Notes under the pieces: model-generated
Databases searched by the model: none
What the model was told of the DNA's origin: nothing
What the model saw: the letters and a program-made list of their open reading frames with translations, nothing else
Shown here: one piece after another, positions 1-41,593 of the stretch
Position numbering within the stretch: the first letter of the stretch is position 1
How the letters are laid out: each line of letters opens with the position of its first letter
Translations under genes and position numbers: made by a program
Origin: Acidobacteriota bacterium
GTDB taxonomy: Bacteria; Acidobacteriota; Thermoanaerobaculia; UBA5066; Gp7-AA6
Reading direction: 5' to 3'
NCBI GenBank assembly: GCA_040005945.1
Contig: JBDTXY010000001.1
Coordinates: 1-41,593 of the forward strand
Length of the DNA stretch: 41,593 bases

Positions 1-150
1 GGCGACTCGCAGGCGTACAACATCCGGTCGACCGGACGTAACGGCGGCGCTTCCGACGGCGGCACGTGCGGCACGACGACCAACTTCAACGACGACATCG
101 TGTACTCCAACGGCTCGTTCCTGCAGTGGCCCGAAGGTACCCAGAACTAA
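1..150 (+). CDS. C-terminal fragment of a GspG/PilA-like type IV pilin (5' end lies outside the window)
   Basis: Frame 1 is open from base 1 to TAA at 148-150. It reads ...GDSQAYNIRSTGRNGGASDGGTCGTTTNFNDDIVYSNGSFLQWPEGTQN. The last ~30 residues are nearly identical to the C-terminus of the complete pilin at 264-746 (TCGTTTNFNDDILFSNGVFLQWPEGTQN). It is absent from the ORF track because it has no start in the window. Confidence 0.75.
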   Translation, partial: GDSQAYNIRSTGRNGGASDGGTCGTTTNFNDDIVYSNGSFLQWPEGTQN

Positions 151-173
151 CTCGGATGCGATGAAATCCGGAA

Positions 174-201
174 CGGCCCCGAGCGATCGGGGCCGTTTTT
201 T
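174..201 (+). terminator. Rho-independent terminator after the first pilin gene
   Basis: Stem CGGCCCC (174-180) pairs with GGGGCCG (189-195) around an 8-nt loop, followed by TTTTTT (196-201). It begins 24 nt after the TAA stop. Confidence 0.7.
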
Positions 202-263
202 CAGCTGGCGAAACGTGTCGACGAGCCATGAACGGACAAAGCACCAACCATCGTCGAGGAAAG

Positions 264-746
264 ATGAAGAAGACAGAATCCGGTTTTACGTTGATCGAGC
301 TGCTGATCGTCATCGCGATCATCGGGATCCTGGCGGCGATCGCCATTCCGAACCTGTTGAACGCGGTGCAGCGCGGCAAGCAGAAGCGCACGATGAGCGA
401 CATGCGCGCCCTGGCGACCGCGGTCGAGTCGTACGCCGTGGACAACGACAACTATCCGGCTGCGGCGTGCCCGACCGGGTCGTACACAGCGAATGGACCC
501 CTGCTGGCGGCGACAAGCTTCCAGAATCTGTCGCCGACCTACATCGCGCAGGCGCCGCTGAAAGACGGGTGGACGCGTTTCTTGCGGTACGGACTCGCCG
601 CCGGGAGCCAGGCCTACAACATCCGCTCCCGAGGAAAAGATGGAGCCAACGACCCGATCACCTGCGGGACGACCACAAACTTCAACGACGACATCCTGTT
701 CTCCAATGGTGTTTTCCTGCAGTGGCCCGAAGGCACTCAAAACTAG
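264..746 (+). CDS. Type IV pilin / T2SS GspG-like pseudopilin (prepilin-type N-terminal cleavage/methylation domain)
   Basis: MKKTESG|FTLIELLIVIAIIGILAAIAIPNLL shows the class III signal (G-F, Glu at +5), followed by a GspG-like helix (QRGKQKRTMSDMRALATAVESYAVDNDNYP). ATG 264 is preceded by GAGGAAAG. The ORF-track start at 228 would add a 12-aa extension and seems less likely. Confidence 0.9.
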   Translation: MKKTESGFTLIELLIVIAIIGILAAIAIPNLLNAVQRGKQKRTMSDMRALATAVESYAVDNDNYPAAACPTGSYTANGPLLAATSFQNLSPTYIAQAPLKDGWTRFLRYGLAAGSQAYNIRSRGKDGANDPITCGTTTNFNDDILFSNGVFLQWPEGTQN

Positions 747-753
747 GTCGGGG

Positions 754-823
754 GTTTTCAGTTTTCAGCGTGTCTCGTTCCCGGTTTGCACTGATAACTG
801 ATAACTGACGACGGATAACTGAC
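754..823. repeat. Heptad-periodic inverted repeat between the pilin and downstream genes
   Basis: GTTTTCA GTTTTCA G (754-768) is complementary at 13 of 15 positions to CTGATAA CTGATAA C (791-805). The right side continues with further 7-nt-phased CTGAnnn words to 823. The 18-mer at 789-806 matches 30523-30540 at 17 of 18 positions. Confidence 0.65.
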
Positions 824-835
824 TAGAATCGTCGT

Positions 836-3034
836 GTGCTGCTGCGCCGACGGCTCGTCTCCTCGGTCTCCGCGGCCGCGGCGCTTCTTCCCCCTCTGAT
901 CTGGCTCGCCCCGGCGCTGTTCTTTCGAAAGGCGCCTTCCTTTCGCGACCAGGGCGACTTCTTCTACCCGCTCAAGCTCTATACGGCGGATCGGCTGCGG
1001 GCGGGAGGAATCCCGCTGTGGAATCCGCTGTCCGGCACCGGCGAGCCCTGGCTCGCCAATGGGCAGTCGGGAGTCTTCTACCCTCCGAGCCTCCTTTTCC
1101 TGATCCGTTCCCCGGCCCTGGCGGCAGCCTTATTCCTCCTGCTGCACTTCGCGATCGCCGTTTGGGGAGCCCGTCGGCTGCTCAAGGAGGAGGCCGTTTC
1201 GGACGCGGGCGCCCTGTTCGGCGCCGCGGCCTTCGCCGCATCCGGCTATGCCGCATCCCTCTCGGTGTACTGGAATCACTTCGGCGCGTTCGCCTATCTG
1301 CCGGGGATTGTTTCTCTGGCGCGTTCAGGGCTTCGAACCCGGGCGGCGATGCTGGGGTTGGCGGCGCTGGTGGGCCTGCAGGCGATGGCCGGGAGCCCCG
1401 AGCTCTCCGCCGCGACGATCGGCCTGGCGCTCGTCCTGGCGGTGTTTCCCCGGCCGGAATTTCCCGAGCCGGCCGTCCCGCTTTCGCGGGGCGCAACGCT
1501 GCGGAGGTTGGCGGGCGGCGTGGCTCTGGGTCTCGCTCTGGCCGGATGGGTGCTGCTTCCCATGGGAGAGCTGCTGGCGCGATCGGATCGCCGCCATCCG
1601 CTGCCGGCCGCCTCGCGGGATCTGGGAGATGTCGGCGCCGCGGCCGCGGTTTCGGCCGCGGGACTTGCGCCGGAGGGAGGCGCCGGCACGTATCTGGCCT
1701 CTCTTTACATCGGACCGCTGATCCTCGTGGCCGCGGCCGCGGCGTTTGGCGAAGAGCACCGACGCCGGCTGGCCCGGATTCTCGTGCTCTGCGCGCTGGC
1801 CGGAATCCTCCTGGCGATGCATGGGCCGCCGGGGTCATGGCTTCGCAGCCTGCCTCCGCTGGACCGCGTGCGCTATCCCGCCAAGTGGCTGGCGTGGACG
1901 AGCCTGGCGGTGGCGACGCTGGCGGGCTTGGGCATCGACAGCCTCCGCTTTACCGTGGCCGCCGGACGGCGTCGCCTCGTCTTCGCCGTCCTGGCGCTGT
2001 GCGGCGTCGCGGTCTGTGCGCTGTCGCCCCAGCCCTGGGAGGTGCGGCTGGCCTCGGCCGGGGGCTGTGCGGCGCTGGGTCTGATGGCGCTGTTCGCGAA
2101 CGGACGTCCGCCGCTCGGCGCGCTGCTCTCGGGGGCGGCGGCCGCCTGCCTGATCGTGACGCTCGCGCAGGCGTCGGCGTCCTTGCCGCGCTTTGCGCCC
2201 GAGTCCGAGATCCGCAGCTGTCCCGAAGACGTCCGCACGCTGTCGCGGGTGGCGGGGCGCGTCGTCACGCCGCCGATGAGCCTGCTCTGGGGTTGGGTCC
2301 TCCACGATGACCGGTTCGACGCCGGCGTGCTCCGACGCCAGCGGGAGTCGCTGCTGGGCTACACCAACCTGACCTGTGGCGTGGCGGCGTTGCGCACGGC
2401 CGCGCCTCTGAAGACCGCCGGCATCGCCGCGATCGAGCAGTCGATCGCCGAAGACACGCTGCCGGCCGGGGCCGCCAGCGCGCGAGCGCTCTGGACGCCG
2501 TTTCAACCCGCGAGGCTTCCATCCCGAAAGATGGGCGAGTTCTTTCGGGCGCCCCTGGCCCCCTACCGTCCGAGGCTCTCGTTCCTCCGCGGCTATCGCA
2601 TCGAGCCGGACGCGGAGCGCGCCTGGGAGCGCGTGGCCGCGGGACAGGTGGATCTCACGTCCGAAGTGCTCCTGGACCGGCGTCCCGTGCCCGACCCGGA
2701 GGCTTCGCCGGCGCACCCGCTCTTGATCGCCAGGCTGGCGGAGGATCTCCCCGAGCGCGTCGTGGCCGAGGTGACGACGAGCCATCCTGGACTGCTGGTC
2801 TTGACCGATCTGCACTATCCCGGCTGGATCGCGGAAGAGGGCGGCCGGCTCCTGCCCCTGATGAGGGCGGACGGGTATTTCCGCGCGGTCGCGCTGACTG
2901 AGGGATCGCACCGCGTGGTGTTTCGCTACCGCCCCATGTCGTTCTATGCCGGCTGCGTCGTCTCGGGTCTGGCGCTCCTGACGATGCTCGGGCTCTGGTT
3001 CCAGGGGGAGCCGGTTCGCCGGCGCGCCCGATGA
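836..3034 (+). CDS. YfhO-family-like polytopic membrane protein (GT-C-type glycosyltransferase candidate)
   Basis: 732 aa with many hydrophobic spans. The N-terminal region FRDQGDFFYPLKLYTADRLRAGGIPLWNPLSGTGEPWLANGQSGVFYPPSL and the C-terminal LHYPGWIAEEGG...YFRAVALTEGSHRVVFRYRP plus a final TM are typical of YfhO-like proteins. GTG start at 836. The stop overlaps the pilD start (ATGA at 3031-3034). Confidence 0.75.
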   Translation: MLLRRRLVSSVSAAAALLPPLIWLAPALFFRKAPSFRDQGDFFYPLKLYTADRLRAGGIPLWNPLSGTGEPWLANGQSGVFYPPSLLFLIRSPALAAALFLLLHFAIAVWGARRLLKEEAVSDAGALFGAAAFAASGYAASLSVYWNHFGAFAYLPGIVSLARSGLRTRAAMLGLAALVGLQAMAGSPELSAATIGLALVLAVFPRPEFPEPAVPLSRGATLRRLAGGVALGLALAGWVLLPMGELLARSDRRHPLPAASRDLGDVGAAAAVSAAGLAPEGGAGTYLASLYIGPLILVAAAAAFGEEHRRRLARILVLCALAGILLAMHGPPGSWLRSLPPLDRVRYPAKWLAWTSLAVATLAGLGIDSLRFTVAAGRRRLVFAVLALCGVAVCALSPQPWEVRLASAGGCAALGLMALFANGRPPLGALLSGAAAACLIVTLAQASASLPRFAPESEIRSCPEDVRTLSRVAGRVVTPPMSLLWGWVLHDDRFDAGVLRRQRESLLGYTNLTCGVAALRTAAPLKTAGIAAIEQSIAEDTLPAGAASARALWTPFQPARLPSRKMGEFFRAPLAPYRPRLSFLRGYRIEPDAERAWERVAAGQVDLTSEVLLDRRPVPDPEASPAHPLLIARLAEDLPERVVAEVTTSHPGLLVLTDLHYPGWIAEEGGRLLPLMRADGYFRAVALTEGSHRVVFRYRPMSFYAGCVVSGLALLTMLGLWFQGEPVRRRAR

Positions 3035-3822
3035 TCGCGCCCTGGGAATCGCTCGGAAGCCTGGGCTGGATCGCCGCCGCGCTGACGGGCCTTCTCGTGG
3101 GCAGCTTCCTGAACGTCGTCGCGCATCGGCTGCCGCGCGACGAGTCGATCGTCTCGCCTCCCTCCCACTGTCCGTCGTGCAACGCGCGCATCCTGGCCCG
3201 AGACAACGTGCCCGTCTTCTCGTGGATCCTGCTTCGAGGACGCTGCCGGGTCTGCCGCGCTCCGATCTCCTACCGATATCCGCTCATGGAGCTCGCCAAC
3301 GGCGCTCTGTGGGCGCTGGTGTTTCTCCGCGCGCCGTCCTGGGGAGACTTTTTCTCCGGGGCGTTCCTGTGCTCGGCGGGCCTCGCGCTGCTGGCCATCG
3401 ACGCCGAGTTCCAAATCCTGCCCGACCTGATCACCCTTCCAGGAATCGTCGTGGGGCTGGCGCTGTCCTTCGTTTCCCTACGGCGCACGCCCCTTCAGGC
3501 CGCGTTGGCGGCGGCCCTGGGAGCCGGAGGGCTCTACCTGCTGGCCTTCGTCTACGAGAAGATCGCGGGACAGGAAGGCATGGGGTTGGGCGACGTGAAG
3601 ATGCTCGGGATGATCGGAGCCTTTCTGTCCCCGTCGGGTGTGATCGTGACGCTGCTGCTGGCGTCGCTGTCCGGAAGCGTGATCGGCGTGGGCTTGATCC
3701 TGGCCAAAGGCGGAGACGGAAAGACCCGCCTGCCTTTTGGAGTCTTCCTGGCGCTGGGCGCGATCGCGTCCTGGTTTTTCGCGGACCCGCTCATCACGCG
3801 GTATCGGTCCCTATGGCCCTAG
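3031..3822 (+). CDS. pilD: Prepilin peptidase / N-methyltransferase (A24 family)
   Basis: Cys-rich N-terminal box: FLNVVAHRLPRDESIVSPPSHCPSCNARILARDNVPVFSWILLRGRCRVCRAPISYRYPLMEL. Catalytic Asp contexts: AIDAEFQILPD and GLGDVKMLGMIGAFL. Eight or so TM spans. Confidence 0.95.
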   Translation: MIAPWESLGSLGWIAAALTGLLVGSFLNVVAHRLPRDESIVSPPSHCPSCNARILARDNVPVFSWILLRGRCRVCRAPISYRYPLMELANGALWALVFLRAPSWGDFFSGAFLCSAGLALLAIDAEFQILPDLITLPGIVVGLALSFVSLRRTPLQAALAAALGAGGLYLLAFVYEKIAGQEGMGLGDVKMLGMIGAFLSPSGVIVTLLLASLSGSVIGVGLILAKGGDGKTRLPFGVFLALGAIASWFFADPLITRYRSLWP

Positions 3823-4910
3823 AGCGCGACTCGCCCATTGCGCCTGAAGCGCGCGCGCGGGCGGCCCTGTTTCTGTTTTGCGCGGCCGCGTTGGTGGCGC
3901 TTCGCCTGTGGTTGGCCATCGAGGCGCCCCGGCTCTACGAGTTCGATCACTACTGGATCCCGATCGCGCAGGCGCAGGCCCAGGGCCTCGACCTCTGGCG
4001 GGATACCGATTACCACTTCTTCCCGCCGTGGGCATGGCTGCTCGGAGGCTTCCGGGCGCTGTCGCGGGGCGGCGACGAGTTCGCGGCAGTGCAGCGCACG
4101 TTCCTGACGCTGGTCGACGTCGCGATCGCGGCGCTGCTCTATCGGTTGGCCGGGCGCGTGCCCGGGGCGATCTCGGCCCGCGCCGCCGCGCTGTCGTACC
4201 TGGCCAACCCCGTCCCCATCTGGGTCAACTCGGTTCAGGGACAGTTCGACGGCCTGTCGGTGGCGTTTCTCATGGCCGCGCTGCTCGGCACGTACGGGCG
4301 CGATGAGCGGCGCCAAGGACTGAAGGCCGGCGTCATGCTGGGGCTCTCGGTGGCCGCCAAACAGATCACGCTGATGCATCCACTGCTCTGGCTGCGCCGG
4401 CGCCAGGGCGCGGCGACGGTGGCCGCGGCCTACGCCGTGCCGCTCCTGACCCTGCTTCCGTACGCGGCCTCGTGGCGCACGATCGCGCGCAGCCTGCTGG
4501 TGTACTACTCGGTGCCCCGCTCCTACGGGCTTTCGGAGCTGGTCCTCTACGATCCGCGTTTCGGGCCGGCCGTGGGCGTGGTGGGCCTGATCGCCGCGCT
4601 GGGGGCGATCGTCTGGCTGCGCCACCGGGAGCCCGCGCGCGCCTGCCTGTTCCTGTTTCTCGTGCTCCTCTTCGTCGCGCCGGGGCTGGGGTCGCAGTAC
4701 CTGCTCTGGCCGATGCCGTTTGGAGCCTTGTTCGGCGGCGTTCCCTACGTCGTCTTCTCCGCAGCATCCATTCTGTGGATCCTGGGCTCGCACTTCGGCT
4801 GGCCCGGAAGCGGCCAGTGGATGGGCCAGTTGATCTGGCTCACGGTCGGCATCTGGATGTTTTTCGAGAGCCGCGCACTGACCCGCCGGGCGGCCGAAGG
4901 GCCCGCATGA
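3813..4910 (+). CDS. Polytopic membrane protein, GT-C-like (DUF2029/mannosyltransferase-like) candidate glycosyltransferase
   Basis: ATG 3813 (MALERDSPIAPEARARAALFLFCAAALVALRLWL...) overlaps the pilD stop by 10 nt. The ORF-track 5' extension to 3177 only runs through pilD in another frame. There are multiple TM spans. An early loop (DHYWIPIAQAQAQGLDLWRDTDYHFFPPWAWLLGGF) resembles the first periplasmic loop of GT-C enzymes. The family call is tentative. Confidence 0.65.
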   Translation: MALERDSPIAPEARARAALFLFCAAALVALRLWLAIEAPRLYEFDHYWIPIAQAQAQGLDLWRDTDYHFFPPWAWLLGGFRALSRGGDEFAAVQRTFLTLVDVAIAALLYRLAGRVPGAISARAAALSYLANPVPIWVNSVQGQFDGLSVAFLMAALLGTYGRDERRQGLKAGVMLGLSVAAKQITLMHPLLWLRRRQGAATVAAAYAVPLLTLLPYAASWRTIARSLLVYYSVPRSYGLSELVLYDPRFGPAVGVVGLIAALGAIVWLRHREPARACLFLFLVLLFVAPGLGSQYLLWPMPFGALFGGVPYVVFSAASILWILGSHFGWPGSGQWMGQLIWLTVGIWMFFESRALTRRAAEGPA

Positions 4911-6661
4911 ATCGCAAGGCCGAGGCCTCCAATGTGCCGCGCACGTTCCGGCGCGAGTCGCGCTTGTTCCTGTGGATCGCCCTGCTACTGATCCTCTTCT
5001 TGAATTTCCTGACCCTCCTCTTCTTCCGCAGCGCGGTCGTCTGGGGAAATCTGGAAGCGGAGCGGCGCGTGGACGCCGTCCTGCGCCGCGCGGCGCTTTC
5101 CGGCACCCGATCCGACGGAGACGAGGCGATGGAGATCGGCACGCTGGAGCCCGACATCGTCTATCTGGCGATCTACAACGCGCGCGGGCAGAGGGTCCGG
5201 GCCCTGGGCCCCCGTGCCTCCGAGTCGCCGGCCGTGCTGAGCGGCCCGCGCCCCCCGGAAGGCCGCATCACGCACGGCTGGGGCGCCAACGGCGCGGCCG
5301 TCTCGACGCTGGCCGCCGATCAGCGCTTCTTCGTCATCGCCGTGGACCCTGGCGCGGGCGGGCCGCTGCGCGAATACGCGCGCAAGCTGTCCCTCTTCGT
5401 GCCCCTGGCTTCGGCGGCGCTGGTGGTGCTGGCCGCCTTCTATCTGCGCTCGCTGCTGGCCCCCTACGAGCGGCTTCTGGAAGCCGCCGGCGAAGCGCCC
5501 GAGAATTTTCGCGAGCATGGCGACGAGCGCGACTTCCTGATTACGCGCTTCGAAAGCACGATCGCGGCTCTGCACGAAAAGGAAGAGGAGCTGGAGCGGC
5601 TGGCGCGCAGCCAGAAGGAAAGGGCCGACGACCTCGAGACGGCGGCGCGCACGCTCTCCCGCAATCTGCCGACCGGGCTTTTGTCCGTGGATCCGCAGGG
5701 TCTCGTGGTCGAGCTGAACGAGGCGGGGCGCGAGATCCTGCGGCTGCCCCGGGAGGGGCGCGGCGAAGCGTTCACCGAGGTCCTCTCCGAAGCGCAGGAG
5801 TTTCGAGCGCTCGTGGGCGAAGTCCTGCAGAAGCGCGTGGTGGCCGGGCGGCAGGAAGTCCACTGGCGGCGCGAGACCGAACCCGAGCGCGTGCTGGGCG
5901 TGACCGCCACCCCCGCCGAAGGAGCCGACGGACGCTTCCTCGGGGCCGTGGTCCTGTTCTCGGATTTGACCGAGATCCGTCTGTTGGAGGGCCGGGTCGC
6001 GCTGGTCCGCCACCTCGCCGATCTGGGCCAGGTCTCGGCCGGAGCCGCCCACGAGTTTCGCAACGCCGCCGCCGCCATCGACGGCTTCGCGGATCTCGCG
6101 CTGCGCTCGCCGGACCCGGCGCGGGCGGCCGAATACGTGCGCGCGATCCGCCAGGAAGCGCAGGAGATGAGCCGCGTCACCAGCGACTTTCTGCTCTTCG
6201 CCAAGCCCGAGGGCTTCGTCCCGGACGCGATCGATCTGGCGGGAGTCGCGGATGCCGCCGTCGCCGAGACCGAACGCGCCTATCCGGGCGTGCGCGTGAT
6301 GCAGTCCGGCGATTTTGCCGAGGTCTCCGGCTCCGCGGTGCTGCTGCGTCGGGCGATCGCGAACCTGCTCCGCAACGCCGTCGAGGCCACGCCGGAGGCG
6401 CGCCGCTCCGCGGAGGACGCCGTCGCGCTGTGGGGCGCCGCGGGGGAGGGGGATGTCAAGATCTCCGTGGCCGATCGCGGGCCGGGAGTGCCCGCCGCGG
6501 AGAGAGAAAAAATCTTTCTCCCGTTTTTCTCGTCCAAGCCCGGGGGATCGGGGTTCGGCCTGGCGATCGTGGCCCGGATCGCGGAGCTCCACGGCGGCAC
6601 GGTGGAAGTGACGGACCGCGACGGGGGAGGAGCCGTCTTTACGCTGCGTCTGCCGGTGTAG
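4907..6661 (+). CDS. Sensor histidine kinase (two TM segments, PAS-like, HisKA, HATPase_c); PilS/NtrB-like
   Basis: ATG 4907 overlaps the upstream stop (ATGA). TM1 is LFLWIALLLILFLNFLTLLFF and TM2 is LSLFVPLASAALVVLAAFYL. PAS-like segment: LPTGLLSVDPQGLVVELNEAGREIL. H-box AAHEFRNAAAAIDGF, N-box LLRNAVEA, G-boxes DRGPGV and GSGFGLAIV. Confidence 0.9.
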   Translation: MNRKAEASNVPRTFRRESRLFLWIALLLILFLNFLTLLFFRSAVVWGNLEAERRVDAVLRRAALSGTRSDGDEAMEIGTLEPDIVYLAIYNARGQRVRALGPRASESPAVLSGPRPPEGRITHGWGANGAAVSTLAADQRFFVIAVDPGAGGPLREYARKLSLFVPLASAALVVLAAFYLRSLLAPYERLLEAAGEAPENFREHGDERDFLITRFESTIAALHEKEEELERLARSQKERADDLETAARTLSRNLPTGLLSVDPQGLVVELNEAGREILRLPREGRGEAFTEVLSEAQEFRALVGEVLQKRVVAGRQEVHWRRETEPERVLGVTATPAEGADGRFLGAVVLFSDLTEIRLLEGRVALVRHLADLGQVSAGAAHEFRNAAAAIDGFADLALRSPDPARAAEYVRAIRQEAQEMSRVTSDFLLFAKPEGFVPDAIDLAGVADAAVAETERAYPGVRVMQSGDFAEVSGSAVLLRRAIANLLRNAVEATPEARRSAEDAVALWGAAGEGDVKISVADRGPGVPAAEREKIFLPFFSSKPGGSGFGLAIVARIAELHGGTVEVTDRDGGGAVFTLRLPV

Positions 6662-6664
6662 GGG

Positions 6665-7795
6665 TCACGCGGGCTTCTTGAGCCCCGCGAGCAGCGTCTT
6701 GAACGATTCCTTGTCGATCGCGCGATCCAGCGCCTCGTTGGGCTCGACGACGTCCTGCTTGACCAACTCCGTCAGGGATTGATCCATCGAGATCATTCCC
6801 TTGGACTTGCCGGTCTGGATCTGATTGTTGATGCCCGCGGTCTTGCCCTCGCGGATCGCGTTGGAGAGCGCGGAAGAGCCCAGCAGGATCTCGTACGCCG
6901 GAACCCGTCCGCCATTCTTCTTGCGCAGCAGCTGCTGCGCGACGACGCCCCGCAGGACCTCCGCGAGGACGATGCGCACCTGTTCCTGCTCGGCGGCCGG
7001 GAACGCGTCGATGATCCGGTCCACGGCCTTGGCCGCGGAGTTGGTGTGGACGGTCGCGAAGACCAGCAGCCCGGTTTCCGCGGCCGTCAACGCCATGCGC
7101 ATCGTCTCCAAGTCGCGCATCTCGCCCACGAGCAGGCAATCCGGGTCCTCGCGAATGGCCGCTTTCACCCCGTCGGCGAAGCTGGGAACGTCCGGGCCGA
7201 TCTCGCGCTGCGTGAAGATGGATTTGTCGTTCTTGTGGATGAACTCGATGGGATCCTCGATCGTCACCACGTGGTGCGCCAGCCGTTTGTTCATCCGATC
7301 CAGAATCGCGGCCAGGGTCGTGGACTTGCCGCTTCCGGTCGGGCCCGTGATGAGGATCATGCCGCGCCGCACGGCGTAGAGCCCGGAGACGGCGGCGGGA
7401 AGGTTCAGGTCTTCGGCGGTGGGAACCTTGGACGGGATCAGACGGAAGACGGCGGCCGAGCCCCGCTCCTGTTGGAGGAGGTTGACCCGGAAGCGCGCCT
7501 GCTCGCCCATCTGGTAGGCGTAGTCCACGTCCCCGGAGTCCTGGAAGCTCTTCCAGGTCTTGGGCGGCGTGATCGGGCCCACCAGGTTGAAGAAGTCCCC
7601 CTCGGTCAAGACGCGATACCGCATCCGCTCGAGCTCGCCGTCGATGCGCACGATCGGAGGCGATCCCACCGAGAGGTGCAGATCGGAGCCCGATCGCTTG
7701 GGCAGGATCGCCAGGAATCGGTCGATCCGATTTCCGGCGGCCGTCACGTGGAGGTCGCCCTCCGCCGGAGGCCCCTTGGGCGCCGGCGCGCTCAC
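6665..7795 (-). CDS. pilT: Type IV pilus retraction ATPase PilT
   Basis: Motifs: SDLHLSVGSPPIVRIDGEL, Walker A GPTGSGKSTT, Asp box EDPIEF, Walker B CLLVGEMRD, His box LVFATVHT, PilT motif AIREGK. The GTG start at 7795 overlaps the upstream stop (GTGA). An alternative GTG lies at 7748. The ORF-track extension to 8719 is read-through of the upstream gene in another frame. Confidence 0.93.
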   Translation of the reverse strand: MSAPAPKGPPAEGDLHVTAAGNRIDRFLAILPKRSGSDLHLSVGSPPIVRIDGELERMRYRVLTEGDFFNLVGPITPPKTWKSFQDSGDVDYAYQMGEQARFRVNLLQQERGSAAVFRLIPSKVPTAEDLNLPAAVSGLYAVRRGMILITGPTGSGKSTTLAAILDRMNKRLAHHVVTIEDPIEFIHKNDKSIFTQREIGPDVPSFADGVKAAIREDPDCLLVGEMRDLETMRMALTAAETGLLVFATVHTNSAAKAVDRIIDAFPAAEQEQVRIVLAEVLRGVVAQQLLRKKNGGRVPAYEILLGSSALSNAIREGKTAGINNQIQTGKSKGMISMDQSLTELVKQDVVEPNEALDRAIDKESFKTLLAGLKKPA

Positions 7796-10269
7796 GCGGA
7801 CGCCCCCTCTTCGGCCTGCAGGAACGGCTCGAACGCTTCCTTCCGCTGCGCCCGGTCGTACGCGACACGCGGCTCGATCGAGCCGTCCTGAACGAGGTTG
7901 AGCAGCGCGCCGTCCATCAGGATCATCCCGGAGGAGGCCGCGGTTTGAATCGCGGTCGGGATCTGAAAGGTCTTGGAGTCCCGGATCAACCCGGCCACGT
8001 TGGGCGTATTGCGCAGGATCTCGTAGGCCGCGATCCGCCCCGCGCCGTCGCGCCGCGGCAGCAGCGACTGCGAGATCACCGCCTTGAGGGAGTCGGCCAC
8101 CATCATGCGGATCTGTCCCTGCTGGTCGGACGGGAACGCGTTGATGATGCGATCCACCGTCGAGGAGGCCGTGGTCGTGTGCAGAGTCGCCAGCACGAGG
8201 TGGCCCGTCTCGGAAGCCGTGATCGCCAGCGAGATCGTCTCCAGGTCGCGCATCTCGCCCACGAGGATGACGTCGGGATCCTCGCGCAGCGATTGCCGCA
8301 GCGCCTTGGCGAAGGATCGCGAGTGGGAGGGCACTTCCCGCTGGTTGACCAGGGATTCCTTGTTGGCGTGGACGTACTCGATCGGGTCTTCGACCGTCAG
8401 GATGTGGCCGCGCTCGGTCTCGTTGATGCGGTCCACCAGGGCCGCGAGCGTCGTCGTCTTGCCGCAGCCCGCGGGACCCGTCACCAGGATGAGCCCCTGC
8501 GAGTACGAGGTGATCTCCCAGAGGCTCTCGGGCAAACGGATGTCGGTCAAATTGGGGATCTCGTAGGGCACCAGCCGCATGACGGCTCCCGGCCCCTTGC
8601 GCTGGTAGAACAGGTTCGTGCGGAAGCGGCCCAGCTCCGAGTCCTTGTAACAGAAATCGAGCTGTCGCTTCTCCTCCAGCAGTTGCTTGTGCCCGTCGGT
8701 CAGCAGCGTGGACAGCCACCCATCCACCTGCTGGGTGGTGGACGGAGGCATCGGCAGCGGCCCCAGGCGGCCGTACACCCGCAACTGCGGCACCGTGCCC
8801 GCCGAGATGTGCACGTCGGAGGCCCCCACGGCGCGCGCGTGGCGCAGCAGGTCGTTCAACGTGGGCTTGGGAGTGGCAGTGAAGTCCAGCGGCGCGAACA
8901 CGCGCGCGCCGGGCGCCTGCCCCAGGAAGGTTCCGGTGCGTTGGGCGGCAATCTGGGCGGCCTTCTCCTTGACCAGGGGCTCCGAGTCGACCTGAACGAT
9001 GTTGGCCAGCAGGGCGGCGATCCGCGGATCCTCGATCTTTCCAAAGGCGTCCAGGATTTCCAGCCGGAGCTCCCGCTGGTTCTTGGCCGCCTTGTAGGCC
9101 TCCAGCAGGCCCGGAAGCGCCTTGGGCGTTCCCCAGATGCCGAGGGCAGCCGCGGCCGAGAGGCTGGATTCGGGGTTCTGAAGCATCTTGAGGAGGTGGG
9201 GCAGCGCTGATTCATCCCGAATCTCCGCCAGCGCCAGCGCGGCCCGATCGCGCAGCCACCAATCATCGTCCGAAAGAAACCGAATGCAGTGCGGGACCGC
9301 CTCCGCCGAACGGATGGTGACGGCGATGGACACGGCCAACGCCTTCTCGACCGGGTCCGCAGAGGAGCCGCGGTCCAGGAACGCGCGGATGAACTGCGGG
9401 CCCAGCTCGCGGAGCGCGTCCACCGCGAGGTCCTTGGCGGGGCCGTACGTCGTGCGGAAGGTGCGGAGGAACGCCTCGGCGATGTGGCCGGGGTCCTGAG
9501 TCGCGATGATGCGGGAGGCCAGCTGGCGCACCTTGGGGTTCGAATCGGAGAGCAGGGGCAGCAGCTCGTCGTTCCACTTCTGCGAGCGAGCCAGGAGCGG
9601 GGCCAGGGTGGCGATCGCGGCGTCCTGGACCCGGTGCGAATCGTTGCGGCAATGATTCAGCAGGGGCGCCAGCTGCGACTCGTCGGGATACTTGGAGAGG
9701 AGCTGAACGGCGCGGAATCGGATCTCTTCGTCCTCATCGTCCAGCGCCATCAGCGCCATCGGCCCGACCCGGGCGGAGCTCGTCGCCTCGATGATGCCGA
9801 AGGCCTTCTTGCGGACGGCCGGCGGATTCTCGGAAGTCAGTGCCTTGGCGATCCAGGACAGCGCGCGCTCGTTGGGATTGCGGCGGAGGTAGTCCAGCGC
9901 GGCGTGAACGACCACGGGATCCGGATTGCCCATGAACACCTGGATGCGGTCCAGGAAGTTTCCCCCCGCCAGCTGCTCCAGAGACTGCATGGTCTGGCGC
10001 CGCACCGCCTCGGTCTTGGAGGCCAGAAACGGGAACAAGGACGCCGCGGCCGCGTCGTAGGGAAACCGCTTGAGCATCGCCAGGCCTCCCTGGCGCAGCG
10101 CGACGTCGGTCTCCACACCCATCCAGGCGACGTCTCCGACCTCCAGGTCCGTCAGCGCGGCGACGGCGCGCACCAGCTCATCCCGCTCCACGTCCGTCTT
10201 CCACTTGCGGGCGTGGAGCTTGACGAGCAGCTCTTCGACGGCGGCCGATCTTCGCTTAACGGGCCACAT
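7792..10269 (-). CDS. HEAT-repeat domain fused to a PilT/PilU-family ATPase
   Basis: Residues 1-~467 contain HEAT/PBS-lyase-like repeats (NPDPVVVHAALDYLRR, DEDEEIRFRAVQLLSKY, DSNPKVRQLASRII, DDDWWLRDRAALALAEIRDESALPHLLKML). Residues ~468-825 form a complete PilT-type ATPase: ASDVHISAGTVPQLRVYGRL, Walker A GPAGCGKTT, EDPIEY, VILVGEMRD, HLVLATLHT. Confidence 0.9.
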   Translation of the reverse strand: MWPVKRRSAAVEELLVKLHARKWKTDVERDELVRAVAALTDLEVGDVAWMGVETDVALRQGGLAMLKRFPYDAAAASLFPFLASKTEAVRRQTMQSLEQLAGGNFLDRIQVFMGNPDPVVVHAALDYLRRNPNERALSWIAKALTSENPPAVRKKAFGIIEATSSARVGPMALMALDDEDEEIRFRAVQLLSKYPDESQLAPLLNHCRNDSHRVQDAAIATLAPLLARSQKWNDELLPLLSDSNPKVRQLASRIIATQDPGHIAEAFLRTFRTTYGPAKDLAVDALRELGPQFIRAFLDRGSSADPVEKALAVSIAVTIRSAEAVPHCIRFLSDDDWWLRDRAALALAEIRDESALPHLLKMLQNPESSLSAAAALGIWGTPKALPGLLEAYKAAKNQRELRLEILDAFGKIEDPRIAALLANIVQVDSEPLVKEKAAQIAAQRTGTFLGQAPGARVFAPLDFTATPKPTLNDLLRHARAVGASDVHISAGTVPQLRVYGRLGPLPMPPSTTQQVDGWLSTLLTDGHKQLLEEKRQLDFCYKDSELGRFRTNLFYQRKGPGAVMRLVPYEIPNLTDIRLPESLWEITSYSQGLILVTGPAGCGKTTTLAALVDRINETERGHILTVEDPIEYVHANKESLVNQREVPSHSRSFAKALRQSLREDPDVILVGEMRDLETISLAITASETGHLVLATLHTTTASSTVDRIINAFPSDQQGQIRMMVADSLKAVISQSLLPRRDGAGRIAAYEILRNTPNVAGLIRDSKTFQIPTAIQTAASSGMILMDGALLNLVQDGSIEPRVAYDRAQRKEAFEPFLQAEEGASA

Positions 10270-10441
10270 GTGCGATCAACTGAGATCAGTGTAGGGAGTC
10301 GAGCGTTCAGAGTCGAGTCGGGACTCCGGAGCCCGAGATCGCACCTCCGAGATCGTCGACATGGGACCGACAAGCCGCTACACTAGGGTCCATAAACCCG
10401 GCGAATTGGCCTCAGGGGCCGTCGAATTCGAAGATGAACGT

Positions 10442-10459
10442 CTGTTACCCGAAGTAACG
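10442..10459. promoter_or_regulatory. Palindrome CTGTTAC-CCGAA-GTAACG, candidate enhancer-binding-protein site (UAS)
   Basis: Inverted repeat TGTTAC/GTAAC separated by 5 nt, lying 97 nt upstream of the GG of the sigma-54-like element at 10547. An almost identical palindrome sits at the same distance from the second sigma-54-like element (20371-20389). Confidence 0.45.
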
Positions 10460-10546
10460 AAAGCTGGCTCATTTCTTCGAGACCCAAGGGGGCATGGAAT
10501 TGCTAAACGCCTGTGAAACAAGAGCCTTGCGACAAAGTGAGATACA

Positions 10547-10562
10547 CGGCACGGGAATCGCT
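10547..10562 (+). promoter_or_regulatory. Sigma-54 (-24/-12) promoter candidate for the minor-pilin operon
   Basis: CGGCACGGGAATCGCT fits the GG-N10-GC spacing of the TGGCACG-N4-TTGCW consensus. It differs at only one base from the element at 20473-20488. Caveat: the -12 GC is only 17 nt from ATG 10578, leaving almost no leader. Confidence 0.45.
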
Positions 10563-10577
10563 TTACGTCGCTACGTA

Positions 10578-11093
10578 ATGGTCCCAAATGCGTCGGTCGA
10601 TCGAAGCCATGGCTTCACGCTCGTGGAGATTCTGGTGGTAATGGCCATCTTCGCCGCCATGGCGCTGGTGGGCGTTCCGTACATGCTCAAGATCGCGCAG
10701 CGCAACGCGCTCAAGAGCGCCGCGCGGGAGATCTCCGTGACGCTGGCCGCGGCGCGAATGACGGCGGTCAAGCAAAACCAACCCGTGACCGTGGCCATCG
10801 GATCGGTCACTCCCCCCATCCAGTTCCTGACCATCCAGTCCGCGCCGCTGGCGGGGACGCCGACCCCGGTTCCGCAACTGCTGATTCTGCCCCGCAACGC
10901 GGCGCGGTTTCTGGCCACACCAGTCGGGGGCACCGTGATTTTCGGCGGAGACGGCCGGCTCAGCAATCCGCCGTTGACGCCGTCCGTGATCACGGTGGAG
11001 GGTCCCACGAACTCCATCCCCAGAAACTCGATCTCGATCAGCACCGCCGTCAACGGCCGAATCCAGGTGATCACACCGGTGGACTGGAAATGA
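10578..11093 (+). CDS. FimT/GspH-like minor pilin (prepilin-type N-terminus)
   Basis: MVPNASVDRSHG|FTLVEILVVMAIFAAMALVGVPYM, followed by a GspH-like RNALKSAAREISVTLAAARMTAVKQNQPVTV. The ORF-track start at 10494 would give an implausible 40-aa leader. Confidence 0.85.
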   Translation: MVPNASVDRSHGFTLVEILVVMAIFAAMALVGVPYMLKIAQRNALKSAAREISVTLAAARMTAVKQNQPVTVAIGSVTPPIQFLTIQSAPLAGTPTPVPQLLILPRNAARFLATPVGGTVIFGGDGRLSNPPLTPSVITVEGPTNSIPRNSISISTAVNGRIQVITPVDWK

Positions 11094-11695
11094 ACGCGAC
11101 CCGCCTTCGCCGCGAAGCCGGCGTCACCTTAGTCGAGCTGCTGATCGCGAGCGTGCTGCTCGCGTTGATCCTGTTGGCGATCGCGCCGCTCTTCATTGGC
11201 AGCGTCAGATCCAATTACGCGGCCAACGAATACACCAGCATCAACAACCTCGCGCGGGACCGGTTGGAACAGCTCATGAGCATCCCCATCCCCGAGCCGG
11301 ATCCGTTGGTATTTCCCGGCTACCAGCCGCAGCTCGACTTGAACGGGGGACCGGCTGCCGATGGGAACTATCCCAACGATCTTCCGACGCGACTGCCGGA
11401 CCCGTTGACGGAGGTCATCTCGGCCACGTCGGTCCGGAATCCGCTCGTGCGCACGTATACGGTGACGCACTGGACCTCCTCGGAGCCGGTTTGCCTCGCT
11501 CCCGGCTGCACGCCGAATCCCTGGATCCTTCAACAGGTCACTACCGTGGGCAACCCGTACGATTTCAAGAAGATCGACGTGACGGTCAGCTCCGTTAGGC
11601 CGGGAGGCACCGGATCGCTGCTGGGGATCGGCCAGAGGACCGCGCAGGTCTCGGGCTTCCTGCGCAACCCGGACCCCGCGGGGAACTTCCGATGA
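11090..11695 (+). CDS. pilV: PilV-like minor pilin
   Basis: The start overlaps the upstream stop (ATGA). N-terminus MNATRLRREAG|VTLVELLIASVLLALILLAIAPLF has the class III signal shape, with Val instead of Phe at +1 and Glu at +5. Its position is second in the canonical fimT/U-pilV-W-X-Y1 order. Confidence 0.7.
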   Translation: MNATRLRREAGVTLVELLIASVLLALILLAIAPLFIGSVRSNYAANEYTSINNLARDRLEQLMSIPIPEPDPLVFPGYQPQLDLNGGPAADGNYPNDLPTRLPDPLTEVISATSVRNPLVRTYTVTHWTSSEPVCLAPGCTPNPWILQQVTTVGNPYDFKKIDVTVSSVRPGGTGSLLGIGQRTAQVSGFLRNPDPAGNFR

Positions 11696-13161
11696 GCGCC
11701 TGCAGCACAGGGGCTCGCGCCCGGCGTCACCCGGCGGCCGGTTTCACGCTGATCGAGATGATCGTCGTGACGCTCCTTCTGATGATCGCGATGCTGGGCC
11801 TTCTGGCCGTTTTCGACGCGAGCTCGCGCATCAACAAGAGCGAGACCGACGTCGCCGACGCCCAGGGCAACGTCCGCTACGGCGTCTACCAGATGACCAA
11901 AGTCATCCGGATGGCGGGGGCCGGCGGCCTCTTCATCACCCAGGCCGTCATCAATGCCAATGCCAATCCCGCGTGGCCAGGGATCAACGTTTCGGGCTTC
12001 TACAACAACATCACCTCCGGCACCATCGATACGGCGGACGGCGGCGGTTCGACGGTCACCATCCGTCCCGGGACGGACATGATCGAGATCCGAGGCGTCA
12101 TCCTCTCGCCGCTGATCGGGTTCGATCAGTCGTCGGGCTGTGGCGGCGGGGGCTGCACCGGAACCGAGAACGTTCTGGTCAAGGAGATCGTCGGCGATCC
12201 GCTCATCGGTGAGCATCTCAACGACGACTCCACGTCGGGAAGCCCTCAGCGGCCCCAGTTCACGACGGTCGACACCTACACCGCCAGCGTCACCGGGACC
12301 AACAAGATGTACGTCGTGGTCGAGGACGGAAACTCCGACCTGCACACGGGCTGCTCTCCGCCGCCTCCCAGCCTGACGCAGCGATTCGCACAGCCGTTCT
12401 ACAACGTGGGCGCGATCTCGGTGCCGACGACCCTGAGATCTCCGGGTCTGACGTTTGGCCCCGTCGCGTTTGGCGACGCCACGGCCATGCGGTACAACCC
12501 CGAAATGCCTTCCGTCAAGAGCACGCAGCTGCCCGCGGCCATCGGGAAGGTGCGTCGGGCCGGAATCATGGACGACATCATCTTCTTCATCGGGATGCTC
12601 CCGACCTGCGGCGGCACGCCGGGGCCAGGCTGCGACCCGCTGGGCCAGCATCCGTATCTGGCTCAGGGCATCCGGCGCGGGAACCACTTCGAGGTCAGTC
12701 CGCTGGCCGACGACGTCGAGGACCTGCAGATCGCGTACGGGGTCGACACCAACGGAGACTTCGCGGTCACGCGCCTGGACGCAAAGCCGTATACCGATCC
12801 CTTCAACCAGGATCCGAATGTCTCGACGACCCTGGGCGGGGACGAGTGGCAGCCCAATGTTGCAGCCGAGCCGTTGTATGCCGACGTGGCCTTCCAGAGC
12901 CAGAACCCGTTTCCGGGCAGCAACGAACATCCCGGCATCCCCCCGGCCGCGCACTGTCCCCGTCTGCGGGGCGTGATGGTCTCACTTCTGGCCAAGGCGC
13001 ACGACCCGGACCCGAACTACCGCGGGCCGGGCGCCACCGGTTTTCGTCTGATGGACGTGCTCCCGGCCTCGGGCCCCCCGATCACGGCCGTTCCGGGTCG
13101 ATACCGCCGAAGAGTCCAAACGATCAAGATCAACCTTCGCAACTACGAGTTTCAGGGATGA
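11692..13161 (+). CDS. pilW: PilW-like minor pilin
   Basis: ATGA overlap with the upstream gene. ...HPAAG|FTLIEMIVVTLLLMIAMLGLLAVFDASSR. The large (489 aa) size and third position in the operon match PilW. Confidence 0.75.
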   Translation: MSACSTGARARRHPAAGFTLIEMIVVTLLLMIAMLGLLAVFDASSRINKSETDVADAQGNVRYGVYQMTKVIRMAGAGGLFITQAVINANANPAWPGINVSGFYNNITSGTIDTADGGGSTVTIRPGTDMIEIRGVILSPLIGFDQSSGCGGGGCTGTENVLVKEIVGDPLIGEHLNDDSTSGSPQRPQFTTVDTYTASVTGTNKMYVVVEDGNSDLHTGCSPPPPSLTQRFAQPFYNVGAISVPTTLRSPGLTFGPVAFGDATAMRYNPEMPSVKSTQLPAAIGKVRRAGIMDDIIFFIGMLPTCGGTPGPGCDPLGQHPYLAQGIRRGNHFEVSPLADDVEDLQIAYGVDTNGDFAVTRLDAKPYTDPFNQDPNVSTTLGGDEWQPNVAAEPLYADVAFQSQNPFPGSNEHPGIPPAAHCPRLRGVMVSLLAKAHDPDPNYRGPGATGFRLMDVLPASGPPITAVPGRYRRRVQTIKINLRNYEFQG

Positions 13162-13709
13162 CCATGCGCACACGACGCAGCGAACGAGGCGCCGCCCTGG
13201 TCGTCGCCATCCTGGTGTTGGCGATCCTGACCGTCATCGGCATCGCGCTGATGCTGATCACCTCCACGGAATCGCGGATCGCGGCCAATGAATGGTCGGT
13301 CAACCGCGGCTTCTACGCCGCCGACGCCGGGGTGCGCTGGTCTTCGGTCGAGATGAACAACACGCAATCCTTTCTGACGCGAAACGAGTTCAAGAAGGCC
13401 GACAGCACCAGCAATCCCTTCGGGTATGTCCTCTTCAACATGGAAGGACACCAGTTCCGCCAGGGCTCGCTGCTGCCCGGGAGCTTCCTGCAGAATCAAA
13501 ACGACATCGACGTGAAGGTGAGCACCCCCGGGCGCCTGGGACGGCGTCCCTACCGGGGAGGCATCATCAACGAGCAGGGGTCGCGCGCCCAATACCTTTA
13601 CGCTTTTGAGCTGCGCTCCCGAGGCGCAGACGACCGGTTCCTGAAGTATTCCAAGTCACTCGTAGCAGACGTGGAAGTCGGACCGCTCCCGGCCCGCCTC
13701 CCGTTCTGA
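13158..13709 (+). CDS. pilX: PilX-like minor pilin (PilX N-terminal domain)
   Basis: ATG 13158 overlaps the pilW stop (ATGA). [59 protein letters not shown] matches the PilX_N pattern (ERG-A-L..AL..L..L...G......E.R.A.N......A..AA.AG). The ORF-track extension to 12846 is read-through of pilW. Confidence 0.8.
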
Positions 13710-13720
13710 GGAGATTCCCG

Positions 13721-16700
13721 ATGAGACAGCGTCCGGTTACGACTTCAAGAGGCCTCGTAGGTTGGGCGGCGCGCCATCGTGCGGCGGCCACCTTCCTGCT
13801 GCTGTTCATGATGGCCTCACCCGCCACGCCGGATGATCGCCAGCTGCTCCAGGCCAATGCCGGAGCGTCGGCGGACGTTCTCCTGATCCTGGACTCCTCG
13901 AACTCCATGAACTTCGACTTCACCAATTTCTATCGATTGCCCGCGTACATGGACGATTTCGTCTACCCGGAAGGCACGACGGCGGGGGCCGAGGGGTCCA
14001 AGCTTGGCATCGCCAAGAGCGTGCTCCGCGAGGTCATCACGAAGACCACGGGCGTCAATTGGGCGTTCTCCTATTACCGCAATCCCAAACAGACCCTGGG
14101 CGCCGCCAACGCCGACACCGGTCTCCTGGATCCCTCGAAGCTGGGTGAGCCGATCGGGGGCGCCGTCAACAAGAACGACTACCTGGAGAATGGCGGGCTC
14201 GAGTGGTTCTACCTGGCCGAATGCATCGTCAGCTCGGCGGGCAGCAACGGAGGCTGTCTCGGGCTGCCGAGCGCGGTCTTCGACCCGGTGGAGTATCCCG
14301 ACGTGCAGGCCGGCCGGTTTCTGCAGCTCGGCCACAAGGTCATGCGCAACTACACACCCGACCCGCGGTATCCGTATCCCGGTGCGACCCCCGGCACCTG
14401 GCGCGGCTCCTTCGGGCCGCACTCTCAGAAACCCGGCTTCACCAAGAACAATCCCGAGGGACTGGTCGTCTACCGCAACCCGAACAAGCCGGGCTTCGAG
14501 CTCCGAATGACCGCCGTGAATCATCCGTACGGTGACCCGTTTATCTTCGTCAAGGTCGAAGAGTTCGCGGCGCCGGCCGTCCCCACGGTCACTCCGACGA
14601 CGACCCCGACGGTCACGGCGACGCCCACCTCGACCAGCACGCCGACGCTGACGAAGACCCCGAAGACCAAGACTCCGACGCCGACCCCTCCTCCGACCAA
14701 CACGCCGACGATCACTCTGACACCTTCCCTGACGCCGACGAAGACGCCGGTGACACCCACCCTGACGCCGTCGAAAACCTTCACGGCGACCAAGACCTTC
14801 ACGGCGACGCCGATCACCCCGACGAACACGCCGACGAAGACCCTGACGCCCACCAACACCTTCACGCCGACGAAGACCTTCACGGGCACGCCCATCACCC
14901 CGACGAACACGCCGACGAATACCCTGACGCCCACGCCCACCGTCCCGACGAACACGCCGACGAAGACCTTCACGGCGACGCCGATCACGCCGACGAAGAC
15001 GCCGTCGAACACCAAGACGCCGACACCGATCACCCCGACGGACACGCCGACGAAGACCTTTACGGCGACGCCGGTGACGCCCACGAGCACGAAGACCCCC
15101 GTGCCGACGAATACCCAGACGGCGACGCCCCTCCCGGCGACGAACACGCCGACCAAGACGCCGACGGTCGTGACGTCCACGCCGACGAAGACTCCGACGA
15201 TCTACATTCCGCCGACGACTGGTGGAGGCGCGATGCCCCCGCAAAGCCTGCTGCCGGTGATCGCAAACTGGCTTCCGCCGGCCGTTCGAGGTCTTCTGGC
15301 CATGGCTCCGCCGCCGCCGCCGATGCAGACGCCCGGCCCCTGCGCCGGCATCCTCATCACGCCGAAGGCCGACTGCGCGCCGTGTCCGTGGGAAGCTCTG
15401 GATTCGCCTCCGGGCACCAATCCCGGATATCCCCACTACCTCTGCGCGTACCAGGACGCCAACGGAGACAAGGCGATCAACCCGACCGAGAAGGCTCCTT
15501 CGAACCTCATTCCGCTGGACCCGAACCTGCGCGGATTCGACGATCCGCAGGCGGACCCCGATACGACGTTCGTCTCCACGAGCAAGATTGCGTTCATCAA
15601 GTATCGCCGGGGCGACCAGTTCAGCTTTCCGCCCAAGTACACGGCGGGCGACGACCTCACCGGCAATCCCCCGTGGGGATCGTGCATCGACGGCACCAAC
15701 AAGAAGGCCTGCCCGGTGTTTCCGGACTACGACGCGGACGGCAAGGCAGACACCCCGTGCGTTCCCGTCACCGCCTGCGATCGCCACAACCAGGGCATGT
15801 ACGCCGCCCTGTACGACGCCGGTTCCGCCCCGCCGACGACCGGCCCGTATCCTGGGGTGGGAGTGGCGGGGTTGAACTACTCGCGGCCGTATCAGCAGTA
15901 TCCGCTGGACGCTTTCGCGGCCAAGTCCTGCCCGCTGGATATCCCGAGCTGCGACCCGACGACGTGGGACTGCGGCGGCTTCGCGCACTTCAACGGGTTC
16001 ACGGCGAGAGACGGCACGCCCTATTCCGGCGTCGCGCCAGATGACTTGTCGGTGAACTCCCCCAACAACGGCGGCTCGCCCTACGCAACCGGCACCGAAC
16101 CTCCGGCTCCTGAGCGGTGGCCGGTCGTTCCGTTCAAGCGCGATTGGGATCCGTACAGGGCCACCGACTATCCGGCCGGAGGTCCTTCCGCCGACGAATC
16201 CATCAAGAAACTGCTGCGGTTCGTGTCGTCCATCGTGACCTACGATTCCGCCGCGCCGGACGTCACCACGGCCTACCGCCTCGCAGAGGACGCCAAGGAA
16301 GTCGTCGCGACAGCCTCGCAAACCCCCGTGGCTGGAGCGCTCGAGGACGCCTACAACTACTTCAAGGACAGCGTCTTCGCGCCGTCCACGGTCCCGGATC
16401 CGGCGGTGGACTGTCGAAACTTCATCATCGTCTACGTCACCGACGGCCTCGACGAATGCAACTCCAACCCGTGTACGGGAGGGCGGACCGGCCTCGGGGT
16501 CGCGGGCGACCTGAAAGACCTGCTGCTGCCCGAGAGCGCGCCGGGAGCTCGCGCGGCCGCCAACGCGGTCGACCCGACCATTCCCATCCGCGGAATTCCC
16601 GTCAACGTCGTGGCGATGGGAGACCCGACCGTCTTCACGAATCTGAGCTGCATCGCCGACAACAGCGGCGGTACCTTGTACGCCGCGACCGACCGCAGCA

Positions 16701-19393
16701 CGCTGGAATCGGCTCTCGAGTCCATCCTGGACTTCAAGCGGACGGCCACCTCTTTCGCGGCTCCCGCAGTGCCCGCCTTCTCGGGCGGCTTGAGCGACAC
16801 GGCGCTGATCGGCGCGGCCGTTCCGAGTCACTTGAACGTGGCGGATGGCTCGCTCTCCAAATGGTCGATCTGGAGCGGCTCGCTGAAGGCCCTGAAGCTC
16901 AATAACGGCGTCATCCCAGTCGTGACGGCGGCCTCGCCGACGGCGGCTCCCACCGTAACACCGGGCGGGCCGGTCCCGACGGTGACCCCCACGCCGGTGC
17001 CCGGCACCGGCAGCTATCCCGACGAGTCGGATCCCGACAATGGCACCGCCTCGGTGCGCAAGCCGGTTTGGAACGCAGGCCGGGTCCTGGGCTATACGAG
17101 CCCGTTAACCGATCTCGGAAACAACCTGGCTCCGCTCGATCCGCCGCCGCCCGGCAACGGCCCAATCCTGATCTGGCCCGGCCGCAAGATGATCTTTGCG
17201 AGCGGTTCGCTCGGCGGCAAGATCCCAATGGATCGGCAGGACTTGCTGCCCAATACCGGCACTTGCCAGAAGAGTGGAGGGACCGGCTGTTTCGACCTTC
17301 TGATGGGCTACATGGGATTGGACACCACGAAGACGATCGACACGACCCTGGCTGTCAACACCGTTCAATTCCTGCGGGGCGGCCGCACCAACTACGGGGT
17401 CCGAGACGAGATCCTCAACGACGTGAAACCCTCGACGATCGGGACGATCGGGCCCACGACCACCGAAAGAAAGTACTCCTATTACTATCAGGACGATCCA
17501 CCGATCCCCGGCAACCCGCCGCAGGATCCGACCGATTCGGCCAACACGCCTCCGGGGTATGCCCACAAGCTGGGCGACATTTTTCACTCCGAGGCGTTGG
17601 TCGTCGAGCCTCCGCGATATTTCCAATATCTTTCGTTGAATCTGGCGCCCAACGGCCCGGGCAGCGAGTATCTGAGCTTTGCGAACTTGCACGCTCAGCG
17701 CCGCAAGGTCGTTTACGTGGGATCCAATGACGGATTCCTCCACGCGTTCGACGCCGGCATGTTCAATCGCGACCCGGGCTTCGTTGGGATCCACGATCTG
17801 GGGACCGGGCGTGAAATCTTCGCGTATGCGCCGCGCGCCGTGAACGTCAAGTTCCCGGCCCTGCTCGATTTCACTCCGCTCCCGCAGTATTTCGTGGATG
17901 GATCCATGGCGGCGGCGGACGTGTTCGTCGATCCGGCCATCGCCGCCGCCGGCTCGCCGACCCCGGCGGATCGCGTATGGCGGACCGTGCTGGTCGGAGG
18001 CCTACGCCAGGGCGGTTCGAGATACTACGCTCTGGACGTCACGCAGCCCGACGAGATCGATCCGACGGGCGTCTTGCTGGACCCGAAGGACAATTCTCCC
18101 CACTGCTTGAACCTGACCGGCATCGGAACCAGTTGTAAAGCCGGAACGAGCGTCCCGCAGCGTCCGTATCCGTCGATTCTCTGGGAAATGGGCGACGTCG
18201 TCGATCCCGCGGCCGACCCCATCGTGGGAGCGCCCTGCTCCGACAGCTGTCAACTCTCTCCCCCTCCGGCCATGGGCGAAACCTGGTCGCGGCCGGTCGT
18301 CGGACGGATCCGGACCTTCACGGGACAGAACCCCGGACCGACATTCGAAGACCACTACGTCGCGATCTTTGGCGGAGGCTTCGACGCGAACTTTAACCCC
18401 GGCGACAACGTCGCCGCCCTGGTCGGCGCGGGCACGGCGGTCAACGGGCGAGCCTTCTACATTGTGGACGTGGAGACCGGCAAGATCCTCTTCAAGACCA
18501 CTGAGGGAATCGAAGGCGACGGGGTCACGATGACCAACTTCGCTCCCATGCCCGCACACCCCGCGGTGGCCGATTACGACGATGACGGCTACCTCGACGT
18601 GGCCTACATCGGCGACATGAACGGAAATATGTACCGCATCGATCTGACGCCGAATCCGGATCCGGCGGTGCTCCGCGGACAGATGGGCTCCGGCGAGGCC
18701 CACGGGTACGTTCCGTTCCACCTGTTCGACACCTGCAAGACCGTCACGATCGTCCCTTGCGATCAGCCGATCTTCTTCGAGCCCGGCATCGTCTTCCTGG
18801 GAGGCACGCTCAGTCCCCCGGCGCTGGGCATCTCGTTTGGCACTGGCAACCGCGCGGAGCTCGCGGCCCCCAACCCGGTGGGAGAGCCCAACGCCTTCTA
18901 CTACGTGACCGATACGGGGCAGGTCGATTTCACGTTCGACCGCAGCTCCTTGCGCGACATCACGCCCGTGACCGGAGTCGGGCCCTGTCCCATTCCCTAC
19001 GATCCGCTCACGTGTGGAGCGGGGAACACGGGCTTCGTGCTGGATTTCGCGTCGGGCAACGAGAAAGCCACGTCCACCCCGTTCTCGACCCAGGGTTACC
19101 TTTCGATCATCACGTTCACGCCGGATTCGGTCAGCCCCTGCGCCACGGAGGGCAACTCGTATCGCTACCGTTTCTTCTTCCTGACGGGGCAACCCGGGTA
19201 TACGACCGATCCCAGCGCCATCTATAACGGCTACGCGCAGACTCTGGGAGAGGGAATGGCCAGCGCGTCCCAATCCGTGGCCCCGGACGGAGATATAATC
19301 GACACGCTGCTGTTCTCGGAGGGTAATGTCCGTCAGGACATCACGCCGGGAGCCGTCAGGACGATCGAGCAAAACTGGAAGGAACAGCAATGA
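13721..19393 (+). CDS. pilY1: Giant PilY1-like pilus tip adhesin (vWA motifs, Thr/Pro linker, Cys-rich insert, C-terminal PilY1 propeller)
   Basis: GAGGAG lies 7 nt upstream of the ATG. N-terminal signal-like segment [15 protein letters not shown]. vWA MIDAS DSSNS (13892-13906) with the later vWA strand [12 protein letters not shown] (~16433). C-terminal third carries PilY1 hallmarks: [67 protein letters not shown], and a Ca-binding-type loop [25 protein letters not shown]. Confidence 0.9.
14573..15220 (+). repeat. Thr/Pro-rich low-complexity linker encoded by degenerate tandem DNA repeats (inside pilY1-like gene 1)
   Basis: About 215 residues are almost entirely T, P, K, N, F, e.g. [48 protein letters not shown]... 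The DNA unit GACGAAGACCTTCACGG(C/G)(G/C)ACGCC(G/C)ATCAC(C/G)CCGACGAA recurs at roughly 90-bp intervals (near 14867, 14958, 15048). Confidence 0.85.
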
Positions 19394-20283
19394 AATCACT
19401 CCGACAGGGCCTCGCCGCCGCGTTTCTCACCGGAACGACGGCGTTGGCCCTGGCCGGAGATGTCGTGGTCCTCAAGGGCGGAGCAGTCATCGAGCTCAAG
19501 CAGCCTTGGGTCCGCCGCGGCAACACCGCCTACCTGACTCGCGCCGACGGGACTCTGCTCTCCGTCCCCGTGGGAGAGATTGACCGGGACGCTACCGCCG
19601 CCGCGGCGGTCAAGCCGGCGTCGCAGCCTGCGCCGGCCGAGCCGTCCCAGCCCTCGACTCCGGCCGAGGCCGTTCGCACGGTTCGCGAAGGGCCCAAGGC
19701 GCGCGTCAAGATCACCGACGCAGACGTGTCCCATCCGTTGGATCTGTCGGAAACGCTCCCGCAGGGAAAGAAAGAGCAGCCCGGGGGACCCGCACGCGTG
19801 GAGATCGCGCAATATACGCAAGACCTTCAAGGCCAGACCCTCTACGTCAAGGGCCAGCTCCGCAATCCCACGCAGTACCTGGCCGACGATGTCAAGATGA
19901 CCGTTACCGCGATCGACGAGAAGGGCCAGGCGATCACCGCGGAGCCCGCTTCGCTGTCCAATGGCCAGCTGGAGAGCGCGGCAACGGTGGAATTCTCCGT
20001 ACCCCTCGCGGTGGGCGACCGCACCGTGGCTTCTCTGCGTTTCGCTCCCACCTGGAAAGGACCGCGCCCAACACCTGCCCCCACGCCAAGAGCGAACGCC
20101 GCCGCCGCTGCAAGGGCAGCAGCGGCCGCCGAGGCTCCCCAGGTCCGGCCGACTCCATACGGTCGAGGCAACATTTACCCGGCTCCCGTGGCCAATGCTC
20201 CGATGTCGCCGCAGGCGGACGGGTCCGGCTACATCCCTGGCGCGGCCAGTACCGAGAACCAGCCTAAGCCCCCCCAGCACTAG
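19390..20283 (+). CDS. Secreted protein of unknown function, translationally coupled to pilY1-like gene 1
   Basis: ATGA overlap at 19390-19393. Signal peptide [23 protein letters not shown]. Small N-terminal domain, a Pro/Ala-rich linker ([24 protein letters not shown]), a beta-rich C-terminal domain ([33 protein letters not shown]...) and a Pro/Ala tail. No family recognised with confidence. Confidence 0.7.
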
Positions 20284-20370
20284 GCCCCCCCGCGGAAATC
20301 CCGCGCCTCCGCAATCTCGAATACCTGCCCGTTTTGTCAGGTCTGTGTACTGGCACGCAGGCCAGTTTCA

Positions 20371-20389
20371 CTGTTACTGGAAGTAACAG
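20371..20389. promoter_or_regulatory. Palindrome CTGTTAC-TGGAA-GTAACAG, candidate enhancer-binding-protein site (UAS)
   Basis: Perfect 7-bp inverted repeat with a 5-nt spacer, 94 nt upstream of the GG of the sigma-54-like element at 20473. It has the same half-sites as 10442-10459. Confidence 0.5.
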
Positions 20390-20472
20390 GATGGCAAGTC
20401 GACAGGTTCGGTCCTCGAGGTTGTATTGATGCAACTGATTCATTTCCAGCTATTTGAAGCGATCTTCGGTGG

Positions 20473-20488
20473 CGGCACGGAAATCGCT
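20473..20488 (+). promoter_or_regulatory. Sigma-54 (-24/-12) promoter candidate for pilY1-like gene 2
   Basis: CGGCACGGAAATCGCT has correct GG-N10-GC spacing. It is followed ~20 nt later by GGAGG and ATG 20518, and matches 10547-10562 at 15 of 16 positions. Confidence 0.6.
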
Positions 20489-20517
20489 CCTTCCGGACTA
20501 GAAACCCGGAGGCCAAG

Positions 20518-23500
20518 ATGCGGATTCAACCCAGCGTTCGCGGAGTCAAACACGGATCGCGATTTCGGGGAGCCGTCTCCTCGCTCTTGCTCCTGCTCAC
20601 GGCCGTGCCCGGACGTCCCGACGACCGGCAGCTCCTTCAGGCGAATCAGGGCGCCAACACCAACGTCCTCCTGATCCTGGACTCCTCGCATTCGATGAAC
20701 GACGAGTTCGCGGCCAAGTACCGGTTGCCGGCGTACATGGACGACTTCCTGTATCCGCAGGGAACCTCCGAAGGGACCAGCGGCTCCAAGCTGGGGGTGG
20801 CCAAGAGCGTGCTTCGCCAGACCCTGTCGATCACGAGCGGCGTCAACTGGGCGTTCGCCTACTACCGGAATCCGAACCAGACCTTCGGCGCGGCGGACAC
20901 GTTCGTCGGGACGCCTCCCGACTACGTCGACCAGGGCCTCGCGATCGGCGGCGCCAAGGTCGCGGGCGACTACCTGGAAAACGGTGGGCTCGAGTGGATG
21001 TATTTCGCGGACTCGCTGCTCGACGGCTCGCCGGTCAGCTCCGCGTTTGCGTCCAACGACTATCCCGACATCCAGAGCGGCCGCTTCCTGCAAATGGGCC
21101 ACAAGGTCATGCGCAACTACGGAAGCGAGCAGCCCGTCCTCGAGATCGCCGACGTGCGTCCGCCGTACTCGGCTCCCACGGGCCCGCCGTCGGGGGAACC
21201 GACTCCGGGAACCTGGAGGGGCGCCTTCGGACCGCACGGGGAGGGGCAGGTCATCTATCGGAGCCCGTCCAAGCCGGGCTCCGAGCTGCGGATCAAGGTC
21301 TCTTCGGGCAAGTATTCCGACGCCTCCCTCATCCTGGATGTCGAGGAGTGGGCGCCGCCTCCGCCAACCTTCACTCCCAACAAGACGAAGTCGCCCACGC
21401 AGACCATCACCCCTGGCGGCCCGCCGCCGCCTACCGCCACCAAGAAACCGACGAAGACCGCCACTCCCATTCCTCCGACGCCGACACCCACGCCCAAGGG
21501 TTCCGAAGGCCAGTTGCCCGTCGGAAGCCGGCTGCCGGTGATCGCCTCGTGGATGGCGCCGGCGGTGCGCGGGATGTTGGCCATGGTTCCCCCGCCTCCC
21601 CAGCCGGCGCCGCCGTGTCCCGGCATCCCGGCAGGCTATCCGCCGCCGCAGTGCGCGCCTTGTCCGTACGACCTCGCCGGACGTTCCTGCTCCGTCGTCG
21701 ATGCCAACGCAAACGGCGCCATCGATCCGGGAGAGTTCGCTCCGGCAAACTTCATCCCCCTGCCCTCCGCGATGCGGGGATTCGACGACCCGCAGGCCGA
21801 TCCGACCCAGAAGGGGCAATACCTGCGGACGGTCTCGATCAAGTACACGCGCGGGGACCTCTACAACCTGCCCCCACAGTACCTCCCCGACGACCTGAAG
21901 AACGGAAACCCGCCCTGGGGCTCGCGGGCGGGAGACGGAGACGCCGACGGAAAAACCGACGGGTTGGCGGACCGCCACAACCAGGGGATGTTCGCGGCCA
22001 TCTACGACAAGGATCGCTCCCGCGGCGAGCAGCAGTATCCCAGCGACGCGTTCGCCGAGCCGTCCTGCCCTCTGAACGATTACTTCGCCGGCACGCAATG
22101 CGACGTGTACGTGAAGGACTGCGGCGGACTGGCTCGATACCTCTCCGCAAGACCGTGCGATCCGGCCAATCCCGAGGTCTCGTGCGCGGGCGGCGGATAC
22201 AACGCGTACCCGGACGCCCTCACGAAGCCTCCGTCCTCGGACGACTGGGTGGTGGTTCCCTTCAAGCGCGACTACATCGCGACGGACACCGACAACGCTC
22301 CGGTCATCAAGAGACTCTTGCGCTTCGCCTCTTCCATCGTGTCCTACGACTCAGCCGCGCCGACGGCCAATGCCTACCAGCTCAAGGAGGACGCGAAAAA
22401 CGTGGTCGTGACCGCTCCGGGAACGCCCATCGGGGGCGCGCTGCACGACGCCTACAACTACTTCGTGAAGAGCGTTTTCCCGGGCGACGTGGTTCGGGAC
22501 GACAAGGTCGACTGCCGCAAATACATCGTCGTGTTCTTGACGGACGGGCTGGATGAGTGCGGCTCGCAGGATCTCCTGTGCTCGGGCGGTCCGACGGGAG
22601 GCGGTCCCGGGGGTGATCTGGGTGAGGTGCTGCTGCCCGAGAGCGTGCCGGGTGCGCGCGCGGCCGCCCACGCGATCGATCCGATGGTGCCCCTCAAAGG
22701 AATCCCGGTCTACATGATCGGATTGGGCACGGACCTGGATCTGGACAGCTTTCAGTGCATCGCCGACAAGAGCGGGGGAAAGGTCCTGGGCGCCACCAGC
22801 GGCGATGAGCTGCGGGCGGATCTGGCCAGCATCTTGAACTTCCAGCGCGGCGCCAACGTGTTCGCGTCACCGAGTCTGCCGGCCTTCTCCTCGGCGCAGG
22901 GCAACGACTCGGCGCAGATCGGCGCGGTCATCCCCAGTCATCAAAATCTCGACGGGTCCCTCTCGAGCTGGTCGGTCTGGAACGGATCCCTGAAGAGCTA
23001 CAAACTGGATCCCCAGGGATTGATCCCGGTCGTCACCGCGGCTCCCGCGACGCCCACCCCCACGCCCACGGGCGTCGTTCCCACGGCCACTCCGGGGGTG
23101 CCGACACCCACGCCGACTCCGATTCCGGGCACGACCAGCTATCCCAACGAGACCCTTCCGGATGGGCCCGTCGCCGTGCAACGAATGCCCGTCTGGAACG
23201 CGGCGCGGCTCCTGGGGTACACGGACCCGTCGACCAATCTCGACGGCGGGAAAGCGCCCAGCGGCGCCACACCGGCGGCCAAGAACGTCTGGCCCGGCCG
23301 CAAGATGGTGTTCGCGCGGGCCGCGGCGGGGGTGCCCCTCCTGCGCGCCGATTTCATGCCGGATACCCCGGGCGTCTGCGACGGCGCCTGCTTCAACGAC
23401 CTGATGACCGACATGGGCCTGACGCCGGGCAATCCGGACGACACGACGCTGGCCATTCGCACGGTGCAGTTTCTGCGCGGCGGAACCAAGGCCGGCGGCA

Positions 23501-25461
23501 CCCGGGACGAGATCCTGAATCTCGTCAAGCCGGGAACGATCGGCAACATCGGCCCCGGTCCCGACGACGCGCAGATGTACTCGTACTACTACCAGGACGA
23601 CGCTCCCGCTCCGGGCGATCCGCCCCAAACGCGCACCGACGGCAGCAATTCGCCTCCGGGATACGGGCACAAACTGGGCGACATCTTTCATTCCGAGCCC
23701 CTGCTCCTGCAGCCGCCCCGCTACTTCCAGTACCTGTCGGCCAACGTGGGCGCCGCGGTCGGAAAGCCCTACCTGGATTTTGCCAACCGGCAGGCGCTGC
23801 GCCGCCGCGTCCTCTTTGCGGGCGCCAACGACGGATTCCTGCATGCGTTCGATGCGGGGGTCTGGGACCGCGATCCGGCCCTGGCGAAACTGCACGATCT
23901 GGGAACCGGCCGCGAGATCTTCGCCTACGCTCCGCTGGCGGTGATGAAGGACAAGTTCCCGAGCCTCCTGACGTTCCCGCCGGTGCCGCAGTATTTCGTG
24001 GACGGCTCCATGGCCGCGGCGGACGTCCTGGTGGATCCCATCCACAGCGGAACCCCGACGCCGGCAGACCGCCTCTGGCGCACCGTCCTCGTCGGAGGAT
24101 TGCGGCAAGGCGGCTCCAGCTACTACGCGCTGGACGTGACCCAACCCGATGATCTCAAGGCCGACGGGTCGATGAAGGGAAACAAAGACGCCTCTCCGGC
24201 CTGCTTGAACGGGGCCGGGGCCAGTTGCAAGGTCGGGGGGACCGCGCGCAGATACCCCGAGATCCTCTGGGAGCTGAACGACGCCGGGACCGTGGCCTGC
24301 TCGGATTCCTGCGGCAGCGGCATCCGCAATCCGGCGATGGGCGAGACGTGGTCGCGGCCGGTGATCGGCCGCATCCGGGTCATCACGGGGGCCGGGCCCG
24401 TCTACGAGGACCGCTACGTCGCGATCTTCGGCGGCGGTTTCGATCCGGCCTTTTCTCCGGGCGAGGACGTGGACGCCAAGCTCAACGTGGGCACGCCCGT
24501 CAACGGGCGAACGGTCTACATCGTGGACGTGGAAACCGGCAAGATCCTCTACAAGGCGACGCAGGGAGACACGGCCGACGGGGCCGGGCTCACCGCAACG
24601 GTCAAGTTTGCGCCGGTGCCGGCCCCCGTCACGGCCGCCGACTACGACGACGACGGCTATCTGGACGTCGTCTATGTCGGCGACGTCAACGGGCACATGT
24701 GGCGTCTCGACGTGACTCCCGACGCCTCGACGACCCCCAAACGGGGCGAGCTGGTGGCGGGGCGCCTGCAGGGCTACAAGCCGTTCCTGCTGTTCAATGG
24801 CTGCGGCGTGACCACGGGCGCATGCACGCGAAAGCTGCCGATCTTCTTCGAGCCCGGCATCGTTTATCTGGGCGGCGCGGGCGGAGCGCCTCCGCCGATG
24901 GCGGTGGCGTTTGGAACCGGCGACCGGTCGGACTTGACCGCGGTCAAGCCGCTGGGCGCGAACATGGACGGCTTCTACTATGTGGTCGAGACCGGGCAGA
25001 CGACGCAGACGATGCTCCAGGAGAATCTGCGCGATCTGACTCCGGGCGTGGGACCCGGGCCGTGTCCGGATCCCTCGGACCTGTCGACTTGCGTGAACGC
25101 GATCAACGGCTTCGTCCTGAGCTTCGCGTCGGCCAACGAGAAGTCCACCTCCACCGTCTACTCGACGCTGGGATATCTGAGCCTGGTGACGTTTACGCCG
25201 GATTCTCCGACGCCCTGTGGAATCAGCGGAAGCTCCTACCGGTACCGGTTCTTCTACTTGACCGGCCAACCCGGATACCCGGGCGGAGCCTACGGCGGCT
25301 TCCAGGAGACCTTGGGCTCGGGAGTCGCGAGCGCGTCCCAGACCACCAATCCCGCGGGCGGGATCGTGGACACGGTGTTCTTCTCTCAAGGCGCCACGCG
25401 GCAGGACCTGACTCCGGGGACCGTGCGCACGATGGAACAGAACTGGAAAGAGCAAGAGTAA
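20518..25461 (+). CDS. pilY1: Second PilY1-like pilus tip adhesin (paralog of 13721-19393, shorter linker)
   Basis: Collinear with gene 1: [41 protein letters not shown], vWA strand [105 protein letters not shown]-terminal EQNWKEQE. Confidence 0.9.
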   Translation: MRIQPSVRGVKHGSRFRGAVSSLLLLLTAVPGRPDDRQLLQANQGANTNVLLILDSSHSMNDEFAAKYRLPAYMDDFLYPQGTSEGTSGSKLGVAKSVLRQTLSITSGVNWAFAYYRNPNQTFGAADTFVGTPPDYVDQGLAIGGAKVAGDYLENGGLEWMYFADSLLDGSPVSSAFASNDYPDIQSGRFLQMGHKVMRNYGSEQPVLEIADVRPPYSAPTGPPSGEPTPGTWRGAFGPHGEGQVIYRSPSKPGSELRIKVSSGKYSDASLILDVEEWAPPPPTFTPNKTKSPTQTITPGGPPPPTATKKPTKTATPIPPTPTPTPKGSEGQLPVGSRLPVIASWMAPAVRGMLAMVPPPPQPAPPCPGIPAGYPPPQCAPCPYDLAGRSCSVVDANANGAIDPGEFAPANFIPLPSAMRGFDDPQADPTQKGQYLRTVSIKYTRGDLYNLPPQYLPDDLKNGNPPWGSRAGDGDADGKTDGLADRHNQGMFAAIYDKDRSRGEQQYPSDAFAEPSCPLNDYFAGTQCDVYVKDCGGLARYLSARPCDPANPEVSCAGGGYNAYPDALTKPPSSDDWVVVPFKRDYIATDTDNAPVIKRLLRFASSIVSYDSAAPTANAYQLKEDAKNVVVTAPGTPIGGALHDAYNYFVKSVFPGDVVRDDKVDCRKYIVVFLTDGLDECGSQDLLCSGGPTGGGPGGDLGEVLLPESVPGARAAAHAIDPMVPLKGIPVYMIGLGTDLDLDSFQCIADKSGGKVLGATSGDELRADLASILNFQRGANVFASPSLPAFSSAQGNDSAQIGAVIPSHQNLDGSLSSWSVWNGSLKSYKLDPQGLIPVVTAAPATPTPTPTGVVPTATPGVPTPTPTPIPGTTSYPNETLPDGPVAVQRMPVWNAARLLGYTDPSTNLDGGKAPSGATPAAKNVWPGRKMVFARAAAGVPLLRADFMPDTPGVCDGACFNDLMTDMGLTPGNPDDTTLAIRTVQFLRGGTKAGGTRDEILNLVKPGTIGNIGPGPDDAQMYSYYYQDDAPAPGDPPQTRTDGSNSPPGYGHKLGDIFHSEPLLLQPPRYFQYLSANVGAAVGKPYLDFANRQALRRRVLFAGANDGFLHAFDAGVWDRDPALAKLHDLGTGREIFAYAPLAVMKDKFPSLLTFPPVPQYFVDGSMAAADVLVDPIHSGTPTPADRLWRTVLVGGLRQGGSSYYALDVTQPDDLKADGSMKGNKDASPACLNGAGASCKVGGTARRYPEILWELNDAGTVACSDSCGSGIRNPAMGETWSRPVIGRIRVITGAGPVYEDRYVAIFGGGFDPAFSPGEDVDAKLNVGTPVNGRTVYIVDVETGKILYKATQGDTADGAGLTATVKFAPVPAPVTAADYDDDGYLDVVYVGDVNGHMWRLDVTPDASTTPKRGELVAGRLQGYKPFLLFNGCGVTTGACTRKLPIFFEPGIVYLGGAGGAPPPMAVAFGTGDRSDLTAVKPLGANMDGFYYVVETGQTTQTMLQENLRDLTPGVGPGPCPDPSDLSTCVNAINGFVLSFASANEKSTSTVYSTLGYLSLVTFTPDSPTPCGISGSSYRYRFFYLTGQPGYPGGAYGGFQETLGSGVASASQTTNPAGGIVDTVFFSQGATRQDLTPGTVRTMEQNWKEQE

Positions 25462-25469
25462 GACCCTCC

Positions 25470-25523
25470 GGCTCGATCCGCGGCCGCGCCGTCTTTGGGA
25501 GGGCGTGGGCCGCGGATTGAGCC
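25470..25523 (+). terminator. GC-rich stem-loop after pilY1-like gene 2 (possible terminator; no U-tract)
   Basis: GGCTCGATCCGCGGCC (25470-25485) pairs with GGCCGCGGATTGAGCC (25508-25523) over 16 bp with one G-U. An inner CGCC/GGCG extension adds to the stem. It starts 9 nt after the stop codon. Confidence 0.4.
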
Positions 25524-25582
25524 GGTCCCGCTTCGATTCCCGCCTTCCGCATCTGACCCGAAGCCGCTACTCTTGAGGCGAC

Positions 25583-26941
25583 ATGCCCAGAATCCTGATC
25601 GTCGAAGACAAGGACTCCCTGCGCACGATGCTCCAGGAAATGTTGAAGGCCGAAGGCCTGAGCGTGATGTGCGCCAGCACCGGATCGCAAGCCGTCGAGC
25701 AGCTGCGCAGGGGCGAGCTCTACGACCTGGTCCTGACCGACTGGCGGCTGCCCGGCGCCGATGGGCTCGCCGTGCTGGATGCCGCGATCGCGGCGGACGC
25801 GACACTGCCGGTGCTCGTGATGACGGCCTTCGGCTCGATCGAAACGGCCGTCGAGGCGATGAAGCACGGCGCCGAGGACTTCATCACCAAGCCGGTCGAT
25901 CCGGATCTGCTGCGCCTGCTGGTCAAACGCGCGATCGAACGGCGCACCCGCTCGCGGCAGTCCCTGCTCTTCGCCGAGGCGCAGTCGCGCTCGCTGCCGC
26001 CGATCGTGGGGGAGTCGGCCGCCATTCGGGCCGTGCGCGCCGAGACCGAGCGCGTCGCGGCCACGGATGCCACGGTGCTGCTCGAGGGCGAGAGCGGAAC
26101 CGGCAAGGAGCTCTTCGCGCGGGCGATTCACGCGCTGTCGGCGCGCCGGGACAATGCCTTCATCGCGATCAACTGCGCGGCGATTCCGGAGACGCTGCTG
26201 GAGAGCGAGCTCTTCGGCCACGAACGGGGGTCCTTCACGGGAGCCGCCGGCCGGCGCCTGGGAAAATTCGAGCTGGGCGACGCGGGAACCGTGTTTCTCG
26301 ACGAGATCGGCGAGCTCTCGCCCGCCACGCAGGGCAAGCTCCTGCGCGTCCTGCAGGAGCGGTCCTTTCATCGGGTGGGCGGCACGACCGCGATCCAAGT
26401 CGATGTCCGGATCATCGCCGCGTCGAATCGGCCGCTCGAGAAGCTGGTGGCTCAGGGAGGGTTCCGCGAGGACCTCTATTACCGCGTCCACGTCTTTCCG
26501 ATTCGGATCCCGGCGCTGCGCGAGCGGCCCGAGGACATCGACCCGCTCATCGACTGGTACCTGACGCATCTTCCCCAGGAGCTGGGAAAACGCGTCGTGC
26601 GCTTGAACCCCGCGGCGCGGGAACGCCTGCGCGCCTACGATTGGCCGGGCAACGTTCGCGAGCTCCGCAACTGCCTCGAGCGGGCCATCATCCTCTGCGA
26701 CGAAGACGGCATCAGCGAAAGGCACCTGCGCCTGGGCCCCGAGCCCGCGTCCGTGGAGGCCGTGCGAGAGGAGACGCTCGAGCAGGCCAGGGATCGCGCC
26801 GGCCTCGCGGCCGAGCGGGTGTGGCTGCTCCGGGCGCTGGAGAAAGCCCGCGGCGATCGGACCGCCGCGGCGCAGGCGGCCGGAATCTCGGCTCGACGTT
26901 TCGAGGCCAAGCTCCGGGAGCACGGTCTCGAAGAGCTCTGA
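25583..26941 (+). CDS. Sigma-54-dependent response regulator (REC + AAA+ + Fis-type HTH; NtrC/PilR-like)
   Basis: REC domain: [11 protein letters not shown]...[17 protein letters not shown]+ domain: Walker [15 protein letters not shown]-type loop [28 protein letters not shown]-terminal [29 protein letters not shown]. Confidence 0.95.
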
Positions 26942-26949
26942 GTCTCCGG

Positions 26950-27183
26950 CTATTCCCCGGTGTTCGGAATGACCGTGACGCCCGGGGGCGGCGGGATCAT
27001 CGTCGGGGTCGGGCCTCGGTGTCCGGCCTTCGCGCGCTTCTGATAGGTTGCCGTGGCGGAGCGAGAGCGGGAGGCGGCGGCGGGGCCCGTTTCTTCCTTG
27101 CCCCGGCAACCGGAGACGCGCCCCGCGAAAACGACGAGCACGATCCCGAGAGGCCAAAGCCCGCGAAGCAATCGTCTCACCAT
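26950..27183 (-). CDS. Small putative lipoprotein (77 aa)
   Basis: MVRRLLRGLWPLGIVLVVFAGRVSGC has a lipobox-like VSGC. Third codon positions are mostly G/C, as in neighbouring genes. The C-terminal PPPGVTVIPNTGE resembles the C-terminus of the neighbouring 61-aa ORF. No family recognised. Confidence 0.4.
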   Translation of the reverse strand: MVRRLLRGLWPLGIVLVVFAGRVSGCRGKEETGPAAASRSRSATATYQKRAKAGHRGPTPTMIPPPPGVTVIPNTGE

Positions 27184-27211
27184 GGCTCGATTATCGCACC
27201 TGGCGGCGCGC

Positions 27212-27397
27212 TCACTCCGGGAGTCTCGGGATCGGGGTGACGCCGGGCCGGCGCGCGGGCGTCGGGCGGGGAAGCGGGCTCTGCCGCTTTTCGGGGGAGG
27301 ATCGGGTCTCGGCGTTCCCGCACCCGACCGCGGGCCACGCCACGATCGCGATCAGCGCCAGCGGTCCCAGCGGCTTCCACCATCGGCGCTTGCTCAT
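27212..27397 (-). CDS. Small putative lipoprotein (61 aa)
   Basis: MSKRRWWKPLGPLALIAIVAWPAVGC has a lipobox-like AVGC, then a Pro/Arg-rich tail ending RRPGVTPIPRLPE. It begins 7 nt after the selA stop on the same strand. Confidence 0.4.
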   Translation of the reverse strand: MSKRRWWKPLGPLALIAIVAWPAVGCGNAETRSSPEKRQSPLPRPTPARRPGVTPIPRLPE

Positions 27398-27403
27398 CGA
27401 AAC

Positions 27404-28747
27404 CTATTGGCCTTTCGGGGACAGCGCTCGCAGCGCGGAGGCGATGAAACCGTCTTCGTCGGGCGCAATCGAACGCAGGTCCAGCAGGACCTGATCCTTC
27501 TCGACCCGAGAGACGATCGGAGGAGTTCCGCCGCGCAACCGCGCGGCCAGCGCCTCGGCCGATTGCGCCCGACCGTCGATCGCCAGGGCCCGGGACGGGA
27601 AAAGCTTTTCGGGACTCGTCCCGCCGCCGAAGGCCGCCAGTGACGCCACCAGACTCGCGATCGGAACCGGGTCCGCAGGCCCCGCCATGTCCAGGATGCG
27701 GCGGCCTCGCGATTCCAGCTCCTCGATCGACGCGGCGGCGGCGCGATAGATCGGGAAGGTTCGCCAGGAGCCGGTCTTCCAGGCCTTGAGCGTCGCGGCG
27801 AGGGCCGCCAGCGTGAGTTTGTCGGGCCGCACCGCGCGGGCCACCGGATGCGACGCAGCGCGAGACAGCAGGTCCTTTCGTCCGACCAGAAATCCCGCCT
27901 GGGGTCCCGAGAAGAGCTTGTCCGCGGAAAACGTGACCAGATCGGCGCCCGCCGCCAGGCATTGGGCCACGGTGGGCTCATCCGCGACGCCGAATTCCTC
28001 CAGCGGCACGACGCAGCCCGTGCCCTGGTCATGGATCCACGGCACACCGGCTTCCTGCGCCAGCGCGCGCAGCTCCGCGCCCGAGGGGCGCCGCACGTAT
28101 CCCCGGATCTCGTAGTTGGAGGGGTGCACGGAGAGGATGAGCGCGACGTCGGGGGAGAAGGCGCGCCGGTAATCGTCGGCCGTCGTCCGGTTGGTCGTTC
28201 CGACCTCGCGCAGACGGGCGCCCGACGCCTCGAGAATCTCGGGAATCTGGAACGAGCCCCCGATCGCGACGAGCTCCCCCCTCGAAACCAGCACGCTGCG
28301 ACCGCGCGCCAGCGCCGCCAGGGCCAGCAGGATCGCCGACGCGTTGTTGTTGACGGCCAGCGCATCCTCGCAACCGAAGAGGTCGCAGGCCAGCGGCCGC
28401 ACATGATCCTGCCTGCGCCCGCGCTCGCCGCGGGCCGCATCGAACTCGAGCGAGCTGTAGCCGGCGGCCGCCTCTTCCAGGGCCGCGCGCGCGGCATCCG
28501 ACAGGGGCGCCCGGCCGAGGTTGGTGTGGAGCAACACCCCCGTGGCGTTGACGACCCGCACCAGGGTCGCCGCGAAACGGCGGGTGAGAGCCTCGCGGGC
28601 GTTGTCCAGCAGAGCCTCCGGCTGCGTGTGCCCGCTGGCCATGGCGCGCCGCAGCGCATCCTTGAGGACTTCGCGGCCGAAACGCTCCAGAAGCGGAGCC
28701 GCGGAGGGCTCGTGGAGCAGGGCATCCATGGACGGCGGATGGGGCAT
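27404..28747 (-). CDS. selA: L-seryl-tRNA(Sec) selenium transferase
   Basis: From ATG 28747 (MPHPPSMDALLHEPSAAPLLERFGREVL). Motifs: NATGVLLHTNLGRAPL, YSSLEFDAARGERGRR, ALAVNNNASAILLAL, VSRGELVAIGGSFQIPEI, EVGTTNRT, and the PLP-lysine context VTFSADKLFSGPQAGFLVG. The ORF-track extension to 29212 is upstream read-through. Confidence 0.92.
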   Translation of the reverse strand: MPHPPSMDALLHEPSAAPLLERFGREVLKDALRRAMASGHTQPEALLDNAREALTRRFAATLVRVVNATGVLLHTNLGRAPLSDAARAALEEAAAGYSSLEFDAARGERGRRQDHVRPLACDLFGCEDALAVNNNASAILLALAALARGRSVLVSRGELVAIGGSFQIPEILEASGARLREVGTTNRTTADDYRRAFSPDVALILSVHPSNYEIRGYVRRPSGAELRALAQEAGVPWIHDQGTGCVVPLEEFGVADEPTVAQCLAAGADLVTFSADKLFSGPQAGFLVGRKDLLSRAASHPVARAVRPDKLTLAALAATLKAWKTGSWRTFPIYRAAAASIEELESRGRRILDMAGPADPVPIASLVASLAAFGGGTSPEKLFPSRALAIDGRAQSAEALAARLRGGTPPIVSRVEKDQVLLDLRSIAPDEDGFIASALRALSPKGQ

Positions 28748-28849
28748 CGGGGCCGTCGGGGCAGTCACGGTTCCTTTACTATAGGGGAGCGTGATGCCGA
28801 ATCGACCCGCCGGTGCGAGCGCGGCCGTGGCCCTGCCCGGGGGCGCGGC

Positions 28850-29446
28850 GTGAACATCCCGGCCTGGGACCGCGAGTTGCGCGTGCTGGAGGAGGCCCTC
28901 CGGCGCTTGAACGCGGAGTACGACGCCTTTTTGTACGGCACCACCGTCGTCAAGCCCCCTCAACAGAGCCGAAAGAAGGTCCAGGAAATGTTTCGCCAGT
29001 TGAACGCCCTGGATTCCATGCCCGCCGCGGAGCGCTTCCGACTCACCACCCTTCAGGGGCGCTACGCGATCCTGACCGAGCGTTGGGACCGCCTCCAGGG
29101 CGAAAAGGAGGCCGGGCGCCGTCCGGGTCTCTATGGCCACTTCGGCGAGACCGGTCCCTCCACTCCCGCGGCCCCCAACACGCCCCCCCCGGCCTCCGTA
29201 CAAGAAGAGCACCGCGCCGTACCGGGAGGGTCCGAGCGGGACCTCTTCGAGCGGTATCTGGCGGCCAAGAAAGCCAGAGGGGAGGACGTGAGCGGGTATC
29301 GTCTGTCGGGCTTCCTGGAGGGTCTCGAGAGGGAACGGCGAAAGGCCGGCGAGCGCCTGGGGGGCGGTGAGATTGTCTTCGACGTTGCCGAGCGCGACGG
29401 GCGCGTTCGGCTGATCGCGAAAAAGAAACCACGGGGGACGGGATGA
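28850..29446 (+). CDS. MXAN_5187-C-terminal-domain-like protein (unknown function)
   Basis: GTG 28850 is the first plausible start outside selA. The C-terminal block RDLFERYLAAKKARGEDVSGYRLSGFLEGLERERRKAGERLGGGEIVFDVAERDGRVRLIAKKK resembles the conserved C-terminal domain of the myxobacterial MXAN_5187 family, as recalled from memory. Its stop overlaps the next start (ATGA). Confidence 0.55.
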   Translation: MNIPAWDRELRVLEEALRRLNAEYDAFLYGTTVVKPPQQSRKKVQEMFRQLNALDSMPAAERFRLTTLQGRYAILTERWDRLQGEKEAGRRPGLYGHFGETGPSTPAAPNTPPPASVQEEHRAVPGGSERDLFERYLAAKKARGEDVSGYRLSGFLEGLERERRKAGERLGGGEIVFDVAERDGRVRLIAKKKPRGTG

Positions 29447-30468
29447 AATCTCAGGCGTGGGGCCTGGTGCTGGCGTTGGCGGCGGCGGGGGCCCTGGGAT
29501 CGGAGCCCGGCGCCGCGTCGAAGCCGGCGGAGCCCTTTTACCGAAAGTATCTGGTGCCCGGAAATCGGTTGGACGACCGCATCCTCGAGCAGGAGGGACG
29601 CGTCAGCGCGTCGCCGTCGGACGCATCCTTGCGCAACGATTTCGGCAACCTCCTGGCCGAGCGGCGGTTTCCACACCAGGCCGCCGAGCAATACGAGATC
29701 GCGGCAAAGCTGGACAAGACCAACTTCATCTCCCTCTACAATCTGGGCCTGCTGCGCGAGACCGAGGGGAAGGAATCCCAGGCGATCCGCGCGTACGAGC
29801 GTTCGATCGACCGCAAGCGCGGATTCCCGCAGTCGCATTTCCGGCTGGGCCGCCTCTACGAGCGCACCGGGCGCGGTGGTGACGCGGTCCGCGAGTACGC
29901 TCAGGCGATGCAGATCGACCCCTCGATGCGCGACGCGCACCGGAATCCCTTGGTCATCGACTCCGAGCTGCTCTATCAGGCTTCGCTGGCCAACTACGCG
30001 CGCGACGTCGCGGCGGCGTCGATGGTCAAAGAGTCGGTGTACGTGGAGGAAAGCCGCTTTCGAGCCATGCCCGTGGATCGCGCCCTGACCTCGCGCGAGG
30101 CCTCCGACCAGGATGAGACCGAATCCCACGTGGAGCCCCGGCAGATCGGCACCGCCAACGCGGCCGGAGTGGCGGGGGGCGTGGAAACCACGGCTCCGTC
30201 AGCGACCGGCAAGCGCCCGGCCGCCGCGGCGCGCCCGATGCCGACCGATACGGACCCTCTGACCGGGCGTGTGCGAGCACCCGCGGGTCTCCGCCGGCCG
30301 ACGCCGTCTCCCCGCGGCGGCACGCCGATGATCGCGGCGCCTCCGGGCACCTCGCTGCCTCCTCAGCCTCCCCCGCCGGAGATCTCCCCGCGGCCGGAGC
30401 CGGAGCCGCCGCCCGAGAATGTCCCCGAGCCGCCTGCCCCCGAGCCGGTGGAGGATGAGCCGTCGTAG
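29443..30468 (+). CDS. Secreted TPR-repeat protein with Pro-rich C-terminal tail
   Basis: Signal peptide MKSQAWGLVLALAAAGALG. TPR-like repeats: LRNDFGNLLAERRFPHQAAEQYEIAAKLDKTNFISLYNLGLLRETEGKESQAIRAYERSIDRKRGFPQSHFRLGRLYERTGRGGDAVREYAQAMQIDP. Tail: PPQPPPPEISPRPEPEPPPENVPEPPAPEP. Confidence 0.85.
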   Translation: MKSQAWGLVLALAAAGALGSEPGAASKPAEPFYRKYLVPGNRLDDRILEQEGRVSASPSDASLRNDFGNLLAERRFPHQAAEQYEIAAKLDKTNFISLYNLGLLRETEGKESQAIRAYERSIDRKRGFPQSHFRLGRLYERTGRGGDAVREYAQAMQIDPSMRDAHRNPLVIDSELLYQASLANYARDVAAASMVKESVYVEESRFRAMPVDRALTSREASDQDETESHVEPRQIGTANAAGVAGGVETTAPSATGKRPAAAARPMPTDTDPLTGRVRAPAGLRRPTPSPRGGTPMIAAPPGTSLPPQPPPPEISPRPEPEPPPENVPEPPAPEPVEDEPS

Positions 30469-30472
30469 GAAG

Positions 30473-30542
30473 AGTTCACAGTCTTCAGTTCACAGTTCTC
30501 AGTTTCAAAACTGAAGACTGATCACTGAAAACTGATAACTCC
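30473..30542. repeat. Heptad-periodic inverted repeat between convergent genes (likely bidirectional hairpin)
   Basis: Left arm: AGTTCAC AGTCTTC AGTTCAC AGTTCTC AGTTTCA (30473-30507). Right arm: AAACTGA AGACTGA TCACTGA AAACTGA TAACTCC (30508-30542). CAGT and ACTG cores recur every 7 nt. A perfect 12-bp pairing joins 30479-30490 with 30509-20. Confidence 0.75.
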
Positions 30543-31792
30543 TAATCAAAACTTGCGCGCTCGACCAAGAGCGTGGGCGATCCGGACAGGAACGGCAACG
30601 GGAAGAAATGGCGGTCGTCCGAGACGGCCGTCACCCGGCGCAACAGCTCGGAGAGGCGGCCGGCGGCTCGCGCTCCGCCCACGGGCGCTTGCGCGCGGCC
30701 CGCGGCCACCGAGACGCCGGTGAACTCGATCTCGAAGCGGTCGCTCTCCAGGTCGACGCGAACCGGCGCGGTCAGGGCGGCGGCGAAGAGCCCGCGCTTG
30801 ACCGCGGCCAGCATCTCGGCGGGAGGGATGGGTTGGCGCGACTCCAGAAACAGGCGCCGCGGCCGGACCCGGGGCGAGGCGCGAAACGACGAACGCACAC
30901 CGTGGCCGGTCGCGCGAAGGCCCGAGCGCTTGGCCGAGCGCAGATCTTCCAGCCGCTCTGCCAGTGCGCCGTCCTGCACGAGAACGATCCGGCGCGTGGC
31001 CACCCCTTCCCCGTCGAACGGGGCGTCCGGGGACGCATCGTCGGCGATCGTGATCGCGGGAGAGGTGAAGGGGCCTCGGGAGAGCCACCGCGGGGGGCGC
31101 CGGTTGCTGAAAATCGGAGCCAGCGCCGCCAGCAGCGCCGCGGATACCCCGGGGTCCAGCAGCCACTGGCCGCTGGCAAACGGAGCGGGGCGATCGGATA
31201 GGGGCAGCGTCGTCGCGTCCGAGAGGCGCCGCGCGAGCGCATCGATCTCGGCAGCCCCGTGCCACCGGAAGGGAATCCGGGACTCGTGGCCCCGGGCGCC
31301 GCGGCGCGCCATGGCCACCGCGACCCCGTCCCGGAAATGTTGCGACTGCGCCACGTCGAGCCCCGCGCCGTTCCAGATCCGCTCTTCGACGCGGCCGTGC
31401 CGCAAGGACAAGGCGCAGAGCTCCGCTTCGGCGCGGGACGTCGACGCGAGCGTCGGCGCGAGCGCGTCGAAGAGATCCGAGGGCTCCTCGAGGGGAAGCG
31501 GCGGGGGAGCCTCCGCCCTCGCGCGAGGCCAATCCGGAGGCTCTTCGGTTGCGGCTGGAATGCGCAGGGCCTCCGGGAGCGCTCGGAACAAATCGCCGGG
31601 ATGGCATGCGGCGGCGAAACGCAGGCTGCCGCCCTCGGACCACCGCGCGGCCCAGCCTTCTTCTCGGCGCCACGACCGGCGGCGCAATGCGCTCGAGGCG
31701 TCGATCTCACGGGACTCCGCGGTCTTTTGGTAGAGCTCCCAGGCGCCGGGGGCCCGGCGCTGCAGCTCACGCTGCAGATCCTCGGGAGTCAC
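30542..31792 (-). CDS. PmbA/TldE-like protein (TldD/PmbA family)
   Basis: GTG 31792 overlaps the tldD stop (GTGA). The C-terminal half (ATGHGVRSSFRASPRVRPRRLFLESRQP...RGLFAAALTAPVRVDLESDRFEIEFTGV) fits the PmbA_TldD fold pattern, and the gene is paired with tldD upstream. The ORF-track extension to 32458 is read-through. Confidence 0.75.
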   Translation of the reverse strand: MTPEDLQRELQRRAPGAWELYQKTAESREIDASSALRRRSWRREEGWAARWSEGGSLRFAAACHPGDLFRALPEALRIPAATEEPPDWPRARAEAPPPLPLEEPSDLFDALAPTLASTSRAEAELCALSLRHGRVEERIWNGAGLDVAQSQHFRDGVAVAMARRGARGHESRIPFRWHGAAEIDALARRLSDATTLPLSDRPAPFASGQWLLDPGVSAALLAALAPIFSNRRPPRWLSRGPFTSPAITIADDASPDAPFDGEGVATRRIVLVQDGALAERLEDLRSAKRSGLRATGHGVRSSFRASPRVRPRRLFLESRQPIPPAEMLAAVKRGLFAAALTAPVRVDLESDRFEIEFTGVSVAAGRAQAPVGGARAAGRLSELLRRVTAVSDDRHFFPLPFLSGSPTLLVERASFD

Positions 31793-33135
31793 AAGGCCGA
31801 CCGGACCGCCACGCGGCGGATCAACACGTCGGGAGCCTCTCCTTGCACCGGCACGACCTGGCCTTCCCGGGCGCACCACCCCAGGGCGCGGCACGCGCGG
31901 ACCTGCCGTCCGATCACGGGCTCGATGTTGCGGAGCGTCGCGATCACCTCGCCCGCGATCATGCCCGGACCCAGCTCGTCGGAGAGCACGCCCCGGCGGA
32001 GCCGGCGCGCCCGAGGAAAGTGAAGGCGAAACGTGCCGCCCGCCAGGTCCGCCGAGCCTCCCCGAAATTGGTCGATCCAGATTCCGTTCTGCAGCCGGCG
32101 CGCCATCTCTTCCCGCGTCGCGCCGCCCGCGCCCACCACCACGTTGGATCCTCGCGGCAGCGGGGCCTCGGGCGCTCCGGATCGGCGGCCGTGGCCGGTC
32201 GAGCCCGCGGTCCCCGCGTGCGCGCGATCCGTCAGGCGTGCGCCGACGGTCCCGCTCTGCAGCAGGCGAACCGCCCGCGGCGCGGTGCCTTCGTCGTCGC
32301 GCTCGTATCCGCCGAACAAGTCCAGCCGGCCGGCGTCGTCGGCGACGTCGAGCTCCGCCACGGCCACGCGCGCCTGGGGCAGAGTCGCCAGGGGCGAGCC
32401 GTCCGCGCCGGCCTCCAGCGCGTGGGAGAGGATCTCGTGGAACAGCACCGCGGCGCATCCCTCCGCCAGCACGACGTCGGCCTCCCCGTCGGGCACGGGG
32501 ACGGGCCGATCGCGCGGCGCGGCCGCCGCCGAGAGGACGGCCTTCAACTCATCGGCCGTCGCCTCGGAGTCGGGGGCGTGAAACGCGAAGGGCCGCTGCT
32601 CGTCGCCCAGGCGCGACGCGGCGGTGAACCGGCCCTCCAGGGACACCACGCGGCGCATCGCCGTGGAGGCGGGCCGTCCGGGCGACACCACGCGGCGTTC
32701 CGTGGTCCGGATGCGGAACCGGAAACTGTGGCGGGGCGCGTGGCGCGCGAAGATCCCGATCAGGCGGCGGATCCAGCGGGCCGTCTCGGTGCCGGGCTCC
32801 TCGTCCGGAAGGGGCGCGTCGCGGGACGTCCGGATCGGAAGCGAGGCGCGCCCGGCCGCCGACCGCAAGGCGCGCACGGCTTCGCGAACCGAAGCCTCGT
32901 CGGTTCCTGGAACGTGGACGAGCTGCTCCTGCGATCCGGCTCGCCACCGGGCGCTCGCGCCTTCTTCGCGCCGGACGGCCAGGTCGCAGATCTCGCCGTC
33001 GCGCCATTCCAGCGTCGTCTCCCGCAGACTCTCGCCGAAGACTTCGGCCAGCTCGCCCGGACGCGTCGCGAGCGGCTCGAGCCAGCGGGCGATTTCGGAT
33101 TCATCCCAGTGCACGCCCGTGCAGTGTAATAACAT
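31789..33135 (-). CDS. tldD: TldD-like metalloprotease
   Basis: HExxxH motif in AAVLFHEILSHALEAG. Also GTAPRAVRLLQSGTVGARLTD, STGHGRRS, PLPRGSNVVV, and the C-terminal GGTFRLHFPRARRLRRG. The start could be a few codons downstream (GTG at ~33114). Confidence 0.85.
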   Translation of the reverse strand: MLLHCTGVHWDESEIARWLEPLATRPGELAEVFGESLRETTLEWRDGEICDLAVRREEGASARWRAGSQEQLVHVPGTDEASVREAVRALRSAAGRASLPIRTSRDAPLPDEEPGTETARWIRRLIGIFARHAPRHSFRFRIRTTERRVVSPGRPASTAMRRVVSLEGRFTAASRLGDEQRPFAFHAPDSEATADELKAVLSAAAAPRDRPVPVPDGEADVVLAEGCAAVLFHEILSHALEAGADGSPLATLPQARVAVAELDVADDAGRLDLFGGYERDDEGTAPRAVRLLQSGTVGARLTDRAHAGTAGSTGHGRRSGAPEAPLPRGSNVVVGAGGATREEMARRLQNGIWIDQFRGGSADLAGGTFRLHFPRARRLRRGVLSDELGPGMIAGEVIATLRNIEPVIGRQVRACRALGWCAREGQVVPVQGEAPDVLIRRVAVRSAL

Positions 33136-33146
33136 CCCGGGCGATC

Positions 33147-33425
33147 ATGGGTCTGGCCGATACGAAGAAGGATTTTGTGGCCGGAAAGACGGCCCGGGGC
33201 CTGGCCTCCCGAAAGCTCTTCGCCGAGAAGAGTCCGGGAGCGCTGCGCGCCACGGTGCTCGCCGCCCTGGAGGCCGAGTCCGAGAAAGAGCGCACCCTGG
33301 ACGAAGAGGCTCGCCGCATGATGGAGGGAGCCCGCCAGGAGATCGCCGCCGGCCGCGTGGACGGTCACGAGCTCTTCCGCCGGATCCGCCGCAAGCTCGC
33401 GGAGCAGCGAGGGATCGTCCTGTGA
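33147..33425 (+). CDS. Small DUF507-like protein
   Basis: 92 aa, charged and helical. EKERTLDEEARRMMEGARQEIAAGRVDGHELFRRIRRKLAEQRGIVL resembles the C-terminal part of DUF507 proteins, as recalled from memory. Third-position GC is consistent with coding. Confidence 0.55.
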   Translation: MGLADTKKDFVAGKTARGLASRKLFAEKSPGALRATVLAALEAESEKERTLDEEARRMMEGARQEIAAGRVDGHELFRRIRRKLAEQRGIVL

Positions 33426-33427
33426 AA

Positions 33428-33494
33428 GGTGACAGGTGGAAGGTGACAGGTGACGCTCCTGGTCCCGGTCACCTGCCACCCGTCACCTGACACC
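33428..33494. repeat. Heptad-periodic inverted repeat (hairpin) upstream of the carboxylase operon
   Basis: Left arm: GGTGACA GGTGGAA GGTGACA GGTGACG (33428-33455). An 11-nt loop follows. Right arm: GGTCACC TGCCACC CGTCACC TGACACC (33467-33494). GGTG and CACC cores pair in register, with about 22 Watson-Crick pairs of 28. Confidence 0.75.
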
Positions 33495-33501
33495 CTCCGC
33501 T

Positions 33502-35046
33502 ATGACTCTCGAAAAACGGATCGCCGACCTCGAGGCCCTGCGGGAAACCCGGCTGGAGGGAGGCGGGCGGGAGCGGGTCGAGCGCCAGCATCGCGAGGGC
33601 AAGCTCACGGCGCACGAACGCGTCGAGCTGCTGCTGGACCCGGGATCGTTCTTCGAGCTGGACCCCTTCGTGGTGCACCGGTGCCGCGACTTCGGCATGG
33701 AGAAATCGGCGATCCCGGGCGATGGCGTGGTCTGCGGCCCCGGCACGATCGAGGGACGCCCGGTCTACGTGTTCGCCCAGGACTTCACCGTCTTCGGCGG
33801 CTCCCTGTCCGAGTCCAACGCCGACAAGATTTGCAAGGTCATGGATCTGGCGGTGCAGAACGGCGCTCCGATCATCGGCTTGAACGATTCGGGCGGGGCG
33901 CGCATCCAGGAGGGCGTGGTCTCGCTGGCCGGGTACTCGAAGGTCTTTCTCCGCAATACGCGAGCCTCCGGCGTGGTGCCCCAGATCTCGGCGATCCTGG
34001 GACCCTGCGCCGGCGGCGCCGTCTACTCGCCGGCGATCACCGACTTCGTTTTCATGACGGAAAAGACGTCCTATCTCTTCGTCACGGGTCCCGACGTGAT
34101 CCGCACGGTCACGCACGAGGAGGTAACCAAGGAGGACCTCGGAGGGGCCCGGACGCATTCCAGCGTGTCCGGCGTGGCCCACTTCGTGCGCGCCAACGAC
34201 GCGGCGGTTCTGCTGGGCATCCGGGAGCTGCTCTCGTTCTTGCCCGCCAACAATCTGGATTCCCCTCCGCACCGGGAGTCGCGGGAGCCGCTCTCCGGCG
34301 CCTCCGATTTGAACGGATTCATCCCCGAGGAGCCCGATCGGCCCTACGACATGGCCGATCTGGTGCGGCGCGTGGCGGACGAGGGCGTGTTCTTCGAAGT
34401 CCACGCCGGGTTCGCGCGCAACATTCTGGTCGGATTCATCCGCCTGGCCGGACGGGTGGTGGGCGTGGTCGCCAATCAGCCCATGTACCTGGCGGGCGTG
34501 CTGGACATCGACGCCTCCGTCAAGGGCGCGCGCTTCGTGCGCTTCTGCGACGCGTTCCAGATTCCCTTGCTCGTGTTCGAAGACGTCCCCGGCTTCCTGC
34601 CGGGAACCCAGCAGGAGTACGGCGGGATCATCCGCCACGGGGCCAAGCTGCTCTACGCCTTCGCGGAGGCCACGGTCCCGAAAGTTTCGGTCATCACGCG
34701 CAAGGCGTACGGCGGCGCGTACTGCGTCATGCTCTCCAAGGACCTCGCGACCGACTTCAACTTCGCCTTCCCCACGGCCGAGATCGCCGTGATGGGGCCG
34801 GAAGGAGCGGTCAACATCCTGTATCGGCGGGAGCTGCCTCCCGACGCGCCTCCCGAAGCCCGCGCCGCCAAGGTCGCCGAGTACGCCTCCAATTTCGCGA
34901 ACCCGTACATCGCGGCCCGGCGGGGATACGTGGACGACATCATCGAGCCTTCCGAGACCCGCGCCCGTTTGATCGCCGCGTTCCGTGCGCTGGAGGGCAA
35001 GAGAGTCGCGTTGCCGAAGAAGAAGCACGGGAACATTCCCCTCTAG
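33502..35046 (+). CDS. Acyl-CoA carboxylase carboxyltransferase (beta) subunit, propionyl-CoA carboxylase / methylmalonyl-CoA carboxyltransferase type
   Basis: Motifs: [99 protein letters not shown]. Confidence 0.95.
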
Positions 35047-35060
35047 CCGGAAAGCACCCA

Positions 35061-35092
35061 GTCGTTAAACGTGAAACGTAAAACGTCAAACG
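35061..35092. repeat. Left heptad-repeat arm flanking the four-helix-bundle ORF
   Basis: GT CGTTAAA CGTGAAA CGTAAAA CGTCAAA CG: four 7-nt-phased AAACG words. Bases 35070-35092 are complementary to 35484-35506 at 21 of 23 positions. Confidence 0.8.
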
Positions 35093-35472
35093 ATTTGAGA
35101 ACAATCCGATCGTTCGGGCACGAAAAGTTGGATGTCTTTAAGATCTCCCGACAGCTCGTGATTGACCTTTACCGGGAGACCGCAAGGCTTCCATCGGAAG
35201 AGAAGTTCGGCCTGGTATCGCAGATCCGTCGATCAGCAATTTCGATTCCTGCCAACATTTCTGAGGGAGCGGCGAGGCGGTCAAAGAAAGAATTCACCCG
35301 TTTTCTGCTCACTGCCCGCGGCTCATCGACCGAACTCCGGCTCTTGCTGGACATTGCCCACGCCACCGGCTTGCTGGCCGATGAAGCCTATTTGGCTCAT
35401 GACGGAACGCTCAATCGAATCTTCTCAATGTTGAACGGTCTAATCCGGCATTCAGACACTCGCGCGACGTGA
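35071..35472 (+). CDS. Four-helix-bundle protein (23S rRNA intervening-sequence protein / Avd family)
   Basis: LDVFKISRQLVIDLYRETARLPSEEKFGLVSQIRRSAISIPANISEGAARRSKKEFTRFLLTARGSSTELRLLLDIAHATGLL shows the family pattern (...QIRRSA.SI..NI.EG..R.S..EF..FL..A.GS..E......A). In-frame TTG 35095 (MRTIRSFGHEKLDVF...) is an alternative start that would place the whole ORF inside the loop of the flanking stem. Confidence 0.85.
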   Translation: MKRKTSNDLRTIRSFGHEKLDVFKISRQLVIDLYRETARLPSEEKFGLVSQIRRSAISIPANISEGAARRSKKEFTRFLLTARGSSTELRLLLDIAHATGLLADEAYLAHDGTLNRIFSMLNGLIRHSDTRAT

Positions 35473-35475
35473 TGT

Positions 35476-35507
35476 CCGTTTCACGTTTTACGTTTGACGT
35501 TTCACGG
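35476..35507. repeat. Right heptad-repeat arm flanking the four-helix-bundle ORF
   Basis: C CGTTTCA CGTTTTA CGTTTGA CGTTTCA CGG: four 7-nt-phased CGTTT words, the reverse complement of the left arm. It ends 3 nt before the biotin carboxylase ATG. Confidence 0.8.
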
Positions 35508-35509
35508 CC

Positions 35510-36997
35510 ATGCGCCTTCTCGTAGCGAACCGCGGCGAAATCGCAGTCCGGATCTTTCGCGCGTGCCGCGATCTGGGGATCGAGACGGTCGCGGTCTTTT
35601 CGGACGCGGACCGCGAGTCGCCGCACGTGACGATGGCGGATCATGCCGTTCGACTAGGACCCGCTCCCGCGCGCGAGAGCTACCTTTCCATTCCCGGAAT
35701 TCTCGCGGCGGCGCGCAAGACGGGGGCCCGGCTGGTGCATCCGGGCTACGGCTTCCTGGCCGAGAACGCGTCCTTCGCGCGGTCCTGCGGGGAGGCGGGG
35801 CTGGTGTTCGTGGGGCCGACGCCCCAGGCGATCGAAGCCATGGGGTCCAAGACCGGCAGCCGGCAGCTGATGGAAAAGGCCGGGGTGCCCGTGGTGCCGG
35901 GGATGCTCCGCCCGGCCGGCAGCGCGGCGGAATTGAAGGCGTTCGCGGCGAAGGCGGGTTATCCCATCCTGCTCAAGGCCTCGGCGGGCGGCGGGGGGAA
36001 GGGGATGCGCCGGGTGGACGCCGCGTCCGATCTGGAGGCCGCCTTTACGCGCGTTGCGGCCGAAGCCCAGTCGTCCTTTGGCGATGCCTCCGTGTACGCC
36101 GAAAAGCTCATCGAGCGGCCGCGCCACGTCGAGGTGCAGATCGTCGGGCACCCTCGGGACGGCGTCGTCGCCGTGGGGGAACGGGAATGCAGCATTCAGC
36201 GGCGCCACCAGAAAGTGCTCGAGGAGTCCCCGTCGCCGGCTGTGGGTCCCGCGCTGCGGGATCGCCGCGGCGCCACGGCGATCGCGGCGGCGAAGGCGGT
36301 CCAATACACATCCTGCGGCACCGTCGAATTCCTGTTGGCGCCGGATGGGTCATTCTACTTTCTGGAGATGAACACGCGCCTCCAGGTGGAGCATCCGGTC
36401 ACGGAAGAGGTCTGGGGGGTCGACCTGGCCGCGGCCATGATCCGGATCGCGCTCGGGGAGAAGCTGCCGTTCGCAGCGGAAAATCTGCGGCCCCGCGGCC
36501 ACGCCATCGAATGCCGCATCTACGCCGAGGACGCGCGCCGCGGCTTTTCACCCTCGCCCGGCCGCATCGCGGCTCTGCGCCTGCCTCAGGGGCCGGGGAT
36601 CCGGAACGACATGGGTGTCGAGGCGGGATCGGTGGTGCCGATCGACTACGACCCGATGCTGGGAAAGCTCGTGGTGCACGGCCAGGATCGCGCGGCGGCG
36701 ATGGCGCGGCTGTCCCGCGCGCTCTCGGAGTACGAGATCGCCGGTGTGGATACCACGCTGCCTTTGTTTCGCGCGCTCTGCGCCGACCCGGACTTCGTGC
36801 GCGGGGATTGCGACGTCCAGTGGCTGGACCGTCGTTTGTCCGAGGGTCTGCTGGGTGCGCCCGCTCCCGCGGCGTCCGTGATTTGGCTGGCCGCGGTCGG
36901 CCTGGCGCAGGAGCCGGGCGCGGGACCCGCGGAATCCTCGGCGCAAGCCTCCTCGTCCTGGAGACACGCGGCGCGGCGCGAGCTGCTCCGGAGCTGA
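35510..36997 (+). CDS. accC: Biotin carboxylase subunit of acyl-CoA carboxylase
   Basis: Motifs: MRLLVANRGEIAVRIFRACRDLGIETVAVFSDADRES, HPGYGFLAEN, KASAGGGGKGMR, ECSIQRRHQKVLEESP, FLEMNTRLQVEHPVTE. It carries no biotinyl domain, which is encoded separately downstream. Confidence 0.93.
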   Translation: MRLLVANRGEIAVRIFRACRDLGIETVAVFSDADRESPHVTMADHAVRLGPAPARESYLSIPGILAAARKTGARLVHPGYGFLAENASFARSCGEAGLVFVGPTPQAIEAMGSKTGSRQLMEKAGVPVVPGMLRPAGSAAELKAFAAKAGYPILLKASAGGGGKGMRRVDAASDLEAAFTRVAAEAQSSFGDASVYAEKLIERPRHVEVQIVGHPRDGVVAVGERECSIQRRHQKVLEESPSPAVGPALRDRRGATAIAAAKAVQYTSCGTVEFLLAPDGSFYFLEMNTRLQVEHPVTEEVWGVDLAAAMIRIALGEKLPFAAENLRPRGHAIECRIYAEDARRGFSPSPGRIAALRLPQGPGIRNDMGVEAGSVVPIDYDPMLGKLVVHGQDRAAAMARLSRALSEYEIAGVDTTLPLFRALCADPDFVRGDCDVQWLDRRLSEGLLGAPAPAASVIWLAAVGLAQEPGAGPAESSAQASSSWRHAARRELLRS

Positions 36998-37527
36998 TGC
37001 GACGTTTCACGTTCATTCACCGTGGCTCGGCCGATCCCGAAGAGATCGCGATCTCGCTGGAGGGATCGCGTCGCGTTCTGACCCGCGGGGGCAAGAGCGA
37101 AGGCGCGGCTGTCGCGCGGCTCGGGGACGGCCGCCTGTCACTCCTCTTGGACGACGGGCGACAGATTTGCGGCCGGGTGCTCCCGGGGCCCGATGGGGTG
37201 GCGGAGGTCGTGACCGGCAACTCGCGCGACAAGATCTCGCTGGCCGAGCCGCTCCGGGACCGGATCGCGCACGCGATTGAGGCCGGGGTGGGTGGCCCCG
37301 CCGAGGAAGAGATCCGAGCGTTGATGCCCGGGCGGGTCGTCGAGGTTCACGTTGCGGAAGGGAACCGGGTCGCCTCCGGCGCTCTGATTCTGGTGCTGGA
37401 GGCGATGAAGATGCAGAACGAGATCCGCACTTCCCGGAGCGGAACCGTCGCTCGGATCTGTGTCGAGGCCGGAAAGGCCGTCGACGGCGGGTCGCTTCTG
37501 GCGGTGATTCGGTCCGAGCCCGCCTGA
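36997..37527 (+). CDS. Biotin carboxyl carrier protein (biotinyl/lipoyl domain)
   Basis: ATG 36997 overlaps the upstream TGA (TGATG). The C-terminal domain MPGRVVEVHVAEGNRVASGALILVLEAMKMQNEIRTSRSGTVARICVEAGKAVDGGSLLAVI contains the EAMKM biotinylation motif. The ORF-track extension to 35494 is read-through. Confidence 0.85.
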   Translation: MRRFTFIHRGSADPEEIAISLEGSRRVLTRGGKSEGAAVARLGDGRLSLLLDDGRQICGRVLPGPDGVAEVVTGNSRDKISLAEPLRDRIAHAIEAGVGGPAEEEIRALMPGRVVEVHVAEGNRVASGALILVLEAMKMQNEIRTSRSGTVARICVEAGKAVDGGSLLAVIRSEPA

Positions 37528-37700
37528 CCCGGGTCGCGGCTCAGCAGAGGCCGAGGCTCCCTTGACTGACCGGCCGGTTATCCAAAAATCCGGACTTCCA
37601 TCCAACCCGCTGGTACTTTTAAATTCGGCATTCGTCCCTTTTTTTCCGCTTTCCTATTGCATACCAATTAGTTAGAGTTCGGGAATTCGTCGGGAAATCT

Positions 37701-37716
37701 TGGCAGTGACATTGCT
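37701..37716 (+). promoter_or_regulatory. Sigma-54 (-24/-12) promoter candidate for the outer-membrane receptor gene
   Basis: TGGCAGTGACATTGCT matches TGGCAC-N5-TTGCT with correct spacing. It lies in an unusually AT-rich 256-bp intergenic region, ~69 nt upstream of ATG 37784. Confidence 0.6.
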
Positions 37717-37783
37717 CTATGTTTCAGGTCGACGTGAGGAAACTCACAAAACTTTTGAACTGGTTACCAATAAGGAGGAAGGG

Positions 37784-40700
37784 ATGAGGTCAGCTTTCCG
37801 ATTTAGCCTGGCGCTATCGGTCTGCCTGCTCCTGGTCGCTCCGGTTGTCTTCGGACAGACCACCGGCGAGATCCAGGGGACGGTGAATGGGACCGATGGT
37901 CGCCCACTACCTGGAGTCACCGTCGAGGCGTCGAGTCCCTCCTTGCAGGGGACGCGCGTCAGCGTGACGGGGAACGACGGGGTCTTCCGGTTCATCTCGC
38001 TGCCGCCGGGCGTCTACAAGGTCCGCGGCAACCTGTCGGGCTTCACGACGGTCGAGCGGACCGCGACCGTGAAGTTGGATTCCGCGATCGTCGTGCAGAT
38101 GCAGCTCCAGGTTTCGGCCAAGGAAGAGCTGGTCGTCACGGGAGAGGCTCCCGTCGTCGACTCGACCTCGGCGGAATCGGGCACCAACATCCGCCAGGAA
38201 ATCGCCCAGAAGCTTCCGGTGGGCCGCAACTACTCCAGCGTCGTGGCGATCCAGCCCGGCGTGGCCACGGATCAGGCGGAGACGCAAGGCCGCGGTGGAA
38301 GCTCCAACCCGACCGGCGGCGGCTTCACGATCTACGGCGCGACTTCGGTTGAGAACTCCTACCTGGTGGACGGCGTCAACACGACGAACGTCATCAAGGG
38401 ATTCCAGGGCAAGGCGCTCTCGCAGGAGTTCATCGAGGAAGTCCAGGTCAAGTCCAGCGGCTACGAGCCCGAGTACGGCCGTTCCACGGGCGGCGTCATC
38501 AACGTCGTCACCAAGTCGGGAGGCAACGACTTCCATGGCGACGCGTTCGGCTATTTCGACACCAAGGGTTTGACCGCCGACTACAAGGGTTTCTCGGACG
38601 TCGTCTTCAACGCCGATGAAACCAACTTCACCAACTCCGGAACCGACGCGGAATACGTCGTCGACCGCAGCCAGCAGAATCGCCAGGACTATGGCGCCGA
38701 CCTGGGCGGCTTCTTCGTCAAGGACCACGTCTGGTTCTTCGGGGCGTACAACCGGGTCACCTACAACAACAGTCAGATCCTGAGCCCGGGGGCCGAGCCC
38801 ATTTATGGCCCCCTGGTCGCGGGAGTCGATCAACAATTCGACTCGACCGGCAACATCTACTCCGGAAAGTTGACCTTCCGCCTGGGACAGGGAACCACGA
38901 TCGTGGGAACCGTCTTCGGCGATCCGGAGAAGCGCTCCGGGAACCTGGCCAATCTCTCATCGACCAATCCCGTCATCAAGAACGCCACTCGGGATCTCGG
39001 CGCGACCGACTACTCGGGTGCCTTGACTCAGCTGTTCGGCAGCTCCGCGTTGGTCACGGCGCGGTATGCGCGCCACGGCGATCGGTATCAGCTCAATCCC
39101 GGGCCGGGATCCGACGCACCCCAGATCCGAGACTACACCTCGGGCTCGTTGGTGGTCTCCAATGGATTCGGCTCGATCTTCGGACCCACGAACTTCAACA
39201 AGTCCACCCGCGACGCCTATCAGTTGACGGGCACGGTCTACGCCGCGAACCACGAGATCAAGGTGGGCGGAGACTACGAGAACAACACGACGTTTACGAC
39301 CTCGTTCTACACGGGCGGCTCGCGCCTGCAGATCCAGAACTGCCCGGACGCGGATCCGGAGGATCCAGGGCGCCTGCTCTGCACCCCCGGAACGCCGGGC
39401 AACATCTACTACGGCCATGACTTCTACACCGGCAGCTCACTCGATCCGGCGAGCTCCTACCTGCCGGCCGGCAACGTCGCCAACCCCAAGAGCGTTCGCT
39501 ACAGCGCTTTCGTCCAGGACAAGTGGACGGTGATGCCCGCCCTGACCGTTCAGCTGGGCGTCCGCTGGGACCTGGAGAACATCAAGGACTACACCGGAGC
39601 CAGCGTCATCAAGCTCAAGAATGAGTGGCAGCCCCGCATCGGTATCGCCTACGACATCGCCGGGGACGGATCGAGCAAGCTCTCGGCGTCGGCCGGACGC
39701 TTCTACTTCGCGATGCCGACGGATTTGAACGTCCGCGCCTACGGCGCCCAGACGACGGCCACGGTTTGGAACTACGACCCCTCCTTCGACGCGATCTTCC
39801 AGGATCCCCTGGCGCCCCGCCTGACCAACGTCCAGGGCGGAGCGTTCACCGAGCCCGTTCAGGGCTACACCCCGGGCTGCGGCGCGGACGGCAACCCCGC
39901 CTGCGTTTCCAGCCTGAAGGGCATCTATCAGGACGAGTACACCCTCGGATTCGACAAGGCCATCGACCCCACGTTCGCGGTCGGCGTCAAGGGAACCTAC
40001 CGTCACTACGGCCGCACGATCGAAGATCGTTGCGACGTGGATGCCGCGTTCCCCGAGGCCAATCAGAGCACGTGCGTCATCTTCAACCCGGGCTCCGACG
40101 ACGCGTTCGCGACGGGCGACTTCCACGCCTGCTCGGGCTTCGACTCAGAGCCGTTCGACAACAGCGGCACCCCGGACTCGGGCTGCAACAGCCAGGCGCT
40201 GACCCCCATCTCGCAGCCGCTGCCCGCGGGCGGCGTCTACAACTCGGCCGTTCCCAAGGCCAAGCGGGAGTACTACGCGGCAGAGTTCGTGGCCAAGAAG
40301 CAGGTGGGCCGCAGCCTCTGGACGCAGGTGTCCTACATCTGGTCTCGGCTGCGCGGCAACTACGACGGATCGGCGCGTCAGGCCAACCTCGGACAGACCG
40401 ACCCTGGCATCAACGCCGACTTCGACTACGCGGCCTTCCTGATCAACGCCGACGGCAAGCTGTACCTCGACCGGCCGCACTCCGTCCGCGTCGACGCGGC
40501 CTACACGGCTCCCTTCGGCTTGACCATGGGTTTCTCCGGCTTCGTCCGCTCCGGCGCTCCGAAGGACAAGGTCGGATACTTCAACAGCCAGTACGGCACG
40601 GAGCTTCTCCTGGTGGAGCGCGGCTCCTTCGGGCGCCTTCCCGCTGACTACGAGATCAACGCGTCGTTGGGCTACACGATCAAGATCGCTCCCGTGGACA

Positions 40701-40876
40701 TCTCACTGTTCGTTCAGGGCTTCAACCTGCTCAACAGGCAGACGGTCCTGGCGGTCGACAACGAGTTCAGCCAGGACATCCCGGGCTCCCCGGACGAGTT
40801 TTACGGCAGCTTCGACAAGGCCGTCACCCGTCGGGCCCCCCGTCAGCTCAAGTTCGGTGCGCGCATCAGCTTCTAA
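37784..40876 (+). CDS. TonB-dependent-receptor-like outer-membrane protein with N-terminal carboxypeptidase-regulatory-like domain
   Basis: AAGGAGG lies 6 nt upstream of ATG 37784. Signal peptide MRSAFRFSLALSVCLLLVAPVVFGQ. CarboxypepD_reg-like GEIQGTVNGTDGRPLPGVTVEASSPSLQGTRVSVTGNDGVFRFISLPPGVYKV. Plug-like ENSYLVDGVNTT. Long beta-rich body ending in the aromatic terminal KFGARISF. Confidence 0.88.
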   Translation: MRSAFRFSLALSVCLLLVAPVVFGQTTGEIQGTVNGTDGRPLPGVTVEASSPSLQGTRVSVTGNDGVFRFISLPPGVYKVRGNLSGFTTVERTATVKLDSAIVVQMQLQVSAKEELVVTGEAPVVDSTSAESGTNIRQEIAQKLPVGRNYSSVVAIQPGVATDQAETQGRGGSSNPTGGGFTIYGATSVENSYLVDGVNTTNVIKGFQGKALSQEFIEEVQVKSSGYEPEYGRSTGGVINVVTKSGGNDFHGDAFGYFDTKGLTADYKGFSDVVFNADETNFTNSGTDAEYVVDRSQQNRQDYGADLGGFFVKDHVWFFGAYNRVTYNNSQILSPGAEPIYGPLVAGVDQQFDSTGNIYSGKLTFRLGQGTTIVGTVFGDPEKRSGNLANLSSTNPVIKNATRDLGATDYSGALTQLFGSSALVTARYARHGDRYQLNPGPGSDAPQIRDYTSGSLVVSNGFGSIFGPTNFNKSTRDAYQLTGTVYAANHEIKVGGDYENNTTFTTSFYTGGSRLQIQNCPDADPEDPGRLLCTPGTPGNIYYGHDFYTGSSLDPASSYLPAGNVANPKSVRYSAFVQDKWTVMPALTVQLGVRWDLENIKDYTGASVIKLKNEWQPRIGIAYDIAGDGSSKLSASAGRFYFAMPTDLNVRAYGAQTTATVWNYDPSFDAIFQDPLAPRLTNVQGGAFTEPVQGYTPGCGADGNPACVSSLKGIYQDEYTLGFDKAIDPTFAVGVKGTYRHYGRTIEDRCDVDAAFPEANQSTCVIFNPGSDDAFATGDFHACSGFDSEPFDNSGTPDSGCNSQALTPISQPLPAGGVYNSAVPKAKREYYAAEFVAKKQVGRSLWTQVSYIWSRLRGNYDGSARQANLGQTDPGINADFDYAAFLINADGKLYLDRPHSVRVDAAYTAPFGLTMGFSGFVRSGAPKDKVGYFNSQYGTELLLVERGSFGRLPADYEINASLGYTIKIAPVDISLFVQGFNLLNRQTVLAVDNEFSQDIPGSPDEFYGSFDKAVTRRAPRQLKFGARISF

Positions 40877-40903
40877 GAAACAGCGCTCAACCGCTTTTCT
40901 CTC

Positions 40904-40936
40904 GGGGGAGGCTTCGGCCTCCCCCTTTTCTTTTCT
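40904..40936 (+). terminator. Rho-independent terminator
   Basis: GGGGGAGGC (40904-40912), TTCG loop, GCCTCCCCC (40917-40925), followed by TTTTCTTTTCT. Confidence 0.8.
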
Positions 40937-41005
40937 CGAAGGCAGGAGGACCCTGACGCGGCCCTCCGATCAGGGGTAGTATTTGAGTTTCCCTGGAGGT
41001 ATCTC

Positions 41006-41593
41006 ATGCGCCGTCTGCTGAGCGTTTCCCTCCTGCTCGTCCTCCTCTCCTGGGTGCCCCTCTCCGCGACTCCGAACGCGCTGGCGCTTCCCGATCTCTT
41101 CCGAAAAGCCAAGGAACAAGTCAAGCTCGGCTCCTACGACGCGGCGCTGGCGACGCTTCACGAGATCGAGGCCGCCAGCCAGCAAGCCGGCCTGGAGAGA
41201 GACCGGGAGGCGTTGCGACCCTCTCTGGCCTTCTACAAGGGCGTCTGCCACGCGGCGCTGGGGAAGGACGAGGAAGCCCGCCAGCTCTTCGCGGTTTATC
41301 TCGAGGCGACTCCCAACGCGCGGCTGGACCCGGCGATGTATCCCAAGAGGGTGATCTCATCCTTCGAGGCCGTGCAGAAGTCCGTCGCGCGGCCGCAACC
41401 GGAGGAGCCCAAGGGCCCGGGCATCGGCACCGCCTACCGCGCATACAAGACCCCCGACGCCGCCATCCACCCGCCCGTGGACGAGAATTGGGACGAGGGG
41501 CCCGCGCGTTTCCTGCTCACGCCCAACGAGGGAGACGAATTCCGGCGGCTCACCGATCCGATCGCGCGATCCGAATTCATCACGAAGTTCTGG
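41006..41593 (+). CDS. N-terminal part of a secreted GWxTD-domain-like protein (3' end lies outside the window)
   Basis: GGAGGT lies 5 nt upstream of ATG 41006. The frame stays open to the window end (196 codons). Signal peptide MRRLLSVSLLLVLLSWVPLSA, a TPR-like helix pair, then LLTPNEGDEFRRLTDPIARSEFITKFW, which resembles the start of GWxTD domains. It is absent from the ORF track because it has no stop in the window. Confidence 0.65.
   Translation, partial: MRRLLSVSLLLVLLSWVPLSATPNALALPDLFRKAKEQVKLGSYDAALATLHEIEAASQQAGLERDREALRPSLAFYKGVCHAALGKDEEARQLFAVYLEATPNARLDPAMYPKRVISSFEAVQKSVARPQPEEPKGPGIGTAYRAYKTPDAAIHPPVDENWDEGPARFLLTPNEGDEFRRLTDPIARSEFITKFW

Follow-up and report, generated by a model that had tools for sequence, protein, structure and literature searches.

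The window, that is, the whole 41,593-nt stretch of acidobacterial DNA analysed here, encodes a HEAT-repeat solenoid joined in one chain to a complete PilT-type ATPase, and the stop codon of this gene (HEAT-pilT) overlaps the start of a second, shorter pilT paralogue, referred to below as the partner. The architecture, the intact ATPase motifs, the conservation, the synteny, the parallel phylogenies and the motif differences between the two proteins are direct observations, and we consider them very nearly certain. We further propose, as a reading that seems rather probable to us, that the two genes specify an accessory retraction unit of ancient origin, made of two translationally coupled ATPases and equipped with its own scaffold arm; this fuller proposal takes in a pairing and a pilus role that we infer.

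The HEAT-PilT protein

HEAT-pilT is a single open frame of 825 codons, whose product consists of an N-terminal alpha-solenoid, a linker and a full PilT module.

7792..10269, minus strand: HEAT-pilT gene (825 codons plus TGA stop, no internal stop)
8938..10245, minus strand: HEAT-repeat alpha-solenoid (residues ~9-444; ~27 helices, roughly 13 repeats)
8860..8937, minus strand: interdomain linker (residues ~445-470; pLDDT 53-58, no secondary structure in AlphaFold2)
7795..8859, minus strand: PilT ATPase module (residues 471-825; N-domain 471-567, ATPase core ~590-825)
8452..8478, minus strand: Walker A, GPAGCGKTT (residues 598-606)
8176..8211, minus strand: His box, ETGHLVLATLHT (residues 687-698; both histidines kept in this lineage)

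An earlier note, made from the sequence alone, had described an 825-aa PilT-family ATPase with an N-terminal HEAT domain and had named a domain search among its checks. That description is confirmed by the open frame, Pfam, TIGR01420 and AlphaFold2. HEAT_2 matches the arm in four stretches (E 1e-34, 119 bits vs a cut-off of 27.7) and the HEAT family also matches (E 2e-14, 52.7 bits vs a gathering threshold of 23.5), with HEAT_PBS borderline; these Pfam scores, together with consecutive helices in the AlphaFold2 model, identify the HEAT domain as a true repeat solenoid. The C-terminal part matches T2SSE (E 1e-44) and, over residues 471-810, the NCBIfam model TIGR01420 (pilT_fam) with 424.7 bits vs a cut-off of 319.1, and it belongs by both score and motifs to the PilT/PilU family of type 4a pilus ATPases. 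The closest solved structure is P. aeruginosa PilT (3jvu; 320 bits, residues 472-813).

AlphaFold2 models residues 9-444 at a pLDDT of about 88, followed by the low-confidence stretch 445-470 and the N- and C-domains of PilT. The pTM of the model is 0.43, so it makes no prediction of where the arm lies with respect to the ATPase. Foldseek searches with this model returned PilT structures as best matches and yielded no specific HEAT relative of the arm, which matched only generic alphaRep designs; alphaRep designs are likewise its sequence matches in the PDB.

The Walker A, Asp, Walker B and His boxes, which the earlier note had read as intact, are all present. Walker A carries Cys in the usual place of Ser, a substitution common in the HEAT clade, and its G598, G603 and K604 are invariant in a diverse alignment of 23 sequences; the Asp box is VEDPIEY, Walker B, of the atypical type with a catalytic Glu, is DVILVGEMRD, and the arginine fingers R548, R550 and R565 are present. 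At the place of AIRNLIRE, a motif reportedly required for PilT function in P. aeruginosa, HEAT-PilT has the degenerate PNVAGLIRD and so departs from canonical PilT. Across the wider HEAT clade, Asn stands at the second His-box histidine in 6 of 14 sampled members; this position is equivalent to H229, the gamma-phosphate histidine of PilT (10.1101/672212).

Conservation and distribution

Full-length homologues of HEAT-PilT were found in more than 120 clusters at 63-82% identity, each with an uninterrupted frame of 820-830 aa, from many assemblies that include contigs of 1-4 Mb; dozens of more distant representatives (30-52% identity) span 810-940 aa. When genomes were searched with a HEAT-domain profile, against which HEAT-PilT itself scores 509 bits (profile A3), carriers amounted to 21 of 401 sampled Acidobacteriota genomes, including 15 of the 39 from the class of the window genome. 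A second phylum, that of a MAG named 'Deltaproteobacteria' by NCBI, contributed 39 of 301 genomes. Source names of the carriers are Thermoanaerobaculia, Acidobacteriota, Myxococcota/Myxococcales and Archangium, and the label 'Myxococcota' rests on these source names.

Profile searches with the HEAT domain alone retrieved fusions in nearly all cases. The few HEAT-only calls (560-650 aa, 72-75% identity) look like truncated gene calls, and one relative (P0197) joins MshEN, HEAT and PilT. The most conserved block of the arm lies in its C-terminal repeats, around DDDWWLRDRAALALAEI (residues 334-350), and W338 and L347 are invariant in the 23-sequence alignment. In comparisons with four relatives, dN/dS was 0.17-0.41 for the HEAT part, which is under purifying selection, 0.16-0.23 for the ATPase and 0.33-0.78 for the linker, the least conserved part.

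The possibility that a sequencing or assembly error near 8860 joined two genes artificially, raised in the earlier note as a potential refutation, can be dismissed almost entirely, and nothing was found in its favour. The same frame recurs in the independent clusters and in the reference genomes of both phyla, and codon-by-codon alignment places the linker in frame in all four relatives. HEAT-PilT is a genuine HEAT-solenoid::PilT ATPase, encoded by a real and conserved gene.

A dedicated partner, distinct from canonical PilT

The gene immediately downstream encodes a second PilT-family protein.

6665..7795, minus strand: partner pilT (376 aa from GTG at 7795; alternative GTG 16 codons downstream)
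7043..7078, minus strand: partner His box, ETGLLVFATVHT (Leu243 at the first-histidine position, H222 in P. aeruginosa)
7792..7795, minus strand: GTGA stop/start overlap (TGA of HEAT-pilT overlaps GTG of the partner; read in the sequence)

The overlap is as the earlier note had it, and a purine-rich GAGGGGG lies a few bases upstream. The partner scores 429.6 bits against TIGR01420 and shares 42% identity with the ATPase part of HEAT-PilT. It differs from the motif set of that family in a single item, the replacement of the first His-box histidine by Leu. This histidine is absent from all 13 sampled partners, which have L, M, T or I instead; in P. aeruginosa, the H222A variant of PilT retracts three times more slowly than wild type (10.1101/2020.02.12.946426). 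A Leu in a divergent paralogue may not act as H222A does in P. aeruginosa. AIRNLIRE is degenerate in the partner too, where it reads SALSNAIRE.

These differences bear on one claim of the earlier note that did not stand, namely that the downstream gene is a canonical pilT. Motifs and tree rule out this identity and place the gene in a dedicated partner clade. The canonical PilT of the genome is encoded on another contig (C5), in a pilB-pilT-pilC cluster, with an intact His box (GHL..TLHT) and AIRNLIRE, the latter kept in its orthologues as well. HEAT-PilT likewise lies outside the canonical layout of a single module of ~345-380 aa encoded with pilB and pilC.

The coupling of the two genes, in turn, is tight and extends far beyond the window genome. 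The partner lies directly downstream of HEAT-pilT in 19 of 20 other Acidobacteriota genomes, the exception being locus L035 of genome G083, where HEAT-PilT has no adjacent partner; the two genes are also adjacent in one genome of another phylum. Of 23 distinct loci, about 13 show an identical 4-nt overlap and eight more have gaps of 0-47 nt. Adjacency persists across divergence down to 25-30% HEAT identity and at loci without nearby pilus genes (L010 and L012). The window locus shows the complete module: the HEAT domain matches its profile over the full length, the frame lies in the range of ~820-950 aa, and the next gene downstream encodes a PilT of the partner clade. Because HEAT-pilT almost always directly precedes the partner, the two proteins probably function as a pair.

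In a quick-search tree, supported by SH-aLRT only and built without a PilU reference, the HEAT ATPases (14 rows) form a clade with a support of 92, or 97 when two unfused paralogues are included. The partners (13 rows) form a separate clade with a support of 99, and the branching orders of the two clades mirror each other. Both proteins group with P. aeruginosa PilT. One eremiobacterotal protein (P0317) is a TPR-PilT-PilT single chain, in which a HEAT-clade-like ATPase precedes a partner-like one, its two halves being placed on long branches in the tree.

Genomic context

In the window, the module sits inside a type IVa pilus locus, flanked on one side by the pilA-pilD-kinase genes and on the other by the minor-pilin/pilY1 operon.

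228-746, plus strand: pilin gene
836-3034, plus strand: YfhO-like membrane protein gene
3031-3822, plus strand: pilD, prepilin peptidase
4472-6661, plus strand: ORF of a PAS histidine kinase (true start likely close to 4877)
10270..10574: divergent intergenic region between HEAT-pilT and the minor-pilin operon (likely fimT start, ATG at 10575)
10494..25461, plus strand: minor-pilin operon side (fimT/gspH-like, pilV-like, pilW, pilX, pilY1, 297-aa ORF, second pilY1-like gene)
13721-19393, plus strand: pilY1
20518-25461, plus strand: second pilY1-like gene

Pfam matches on the minor-pilin side are N_methyl, GspH, PilW, PilX_N and T4P_PilY1. The order of the pilin, YfhO-like, pilD and kinase genes recurs in relatives (L008, L009, L021, L025, L027 and L032), and in the family and order of the window genome the module has a constant position, with pilD-kinase on one side and the minor pilins on the other. 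In most lineages beyond that order it lies away from pilus genes, and distant loci with no pilus gene nearby include L010, L012, L020, L022-L024, L028-L029 and L031, among others. Three more-distant loci (L026, L030 and L034) keep the module beside the kinase, two of them also with pilD.

The intergenic region ahead of HEAT-pilT contains one sigma-70-like site on the plus strand (10356-10384). A sigma-54 promoter was sought ahead of HEAT-pilT and none was found: of the two good sigma-54-like sites, CGGCACGGGAATCGC at 10547-10561 points toward the minor-pilin operon and the other toward the second pilY1-like gene.

A proposed accessory retraction unit and its alternatives

In the mechanism that we favour, a tandem duplication of pilT would have given rise to the HEAT-pilT and partner genes, which would since have been co-inherited and translated from a single mRNA, the stop of the first frequently overlapping the start of the second. 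The partner is a dedicated short paralogue that has lost its first His-box histidine, and the housekeeping PilT remains beside pilB and pilC on another contig. HEAT-PilT and the partner may then form one accessory retraction unit, either as two stacked hexamers in the manner of PilT-PilU or as a mixed ring. In this lineage HEAT-PilT would be the subunit with full catalytic equipment, and the partner one that is slow by nature. From the N-terminal face of the ring, which the current PilC-PilT-PilU model orients away from the membrane, six HEAT arms would project; they could act as a scaffold that docks or gates the partner ring, a regulator or a polar landmark. Physical pairing, the retraction role and the binding target of the arm are what we infer here. 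A bolder version, possible but on balance doubtful, would make the motor an obligate heteromer, with either two rings or one mixed ring of 3+3 subunits. The two subunits would share out the catalytic cycle, the weakened His-box histidine and the subunit that carries it differing from lineage to lineage; the HEAT arms, six or three in number, would hold the second ring in a clamp or link the motor to a regulator.

Could the two genes be neighbours merely through tandem duplication, with HEAT-PilT a homohexamer whose arm is autoinhibitory or targeting and unrelated to the partner? The genomes carry 5-12 PilT paralogues each, several in tandem without any fusion, AlphaFold2 gives no confident interdomain arrangement, and the adjacent M. 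xanthus paralogues MXAN_6705 and MXAN_6706 have phenotypes that are only partial and separable (PMC13584747), all of which suits two independent motors. Such an origin accounts poorly, however, for adjacency in 19 of 20 genomes across so wide a range of HEAT identity, for a conserved stop/start overlap, for mirrored tree topologies, for the clade-wide loss of one catalytic-motif histidine in the partner and for a single chain that carries both ATPase types. Plain duplication leftovers usually drift apart or get lost. We therefore regard independent motors as improbable.

A different objection concerns the task rather than the pairing: the module might drive or regulate a different type IV filament, the uptake of DNA or some process unrelated to pili, its place in a pilus locus being secondary. 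Distant carriers with no pilus gene nearby fit this idea, as do the degenerate AIRNLIRE in both proteins and the His-box changes, which suggest weak ATPases. Against it, the scores of both proteins lie well above the PilT/PilU cut-off and the tree groups them with P. aeruginosa PilT, the module keeps one place, flanked by pilD-kinase and the minor pilins, in the family and order of the window genome, and the three distant loci noted above retain the kinase, two of them with pilD. A role outside type IVa retraction thus appears unlikely, and the accessory retraction unit remains our preferred reading.

The cooperation of paired retraction ATPases is under active study in pilus research, and the model in which PilT and PilU stack is as recent as 2025-26. 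The module would represent a second, independent and apparently older solution, a coupled pair in which one motor has a large protein-binding arm and the other a fixed change at the position where a P. aeruginosa mutant is slow. It is common in two large phyla of soil and sediment, most of whose members are uncultured and whose behaviour on surfaces is little understood. Should the two proteins prove to be one machine, they would offer a natural system for studying work sharing in ring ATPases, the tuning of retraction speed or force, and the means by which a motor is delivered to its platform or kept away from it. Were the heteromer obligate, the retraction machines of type IV pili would gain a new class with a wide distribution across Acidobacteriota and Myxococcota; were there no pilus role, a PilT ring would have been put to another use.

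Comparison with known systems

A literature search combining 'PilT' and 'HEAT repeat' gave only irrelevant matches, and no paper describing the HEAT-PilT architecture was found; in agreement with the earlier note, which recognised no characterised counterpart, the gene is apparently unstudied. Like the PilT proteins of P. aeruginosa (3jvu/3jvv), Geobacter (PilT4; 6ojx/5zfq) and Aquifex (2ewv), HEAT-PilT contains a full PilT module (471-825). It differs from them in its N-terminal solenoid of 470 residues with the linker, in PNVAGLIRD for AIRNLIRE and Cys for Ser in Walker A, and in its position outside the pilB-pilT-pilC cluster, which holds the canonical PilT of the genome.

The PilT-PilU tandem motors of Vibrio, Pseudomonas and Acinetobacter, and PilU of M. 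xanthus, are likewise adjacent, co-transcribed PilT-family paralogues that plausibly act on one machine. There, hexamers are stacked and one motor depends on the other (PMC6762196; 10.1101/2025.10.30.685630; PMC13584747), with PilT binding PilC and the C-terminus of PilU stacking it on PilT (10.1101/2025.10.30.685630; PMC13584747). A PilU identity was considered for both module proteins and gained no support from the PDB scores (248 bits for PilU 9n32 vs 320 for PilT), neither protein being closer to PilU. HEAT-PilT has no long C-terminal tail; its extra domain is large and N-terminal, whereas the PilU tail is short and C-terminal. Moreover, the extended gene comes first here, and the clade-wide His-box change sits in the partner, not in the extended protein.

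MXAN_6705 and MXAN_6706 of M. xanthus are adjacent PilT paralogues too, and the first has a longer N-terminus. The pair is conserved across Myxococcales, and deletion of MXAN_6706 causes a partial S-motility defect (PMC13584747). The extension of MXAN_6705, compared here by description only, is described as intrinsically disordered rather than HEAT, and a HEAT domain goes unmentioned in that paper on the M. xanthus paralogues (PMC13584747). The principle of an N-terminal addition that carries regulation or docking is shared with PilB and MshE, through their c-di-GMP-binding MshEN domain, and with Thermus PilF, through its GSPII domains; these, however, are extension ATPases with known ligand-binding domains, whereas HEAT-PilT joins a retraction-type module to a generic protein-binding solenoid.

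A HEAT-repeat arm and a PilT ATPase in one protein

The minus-strand ORF 7792..10269 is an open frame of 825 codons, and its product is here termed HEAT-PilT. Pfam matched its first half to HEAT_2 (E 1e-34, in four stretches), to HEAT and, at a borderline level, to HEAT_PBS, and placed T2SSE further on, at residues 582-739; the NCBIfam PilT/PilU model TIGR01420 matched residues 471-810 at 424.7 bits (cut-off 319.1). Domain boundaries were taken from an AlphaFold2 model built from 33 homologues.

Domains and motifs of HEAT-PilT
Residues 9-444: HEAT arm, an unbroken run of ~27 helices, pLDDT ~88 (AlphaFold2)
Residues 445-470: linker, pLDDT 53-58 (AlphaFold2)
Residues 471-567: PilT N-domain, then the ATPase core (AlphaFold2)
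Walker A: GPAGCGKTT
Asp box: VEDPIEY
Walker B: DVILVGEMRD
His box: ETGHLVLATLHT
Arginines: R548, R550, R565

The full set of ATPase motifs is present, and score and motifs alike place the ATPase in the PilT/PilU family. The earlier note's description of a HEAT-repeat domain and a complete PilT ATPase in a single ORF is thus confirmed by open frame, Pfam, TIGR01420 and motifs. The closest solved structure is Pseudomonas aeruginosa PilT (3jvu, 320 bits), with PilU (9n32) at 248 bits. A Foldseek search with the model placed PilT structures on top and, for the arm, returned designed alphaRep proteins only. Because the pTM is only 0.43, the position of the arm relative to the motor is not predicted.

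That the fusion is an artefact, such as an assembly error, is barely credible. Against it stand more than 120 clusters of 820-830 aa, found among 5.8 billion proteins, that share 63-82% identity with HEAT-PilT along its full length, several of them from 1-4 Mb contigs; the named sources are Thermoanaerobaculia. When 50%-identity representatives were searched exhaustively, dozens of further full-length relatives emerged (30-52% identity), alignable from the extreme N-terminus and sharing an L.RL...W...ER..L helix and a DWWxRxxAxExLGR repeat. In a comparison of codons with four relatives, the arm had a dN/dS of 0.17-0.41, the ATPase 0.16-0.23 and the linker 0.33-0.78, values that are rough because dS is near 1. 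Full-length relatives and codon comparison together bear out a real fusion. Four HEAT-only gene calls (P0321, P0322, P0323 and P0340; 560-650 aa, 72-75% identity to the arm), with no T2SSE match on record, are probably not free-standing arms but copies cut short by truncation or a frameshift.

Genomic context of the pair

The window is a type IVa pilus locus, and its gene order is identical in relatives with 56-73% HEAT identity.

Genes of the locus
228-746 (+): pilin gene
836-3034 (+): YfhO-like polytopic membrane protein, 732 aa, between the pilin gene and pilD
3031-3822 (+): pilD
to 6661 (+): PAS histidine kinase
minus strand, after the kinase gene: partner pilT, then HEAT-pilT
divergent from HEAT-pilT: minor-pilin operon (fimT/gspH-like, pilV-like, pilW, pilX, PilY1 of 1890 aa)
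13721-19393 (+): the PilY1 of this operon, first of two giant PilY1-like proteins, 1890 aa
20518-25461 (+): second PilY1-like protein, 1647 aa, after the minor-pilin operon

As the earlier note had it, the HEAT-pilT TGA stop overlaps the GTG start of the next PilT-family gene (GTGA, 7795-7792), with a purine-rich GAGGGGG a few bases before it. This 376-aa partner scores 429.6 bits with TIGR01420. The 4-nt overlap recurs in ~13 of 23 distinct loci, and 8 more have a spacing of 0-47 nt. At least five PilT-family genes occur in the genome; the one with the highest score (480 bits) is found on contig C5, flanked by pilC and by a pilB with a truncated frame (TIGR02538, 646 bits).

Several other features of the locus were noted. 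The YfhO-like protein, which could be a pilin-modifying enzyme, keeps its position in four relatives (L008, L021, L027 and L032) and is fused to pilD in a fifth (L009; 1001-aa call). A near-identical pair of sigma-54-like sites, CGGCACGG[G/A]AATCGC with GG-N10-GC spacing, lies at 10547-10561 (+), shortly before the likely start of fimT (ATG 10575), and at 20473-20487 (+), ahead of the second pilY1-like gene (20518). Each giant PilY1-like gene appears to have its own putative sigma-54-like promoter. A sigma-54 activator adjoins the locus in L008, and the PAS kinase lies inside the window. The first PilY1-like protein carries a ~250-residue Thr/Pro-rich stretch of TPTxTxT repeats. Finally, a TldD/PmbA-type metallopeptidase pair (C-terminal domain matches, E 1e-29 to 1e-31) is encoded at 30542-33135 (-), in a stretch of 71-75% G+C.

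Distribution

A HEAT-domain-only profile was screened against 401 evenly drawn Acidobacteriota genomes, and its scores were bimodal. Full-length matches occurred in 21 genomes (scores of 372-526 bits in open frames of 823-947 aa): 15 of the 39 genomes sampled from the window's class, and 6 from other parts of the phylum; the remainder had generic HEAT matches only (≤126 bits). A second score tier (for example G023:C28, G070:C28, G083:C50 and G040:C104) is a separate open-frame family of ~740-800 aa, matching profile positions ~130-420 at 100-126 bits in many Acidobacteriota; these are probably unrelated HEAT proteins.

In 19 of the 20 other carriers, HEAT-pilT is followed directly by a short PilT gene on the same strand. 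The sole exception sampled (L035, G083:C9:33500-45600) has a weak partial match (35% identity) ~2.1 kb from HEAT-pilT. Beyond the window's family and order, the pair is kept and the adjoining pilus genes are mostly gone. Exact protein look-up revealed two further distant loci of this kind, one from a MAG named "Deltaproteobacteria bacterium" by NCBI and one from a MAG named "bacterium", the latter identical to the locus of reference genome G084. The conserved unit is the HEAT-pilT-partner pair. Full-length matches were found in 39 of 301 genomes from the phylum of the "Deltaproteobacteria" MAG, which cluster-member sources (Myxococcota, Myxococcales, Archangium) point to as Myxococcota.

Phylogeny and the His box

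A quick maximum-likelihood tree was built from 52 PilT modules, comprising all paralogues of seven genomes, extra members of the pair and two PDB references. The 14 HEAT-fused ATPases form one clade (SH-aLRT 92; 97 once two unfused paralogues from a single genome are included), as do the 13 partners (99). Both clades cluster with P. aeruginosa PilT (98) and are separate from the pilB-pilT-pilC PilTs; the latter cluster with Aquifex PilT. AIRNLIRE and GHL...TLHT occur in every canonical PilT. The first His-box histidine is replaced by L, M, T or I in all 13 partners; the HEAT clade always retains it, the second being Asn in 6 of 14 members. In the window, HEAT-PilT has both histidines and the partner has Leu243. 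The downstream gene, with its separate clade and missing histidine, is therefore not the canonical pilT that the earlier note proposed.

In P. aeruginosa PilT, H229 coordinates the gamma-phosphate and H229A abolishes twitching (10.1101/672212), with partial function reported for the same mutant elsewhere (PMC12607626); H222A slows pilus retraction threefold relative to wild type (10.1101/2020.02.12.946426). By analogy with these mutants, the His-box pattern would make the partner a permanently slowed ATPase and HEAT-PilT the fully equipped one in the window's lineage.

One Acidobacteriota genome (G084) encodes unfused tandem PilT pairs (G084:C27:7289-9383 and G084:C189:1146-3221). The upstream members of these pairs form the sister group of the HEAT clade; in one downstream member, Gln takes the place of the first His-box histidine. 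These pairs could represent a pre-fusion or arm-loss state.

Proposed function

We propose that HEAT-PilT and its partner would act as one accessory retraction unit, as stacked rings or a mixed ring, on the pilus machine whose genes surround theirs. In a published model, PilT docks on PilC and PilU stacks on PilT via the C-terminus of PilU (10.1101/2025.10.30.685630). If that geometry holds here, the N-terminal arm would point toward the cytoplasm, leaving the PilC-facing side free, an orientation that would suit a scaffold for holding a second ring, a regulator or a polar landmark.

A role outside the pilus, to which the loci where the pair stands alone and the degenerate AIRNLIRE of both proteins lend support, is unlikely. 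Quite unlikely, too, is that the two are independent motors whose adjacency is left over from duplication; branching order is identical within the HEAT and partner clades, as co-inheritance since a single duplication predicts.

Physical association of HEAT-PilT and its partner has Rosetta-stone-type support from P0123/P0317 (Candidatus Eremiobacterota MAG), where TPR repeats and an acidic stretch precede two PilT modules, the first placed with the HEAT clade and the second, also without the first His-box histidine, beside the partner clade; this is weighted lightly because long branches underlie the placement.

Comparison with known systems

Among the 50%-identity representatives, P0126-P0128 and others carry two PilT modules per chain. 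These single-chain double PilTs (P0126-P0128, P0137, P0141, P0125, P0123/P0317; ~725-1410 aa) have two complete ATPase modules, the N-terminal one more divergent in most, and some bear DUF4388 or TPR N-termini. Further N-terminal additions to PilT modules include DUF4388, WD40 (a seven-blade-type propeller in P0248) and MshEN+HEAT (P0197, Archangium sp., 1336 aa). Database names for HEAT-PilT are limited to "PilT/PilU family type 4a pilus ATPase" and "twitching motility protein PilT", and full-text literature searches found no paper on the fusion.

Canonical PilT is a single-module protein of the pilB-pilT-pilC cluster bearing AIRNLIRE, and HEAT-PilT departs from it on each count. The pair would work in the manner of PilT-PilU but is not a PilT-PilU pair. 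In Myxococcus xanthus, MXAN_6705 and MXAN_6706 form a conserved pair of adjacent paralogues; the former has an extended N-terminus that is described as disordered (PMC13584747), unlike the HEAT arm of HEAT-PilT.

Follow-up and report, generated by a model that had tools for sequence, protein, structure and literature searches.

Organization of the locus

The window analysed here is a 41,593-nt stretch of DNA from an uncultured Acidobacteriota bacterium (Thermoanaerobaculia) belonging to a lineage found in soil and sediment. The source is a metagenome-assembled genome (MAG) of 3.2 Mb in 524 contigs, with 87% completeness and 5.7% contamination. Within the window, genes for the minor pilins FimU, PilV, PilW, and PilX are followed by two pilY1 genes, which we call pilY1-A and pilY1-B, with a gene for a 297-aa secreted protein between them (Table 1). 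The series comprising a sigma-54 promoter, fimU, pilV, pilW, pilX, pilY1-A, and the gene for the 297-aa protein would form a type IVa pilus (T4aP) tip and priming operon. Pfam searches identify only one minor-pilin set in the cluster, with pilY1-A directly 3′ of pilX and pilY1-B 6.8 kb further along, still within this cluster, where a copy of the operon promoter precedes it. The start of fimU was moved to position 10578 because the long open reading frame beginning at 10494 would contain its own promoter; the ATG at 10578 is in frame and places the N-methylation motif at residues 9 to 31. The product of the pilX-like gene is the expected docking partner of the C-terminal strand of PilY1. Downstream of pilY1-B, the gene for the sigma-54 activator is syntenic in relatives, where its product has 81–86% identity.

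Table 1 Features of the pilus tip locus (. indicates a feature not assigned to a strand).
Feature	Position	Strand	Evidence and remarks
Palindrome 1, GTTACCCGAAGTAAC	10444..10458	.	Presumed to be bound by the enhancer-binding protein that acts on the minor-pilin operon
Sigma-54-type promoter 1, CGGCACGGGAATCGCT (GG-N10-GC)	10547..10562	+	Element and its distance from the palindrome shared by relatives
fimU/GspH-like minor pilin	10578..11093	+	Pfam N_methyl and GspH
pilV-like minor pilin	11090..11695	+	Pfam N_methyl; syntenic in all relatives
pilW-like minor pilin	11692..13161	+	Pfam PilW and N_methyl
pilX-like minor pilin (PilK position)	13158..13709	+	Pfam PilX_N; start overlaps the pilW stop
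pilY1-A, 1890 aa	13721..19393	+	Canonical slot after pilX, as in 17/17 related loci
Thr/Pro-rich linker of pilY1-A	14573..15220	+	Degenerate 81–90-bp tandem repeats
297-aa secreted protein	19390..20283	+	ATGA overlap with pilY1-A
Palindrome 2, GTTACTGGAAGTAAC	20373..20387	.	Perfect palindrome CTGTTAC-N5-GTAACAG
Sigma-54-type promoter 2, CGGCACGGAAATCGCT	20473..20488	+	GGAGG and the start codon ATG (20518) lie downstream
pilY1-B, 1647 aa	20518..25461	+	Extra copy, lineage-specific
GC-rich hairpin, terminator-like, without a U-tract	25468..25525	+	Directly 3′ of the pilY1-B stop
NtrC/PilR-type sigma-54 activator	25583..26941	+	Pfam Response_reg, Sigma54_activat, and HTH_8 (receiver, AAA+, HTH_8)

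The gene for the 297-aa protein appears to be translationally coupled to pilY1-A, as judged from the overlap of its start with the pilY1-A stop. Orthologs of the protein occur in all relatives with 53–62% identity, as well as in other families of the order. An AlphaFold model has a small β N-domain and a confidently predicted Ig-like β-sandwich at residues 135–225, for which structure matches are limited to generic Ig-like sandwiches with no specific fold match, and a match to the FxLYD profile is below threshold.

Two intact proteins of the PilY1 family

The initial annotation described two collinear PilY1-like paralogs separated by a small secreted protein, and its three open reading frames are present as described, with no internal stop in any of them. 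PilY1-A and PilY1-B are 52% identical over 1417 aligned residues in BLASTP (E = 0), with 50% identity over the N-terminal 323 residues, and 58% identical in a global MAFFT alignment, and they are collinear; all seven sequence blocks that had been quoted as shared occur in both translations. Membership of the PilY1 family is borne out by the C-terminal regions, which match the Pfam PilY1 β-propeller PF05567 (77.2 bits for PilY1-A and 59.7 bits for PilY1-B, with a cut-off of 28.1) and the C-terminal domain of PilY1 from Pseudomonas aeruginosa (PDB 3HX6; E = 1e-13 with a single sequence and 4.5e-32 with a profile). Both copies contain the sequence DYDDDGYLD, which aligns with DNNSDGVAD of 3HX6 (pattern Dx[DN]xDGxxD) and is predicted from this alignment to be the EF-hand-like calcium-binding loop of the propeller. 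The NCBIfam model T4_PilC_Neiss (NF040838) scores 27.3 bits for PilY1-A and 13.7 bits for PilY1-B, far below its cut-off of 350 and in the calcium-loop region only, which rejects identity as Neisseria PilC equivalogs.

The extreme C terminus, which of all short blocks is conserved best, differs between the copies. In PilC/PilY1 proteins the last ~6–10 residues license assembly of the tip complex by β-strand addition to PilK/PilX (PMC13533445). The sequence IEQNWKEQQ is identical in PilY1-A and 16 of 16 orthologs, and PilY1-B, with MEQNWKEQE, departs from this otherwise invariant putative docking strand at two of its nine positions. Given these substitutions, it is possible that docking of PilY1-B is weaker or altered.

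By eye, each protein starts with a basic N-region that runs into a hydrophobic stretch, and neither has a prepilin motif. P. aeruginosa PilY1 has an N-terminal von Willebrand factor A (vWA) domain with a DxSxS motif. The sequence DSSxSM, the threonine in TP[VI][AG]GAL, and TDG are found in both copies and correspond to a DxSxS...T...D metal-site motif. Sequence profiles give no vWA match for either copy in Pfam and PDB searches. In an AlphaFold model of PilY1-B residues 1–1040 (mean pLDDT 60), confident α/β segments at 48–120 and 594–773 lie ~470 residues apart, and the best Foldseek matches of the model are vWA domains, which are weak at E ≥ 0.065. The N-terminal region may be a vWA-like domain that a large insert divides in two, although this assignment is weak.

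A second copy of the operon promoter module precedes pilY1-B

Both transcription units begin with the same composite module, in which a GTTAC-N5-GTAAC palindrome is separated by a spacer of ~90 nt from a sigma-54 promoter of the form GG-N10-GC. The palindrome upstream of fimU is conserved in 13 of 16 related loci. The composite module occurs exactly twice in the 3.2-Mb source genome, and elsewhere in the genus is found in 26 of 43 genomes, at most once per genome and always upstream of fimU; it was never found in reversed-pattern controls. The second module lies complete within the 234 bp of unique intergenic DNA that precede pilY1-B. It is 115 nt long, compared with 118 nt for the first copy and 116–119 nt in the other module-bearing genomes of the genus. 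The two promoters share 15 of 16 positions, and the geometry of the modules is the same. Palindrome 2 is a perfect 7+7 repeat, palindrome 1 is imperfect, and the two spacers are unrelated in sequence. A hairpin directly downstream of pilY1-B is predicted to fold with −54.5 kcal/mol (z = −5.4 relative to shuffled sequences), and this strong hairpin together with the gene's own promoter indicates that pilY1-B is a one-gene transcription unit.

The initial annotation had proposed a separate promoter for the second pilY1 gene. Such a promoter exists, but it is not of an independent kind: it duplicates the fimU module, a module seen twice here and at most once elsewhere. Because the second module is of the type that controls fimU-pilVWXY1, co-regulation by one activator is indicated rather than separate control. 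From its adjacency and conservation, we assume that the neighboring sigma-54 activator is the candidate binder of both palindromes. Alternatively, the tips could be regulated independently, with pilY1-B expressed under other conditions than pilY1-A and tip specificity switched in this way, as with PilY1.1 and PilY1.3 of Myxococcus xanthus. There, PilY1 paralogs are differentially expressed, and the NtrC-like regulator HsfA (HsfBA) decides which of them is made (PMC9109919). An arrangement of this kind would fit the separate transcription unit of pilY1-B, with its own promoter and terminator-like hairpin, and the differences between the palindromes and between the spacers could confer different affinities or co-factors. 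However, both modules belong to one operon-specific and otherwise single-copy type with the same half-sites, and a single cognate-looking activator gene is adjacent and no other. We consequently regard independent regulation as unlikely.

pilY1-B is a lineage-specific addition

We compared the locus with 17 related loci (16 genome loci and one metagenome contig) and with 43 other genomes of the genus, which were searched for a second pilY1 with a propeller-only query. In these loci and genomes the gene order is always fimU-pilV-pilW-pilX-pilY1, then a ~300-aa secreted protein, then the sigma-54 response regulator, and no second tandem pilY1 was found in any of them. With a single pilY1 in every sampled relative, pilY1-B, unique to the source genome among the 44 genomes of the genus, is a lineage-specific addition, located after the small protein and before the regulator. 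The motif CCGAAGCCGCTA(A)C, which is conserved just upstream of the regulator gene, is retained 3′ of pilY1-B, which places the addition within the former intergenic region. The closest protein to pilY1-B among 5.8 billion has 58% identity, with none above this value, and is itself encoded in the canonical slot. In a different family of the order (L023), [pilX-pilY1] modules occur in tandem. The initial annotation had pointed out that both proteins are much larger than the PilY1 proteins of roughly 1100–1200 aa from well-studied systems. They are indeed giant, at 1890 and 1647 aa, but size is not peculiar to this locus: PilY1 open reading frames in relatives range from 1914 to 2308 aa, large PilY1 proteins are a genus-wide trait, and no intact full-length ortholog seen in relatives is as short as PilY1-B.

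The source genome is a fragmented MAG with some estimated contamination, and a tandem of this type could in principle arise if metagenome assembly had fused two strain variants of a single pilY1 locus. The sequence around pilY1-B makes this very improbable. A strain allele would follow pilX, as it does in all 17 relatives, whereas pilY1-B follows unique intergenic DNA with a promoter module and is itself followed by the orthologous regulator-proximal motif. Moreover, the copies are only about 60–66% identical in DNA, have no long repeats in common by which an assembler could be misled, and have native codon usage.

Nucleotide identity is 58–66% in every domain, and comparison of all domains revealed no long identical tract or gene-conversion tract between the copies, which rejects a recent in situ duplication or gene conversion. 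The initial annotation had described strong divergence in the central insert and in linker lengths. The Cys-rich insert is indeed the most diverged domain, with a dN of 0.48 compared with 0.31 for the propeller, the lowest value, and the main length difference is in the Thr/Pro linker, with ~215 residues in PilY1-A and ~50 in PilY1-B. Tandem Repeats Finder detects repeats in the pilY1-A linker at 14758–15091, with a period of 81/90, 3.1–3.6 copies, and 81% matches. Overall, however, divergence is fairly even, with 33–73% identity per 60-column bin and, by domain, no focus in a single hypervariable head. Values of dS are ~0.8–1.3, near saturation, and make the dN/dS ratios rough. The low dN, together with this dS and the uniform nucleotide identity, indicates that both copies have long been under constraint without gene conversion.

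One of the copies could nevertheless be a redundant or silent duplicate heading to decay, with no added function. The absence of a second copy from every other genome of the genus is compatible with such a fate, as are the shortest linker and altered C-terminal motif of pilY1-B, or, for pilY1-A, the longest branch in phylogenetic trees. We consider this quite unlikely, because the reading frames have stayed open over 1647 and 1890 codons despite near-saturated dS, dN in each domain falls well short of dS, neither protein has lost a diagnostic motif, and the promoter module and ribosome-binding site of pilY1-B are intact. Neither copy is a pseudogene, and both C-terminal regions are PilY1 propellers; the opposite of either would have contradicted the initial annotation.

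The two copies are no closer to each other than each is to orthologs from other species (up to 61–65%). In trees from the N-terminal, middle, and full-length regions, pilY1-B groups with L008 and L011–L013 (support 80–94) and the placement of pilY1-A lacks resolution. Approximately unbiased (AU) tests reject the two copies as sisters with the propeller and distant outgroups (p = 0.002), but not with a full-length genus-only alignment (p = 0.26). The flanking genes place the source genome in a loose group with L005, L008, L009, L016, and L019. Because pilY1-B and the flanking genes fall in the same loose group, duplication and transfer scenarios both fit. In codon usage and GC3, both copies resemble neighboring genes, with no compositional sign of transfer in either. 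Apart from the promoter motifs, the DNA flanking pilY1-B contains nothing left over from fimU, pilX, or the gene for the small protein. The second copy may have originated by an old duplication in the lineage, perhaps of the whole operon with subsequent loss of the second minor-pilin set, or may alternatively be an ortholog captured from another species of the genus; a clear horizontal origin of pilY1-B is not established.

Discussion

PilY1/PilC proteins set the adhesion target of the pilus and determine whether the pilus assembles, and paralogs are a known route to diversification. With both genes behind a single minor-pilin set, alternative tips, as suggested in the initial annotation, are the natural reading of the locus. 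We think it probable that two alternative tip and priming proteins are encoded in one T4aP operon to which the second was added, and that they are co-activated and share one minor-pilin set. In this model, pilY1-B would either have brought a duplicate of the operon control module with it or have gained one. Both proteins appear to keep everything needed for PilY1 work, with a signal-like N terminus, the metal-site motif, the propeller, and the C-terminal strand. The adjacent sigma-54 activator would switch on both units together and so put PilY1-A and PilY1-B, which would dock in the same way, in competition for the single FimU-PilVWX set. Individual pili could be primed and capped by either protein, such that a cell carries two kinds of tip that differ most in the Cys-rich insert and linker length, and that may, as the initial annotation suggested, differ in binding specificity.

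More tentatively, and with rather less confidence, the whole tip operon may once have been duplicated in tandem and the second copy stripped to its promoter and pilY1, with one activator now driving both units and their products contending for a single PilX docking site. If so, each cell would bear mixed pili with a ratio of tips set by promoter strength, a hard-wired division of labor that involves no switch, and the tandem [pilX-pilY1] modules of L023 would represent an intermediate stage.

Alternative tips on one machine have a parallel in Neisseria and Kingella kingae, where PilC1 and PilC2 are full-length paralogs that serve one pilus machine with one minor-pilin set. As in the locus described here, each paralog is its own transcription unit and has a propeller and a docking strand, the latter putative in the present case. 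The Neisseria genes are unlinked and phase-variable, whereas those described here are in tandem, ~52–58% identical, and preceded by duplicated enhancer and sigma-54 modules, and encode proteins 600–850 aa longer. The single PilY1 of P. aeruginosa, ~1160 aa long, is encoded upstream of pilY2 and pilE in an operon under AlgR/FimS. Its fimU-pilVWXY1(Y2)E operon has the same order up to pilY1, and the propeller and calcium loop are homologous, but here pilY1 is followed not by pilE but by the gene for a 297-aa non-pilin secreted protein and a second pilY1, under predicted sigma-54 control. In M. xanthus, PilY1.1, PilY1.2, and PilY1.3 have conserved C-terminal and divergent N-terminal parts that are thought to tailor the tip (PMC13190605, PMC9109919). 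The locus resembles that system in having several PilY1 paralogs and an NtrC-type regulator, here a candidate by adjacency. In contrast to M. xanthus, where a separate cluster provides each PilY1 with a minor-pilin set of its own and N-terminal regions include DUF4114 and others, two PilY1 genes here share one set, and the N-terminal regions consist of the putative split vWA-like domain, the Cys-rich insert, and the Thr/Pro linker.

Multiple and tandem PilY1 genes and NtrC-type control have been described before, and the locus does not represent a new kind of biology. Comparison of the 44 genomes defines a regulatory module that is both conserved and very specific, with a fixed distance between GTTAC-N5-GTAAC and the promoter. 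The locus itself provides a clean natural case in which an operon that is otherwise strictly single-copy has gained a second tip gene along with a duplicate of its dedicated enhancer and sigma-54 promoter.

Two PilY1 paralogs follow a single minor-pilin set

The tandem lies on a complete 41.6-kb contig of a MAG (87% complete, 524 contigs, 3.2-Mb genome). The two large genes, pilY1-A and pilY1-B, and the gene for a small secreted protein between them have exactly the coordinates and lengths proposed in the initial annotation, without interruptions (Table). The collinearity that it described for the two large proteins also holds, both by BLASTP (52% identity across 1417 residues and 50% across the N-terminal 323) and by global alignment (58% identity), and every shared motif that it quoted was found in both. 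PilY1-A and PilY1-B score 77 and 60 bits, respectively, with the Pfam PilY1 beta-propeller (cut-off 28.1), and both match the C-terminal domain of P. aeruginosa PilY1 (3HX6), with E = 1e-13 for a single sequence and 4.5e-32 for a profile. The calcium loop falls within the 3HX6 alignment, where its counterpart is ADNNSDGVAD, and is kept in both proteins together with a DxSxS...T...D motif. Orthologs carry the NCBI name 'PilC/PilY family type IV pilus protein'. Assignment as Neisseria PilC equivalogs was ruled out, with 27 bits for PilY1-A and 14 for PilY1-B against a cut-off of 350.

Features of the pilus tip region.
Feature	Position	Strand	Length	Remark
Prepilin peptidase	3031-3822			near the pilY1 pair
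Two adjacent PilT-type ATPase genes	6665-10269	-
Promoter module, first copy	10444-10561			before fimU
fimU/GspH-like, pilV-like, pilW-like and pilX-like minor pilin genes				ahead of pilY1-A
pilY1-A	13721-19393	+	1890 aa	uninterrupted ORF
Small secreted protein gene	19390-20283		297 aa	uninterrupted ORF
Promoter module, second copy	20373-20487		115 nt	before pilY1-B
pilY1-B	20518-25461	+	1647 aa	uninterrupted ORF
Hairpin	25468-25525			3' of pilY1-B
NtrC/PilR-type sigma-54 response regulator	25583-26941			after pilY1-B

An assembly chimera is a very improbable source of the pair: any allele would follow pilX, whereas the 234 bp ahead of pilY1-B are unique intergenic DNA and include a complete promoter; the sequence after the gene is orthologous intergenic DNA, and the two genes have no long repeats in common. 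The two genes are genuine, old PilY1 paralogs that lie behind a single minor-pilin set. Within this set, the start of pilX was revised to 13158, and fimU most likely starts at the ATG at 10578 rather than at 10494, because the sigma-54 promoter (10547-10562) falls inside the longer ORF. This ATG lies ~16 nt past the -12 element, giving the first gene of the tip operon a very short leader. pilY1-A and the small secreted protein gene share an ATGA overlap, indicating translational coupling, and the hairpin 3' of pilY1-B is very stable (-54.5 kcal/mol, z = -5.4). The upstream PilT-type ATPase has 825 aa, with an N-terminal HEAT-repeat domain of ~470 residues, and is 68-78% identical in relatives with an intact copy. 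For the downstream ATPase, the long ORF as called overlaps the upstream one and has a GC3 of only 0.69; its true start is probably later.

The tandem second copy is specific to the source genome within its genus

The comparison set comprised 16 related genome loci and one metagenome contig with the closest pilY1-B homolog. All 17 share the order pilT genes, fimU, pilV, pilW, pilX, pilY1, a gene for a ~300-aa protein, the sigma-54 regulator, a 532-aa ORF and a TPR protein gene, with one pilY1 only in each. A whole-genome propeller search gave matches in 36 of 43 other genomes of the genus, with a single pilY1 locus per genome and several matches inside one locus representing frameshifted pieces of a single gene. 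The exception, genome G049, has a second, much more diverged match (43% identity; G049:C187:4309-6198) on a contig other than that of its canonical pilY1. Because the relatives' gene order holds a single pilY1 and the tandem pair occurs in the source genome alone, gene order indicates that pilY1-B is a lineage-specific addition, inserted between the small secreted protein and the regulator. The motif CCGAAGCCGCTA(A)C, which stands ahead of the regulator in relatives, still ends the 3' flank of pilY1-B. The sequence (C)CGAAGCCGCTAACCT or a similar one, found 15-25 nt before the regulator start codon in most relatives (window 25540-25582; loci L005-L019), may be the regulator gene's own promoter or leader element.

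The large size remarked on in the initial annotation is typical of the genus, with frames of 1914-2308 aa in relatives. In five long-read MAG records (L013, L014, L016, L017 and L020), pilY1 and its neighbors are split into many frames, while their orthologs in other assemblies are intact; the breaks most likely reflect assembly indel errors and not pseudogenes. The small secreted protein is kept after pilY1 across the whole order and has invariant blocks in its alignment with orthologs. It combines a small N-terminal beta domain with a confidently modeled Ig-like sandwich (residues 135-225) and a conserved Pro-rich tail; it had no family match and only generic fold matches, and is possibly a PilY1 accessory.

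A duplicated promoter module precedes pilY1-B

The palindrome GTTAC-N5-GTAAC, followed ~103 nt on by the sigma-54-like element CGGCAYGRGAATCGCT, is kept before fimU in most relatives. This composite pattern occurs exactly twice in the source genome, once in 26 of the 43 other genus genomes and twice in none of them; reversed-pattern controls gave no match. Wherever positions are comparable, the module lies ~7 kb upstream of the propeller match on the same contig, and every copy other than that before pilY1-B measures 116-119 nt. Since the pattern occurs twice here and at most once elsewhere, its distribution indicates that what drives pilY1-B is a copy of a module that otherwise serves only the tip operon. 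The adjacent sigma-54 activator stands out as the candidate to bind both palindromes. Because both units have the module, co-regulation is favored over independent control, with some room for differential tuning, as palindrome perfection and spacer sequence differ between copies.

Architecture and proposed docking of the large proteins

For residues 1-1040 of PilY1-B, AlphaFold modeling from a 27-sequence alignment (mean pLDDT 60) gave two alpha/beta segments with good confidence, residues 48-120 and 594-773, separated by a beta-rich subdomain, a Thr/Pro linker and a Cys-rich region. The top PDB fold matches are vWA domains, at E >= 0.065 only. These matches, and the flanking of an insert by confident alpha/beta segments, make a split vWA domain likely. 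In pilY1-A, the Thr/Pro linker is made of 81-90-bp repeats. A hydrophobic or amphipathic segment after the linker (15251-15325 in pilY1-A, 21532-21603 in pilY1-B) is conserved in both paralogs and all aligned orthologs, and is modeled as a short helix with low to medium confidence.

The extreme C terminus, IEQNWKEQQ, is invariant in PilY1-A and 16 orthologs, and reads MEQNWKEQE in PilY1-B. Through its last ~6-10 residues, PilC/PilY1 contributes a strand to PilK/PilX and licenses assembly of the tip complex (PMC13533445), and the same strand addition is predicted in myxobacteria (PMC13190605). As the cluster has one pilX, the simplest mechanism would be that PilY1-A and PilY1-B share one minor-pilin complex as their docking site, in which case a given pilus would carry one or the other.

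Age and origin of the second copy

Nucleotide identity between the paralogs is 58-66% by domain, with dS ~0.8-1.3 (near saturation) and dN 0.31-0.48, with the Cys-rich insert at the upper end and the propeller at the lower; the per-domain comparison revealed no gene conversion tract. Orthologs from other species resemble each paralog (up to 61-65%) as closely as the other paralog does, and none of 5.8 billion proteins was closer than 58% to PilY1-B. In trees the two are not sisters: pilY1-B tends to group with loci L008/L011-L013 (support 80-94), and pilY1-A sits unresolved on a longer branch. AU tests rejected their sisterhood only when the propeller was analyzed with long outgroups (p = 0.002), and not with the full-length alignment of the genus (p = 0.26). 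By its flanking genes, the source genome falls near L005/L008/L009, and both paralogs have native codon usage. From these sequence comparisons we conclude that pilY1-B arose, by either duplication or capture, at about the time of the species-level splits in the genus.

In locus L023, from another family of the same order (G039:C4:108001-128000, ~3400-19600), two pilX-like and two PilY1 propeller matches lie one behind the other on a single strand, and after them come the genes for the same small protein and sigma-54 regulator, the 532-aa ORF and the TPR gene. This arrangement looks like a duplicated [pilX-pilY1] module and makes plausible a route to pilY1-B by whole-module duplication and then loss of the second minor-pilin set, which would account for the copied promoter.

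The tandem itself is confirmed, and its proposed meaning, alternative pilus tips with different binding specificities, is partly supported. Multiple PilY1/PilC paralogs are already well known, as in Neisseria and Kingella (PilC1/2), M. xanthus (PilY1.1-1.3) and Xylella, and so is their NtrC-type control. Here, the second copy is unique to the source genome within its genus and is accompanied by its own copy of the enhancer/sigma-54 module of the tip operon.

Follow-up and report, generated by a model that had tools for sequence, protein, structure and literature searches.

A four-helix-bundle gene bracketed by inverted heptanucleotide arrays within an acyl-CoA carboxylase operon of an Acidobacteriota bacterium

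The stretch of DNA analyzed here, referred to throughout as the window, comprises 41,593 nt from an Acidobacteriota bacterium (assembly GCA_040005945.1, contig JBDTXY010000001.1, positions 1–41,593, forward strand). It contains an acyl-CoA carboxylase operon with genes for the carboxyltransferase (CT; named acyl-CoA carboxylase subunit beta on the NCBI contig), biotin carboxylase (BC), and biotin carboxyl carrier protein (BCCP). A small cassette lies between the first two (Table 1). It consists of an open reading frame (ORF) for a four-helix-bundle protein of the 23S rRNA intervening-sequence (IVS) family, here called IVP, between two arrays of 7-nt repeats; the ORF and its two flanking genes share a strand, which places it in sense orientation. 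An earlier note on this DNA had described an ORF of this family in the loop of a heptad-periodic inverted repeat, and all the elements that it listed were found where it had placed them, including the borders of the intergenic region: CT ends at 35046 and BC starts at 35510.

Table 1. Genes and repeat features of the carboxylase operon and of the other heptad hairpins in the window
Feature	Coordinates	Strand	Evidence and remarks
Weaker ORF-less heptad pair, (GTTTTCA)2 ... (ACTGATA)4.7	754..822	.	ACTGATA is a rotation of TAACTGA
ORF-less heptad hairpin	30473..30540	-	Directly 3' of the stop of a minus-strand PmbA/TldD-like ORF (30542-32458); Tandem Repeats Finder (TRF) period 7, both halves
ORF-less heptad hairpin	33422..33495	+	Between DUF507 gene (stop 33425) and CT start (33502); TRF period 7
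Acyl-CoA carboxylase carboxyltransferase (beta) subunit gene, left host flank	33502..35046	+	PF01039, E 6e-192
Left arm, four heptads plus CG (CGTTAAA CGTGAAA CGTAAAA CGTCAAA CG)	35063..35092	+	TRF
Four-helix-bundle (23S rRNA IVS protein/Avd-like) gene	35071..35472	+	PF05635, TIGR02436, 2GSC, AF2, pN/pS
Right arm, four heptads plus CG (CGTTTCA CGTTTTA CGTTTGA CGTTTCA CG)	35477..35506	+	TRF
Biotin carboxylase gene, right host flank	35510..36997	+	PF00289, PF02786, PF02785
Biotin carboxyl carrier protein gene	36997..37527	+	PF00364; first codons contain 13-nt arm-like match 37001-37013

The ORF has two candidate starts, a GTG at 35071, inside the left arm, and a TTG at 35095, directly after it, and stops at 35472; the TTG has the same position relative to the arm as the called start in the orthologue at locus L162. 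The family assignment made in the earlier note holds, the predicted protein being a genuine full-length member that passes the cut-offs of both PF05635 (E = 1e-31, 109.7 bits against 33.8, profile positions 1–106 of 106) and TIGR02436 (E = 7e-31, 106.6 bits against 24). PF05635 was the sole domain found with Pfam, NCBIfam, and PADLOC, and no nuclease, transposase, or polymerase domain was detected. The family is large, with 17,686 cluster representatives (50% identity) matching the window protein at E ≤ 1e-3; to our knowledge "four helix bundle protein" and "S23 ribosomal protein" are the only annotations given to its members, for which we know of no function.

By sequence, the protein matches the crystallized family member in PDB entry 2GSC (E = 1.6e-21, 41% identity). 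An AF2 model (pLDDT 92.7) has four long helices, and Foldseek aligned it with 2GSC at a TM score of 0.88 and an rmsd of 0.8 and with 2RLD at a TM score of 0.78; the predicted fold is an up-down four-helix bundle like those of these two proteins. Both 2GSC and 2RLD contain five chains per assembly, and from these chains and from Lin et al. 2006, as cited in PMC4990558, we infer that the window protein may form a homopentameric ring. The family motif GxxRxxxSxxxNxxE has been described (PMC3936711), and the window protein contains RxxxSxxxNxxE (RRSAISIPANISEG); in an alignment of 30 sequences R46, N54, E57, and G58 are invariant and S50 is nearly so, all five residues being present here. With pN of 0.18–0.37 against pS of 0.67–0.89 in comparisons of orthologues, the gene is, judged by its substitutions, under purifying selection and still functional.

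In each arm Tandem Repeats Finder detected a period of 7 and 4.3 copies. The right arm, the reverse complement of the left, ends 3 nt upstream of the BC start codon, and the pairing of 35070–35092 with 35484–35506, as previously noted, is complementary at 21 of 23 positions. Weaker complementarity extends outward to 35050 and 35519 (79% over 43 nt) and includes the BC ATG. Matches to the pattern CGTN3ACGTN3ACGT, of which 0.04 would be expected, number eight and are confined to the two arms. The predicted RNA fold of 35040–35525 has an energy of −171.7 kcal/mol (z = −3.55; 0 of 100 shuffled sequences as stable), and in the minimum-free-energy structure the arm stem closes the cassette. The cassette has a G+C content of 52.7%, against 66.7% and 70.3% in the flanking genes, and by this measure its composition is foreign.

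A promoter scan revealed no promoter-like site in the cassette and a terminator scan no convincing intrinsic terminator; the one weak terminator-like match coincides in part with the right arm, and shuffled sequence yields matches of this kind at least as often. A search of 33000–37700 against Rfam at a permissive threshold returned no rRNA match and no family for the cassette, the only hits being chance microRNA-like matches, all within the hairpin at 33422–33495. PADLOC defence models gave zero matches.

This hairpin is one of three ORF-less heptad-armed hairpins in the window, all of which the earlier note overlooked. Its sequence reads GTGAAAG GTGACAG GTGGAAG GTGACAG GTGAC / GTCAC CTGCCAC CCGTCAC CTGACAC, with a predicted RNA fold of −45.1 kcal/mol (z = −4.97). 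The hairpin at 30473–30540 folds at −36.4 kcal/mol on the minus strand (z = −5.0), and the pair at 754–822 has z-scores of −1.65 on the plus strand and −3.14 on the minus strand. At the DUF507/CT junction, about 10 relatives carry heptad hairpins with other heptamers and 14 are empty. The four heptad pairs of the window are built from four different heptamers. With three such hairpins beside it, the cassette looks less like a single oddity than like one representative of a family of elements.

An 11-mer of the right arm had been reported to recur at 37001, at the BC/BCCP junction. The recurrence is real, and the match in fact covers 13 nt (37001–37013), but it is probably a coincidence, since it has neither an inverted partner nor a heptad array; about 0.19 chance recurrences are expected in the window for any arm 11-mer. 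The match lies inside the BCCP coding sequence (ATG CGA CGT TTC ACG TTC, encoding MRRFTF), and the N-terminus is conserved as protein in relatives with other codons. The idea that it represents a third arm or the remnant of one was dropped, given the conserved BCCP codons and the lack of partner and array.

The CT/BC junction was compared in 25 close relatives with CT identities of 83–91%. The site proved unoccupied in most of them: 17 of the 25 have a spacer of −4 to 68 nt without a cassette, and the junction is empty in the sister genomes of the window as well. An IVP cassette is present in five relatives and another insert in three; other inserts accepted at this junction include hicAB and a GIY-YIG gene. 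The closest IVP homologues (67–74% identity) occupy the same site in the same synteny (PmbA/TldD, DUF507, CT, IVP, BC, BCCP, and TonB receptor), and every arm of the same-site cassettes is a variant of CGKRAAN, the left and right arms changing together. Comparison of occupied with empty junctions (e.g., L164 with L087) gave no clear target-site duplication, there being at most an ambiguous CG at both borders. Independent repeated insertions, suggested by the patchy distribution on the tree, were dropped as an explanation because every arm conforms to CGKRAAN and this junction is also where the nearest homologues lie. The related heptamers and the same-site homologues point to one old insertion and many losses. 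The cassette thus looks like the product of a single old insertion with vertical inheritance and repeated loss, and not like a recent arrival, descent and loss being read here from heptamer relatedness and synteny and not from a dated tree.

Heptad arms are a widespread property of the family. Self-matches of at least 10 at a lag of 7 occur in 51% and 59% of IVP flanks against 2% of controls, and no other lag exceeds 4%. In a census of the loci (1.01 Mb), 130 arrays had a period of 7, compared with 0–19 for periods of 5, 6, 8, 9, and 10, and the period-7 signal is tied to IVP genes over more than 100 loci. Complementarity of at least 12 was found between the cognate arms of 56 of 68 metagenomic loci and in 22 of 408 non-cognate pairs (p = 1e-31), so that arms are, as the earlier note had asked, strongly enriched around other copies of the family; the heptamer itself differs by lineage across these loci. 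Inverted heptad pairs enclose an IVP gene in 35 instances, most with a gap of 380–450 nt; arms typically comprise about four units, with a median stem length of 29 nt, and about 15 of 20 copies on viral contigs have such arms. The inverted stem is not universal, since two of four cyanobacterial plasmid copies have direct or unrelated flanking arrays in its place. The sole description of heptad arms around the family that we found in the literature is a strain-level one in Coxiella, and an earlier one is possible, most subscription journals lying outside the search.

Contexts of family members are very varied and include rRNA, cas operons, and viral contigs, and the IVP gene is co-oriented with its upstream neighbor in 36 of 40 cases and its downstream neighbor in 42 of 44 (at least 90% of loci). 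A special link between cassette and biotin carboxylase was considered and is at most a possible curiosity; the pairing was seen in two phyla, and at the other 80-odd loci no biotin carboxylase lies nearby. The proportion of IVP pairs that share a heptamer decays with protein divergence, from 53% at 70–90% identity to 36% at 60–70%, 5% at 50–60%, and 2% at 40–50%, which fits common descent of ORF and arms. Sharing tracks IVP relatedness even where the flanks are unrelated (e.g., L015 and L022), and 36% of distant arrays have the heptamer found in the IVP arms of their own locus, compared with 4.6% across loci. The correspondence does not amount to a strict protein-to-heptamer code: at the CT/BC junction, IVPs with 64% identity share a heptamer and others with 67% identity differ.

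Nothing in the arms marks their pairing as selected in sense RNA over DNA. Mismatches in 58 cognate stems comprise 64 G.U (G.T) and 57 A.C, with no excess of G.U, and the folding energies of arm mini-hairpins are equal in sense and antisense (−38.4 and −38.1 kcal/mol, n = 59, p = 0.87), so that the pairing could be maintained at the level of DNA. The RNA folding and RNase III cleavage of this stem discussed below are proposed by analogy.

We favor, as reasonably probable, the view that the cassette is a selfish insert of IVS type, co-transcribed with the operon, whose stem of approximately 30 bp is probably cut by RNase III. The first reading of the locus is partly supported: the family, the ORF within a stem as in 23S IVSs, the empty sites, and the enrichment of arms stand, the RNA folding and cleavage stay an analogy, and the recurrence at 37001 is most likely a coincidence. 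The view builds on the anatomy of the cassette, its family membership, its insertion polymorphism and co-orientation, the complementarity maintained through sequence turnover, and purifying selection. The element would comprise a small functional four-helix-bundle gene together with its arms, each an array of about four heptanucleotide repeats, inverted relative to each other. It would have entered the short CT/BC spacer in an ancestor of this Thermoanaerobaculia-like lineage, by a mode of movement that can be conjectured only, and would then have been inherited vertically and lost in most descendants. Given the sense orientation of the cassette and the absence of a promoter-like site within it, the operon transcript probably includes it. 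There the arms would pair into a stem of about 30 bp that encloses the ORF and overlaps the BC start, and RNase III would cut this stem, as it does that of the same element in 23S rRNA. The cut would remove the insert and divide the operon mRNA into upstream and downstream messages, with whatever effect on subunit expression this might have, and insertion would thereby be tolerable. Since the arms are tandem repeats, they could pair in several registers, and the stem would outlast the gain or loss of units; structure could thus be kept while the heptamer sequence drifts and homogenizes. Against this view, concerted change of the units in both arms is hard to achieve by point mutation and selection alone; this pattern is suggestive of active copying, for which the IVS-cassette model has no mechanism.

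The element might instead act as DNA, its heptad arrays serving as terminal repeats in the form of DNA hairpins or repeated binding sites. A pentameric IVP would recognize the heptads of its own lineage and assist another enzyme in moving or copying the element, the ORF-less hairpins would be non-autonomous derivatives (as REPs are to RAYT, or MITEs to transposons), and the RNA stem would be a by-product. We consider this combination unlikely, though far from negligible. The absence of strand asymmetry in the pairing speaks for it, as do the presence or absence of both cassette and ORF-less hairpins at orthologous sites, the dependence of the heptamer on IVP relatedness despite unrelated flanks (53% to 2% with divergence), and its sharing by distant arrays of the same locus (36% against 4.6%). 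The IVP arms of Xanthomonas use GGGAATC, a heptamer also present at about 186 arrays of that genome (PMC4692102), and the homologous structures are five-chain assemblies, with Avd forming part of a nucleic-acid-bound RNP. However, the four heptad pairs of the window have four different heptamers, which one protein with one specificity cannot serve, and IVPs with 64–67% identity at this junction have the same or different heptamers. Nor does the protein have a recognizable nuclease, transposase, or polymerase domain, the junction has no clear target-site duplication, and a strong sense bias within operons would be unexpected of a purely DNA-level element. A reading of the ORF as the Avd accessory gene of a diversity-generating retroelement (DGR), with the repeats as its template region, is scarcely credible and was rejected: a PHROG match ("Avd protein of DGR," E = 3.7e-9) and structural likeness to Avd (4DWL) and a DGR RNP (8UB7; TM about 0.75) are offset by a score of 22.7 bits on the NCBIfam Avd model NF033474, whose cut-off is 80, and by nearest structures, 2GSC and 2RLD, that are non-DGR proteins. 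The neighbors are carboxylase subunits, DUF507, PmbA/TldD, and a TonB receptor, and neither the window nor the orthologous contigs contain a linked reverse transcriptase.

The stem could also benefit the host, as a processing or translation-control site that uncouples the CT and BC cistrons; the IVP ring may then bind RNA heptads, as TRAP binds its triplet repeats, and tune the downstream gene. Both the proximity of the right arm to the BC start, which the extended stem covers, and the long retention of a protein under purifying selection are consistent with such a device, as are the dimensions of the typical arm and the median stem (about four units and 29 nt) and the location of an IVP cassette directly 5' of biotin carboxylase both here and, in an unrelated phylum, between accB and accC of Xanthomonas. 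We nevertheless hold it to be improbable, because most close relatives run the same operon without a cassette and with a spacer of at most 68 nt, and because hicAB and a GIY-YIG gene occupy the same junction, as expected of a permissive site for selfish inserts; the varied contexts of the family (rRNA, cas operons, viral contigs) and the absence of biotin carboxylase near any of the other 80-odd loci likewise argue against it. Finally, heptanucleotide repeats are, according to the literature cited on them, the commonest long simple repeats in many bacteria, and the arms might be chance microsatellites beside an ordinary small gene. To this we give almost no credence: it is contradicted by the pattern count (8 matches against 0.04), by a signal specific to period 7 and tied to IVP genes at more than 100 loci, and by cognate arms far more complementary than non-cognate ones.

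Beyond the IVS-type selfish insert favored here, it is possible, and we suggest it tentatively, that PF05635 genes and heptanucleotide arrays constitute one widespread class of intergenic element, defined by structure and not by sequence, in which the arm-ORF-arm cassette is the autonomous form and ORF-less hairpins and arrays are derivatives or products. The class would include the cyanobacterial STRRs, the GGGAATC repeats of Xanthomonas, and the paired heptanucleotide sites of Geobacter. On this reading, a pentameric Avd-like protein would help to make, copy, or maintain 7-nt arrays, and the excess of heptanucleotide repeats in bacteria would share one cause with the origin of ORF-containing rRNA IVSs.

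Among the approximately 100 loci examined, most copies have arms of about four 7-nt repeats, the sequence of which changes between lineages while period and complementarity are kept. With the arms, the PF05635 family has a nucleic-acid partner that defines it and a biology that can be tested, and the arms link three separate observations: 23S rRNA IVSs with ORFs; genes of the family inside unrelated operons, such as cas operons and the acyl-CoA carboxylase operon described here; and the high numbers of heptanucleotide repeats in bacteria such as Xanthomonas, cyanobacteria, and Geobacter. Xanthomonas, a culturable and genetically tractable organism, has in accB-XCC0516-accC a locus with a solved protein structure. 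For annotation, the arms are a simple rule for recognizing cassettes, and a warning that an insert may split otherwise tightly coupled operons.

Several known systems share parts of this architecture. The Correia (NEMIS) elements of Neisseria are small, inserted in operons, and co-transcribed, and form an inverted-repeat hairpin that is cut by RNase III, altering the stability of the flanking mRNA; they have sequence-conserved terminal repeats, a TA duplication, and no ORF. The arms here, unlike those of Correia elements, are defined by period and complementarity and not by sequence, and the four heptamers of the window differ from terminal repeats conserved within a genome. In REPtrons, a small protein gene (RAYT) lies between inverted short repeats, further copies of which are dispersed over the genome with no such gene attached. 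RAYT is an HUH tyrosine transposase and REPs are sequence-specific palindromes, whereas IVP is a four-helix bundle without a known catalytic motif and its heptamers differ between sites; the bracketed gene encodes PF05635 as its sole domain and no HUH (Y1) transposase. The Avd proteins of DGRs have a homologous fold, their solved homologues have five chains, and Avd works bound to nucleic acid; unlike Avd systems, this locus has no reverse transcriptase and no template or variable repeats, and its protein falls below the Avd model cut-off.

The arms themselves are heptanucleotide tandem repeats (STRR-like), that is, intergenic tandem arrays of a 7-nt unit, and may be compared with the cyanobacterial STRRs, GGGAATC of Xanthomonas, TAACTGA of Beggiatoaceae, and the paired "global regulator sites" of Geobacter metallireducens, which likewise form intergenic arrays of 2–6 or more units with variable copy number. 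Convergent pairs on opposite strands are frequent among these (PMC4692102; PMC2700814), and the Xanthomonas genome has GGGAATC at about 186 arrays, including 70 such pairs (PMC4692102). In the literature searched, the known repeats are described without an associated gene and are read as G-quadruplexes, regulator sites, or translational signals; those here bracket a specific gene family. The crystallized archetype of that family is XCC0516 of Xanthomonas campestris (PDB 2GSC; 41% identity, TM 0.88), whose homologues, like this cassette, occupy the spacer immediately 5' of biotin carboxylase (accB-IVP-accC) between four-unit inverted heptad arms, with the right arm abutting the ATG. They differ in phylum, in their heptamer (GGGAATC), and in having BCCP and not CT as upstream neighbor; the literature searched on XCC0516 and on the GGGAATC repeats draws no connection between the two.

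Closest in plan are the ORF-containing IVSs of 23S rRNA (Leptospira, Coxiella burnetii, Brucella, Azospirillum lipoferum), which encode the same protein family in the loop, have a long stem formed by the inverted repeats on either side, lie in sense orientation in the host transcript, and contain heptamers in the stem whose copy number varies between strains. The cassette differs from them in lying between two protein-coding genes for enzyme subunits, in the mRNA of an operon, and not in helix 25 or 45 of 23S rRNA. Excision by RNase III has been demonstrated for the rRNA copies and would apply to the cassette by analogy; the Coxiella IVS contains GACAGAT heptamers in a stem cut by RNase III in vitro (PMC4990558). 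Its ORF is decaying, whereas the ORF of the cassette is under purifying selection. The A. lipoferum copy (L170), located within the 23S gene, has heptad arms of its own (AGAGGAC/GTCCTCT) and is a genuine 23S IVS.

The small ORF between the carboxyltransferase and biotin carboxylase genes (the CT/BC junction) lies in a metagenome-assembled genome assigned to the Acidobacteriota, whose closest relatives are metagenome-assembled genomes of Thermoanaerobaculia. It is bracketed by inverted arrays of 7-nt units, as the earlier note had described; the coordinates, the period, the complementarity of the arms at 21 of 23 positions and the fold were confirmed as written. Within the 41.6 kb, the periodic pattern is confined to the two arms of this cassette (8 matches versus 0.04 expected). 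In the predicted RNA fold of 35040-35525 the arm stem closes the cassette (z -3.55), and a weaker outer stem segment covers the biotin carboxylase ATG. The GC content is 52.7%, against 67% in the context, and sequence scans of the cassette identified neither a promoter-like site nor a convincing terminator nor a match to an Rfam family.

The ORF covers the PF05635 profile end to end (E 1e-31) and also matches TIGR02436 (E 7e-31), which upholds its assignment to the 23S rRNA intervening-sequence (IVS) protein family (hereafter IVP); it scores far under the cut-off of the model for Avd, the DGR accessory homologue. Its nearest solved structure is Xanthomonas XCC0516 (2GSC; E 1.6e-21). The AlphaFold model (pLDDT 92.7) is a four-helix bundle, superposing on 2GSC with a TM of 0.88 and, more distantly, on Avd. 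Among the CT/BC-junction orthologues, pN is 0.18-0.37 versus a saturated pS of 0.67-0.89; by this measure the protein is under purifying selection, which indicates a functional gene and not a decaying passenger.

Features of the window and of compared loci (L-numbers denote fetched relatives or homologues)
Feature	Sequence	Position	Strand	Details
ORF-less heptad pair, weaker	window	754-822		GTTTTCA/ACTGATA
Imperfect long tandem repeat, apparently inside coding sequence	window	14581-15165		periods 45, 81, 90; unit CACGCCGACGAAGACCTTCACGGCGACGCC...
ORF-less heptad pair, 3' of PmbA/TldD-like ORF stop	window	30473-30540	-	AGTTCAC/AAAACTG; z -5.0 on that strand
DUF507 gene	window	33147-33425	+	
ORF-less heptad pair, DUF507/carboxyltransferase spacer	window	33422-33495		GTGACAG; -45.1 kcal/mol, z -5.0
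Carboxyltransferase gene	window	33502-35046	+	
Left arm	window	35063-35092		CGTTAAA CGTGAAA CGTAAAA CGTCAAA CG; period 7, 4.3 copies
Small ORF	window	35095 or 35071 to 35472	+	125/133 codons; PF05635, TIGR02436
Right arm	window	35477-35506		CGTTTCA CGTTTTA CGTTTGA CGTTTCA CG; period 7, 4.3 copies
Biotin carboxylase gene	window	35510-36997	+	
BCCP gene	window	36997-37527	+	
CT/BC insert	L101	5555-6018		hicA/hicB-like toxin-antitoxin pair (translation reading, no HMM)
CT/BC insert	L104	5735-6061		GIY-YIG-like small gene, flanking GTCATCC(G/T)GAGCCGC repeats (translation reading, no HMM)
CT/BC insert	L094	5637-6854		405-codon gene (translation reading, no HMM)
accB-accC IVP homologue, Xanthomonas	L198	2981-3435		GGGAATC-type inverted arms
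accB-accC IVP homologues, Xanthomonas	L199, L200	2920-3375		GGGAATC-type inverted arms

In nearly all of 80 metagenomic loci encoding relatives at 38-59% identity, tandem repeats of 7 nt precede the gene and their reverse complement follows it, with lineage-specific heptamers (GTGAATG, GGGACTC, CCTTTAG, TAGCAAC, GGGGTCA and others). Among the 68 loci having both flanks, 51% of the upstream flanks and 59% of the downstream ones had a lag-7 self-match of 10 or more, versus 2% of 247 control windows; none of the other lags from 4 to 12 exceeded 4%. Complementarity scores of at least 12 were obtained for the cognate arms of 56 loci, as opposed to 22 of 408 combinations of non-cognate arms (p 1e-31). 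Heptad arms are thus common around other family copies. The stems have a median of 29 nt, about four units, and their mismatches tend to recur in heptad phase. An IVP gene lies inside each of 35 inverted heptad pairs, mostly with a gap of 380-450 nt, and one seemingly gene-less pair encloses a more divergent four-helix-bundle ORF; on viral contigs, heptad arms accompany about 15 of 20 IVP copies. Inverted arms are not universal: a Pseudanabaena plasmid copy is flanked by direct arrays and a Nostoc plasmid copy by unrelated ones. On the former plasmid (P. galeata; L168 1300-2000), the IVP gene has cas6 on one side and cas4 on the other, with about 17 units (AAAGCTA) upstream and (AAAGCCA)n downstream, and looks as if it sits within a single heptad array. 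Three loci (L020, 517-876 and 1402-1758; L011; L072) carry two tandem IVP genes; between them are several hundred bases in which heptad arrays abound.

Across 1.01 Mb of fetched loci we counted 130 period-7 arrays versus 0-19 for periods 5, 6, 8, 9 and 10, and 77 of the 130 lie at most 200 nt from an IVP gene. The heptamers of distant arrays match the IVP arms of their own locus in 36% of cases, versus 4.6% across loci. Where flanking genes are unrelated, by a crude test that scores short contigs as unrelated, the heptamer is the same in 53% of comparisons at 70-90% IVP identity, falling to 2% at 40-50%. By eye, L015 and L022 differ in context yet encode IVPs 71.6% identical and share GTGAATG. 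Since the heptamer tracks IVP relatedness across unrelated flanks, the arms travel with the ORF.

Three further heptad inverted pairs in the window lack an ORF; all are intergenic, and no two share a heptamer. Of the relatives, 14 have an empty DUF507/carboxyltransferase junction and about 10 a heptad hairpin there, with a heptamer that differs per relative and in several belongs to the CGKRAAN group of the IVP arms. The (ACTGATA)4.7 array at 790-822 corresponds to TAACTGA in rotated form; direct repeats of that heptamer are reported to be abundant between genes in Beggiatoaceae, cyanobacteria and some Bacteroidetes (PMC4679880).

Searching species-representative genomes for the carboxyltransferase yielded 25 relatives (83-91% identity). 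In 17 of these the CT/BC spacer is -4 to 68 nt, without the cassette (e.g., TAAAGCGATG), so that the empty sites envisaged in the earlier note do exist; five carry an IVP cassette and three another insert (L101, L104, L094). L102 3783-5160 was grouped with these last three. The spacer appears permissive for selfish genes. On the carboxyltransferase tree cassette-bearing genomes are scattered, and the sister genomes of the window are empty. The closest homologues of the window IVP anywhere (67-74% identity) are all at this junction, with identical synteny. All cassettes at the junction have heptamers that fit CGKRAAN, differing by one or two substitutions (CGTGAAA in the window, CGTRAAR in L161, CGTNAAA in L098, CGGGAAA in L164, CGGAAGA in L162 and L092, CGTGAAC in L088, CGTGAAT in L102, CGGGAAT in L090). 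Within every orthologue the two arms share one variant heptamer; the arms have therefore changed in concert, keeping their complementarity. From these comparisons we read the cassette as one old insertion that would have descended vertically with repeated loss, and not as recently mobile. The empty junction of L103 (3333-3368) retains AAACGCAAAACGTAAAAC, then a small palindrome; it reads TGAAACGCAAAACGTAAAACCGGTCAACGGCTTGACC, two to three CGTAAAA-like units plus the palindrome, and looks like the arm remnant expected after cassette deletion. Other empty junctions (L100, 2640-2709; L089; L091; L093; L105) contain tandem 8-nt or 14-nt units with the stop codon first (TGAAGCTG TGAAGCTG TGAAGCCG ...), apparently from repeated duplication of the stop codon and following bases.

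The element may live in host transcripts, which would fit its sense orientation in operons, its want of a promoter-like site and the stem of about 30 bp adjoining the downstream start codon. Flanking genes are on the IVP strand in 36 of 40 cases upstream (p 2e-7) and 42 of 44 downstream (p 1e-10), and in 19 of 24 clear cases purines predominate on the sense strand of the upstream arm. RNase III would cut the arm stem, as it cuts within the heptamer-bearing stem of the Coxiella 23S IVS (PMC4990558), removing the insert and splitting the operon mRNA; by this analogy we infer such cleavage for the window cassette. Tandem-repeat arms have several possible pairing registers, and the stem thereby persists when units are gained or lost. 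Selection on the sense RNA gave no signal, either in mismatch type (64 G.U versus 57 A.C in cognate stems) or in stability (sense versus antisense, p 0.87), and an action of the arms at the DNA level therefore stays a serious rival to the transcript-borne element. That all units of both arms change in concert suggests some copying mechanism.

The recurrence at 37001 of the right-arm 11-mer GACGTTTCACG, also pointed out in the earlier note, is real and extends to a 13-nt match (GACGTTTCACGTT, 37001-37013). The match lies within the first BCCP codons (MRRFTF), an N-terminus conserved in relatives with other codons, and three codon differences from the relatives create it. By chance, any 11-mer of the arms would recur about 0.19 times in the window. 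With neither an inverted partner nor a periodic array, the match is probably coincidental, although it may derive from a short conversion tract of the arm.

Several components have been described before: IVSs that contain an ORF and have inverted repeats at their ends; the protein family, along with its structure and homology to Avd; members inside cas loci (PMC3936711); three heptamers that precede the Coxiella ORF (PMC4990558); and heptanucleotide repeats in several phyla. In Xanthomonas, GGGAATC is reported to be unexpectedly abundant, with about 186 arrays, of which 70 form convergent pairs, an association with a gene not being made (PMC4692102). Three points seem new, none being found stated in the full texts searched, with subscription journals mostly outside: heptad-periodic inverted arms of variable sequence as a general family property, the shared architecture of operon and rRNA copies, and the bracketing of XCC0516 by GGGAATC repeats. 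That the IVP genes and heptanucleotide arrays form a single system is a tentative idea, which we consider rather unlikely. XCC0516 homologues lie between accB and accC, with an upstream arm GGGAATC GGGAGTG GAGAATC GGGAATC and a downstream arm ATTCCCC ATTCTCG ACTCCCT ATTCCC that adjoins the accC ATG. In two unrelated phyla, an IVP cassette thus immediately precedes a biotin carboxylase gene; the other 80-odd loci do not show this neighbor. ORF-containing 23S IVSs share their anatomy with the window cassette, and a copy on an Azospirillum lipoferum chromid, inside the 23S rRNA gene, has heptad arms (AGAGGAC/GTCCTCT), so that true rRNA IVSs and the operon cassette represent one kind of element.
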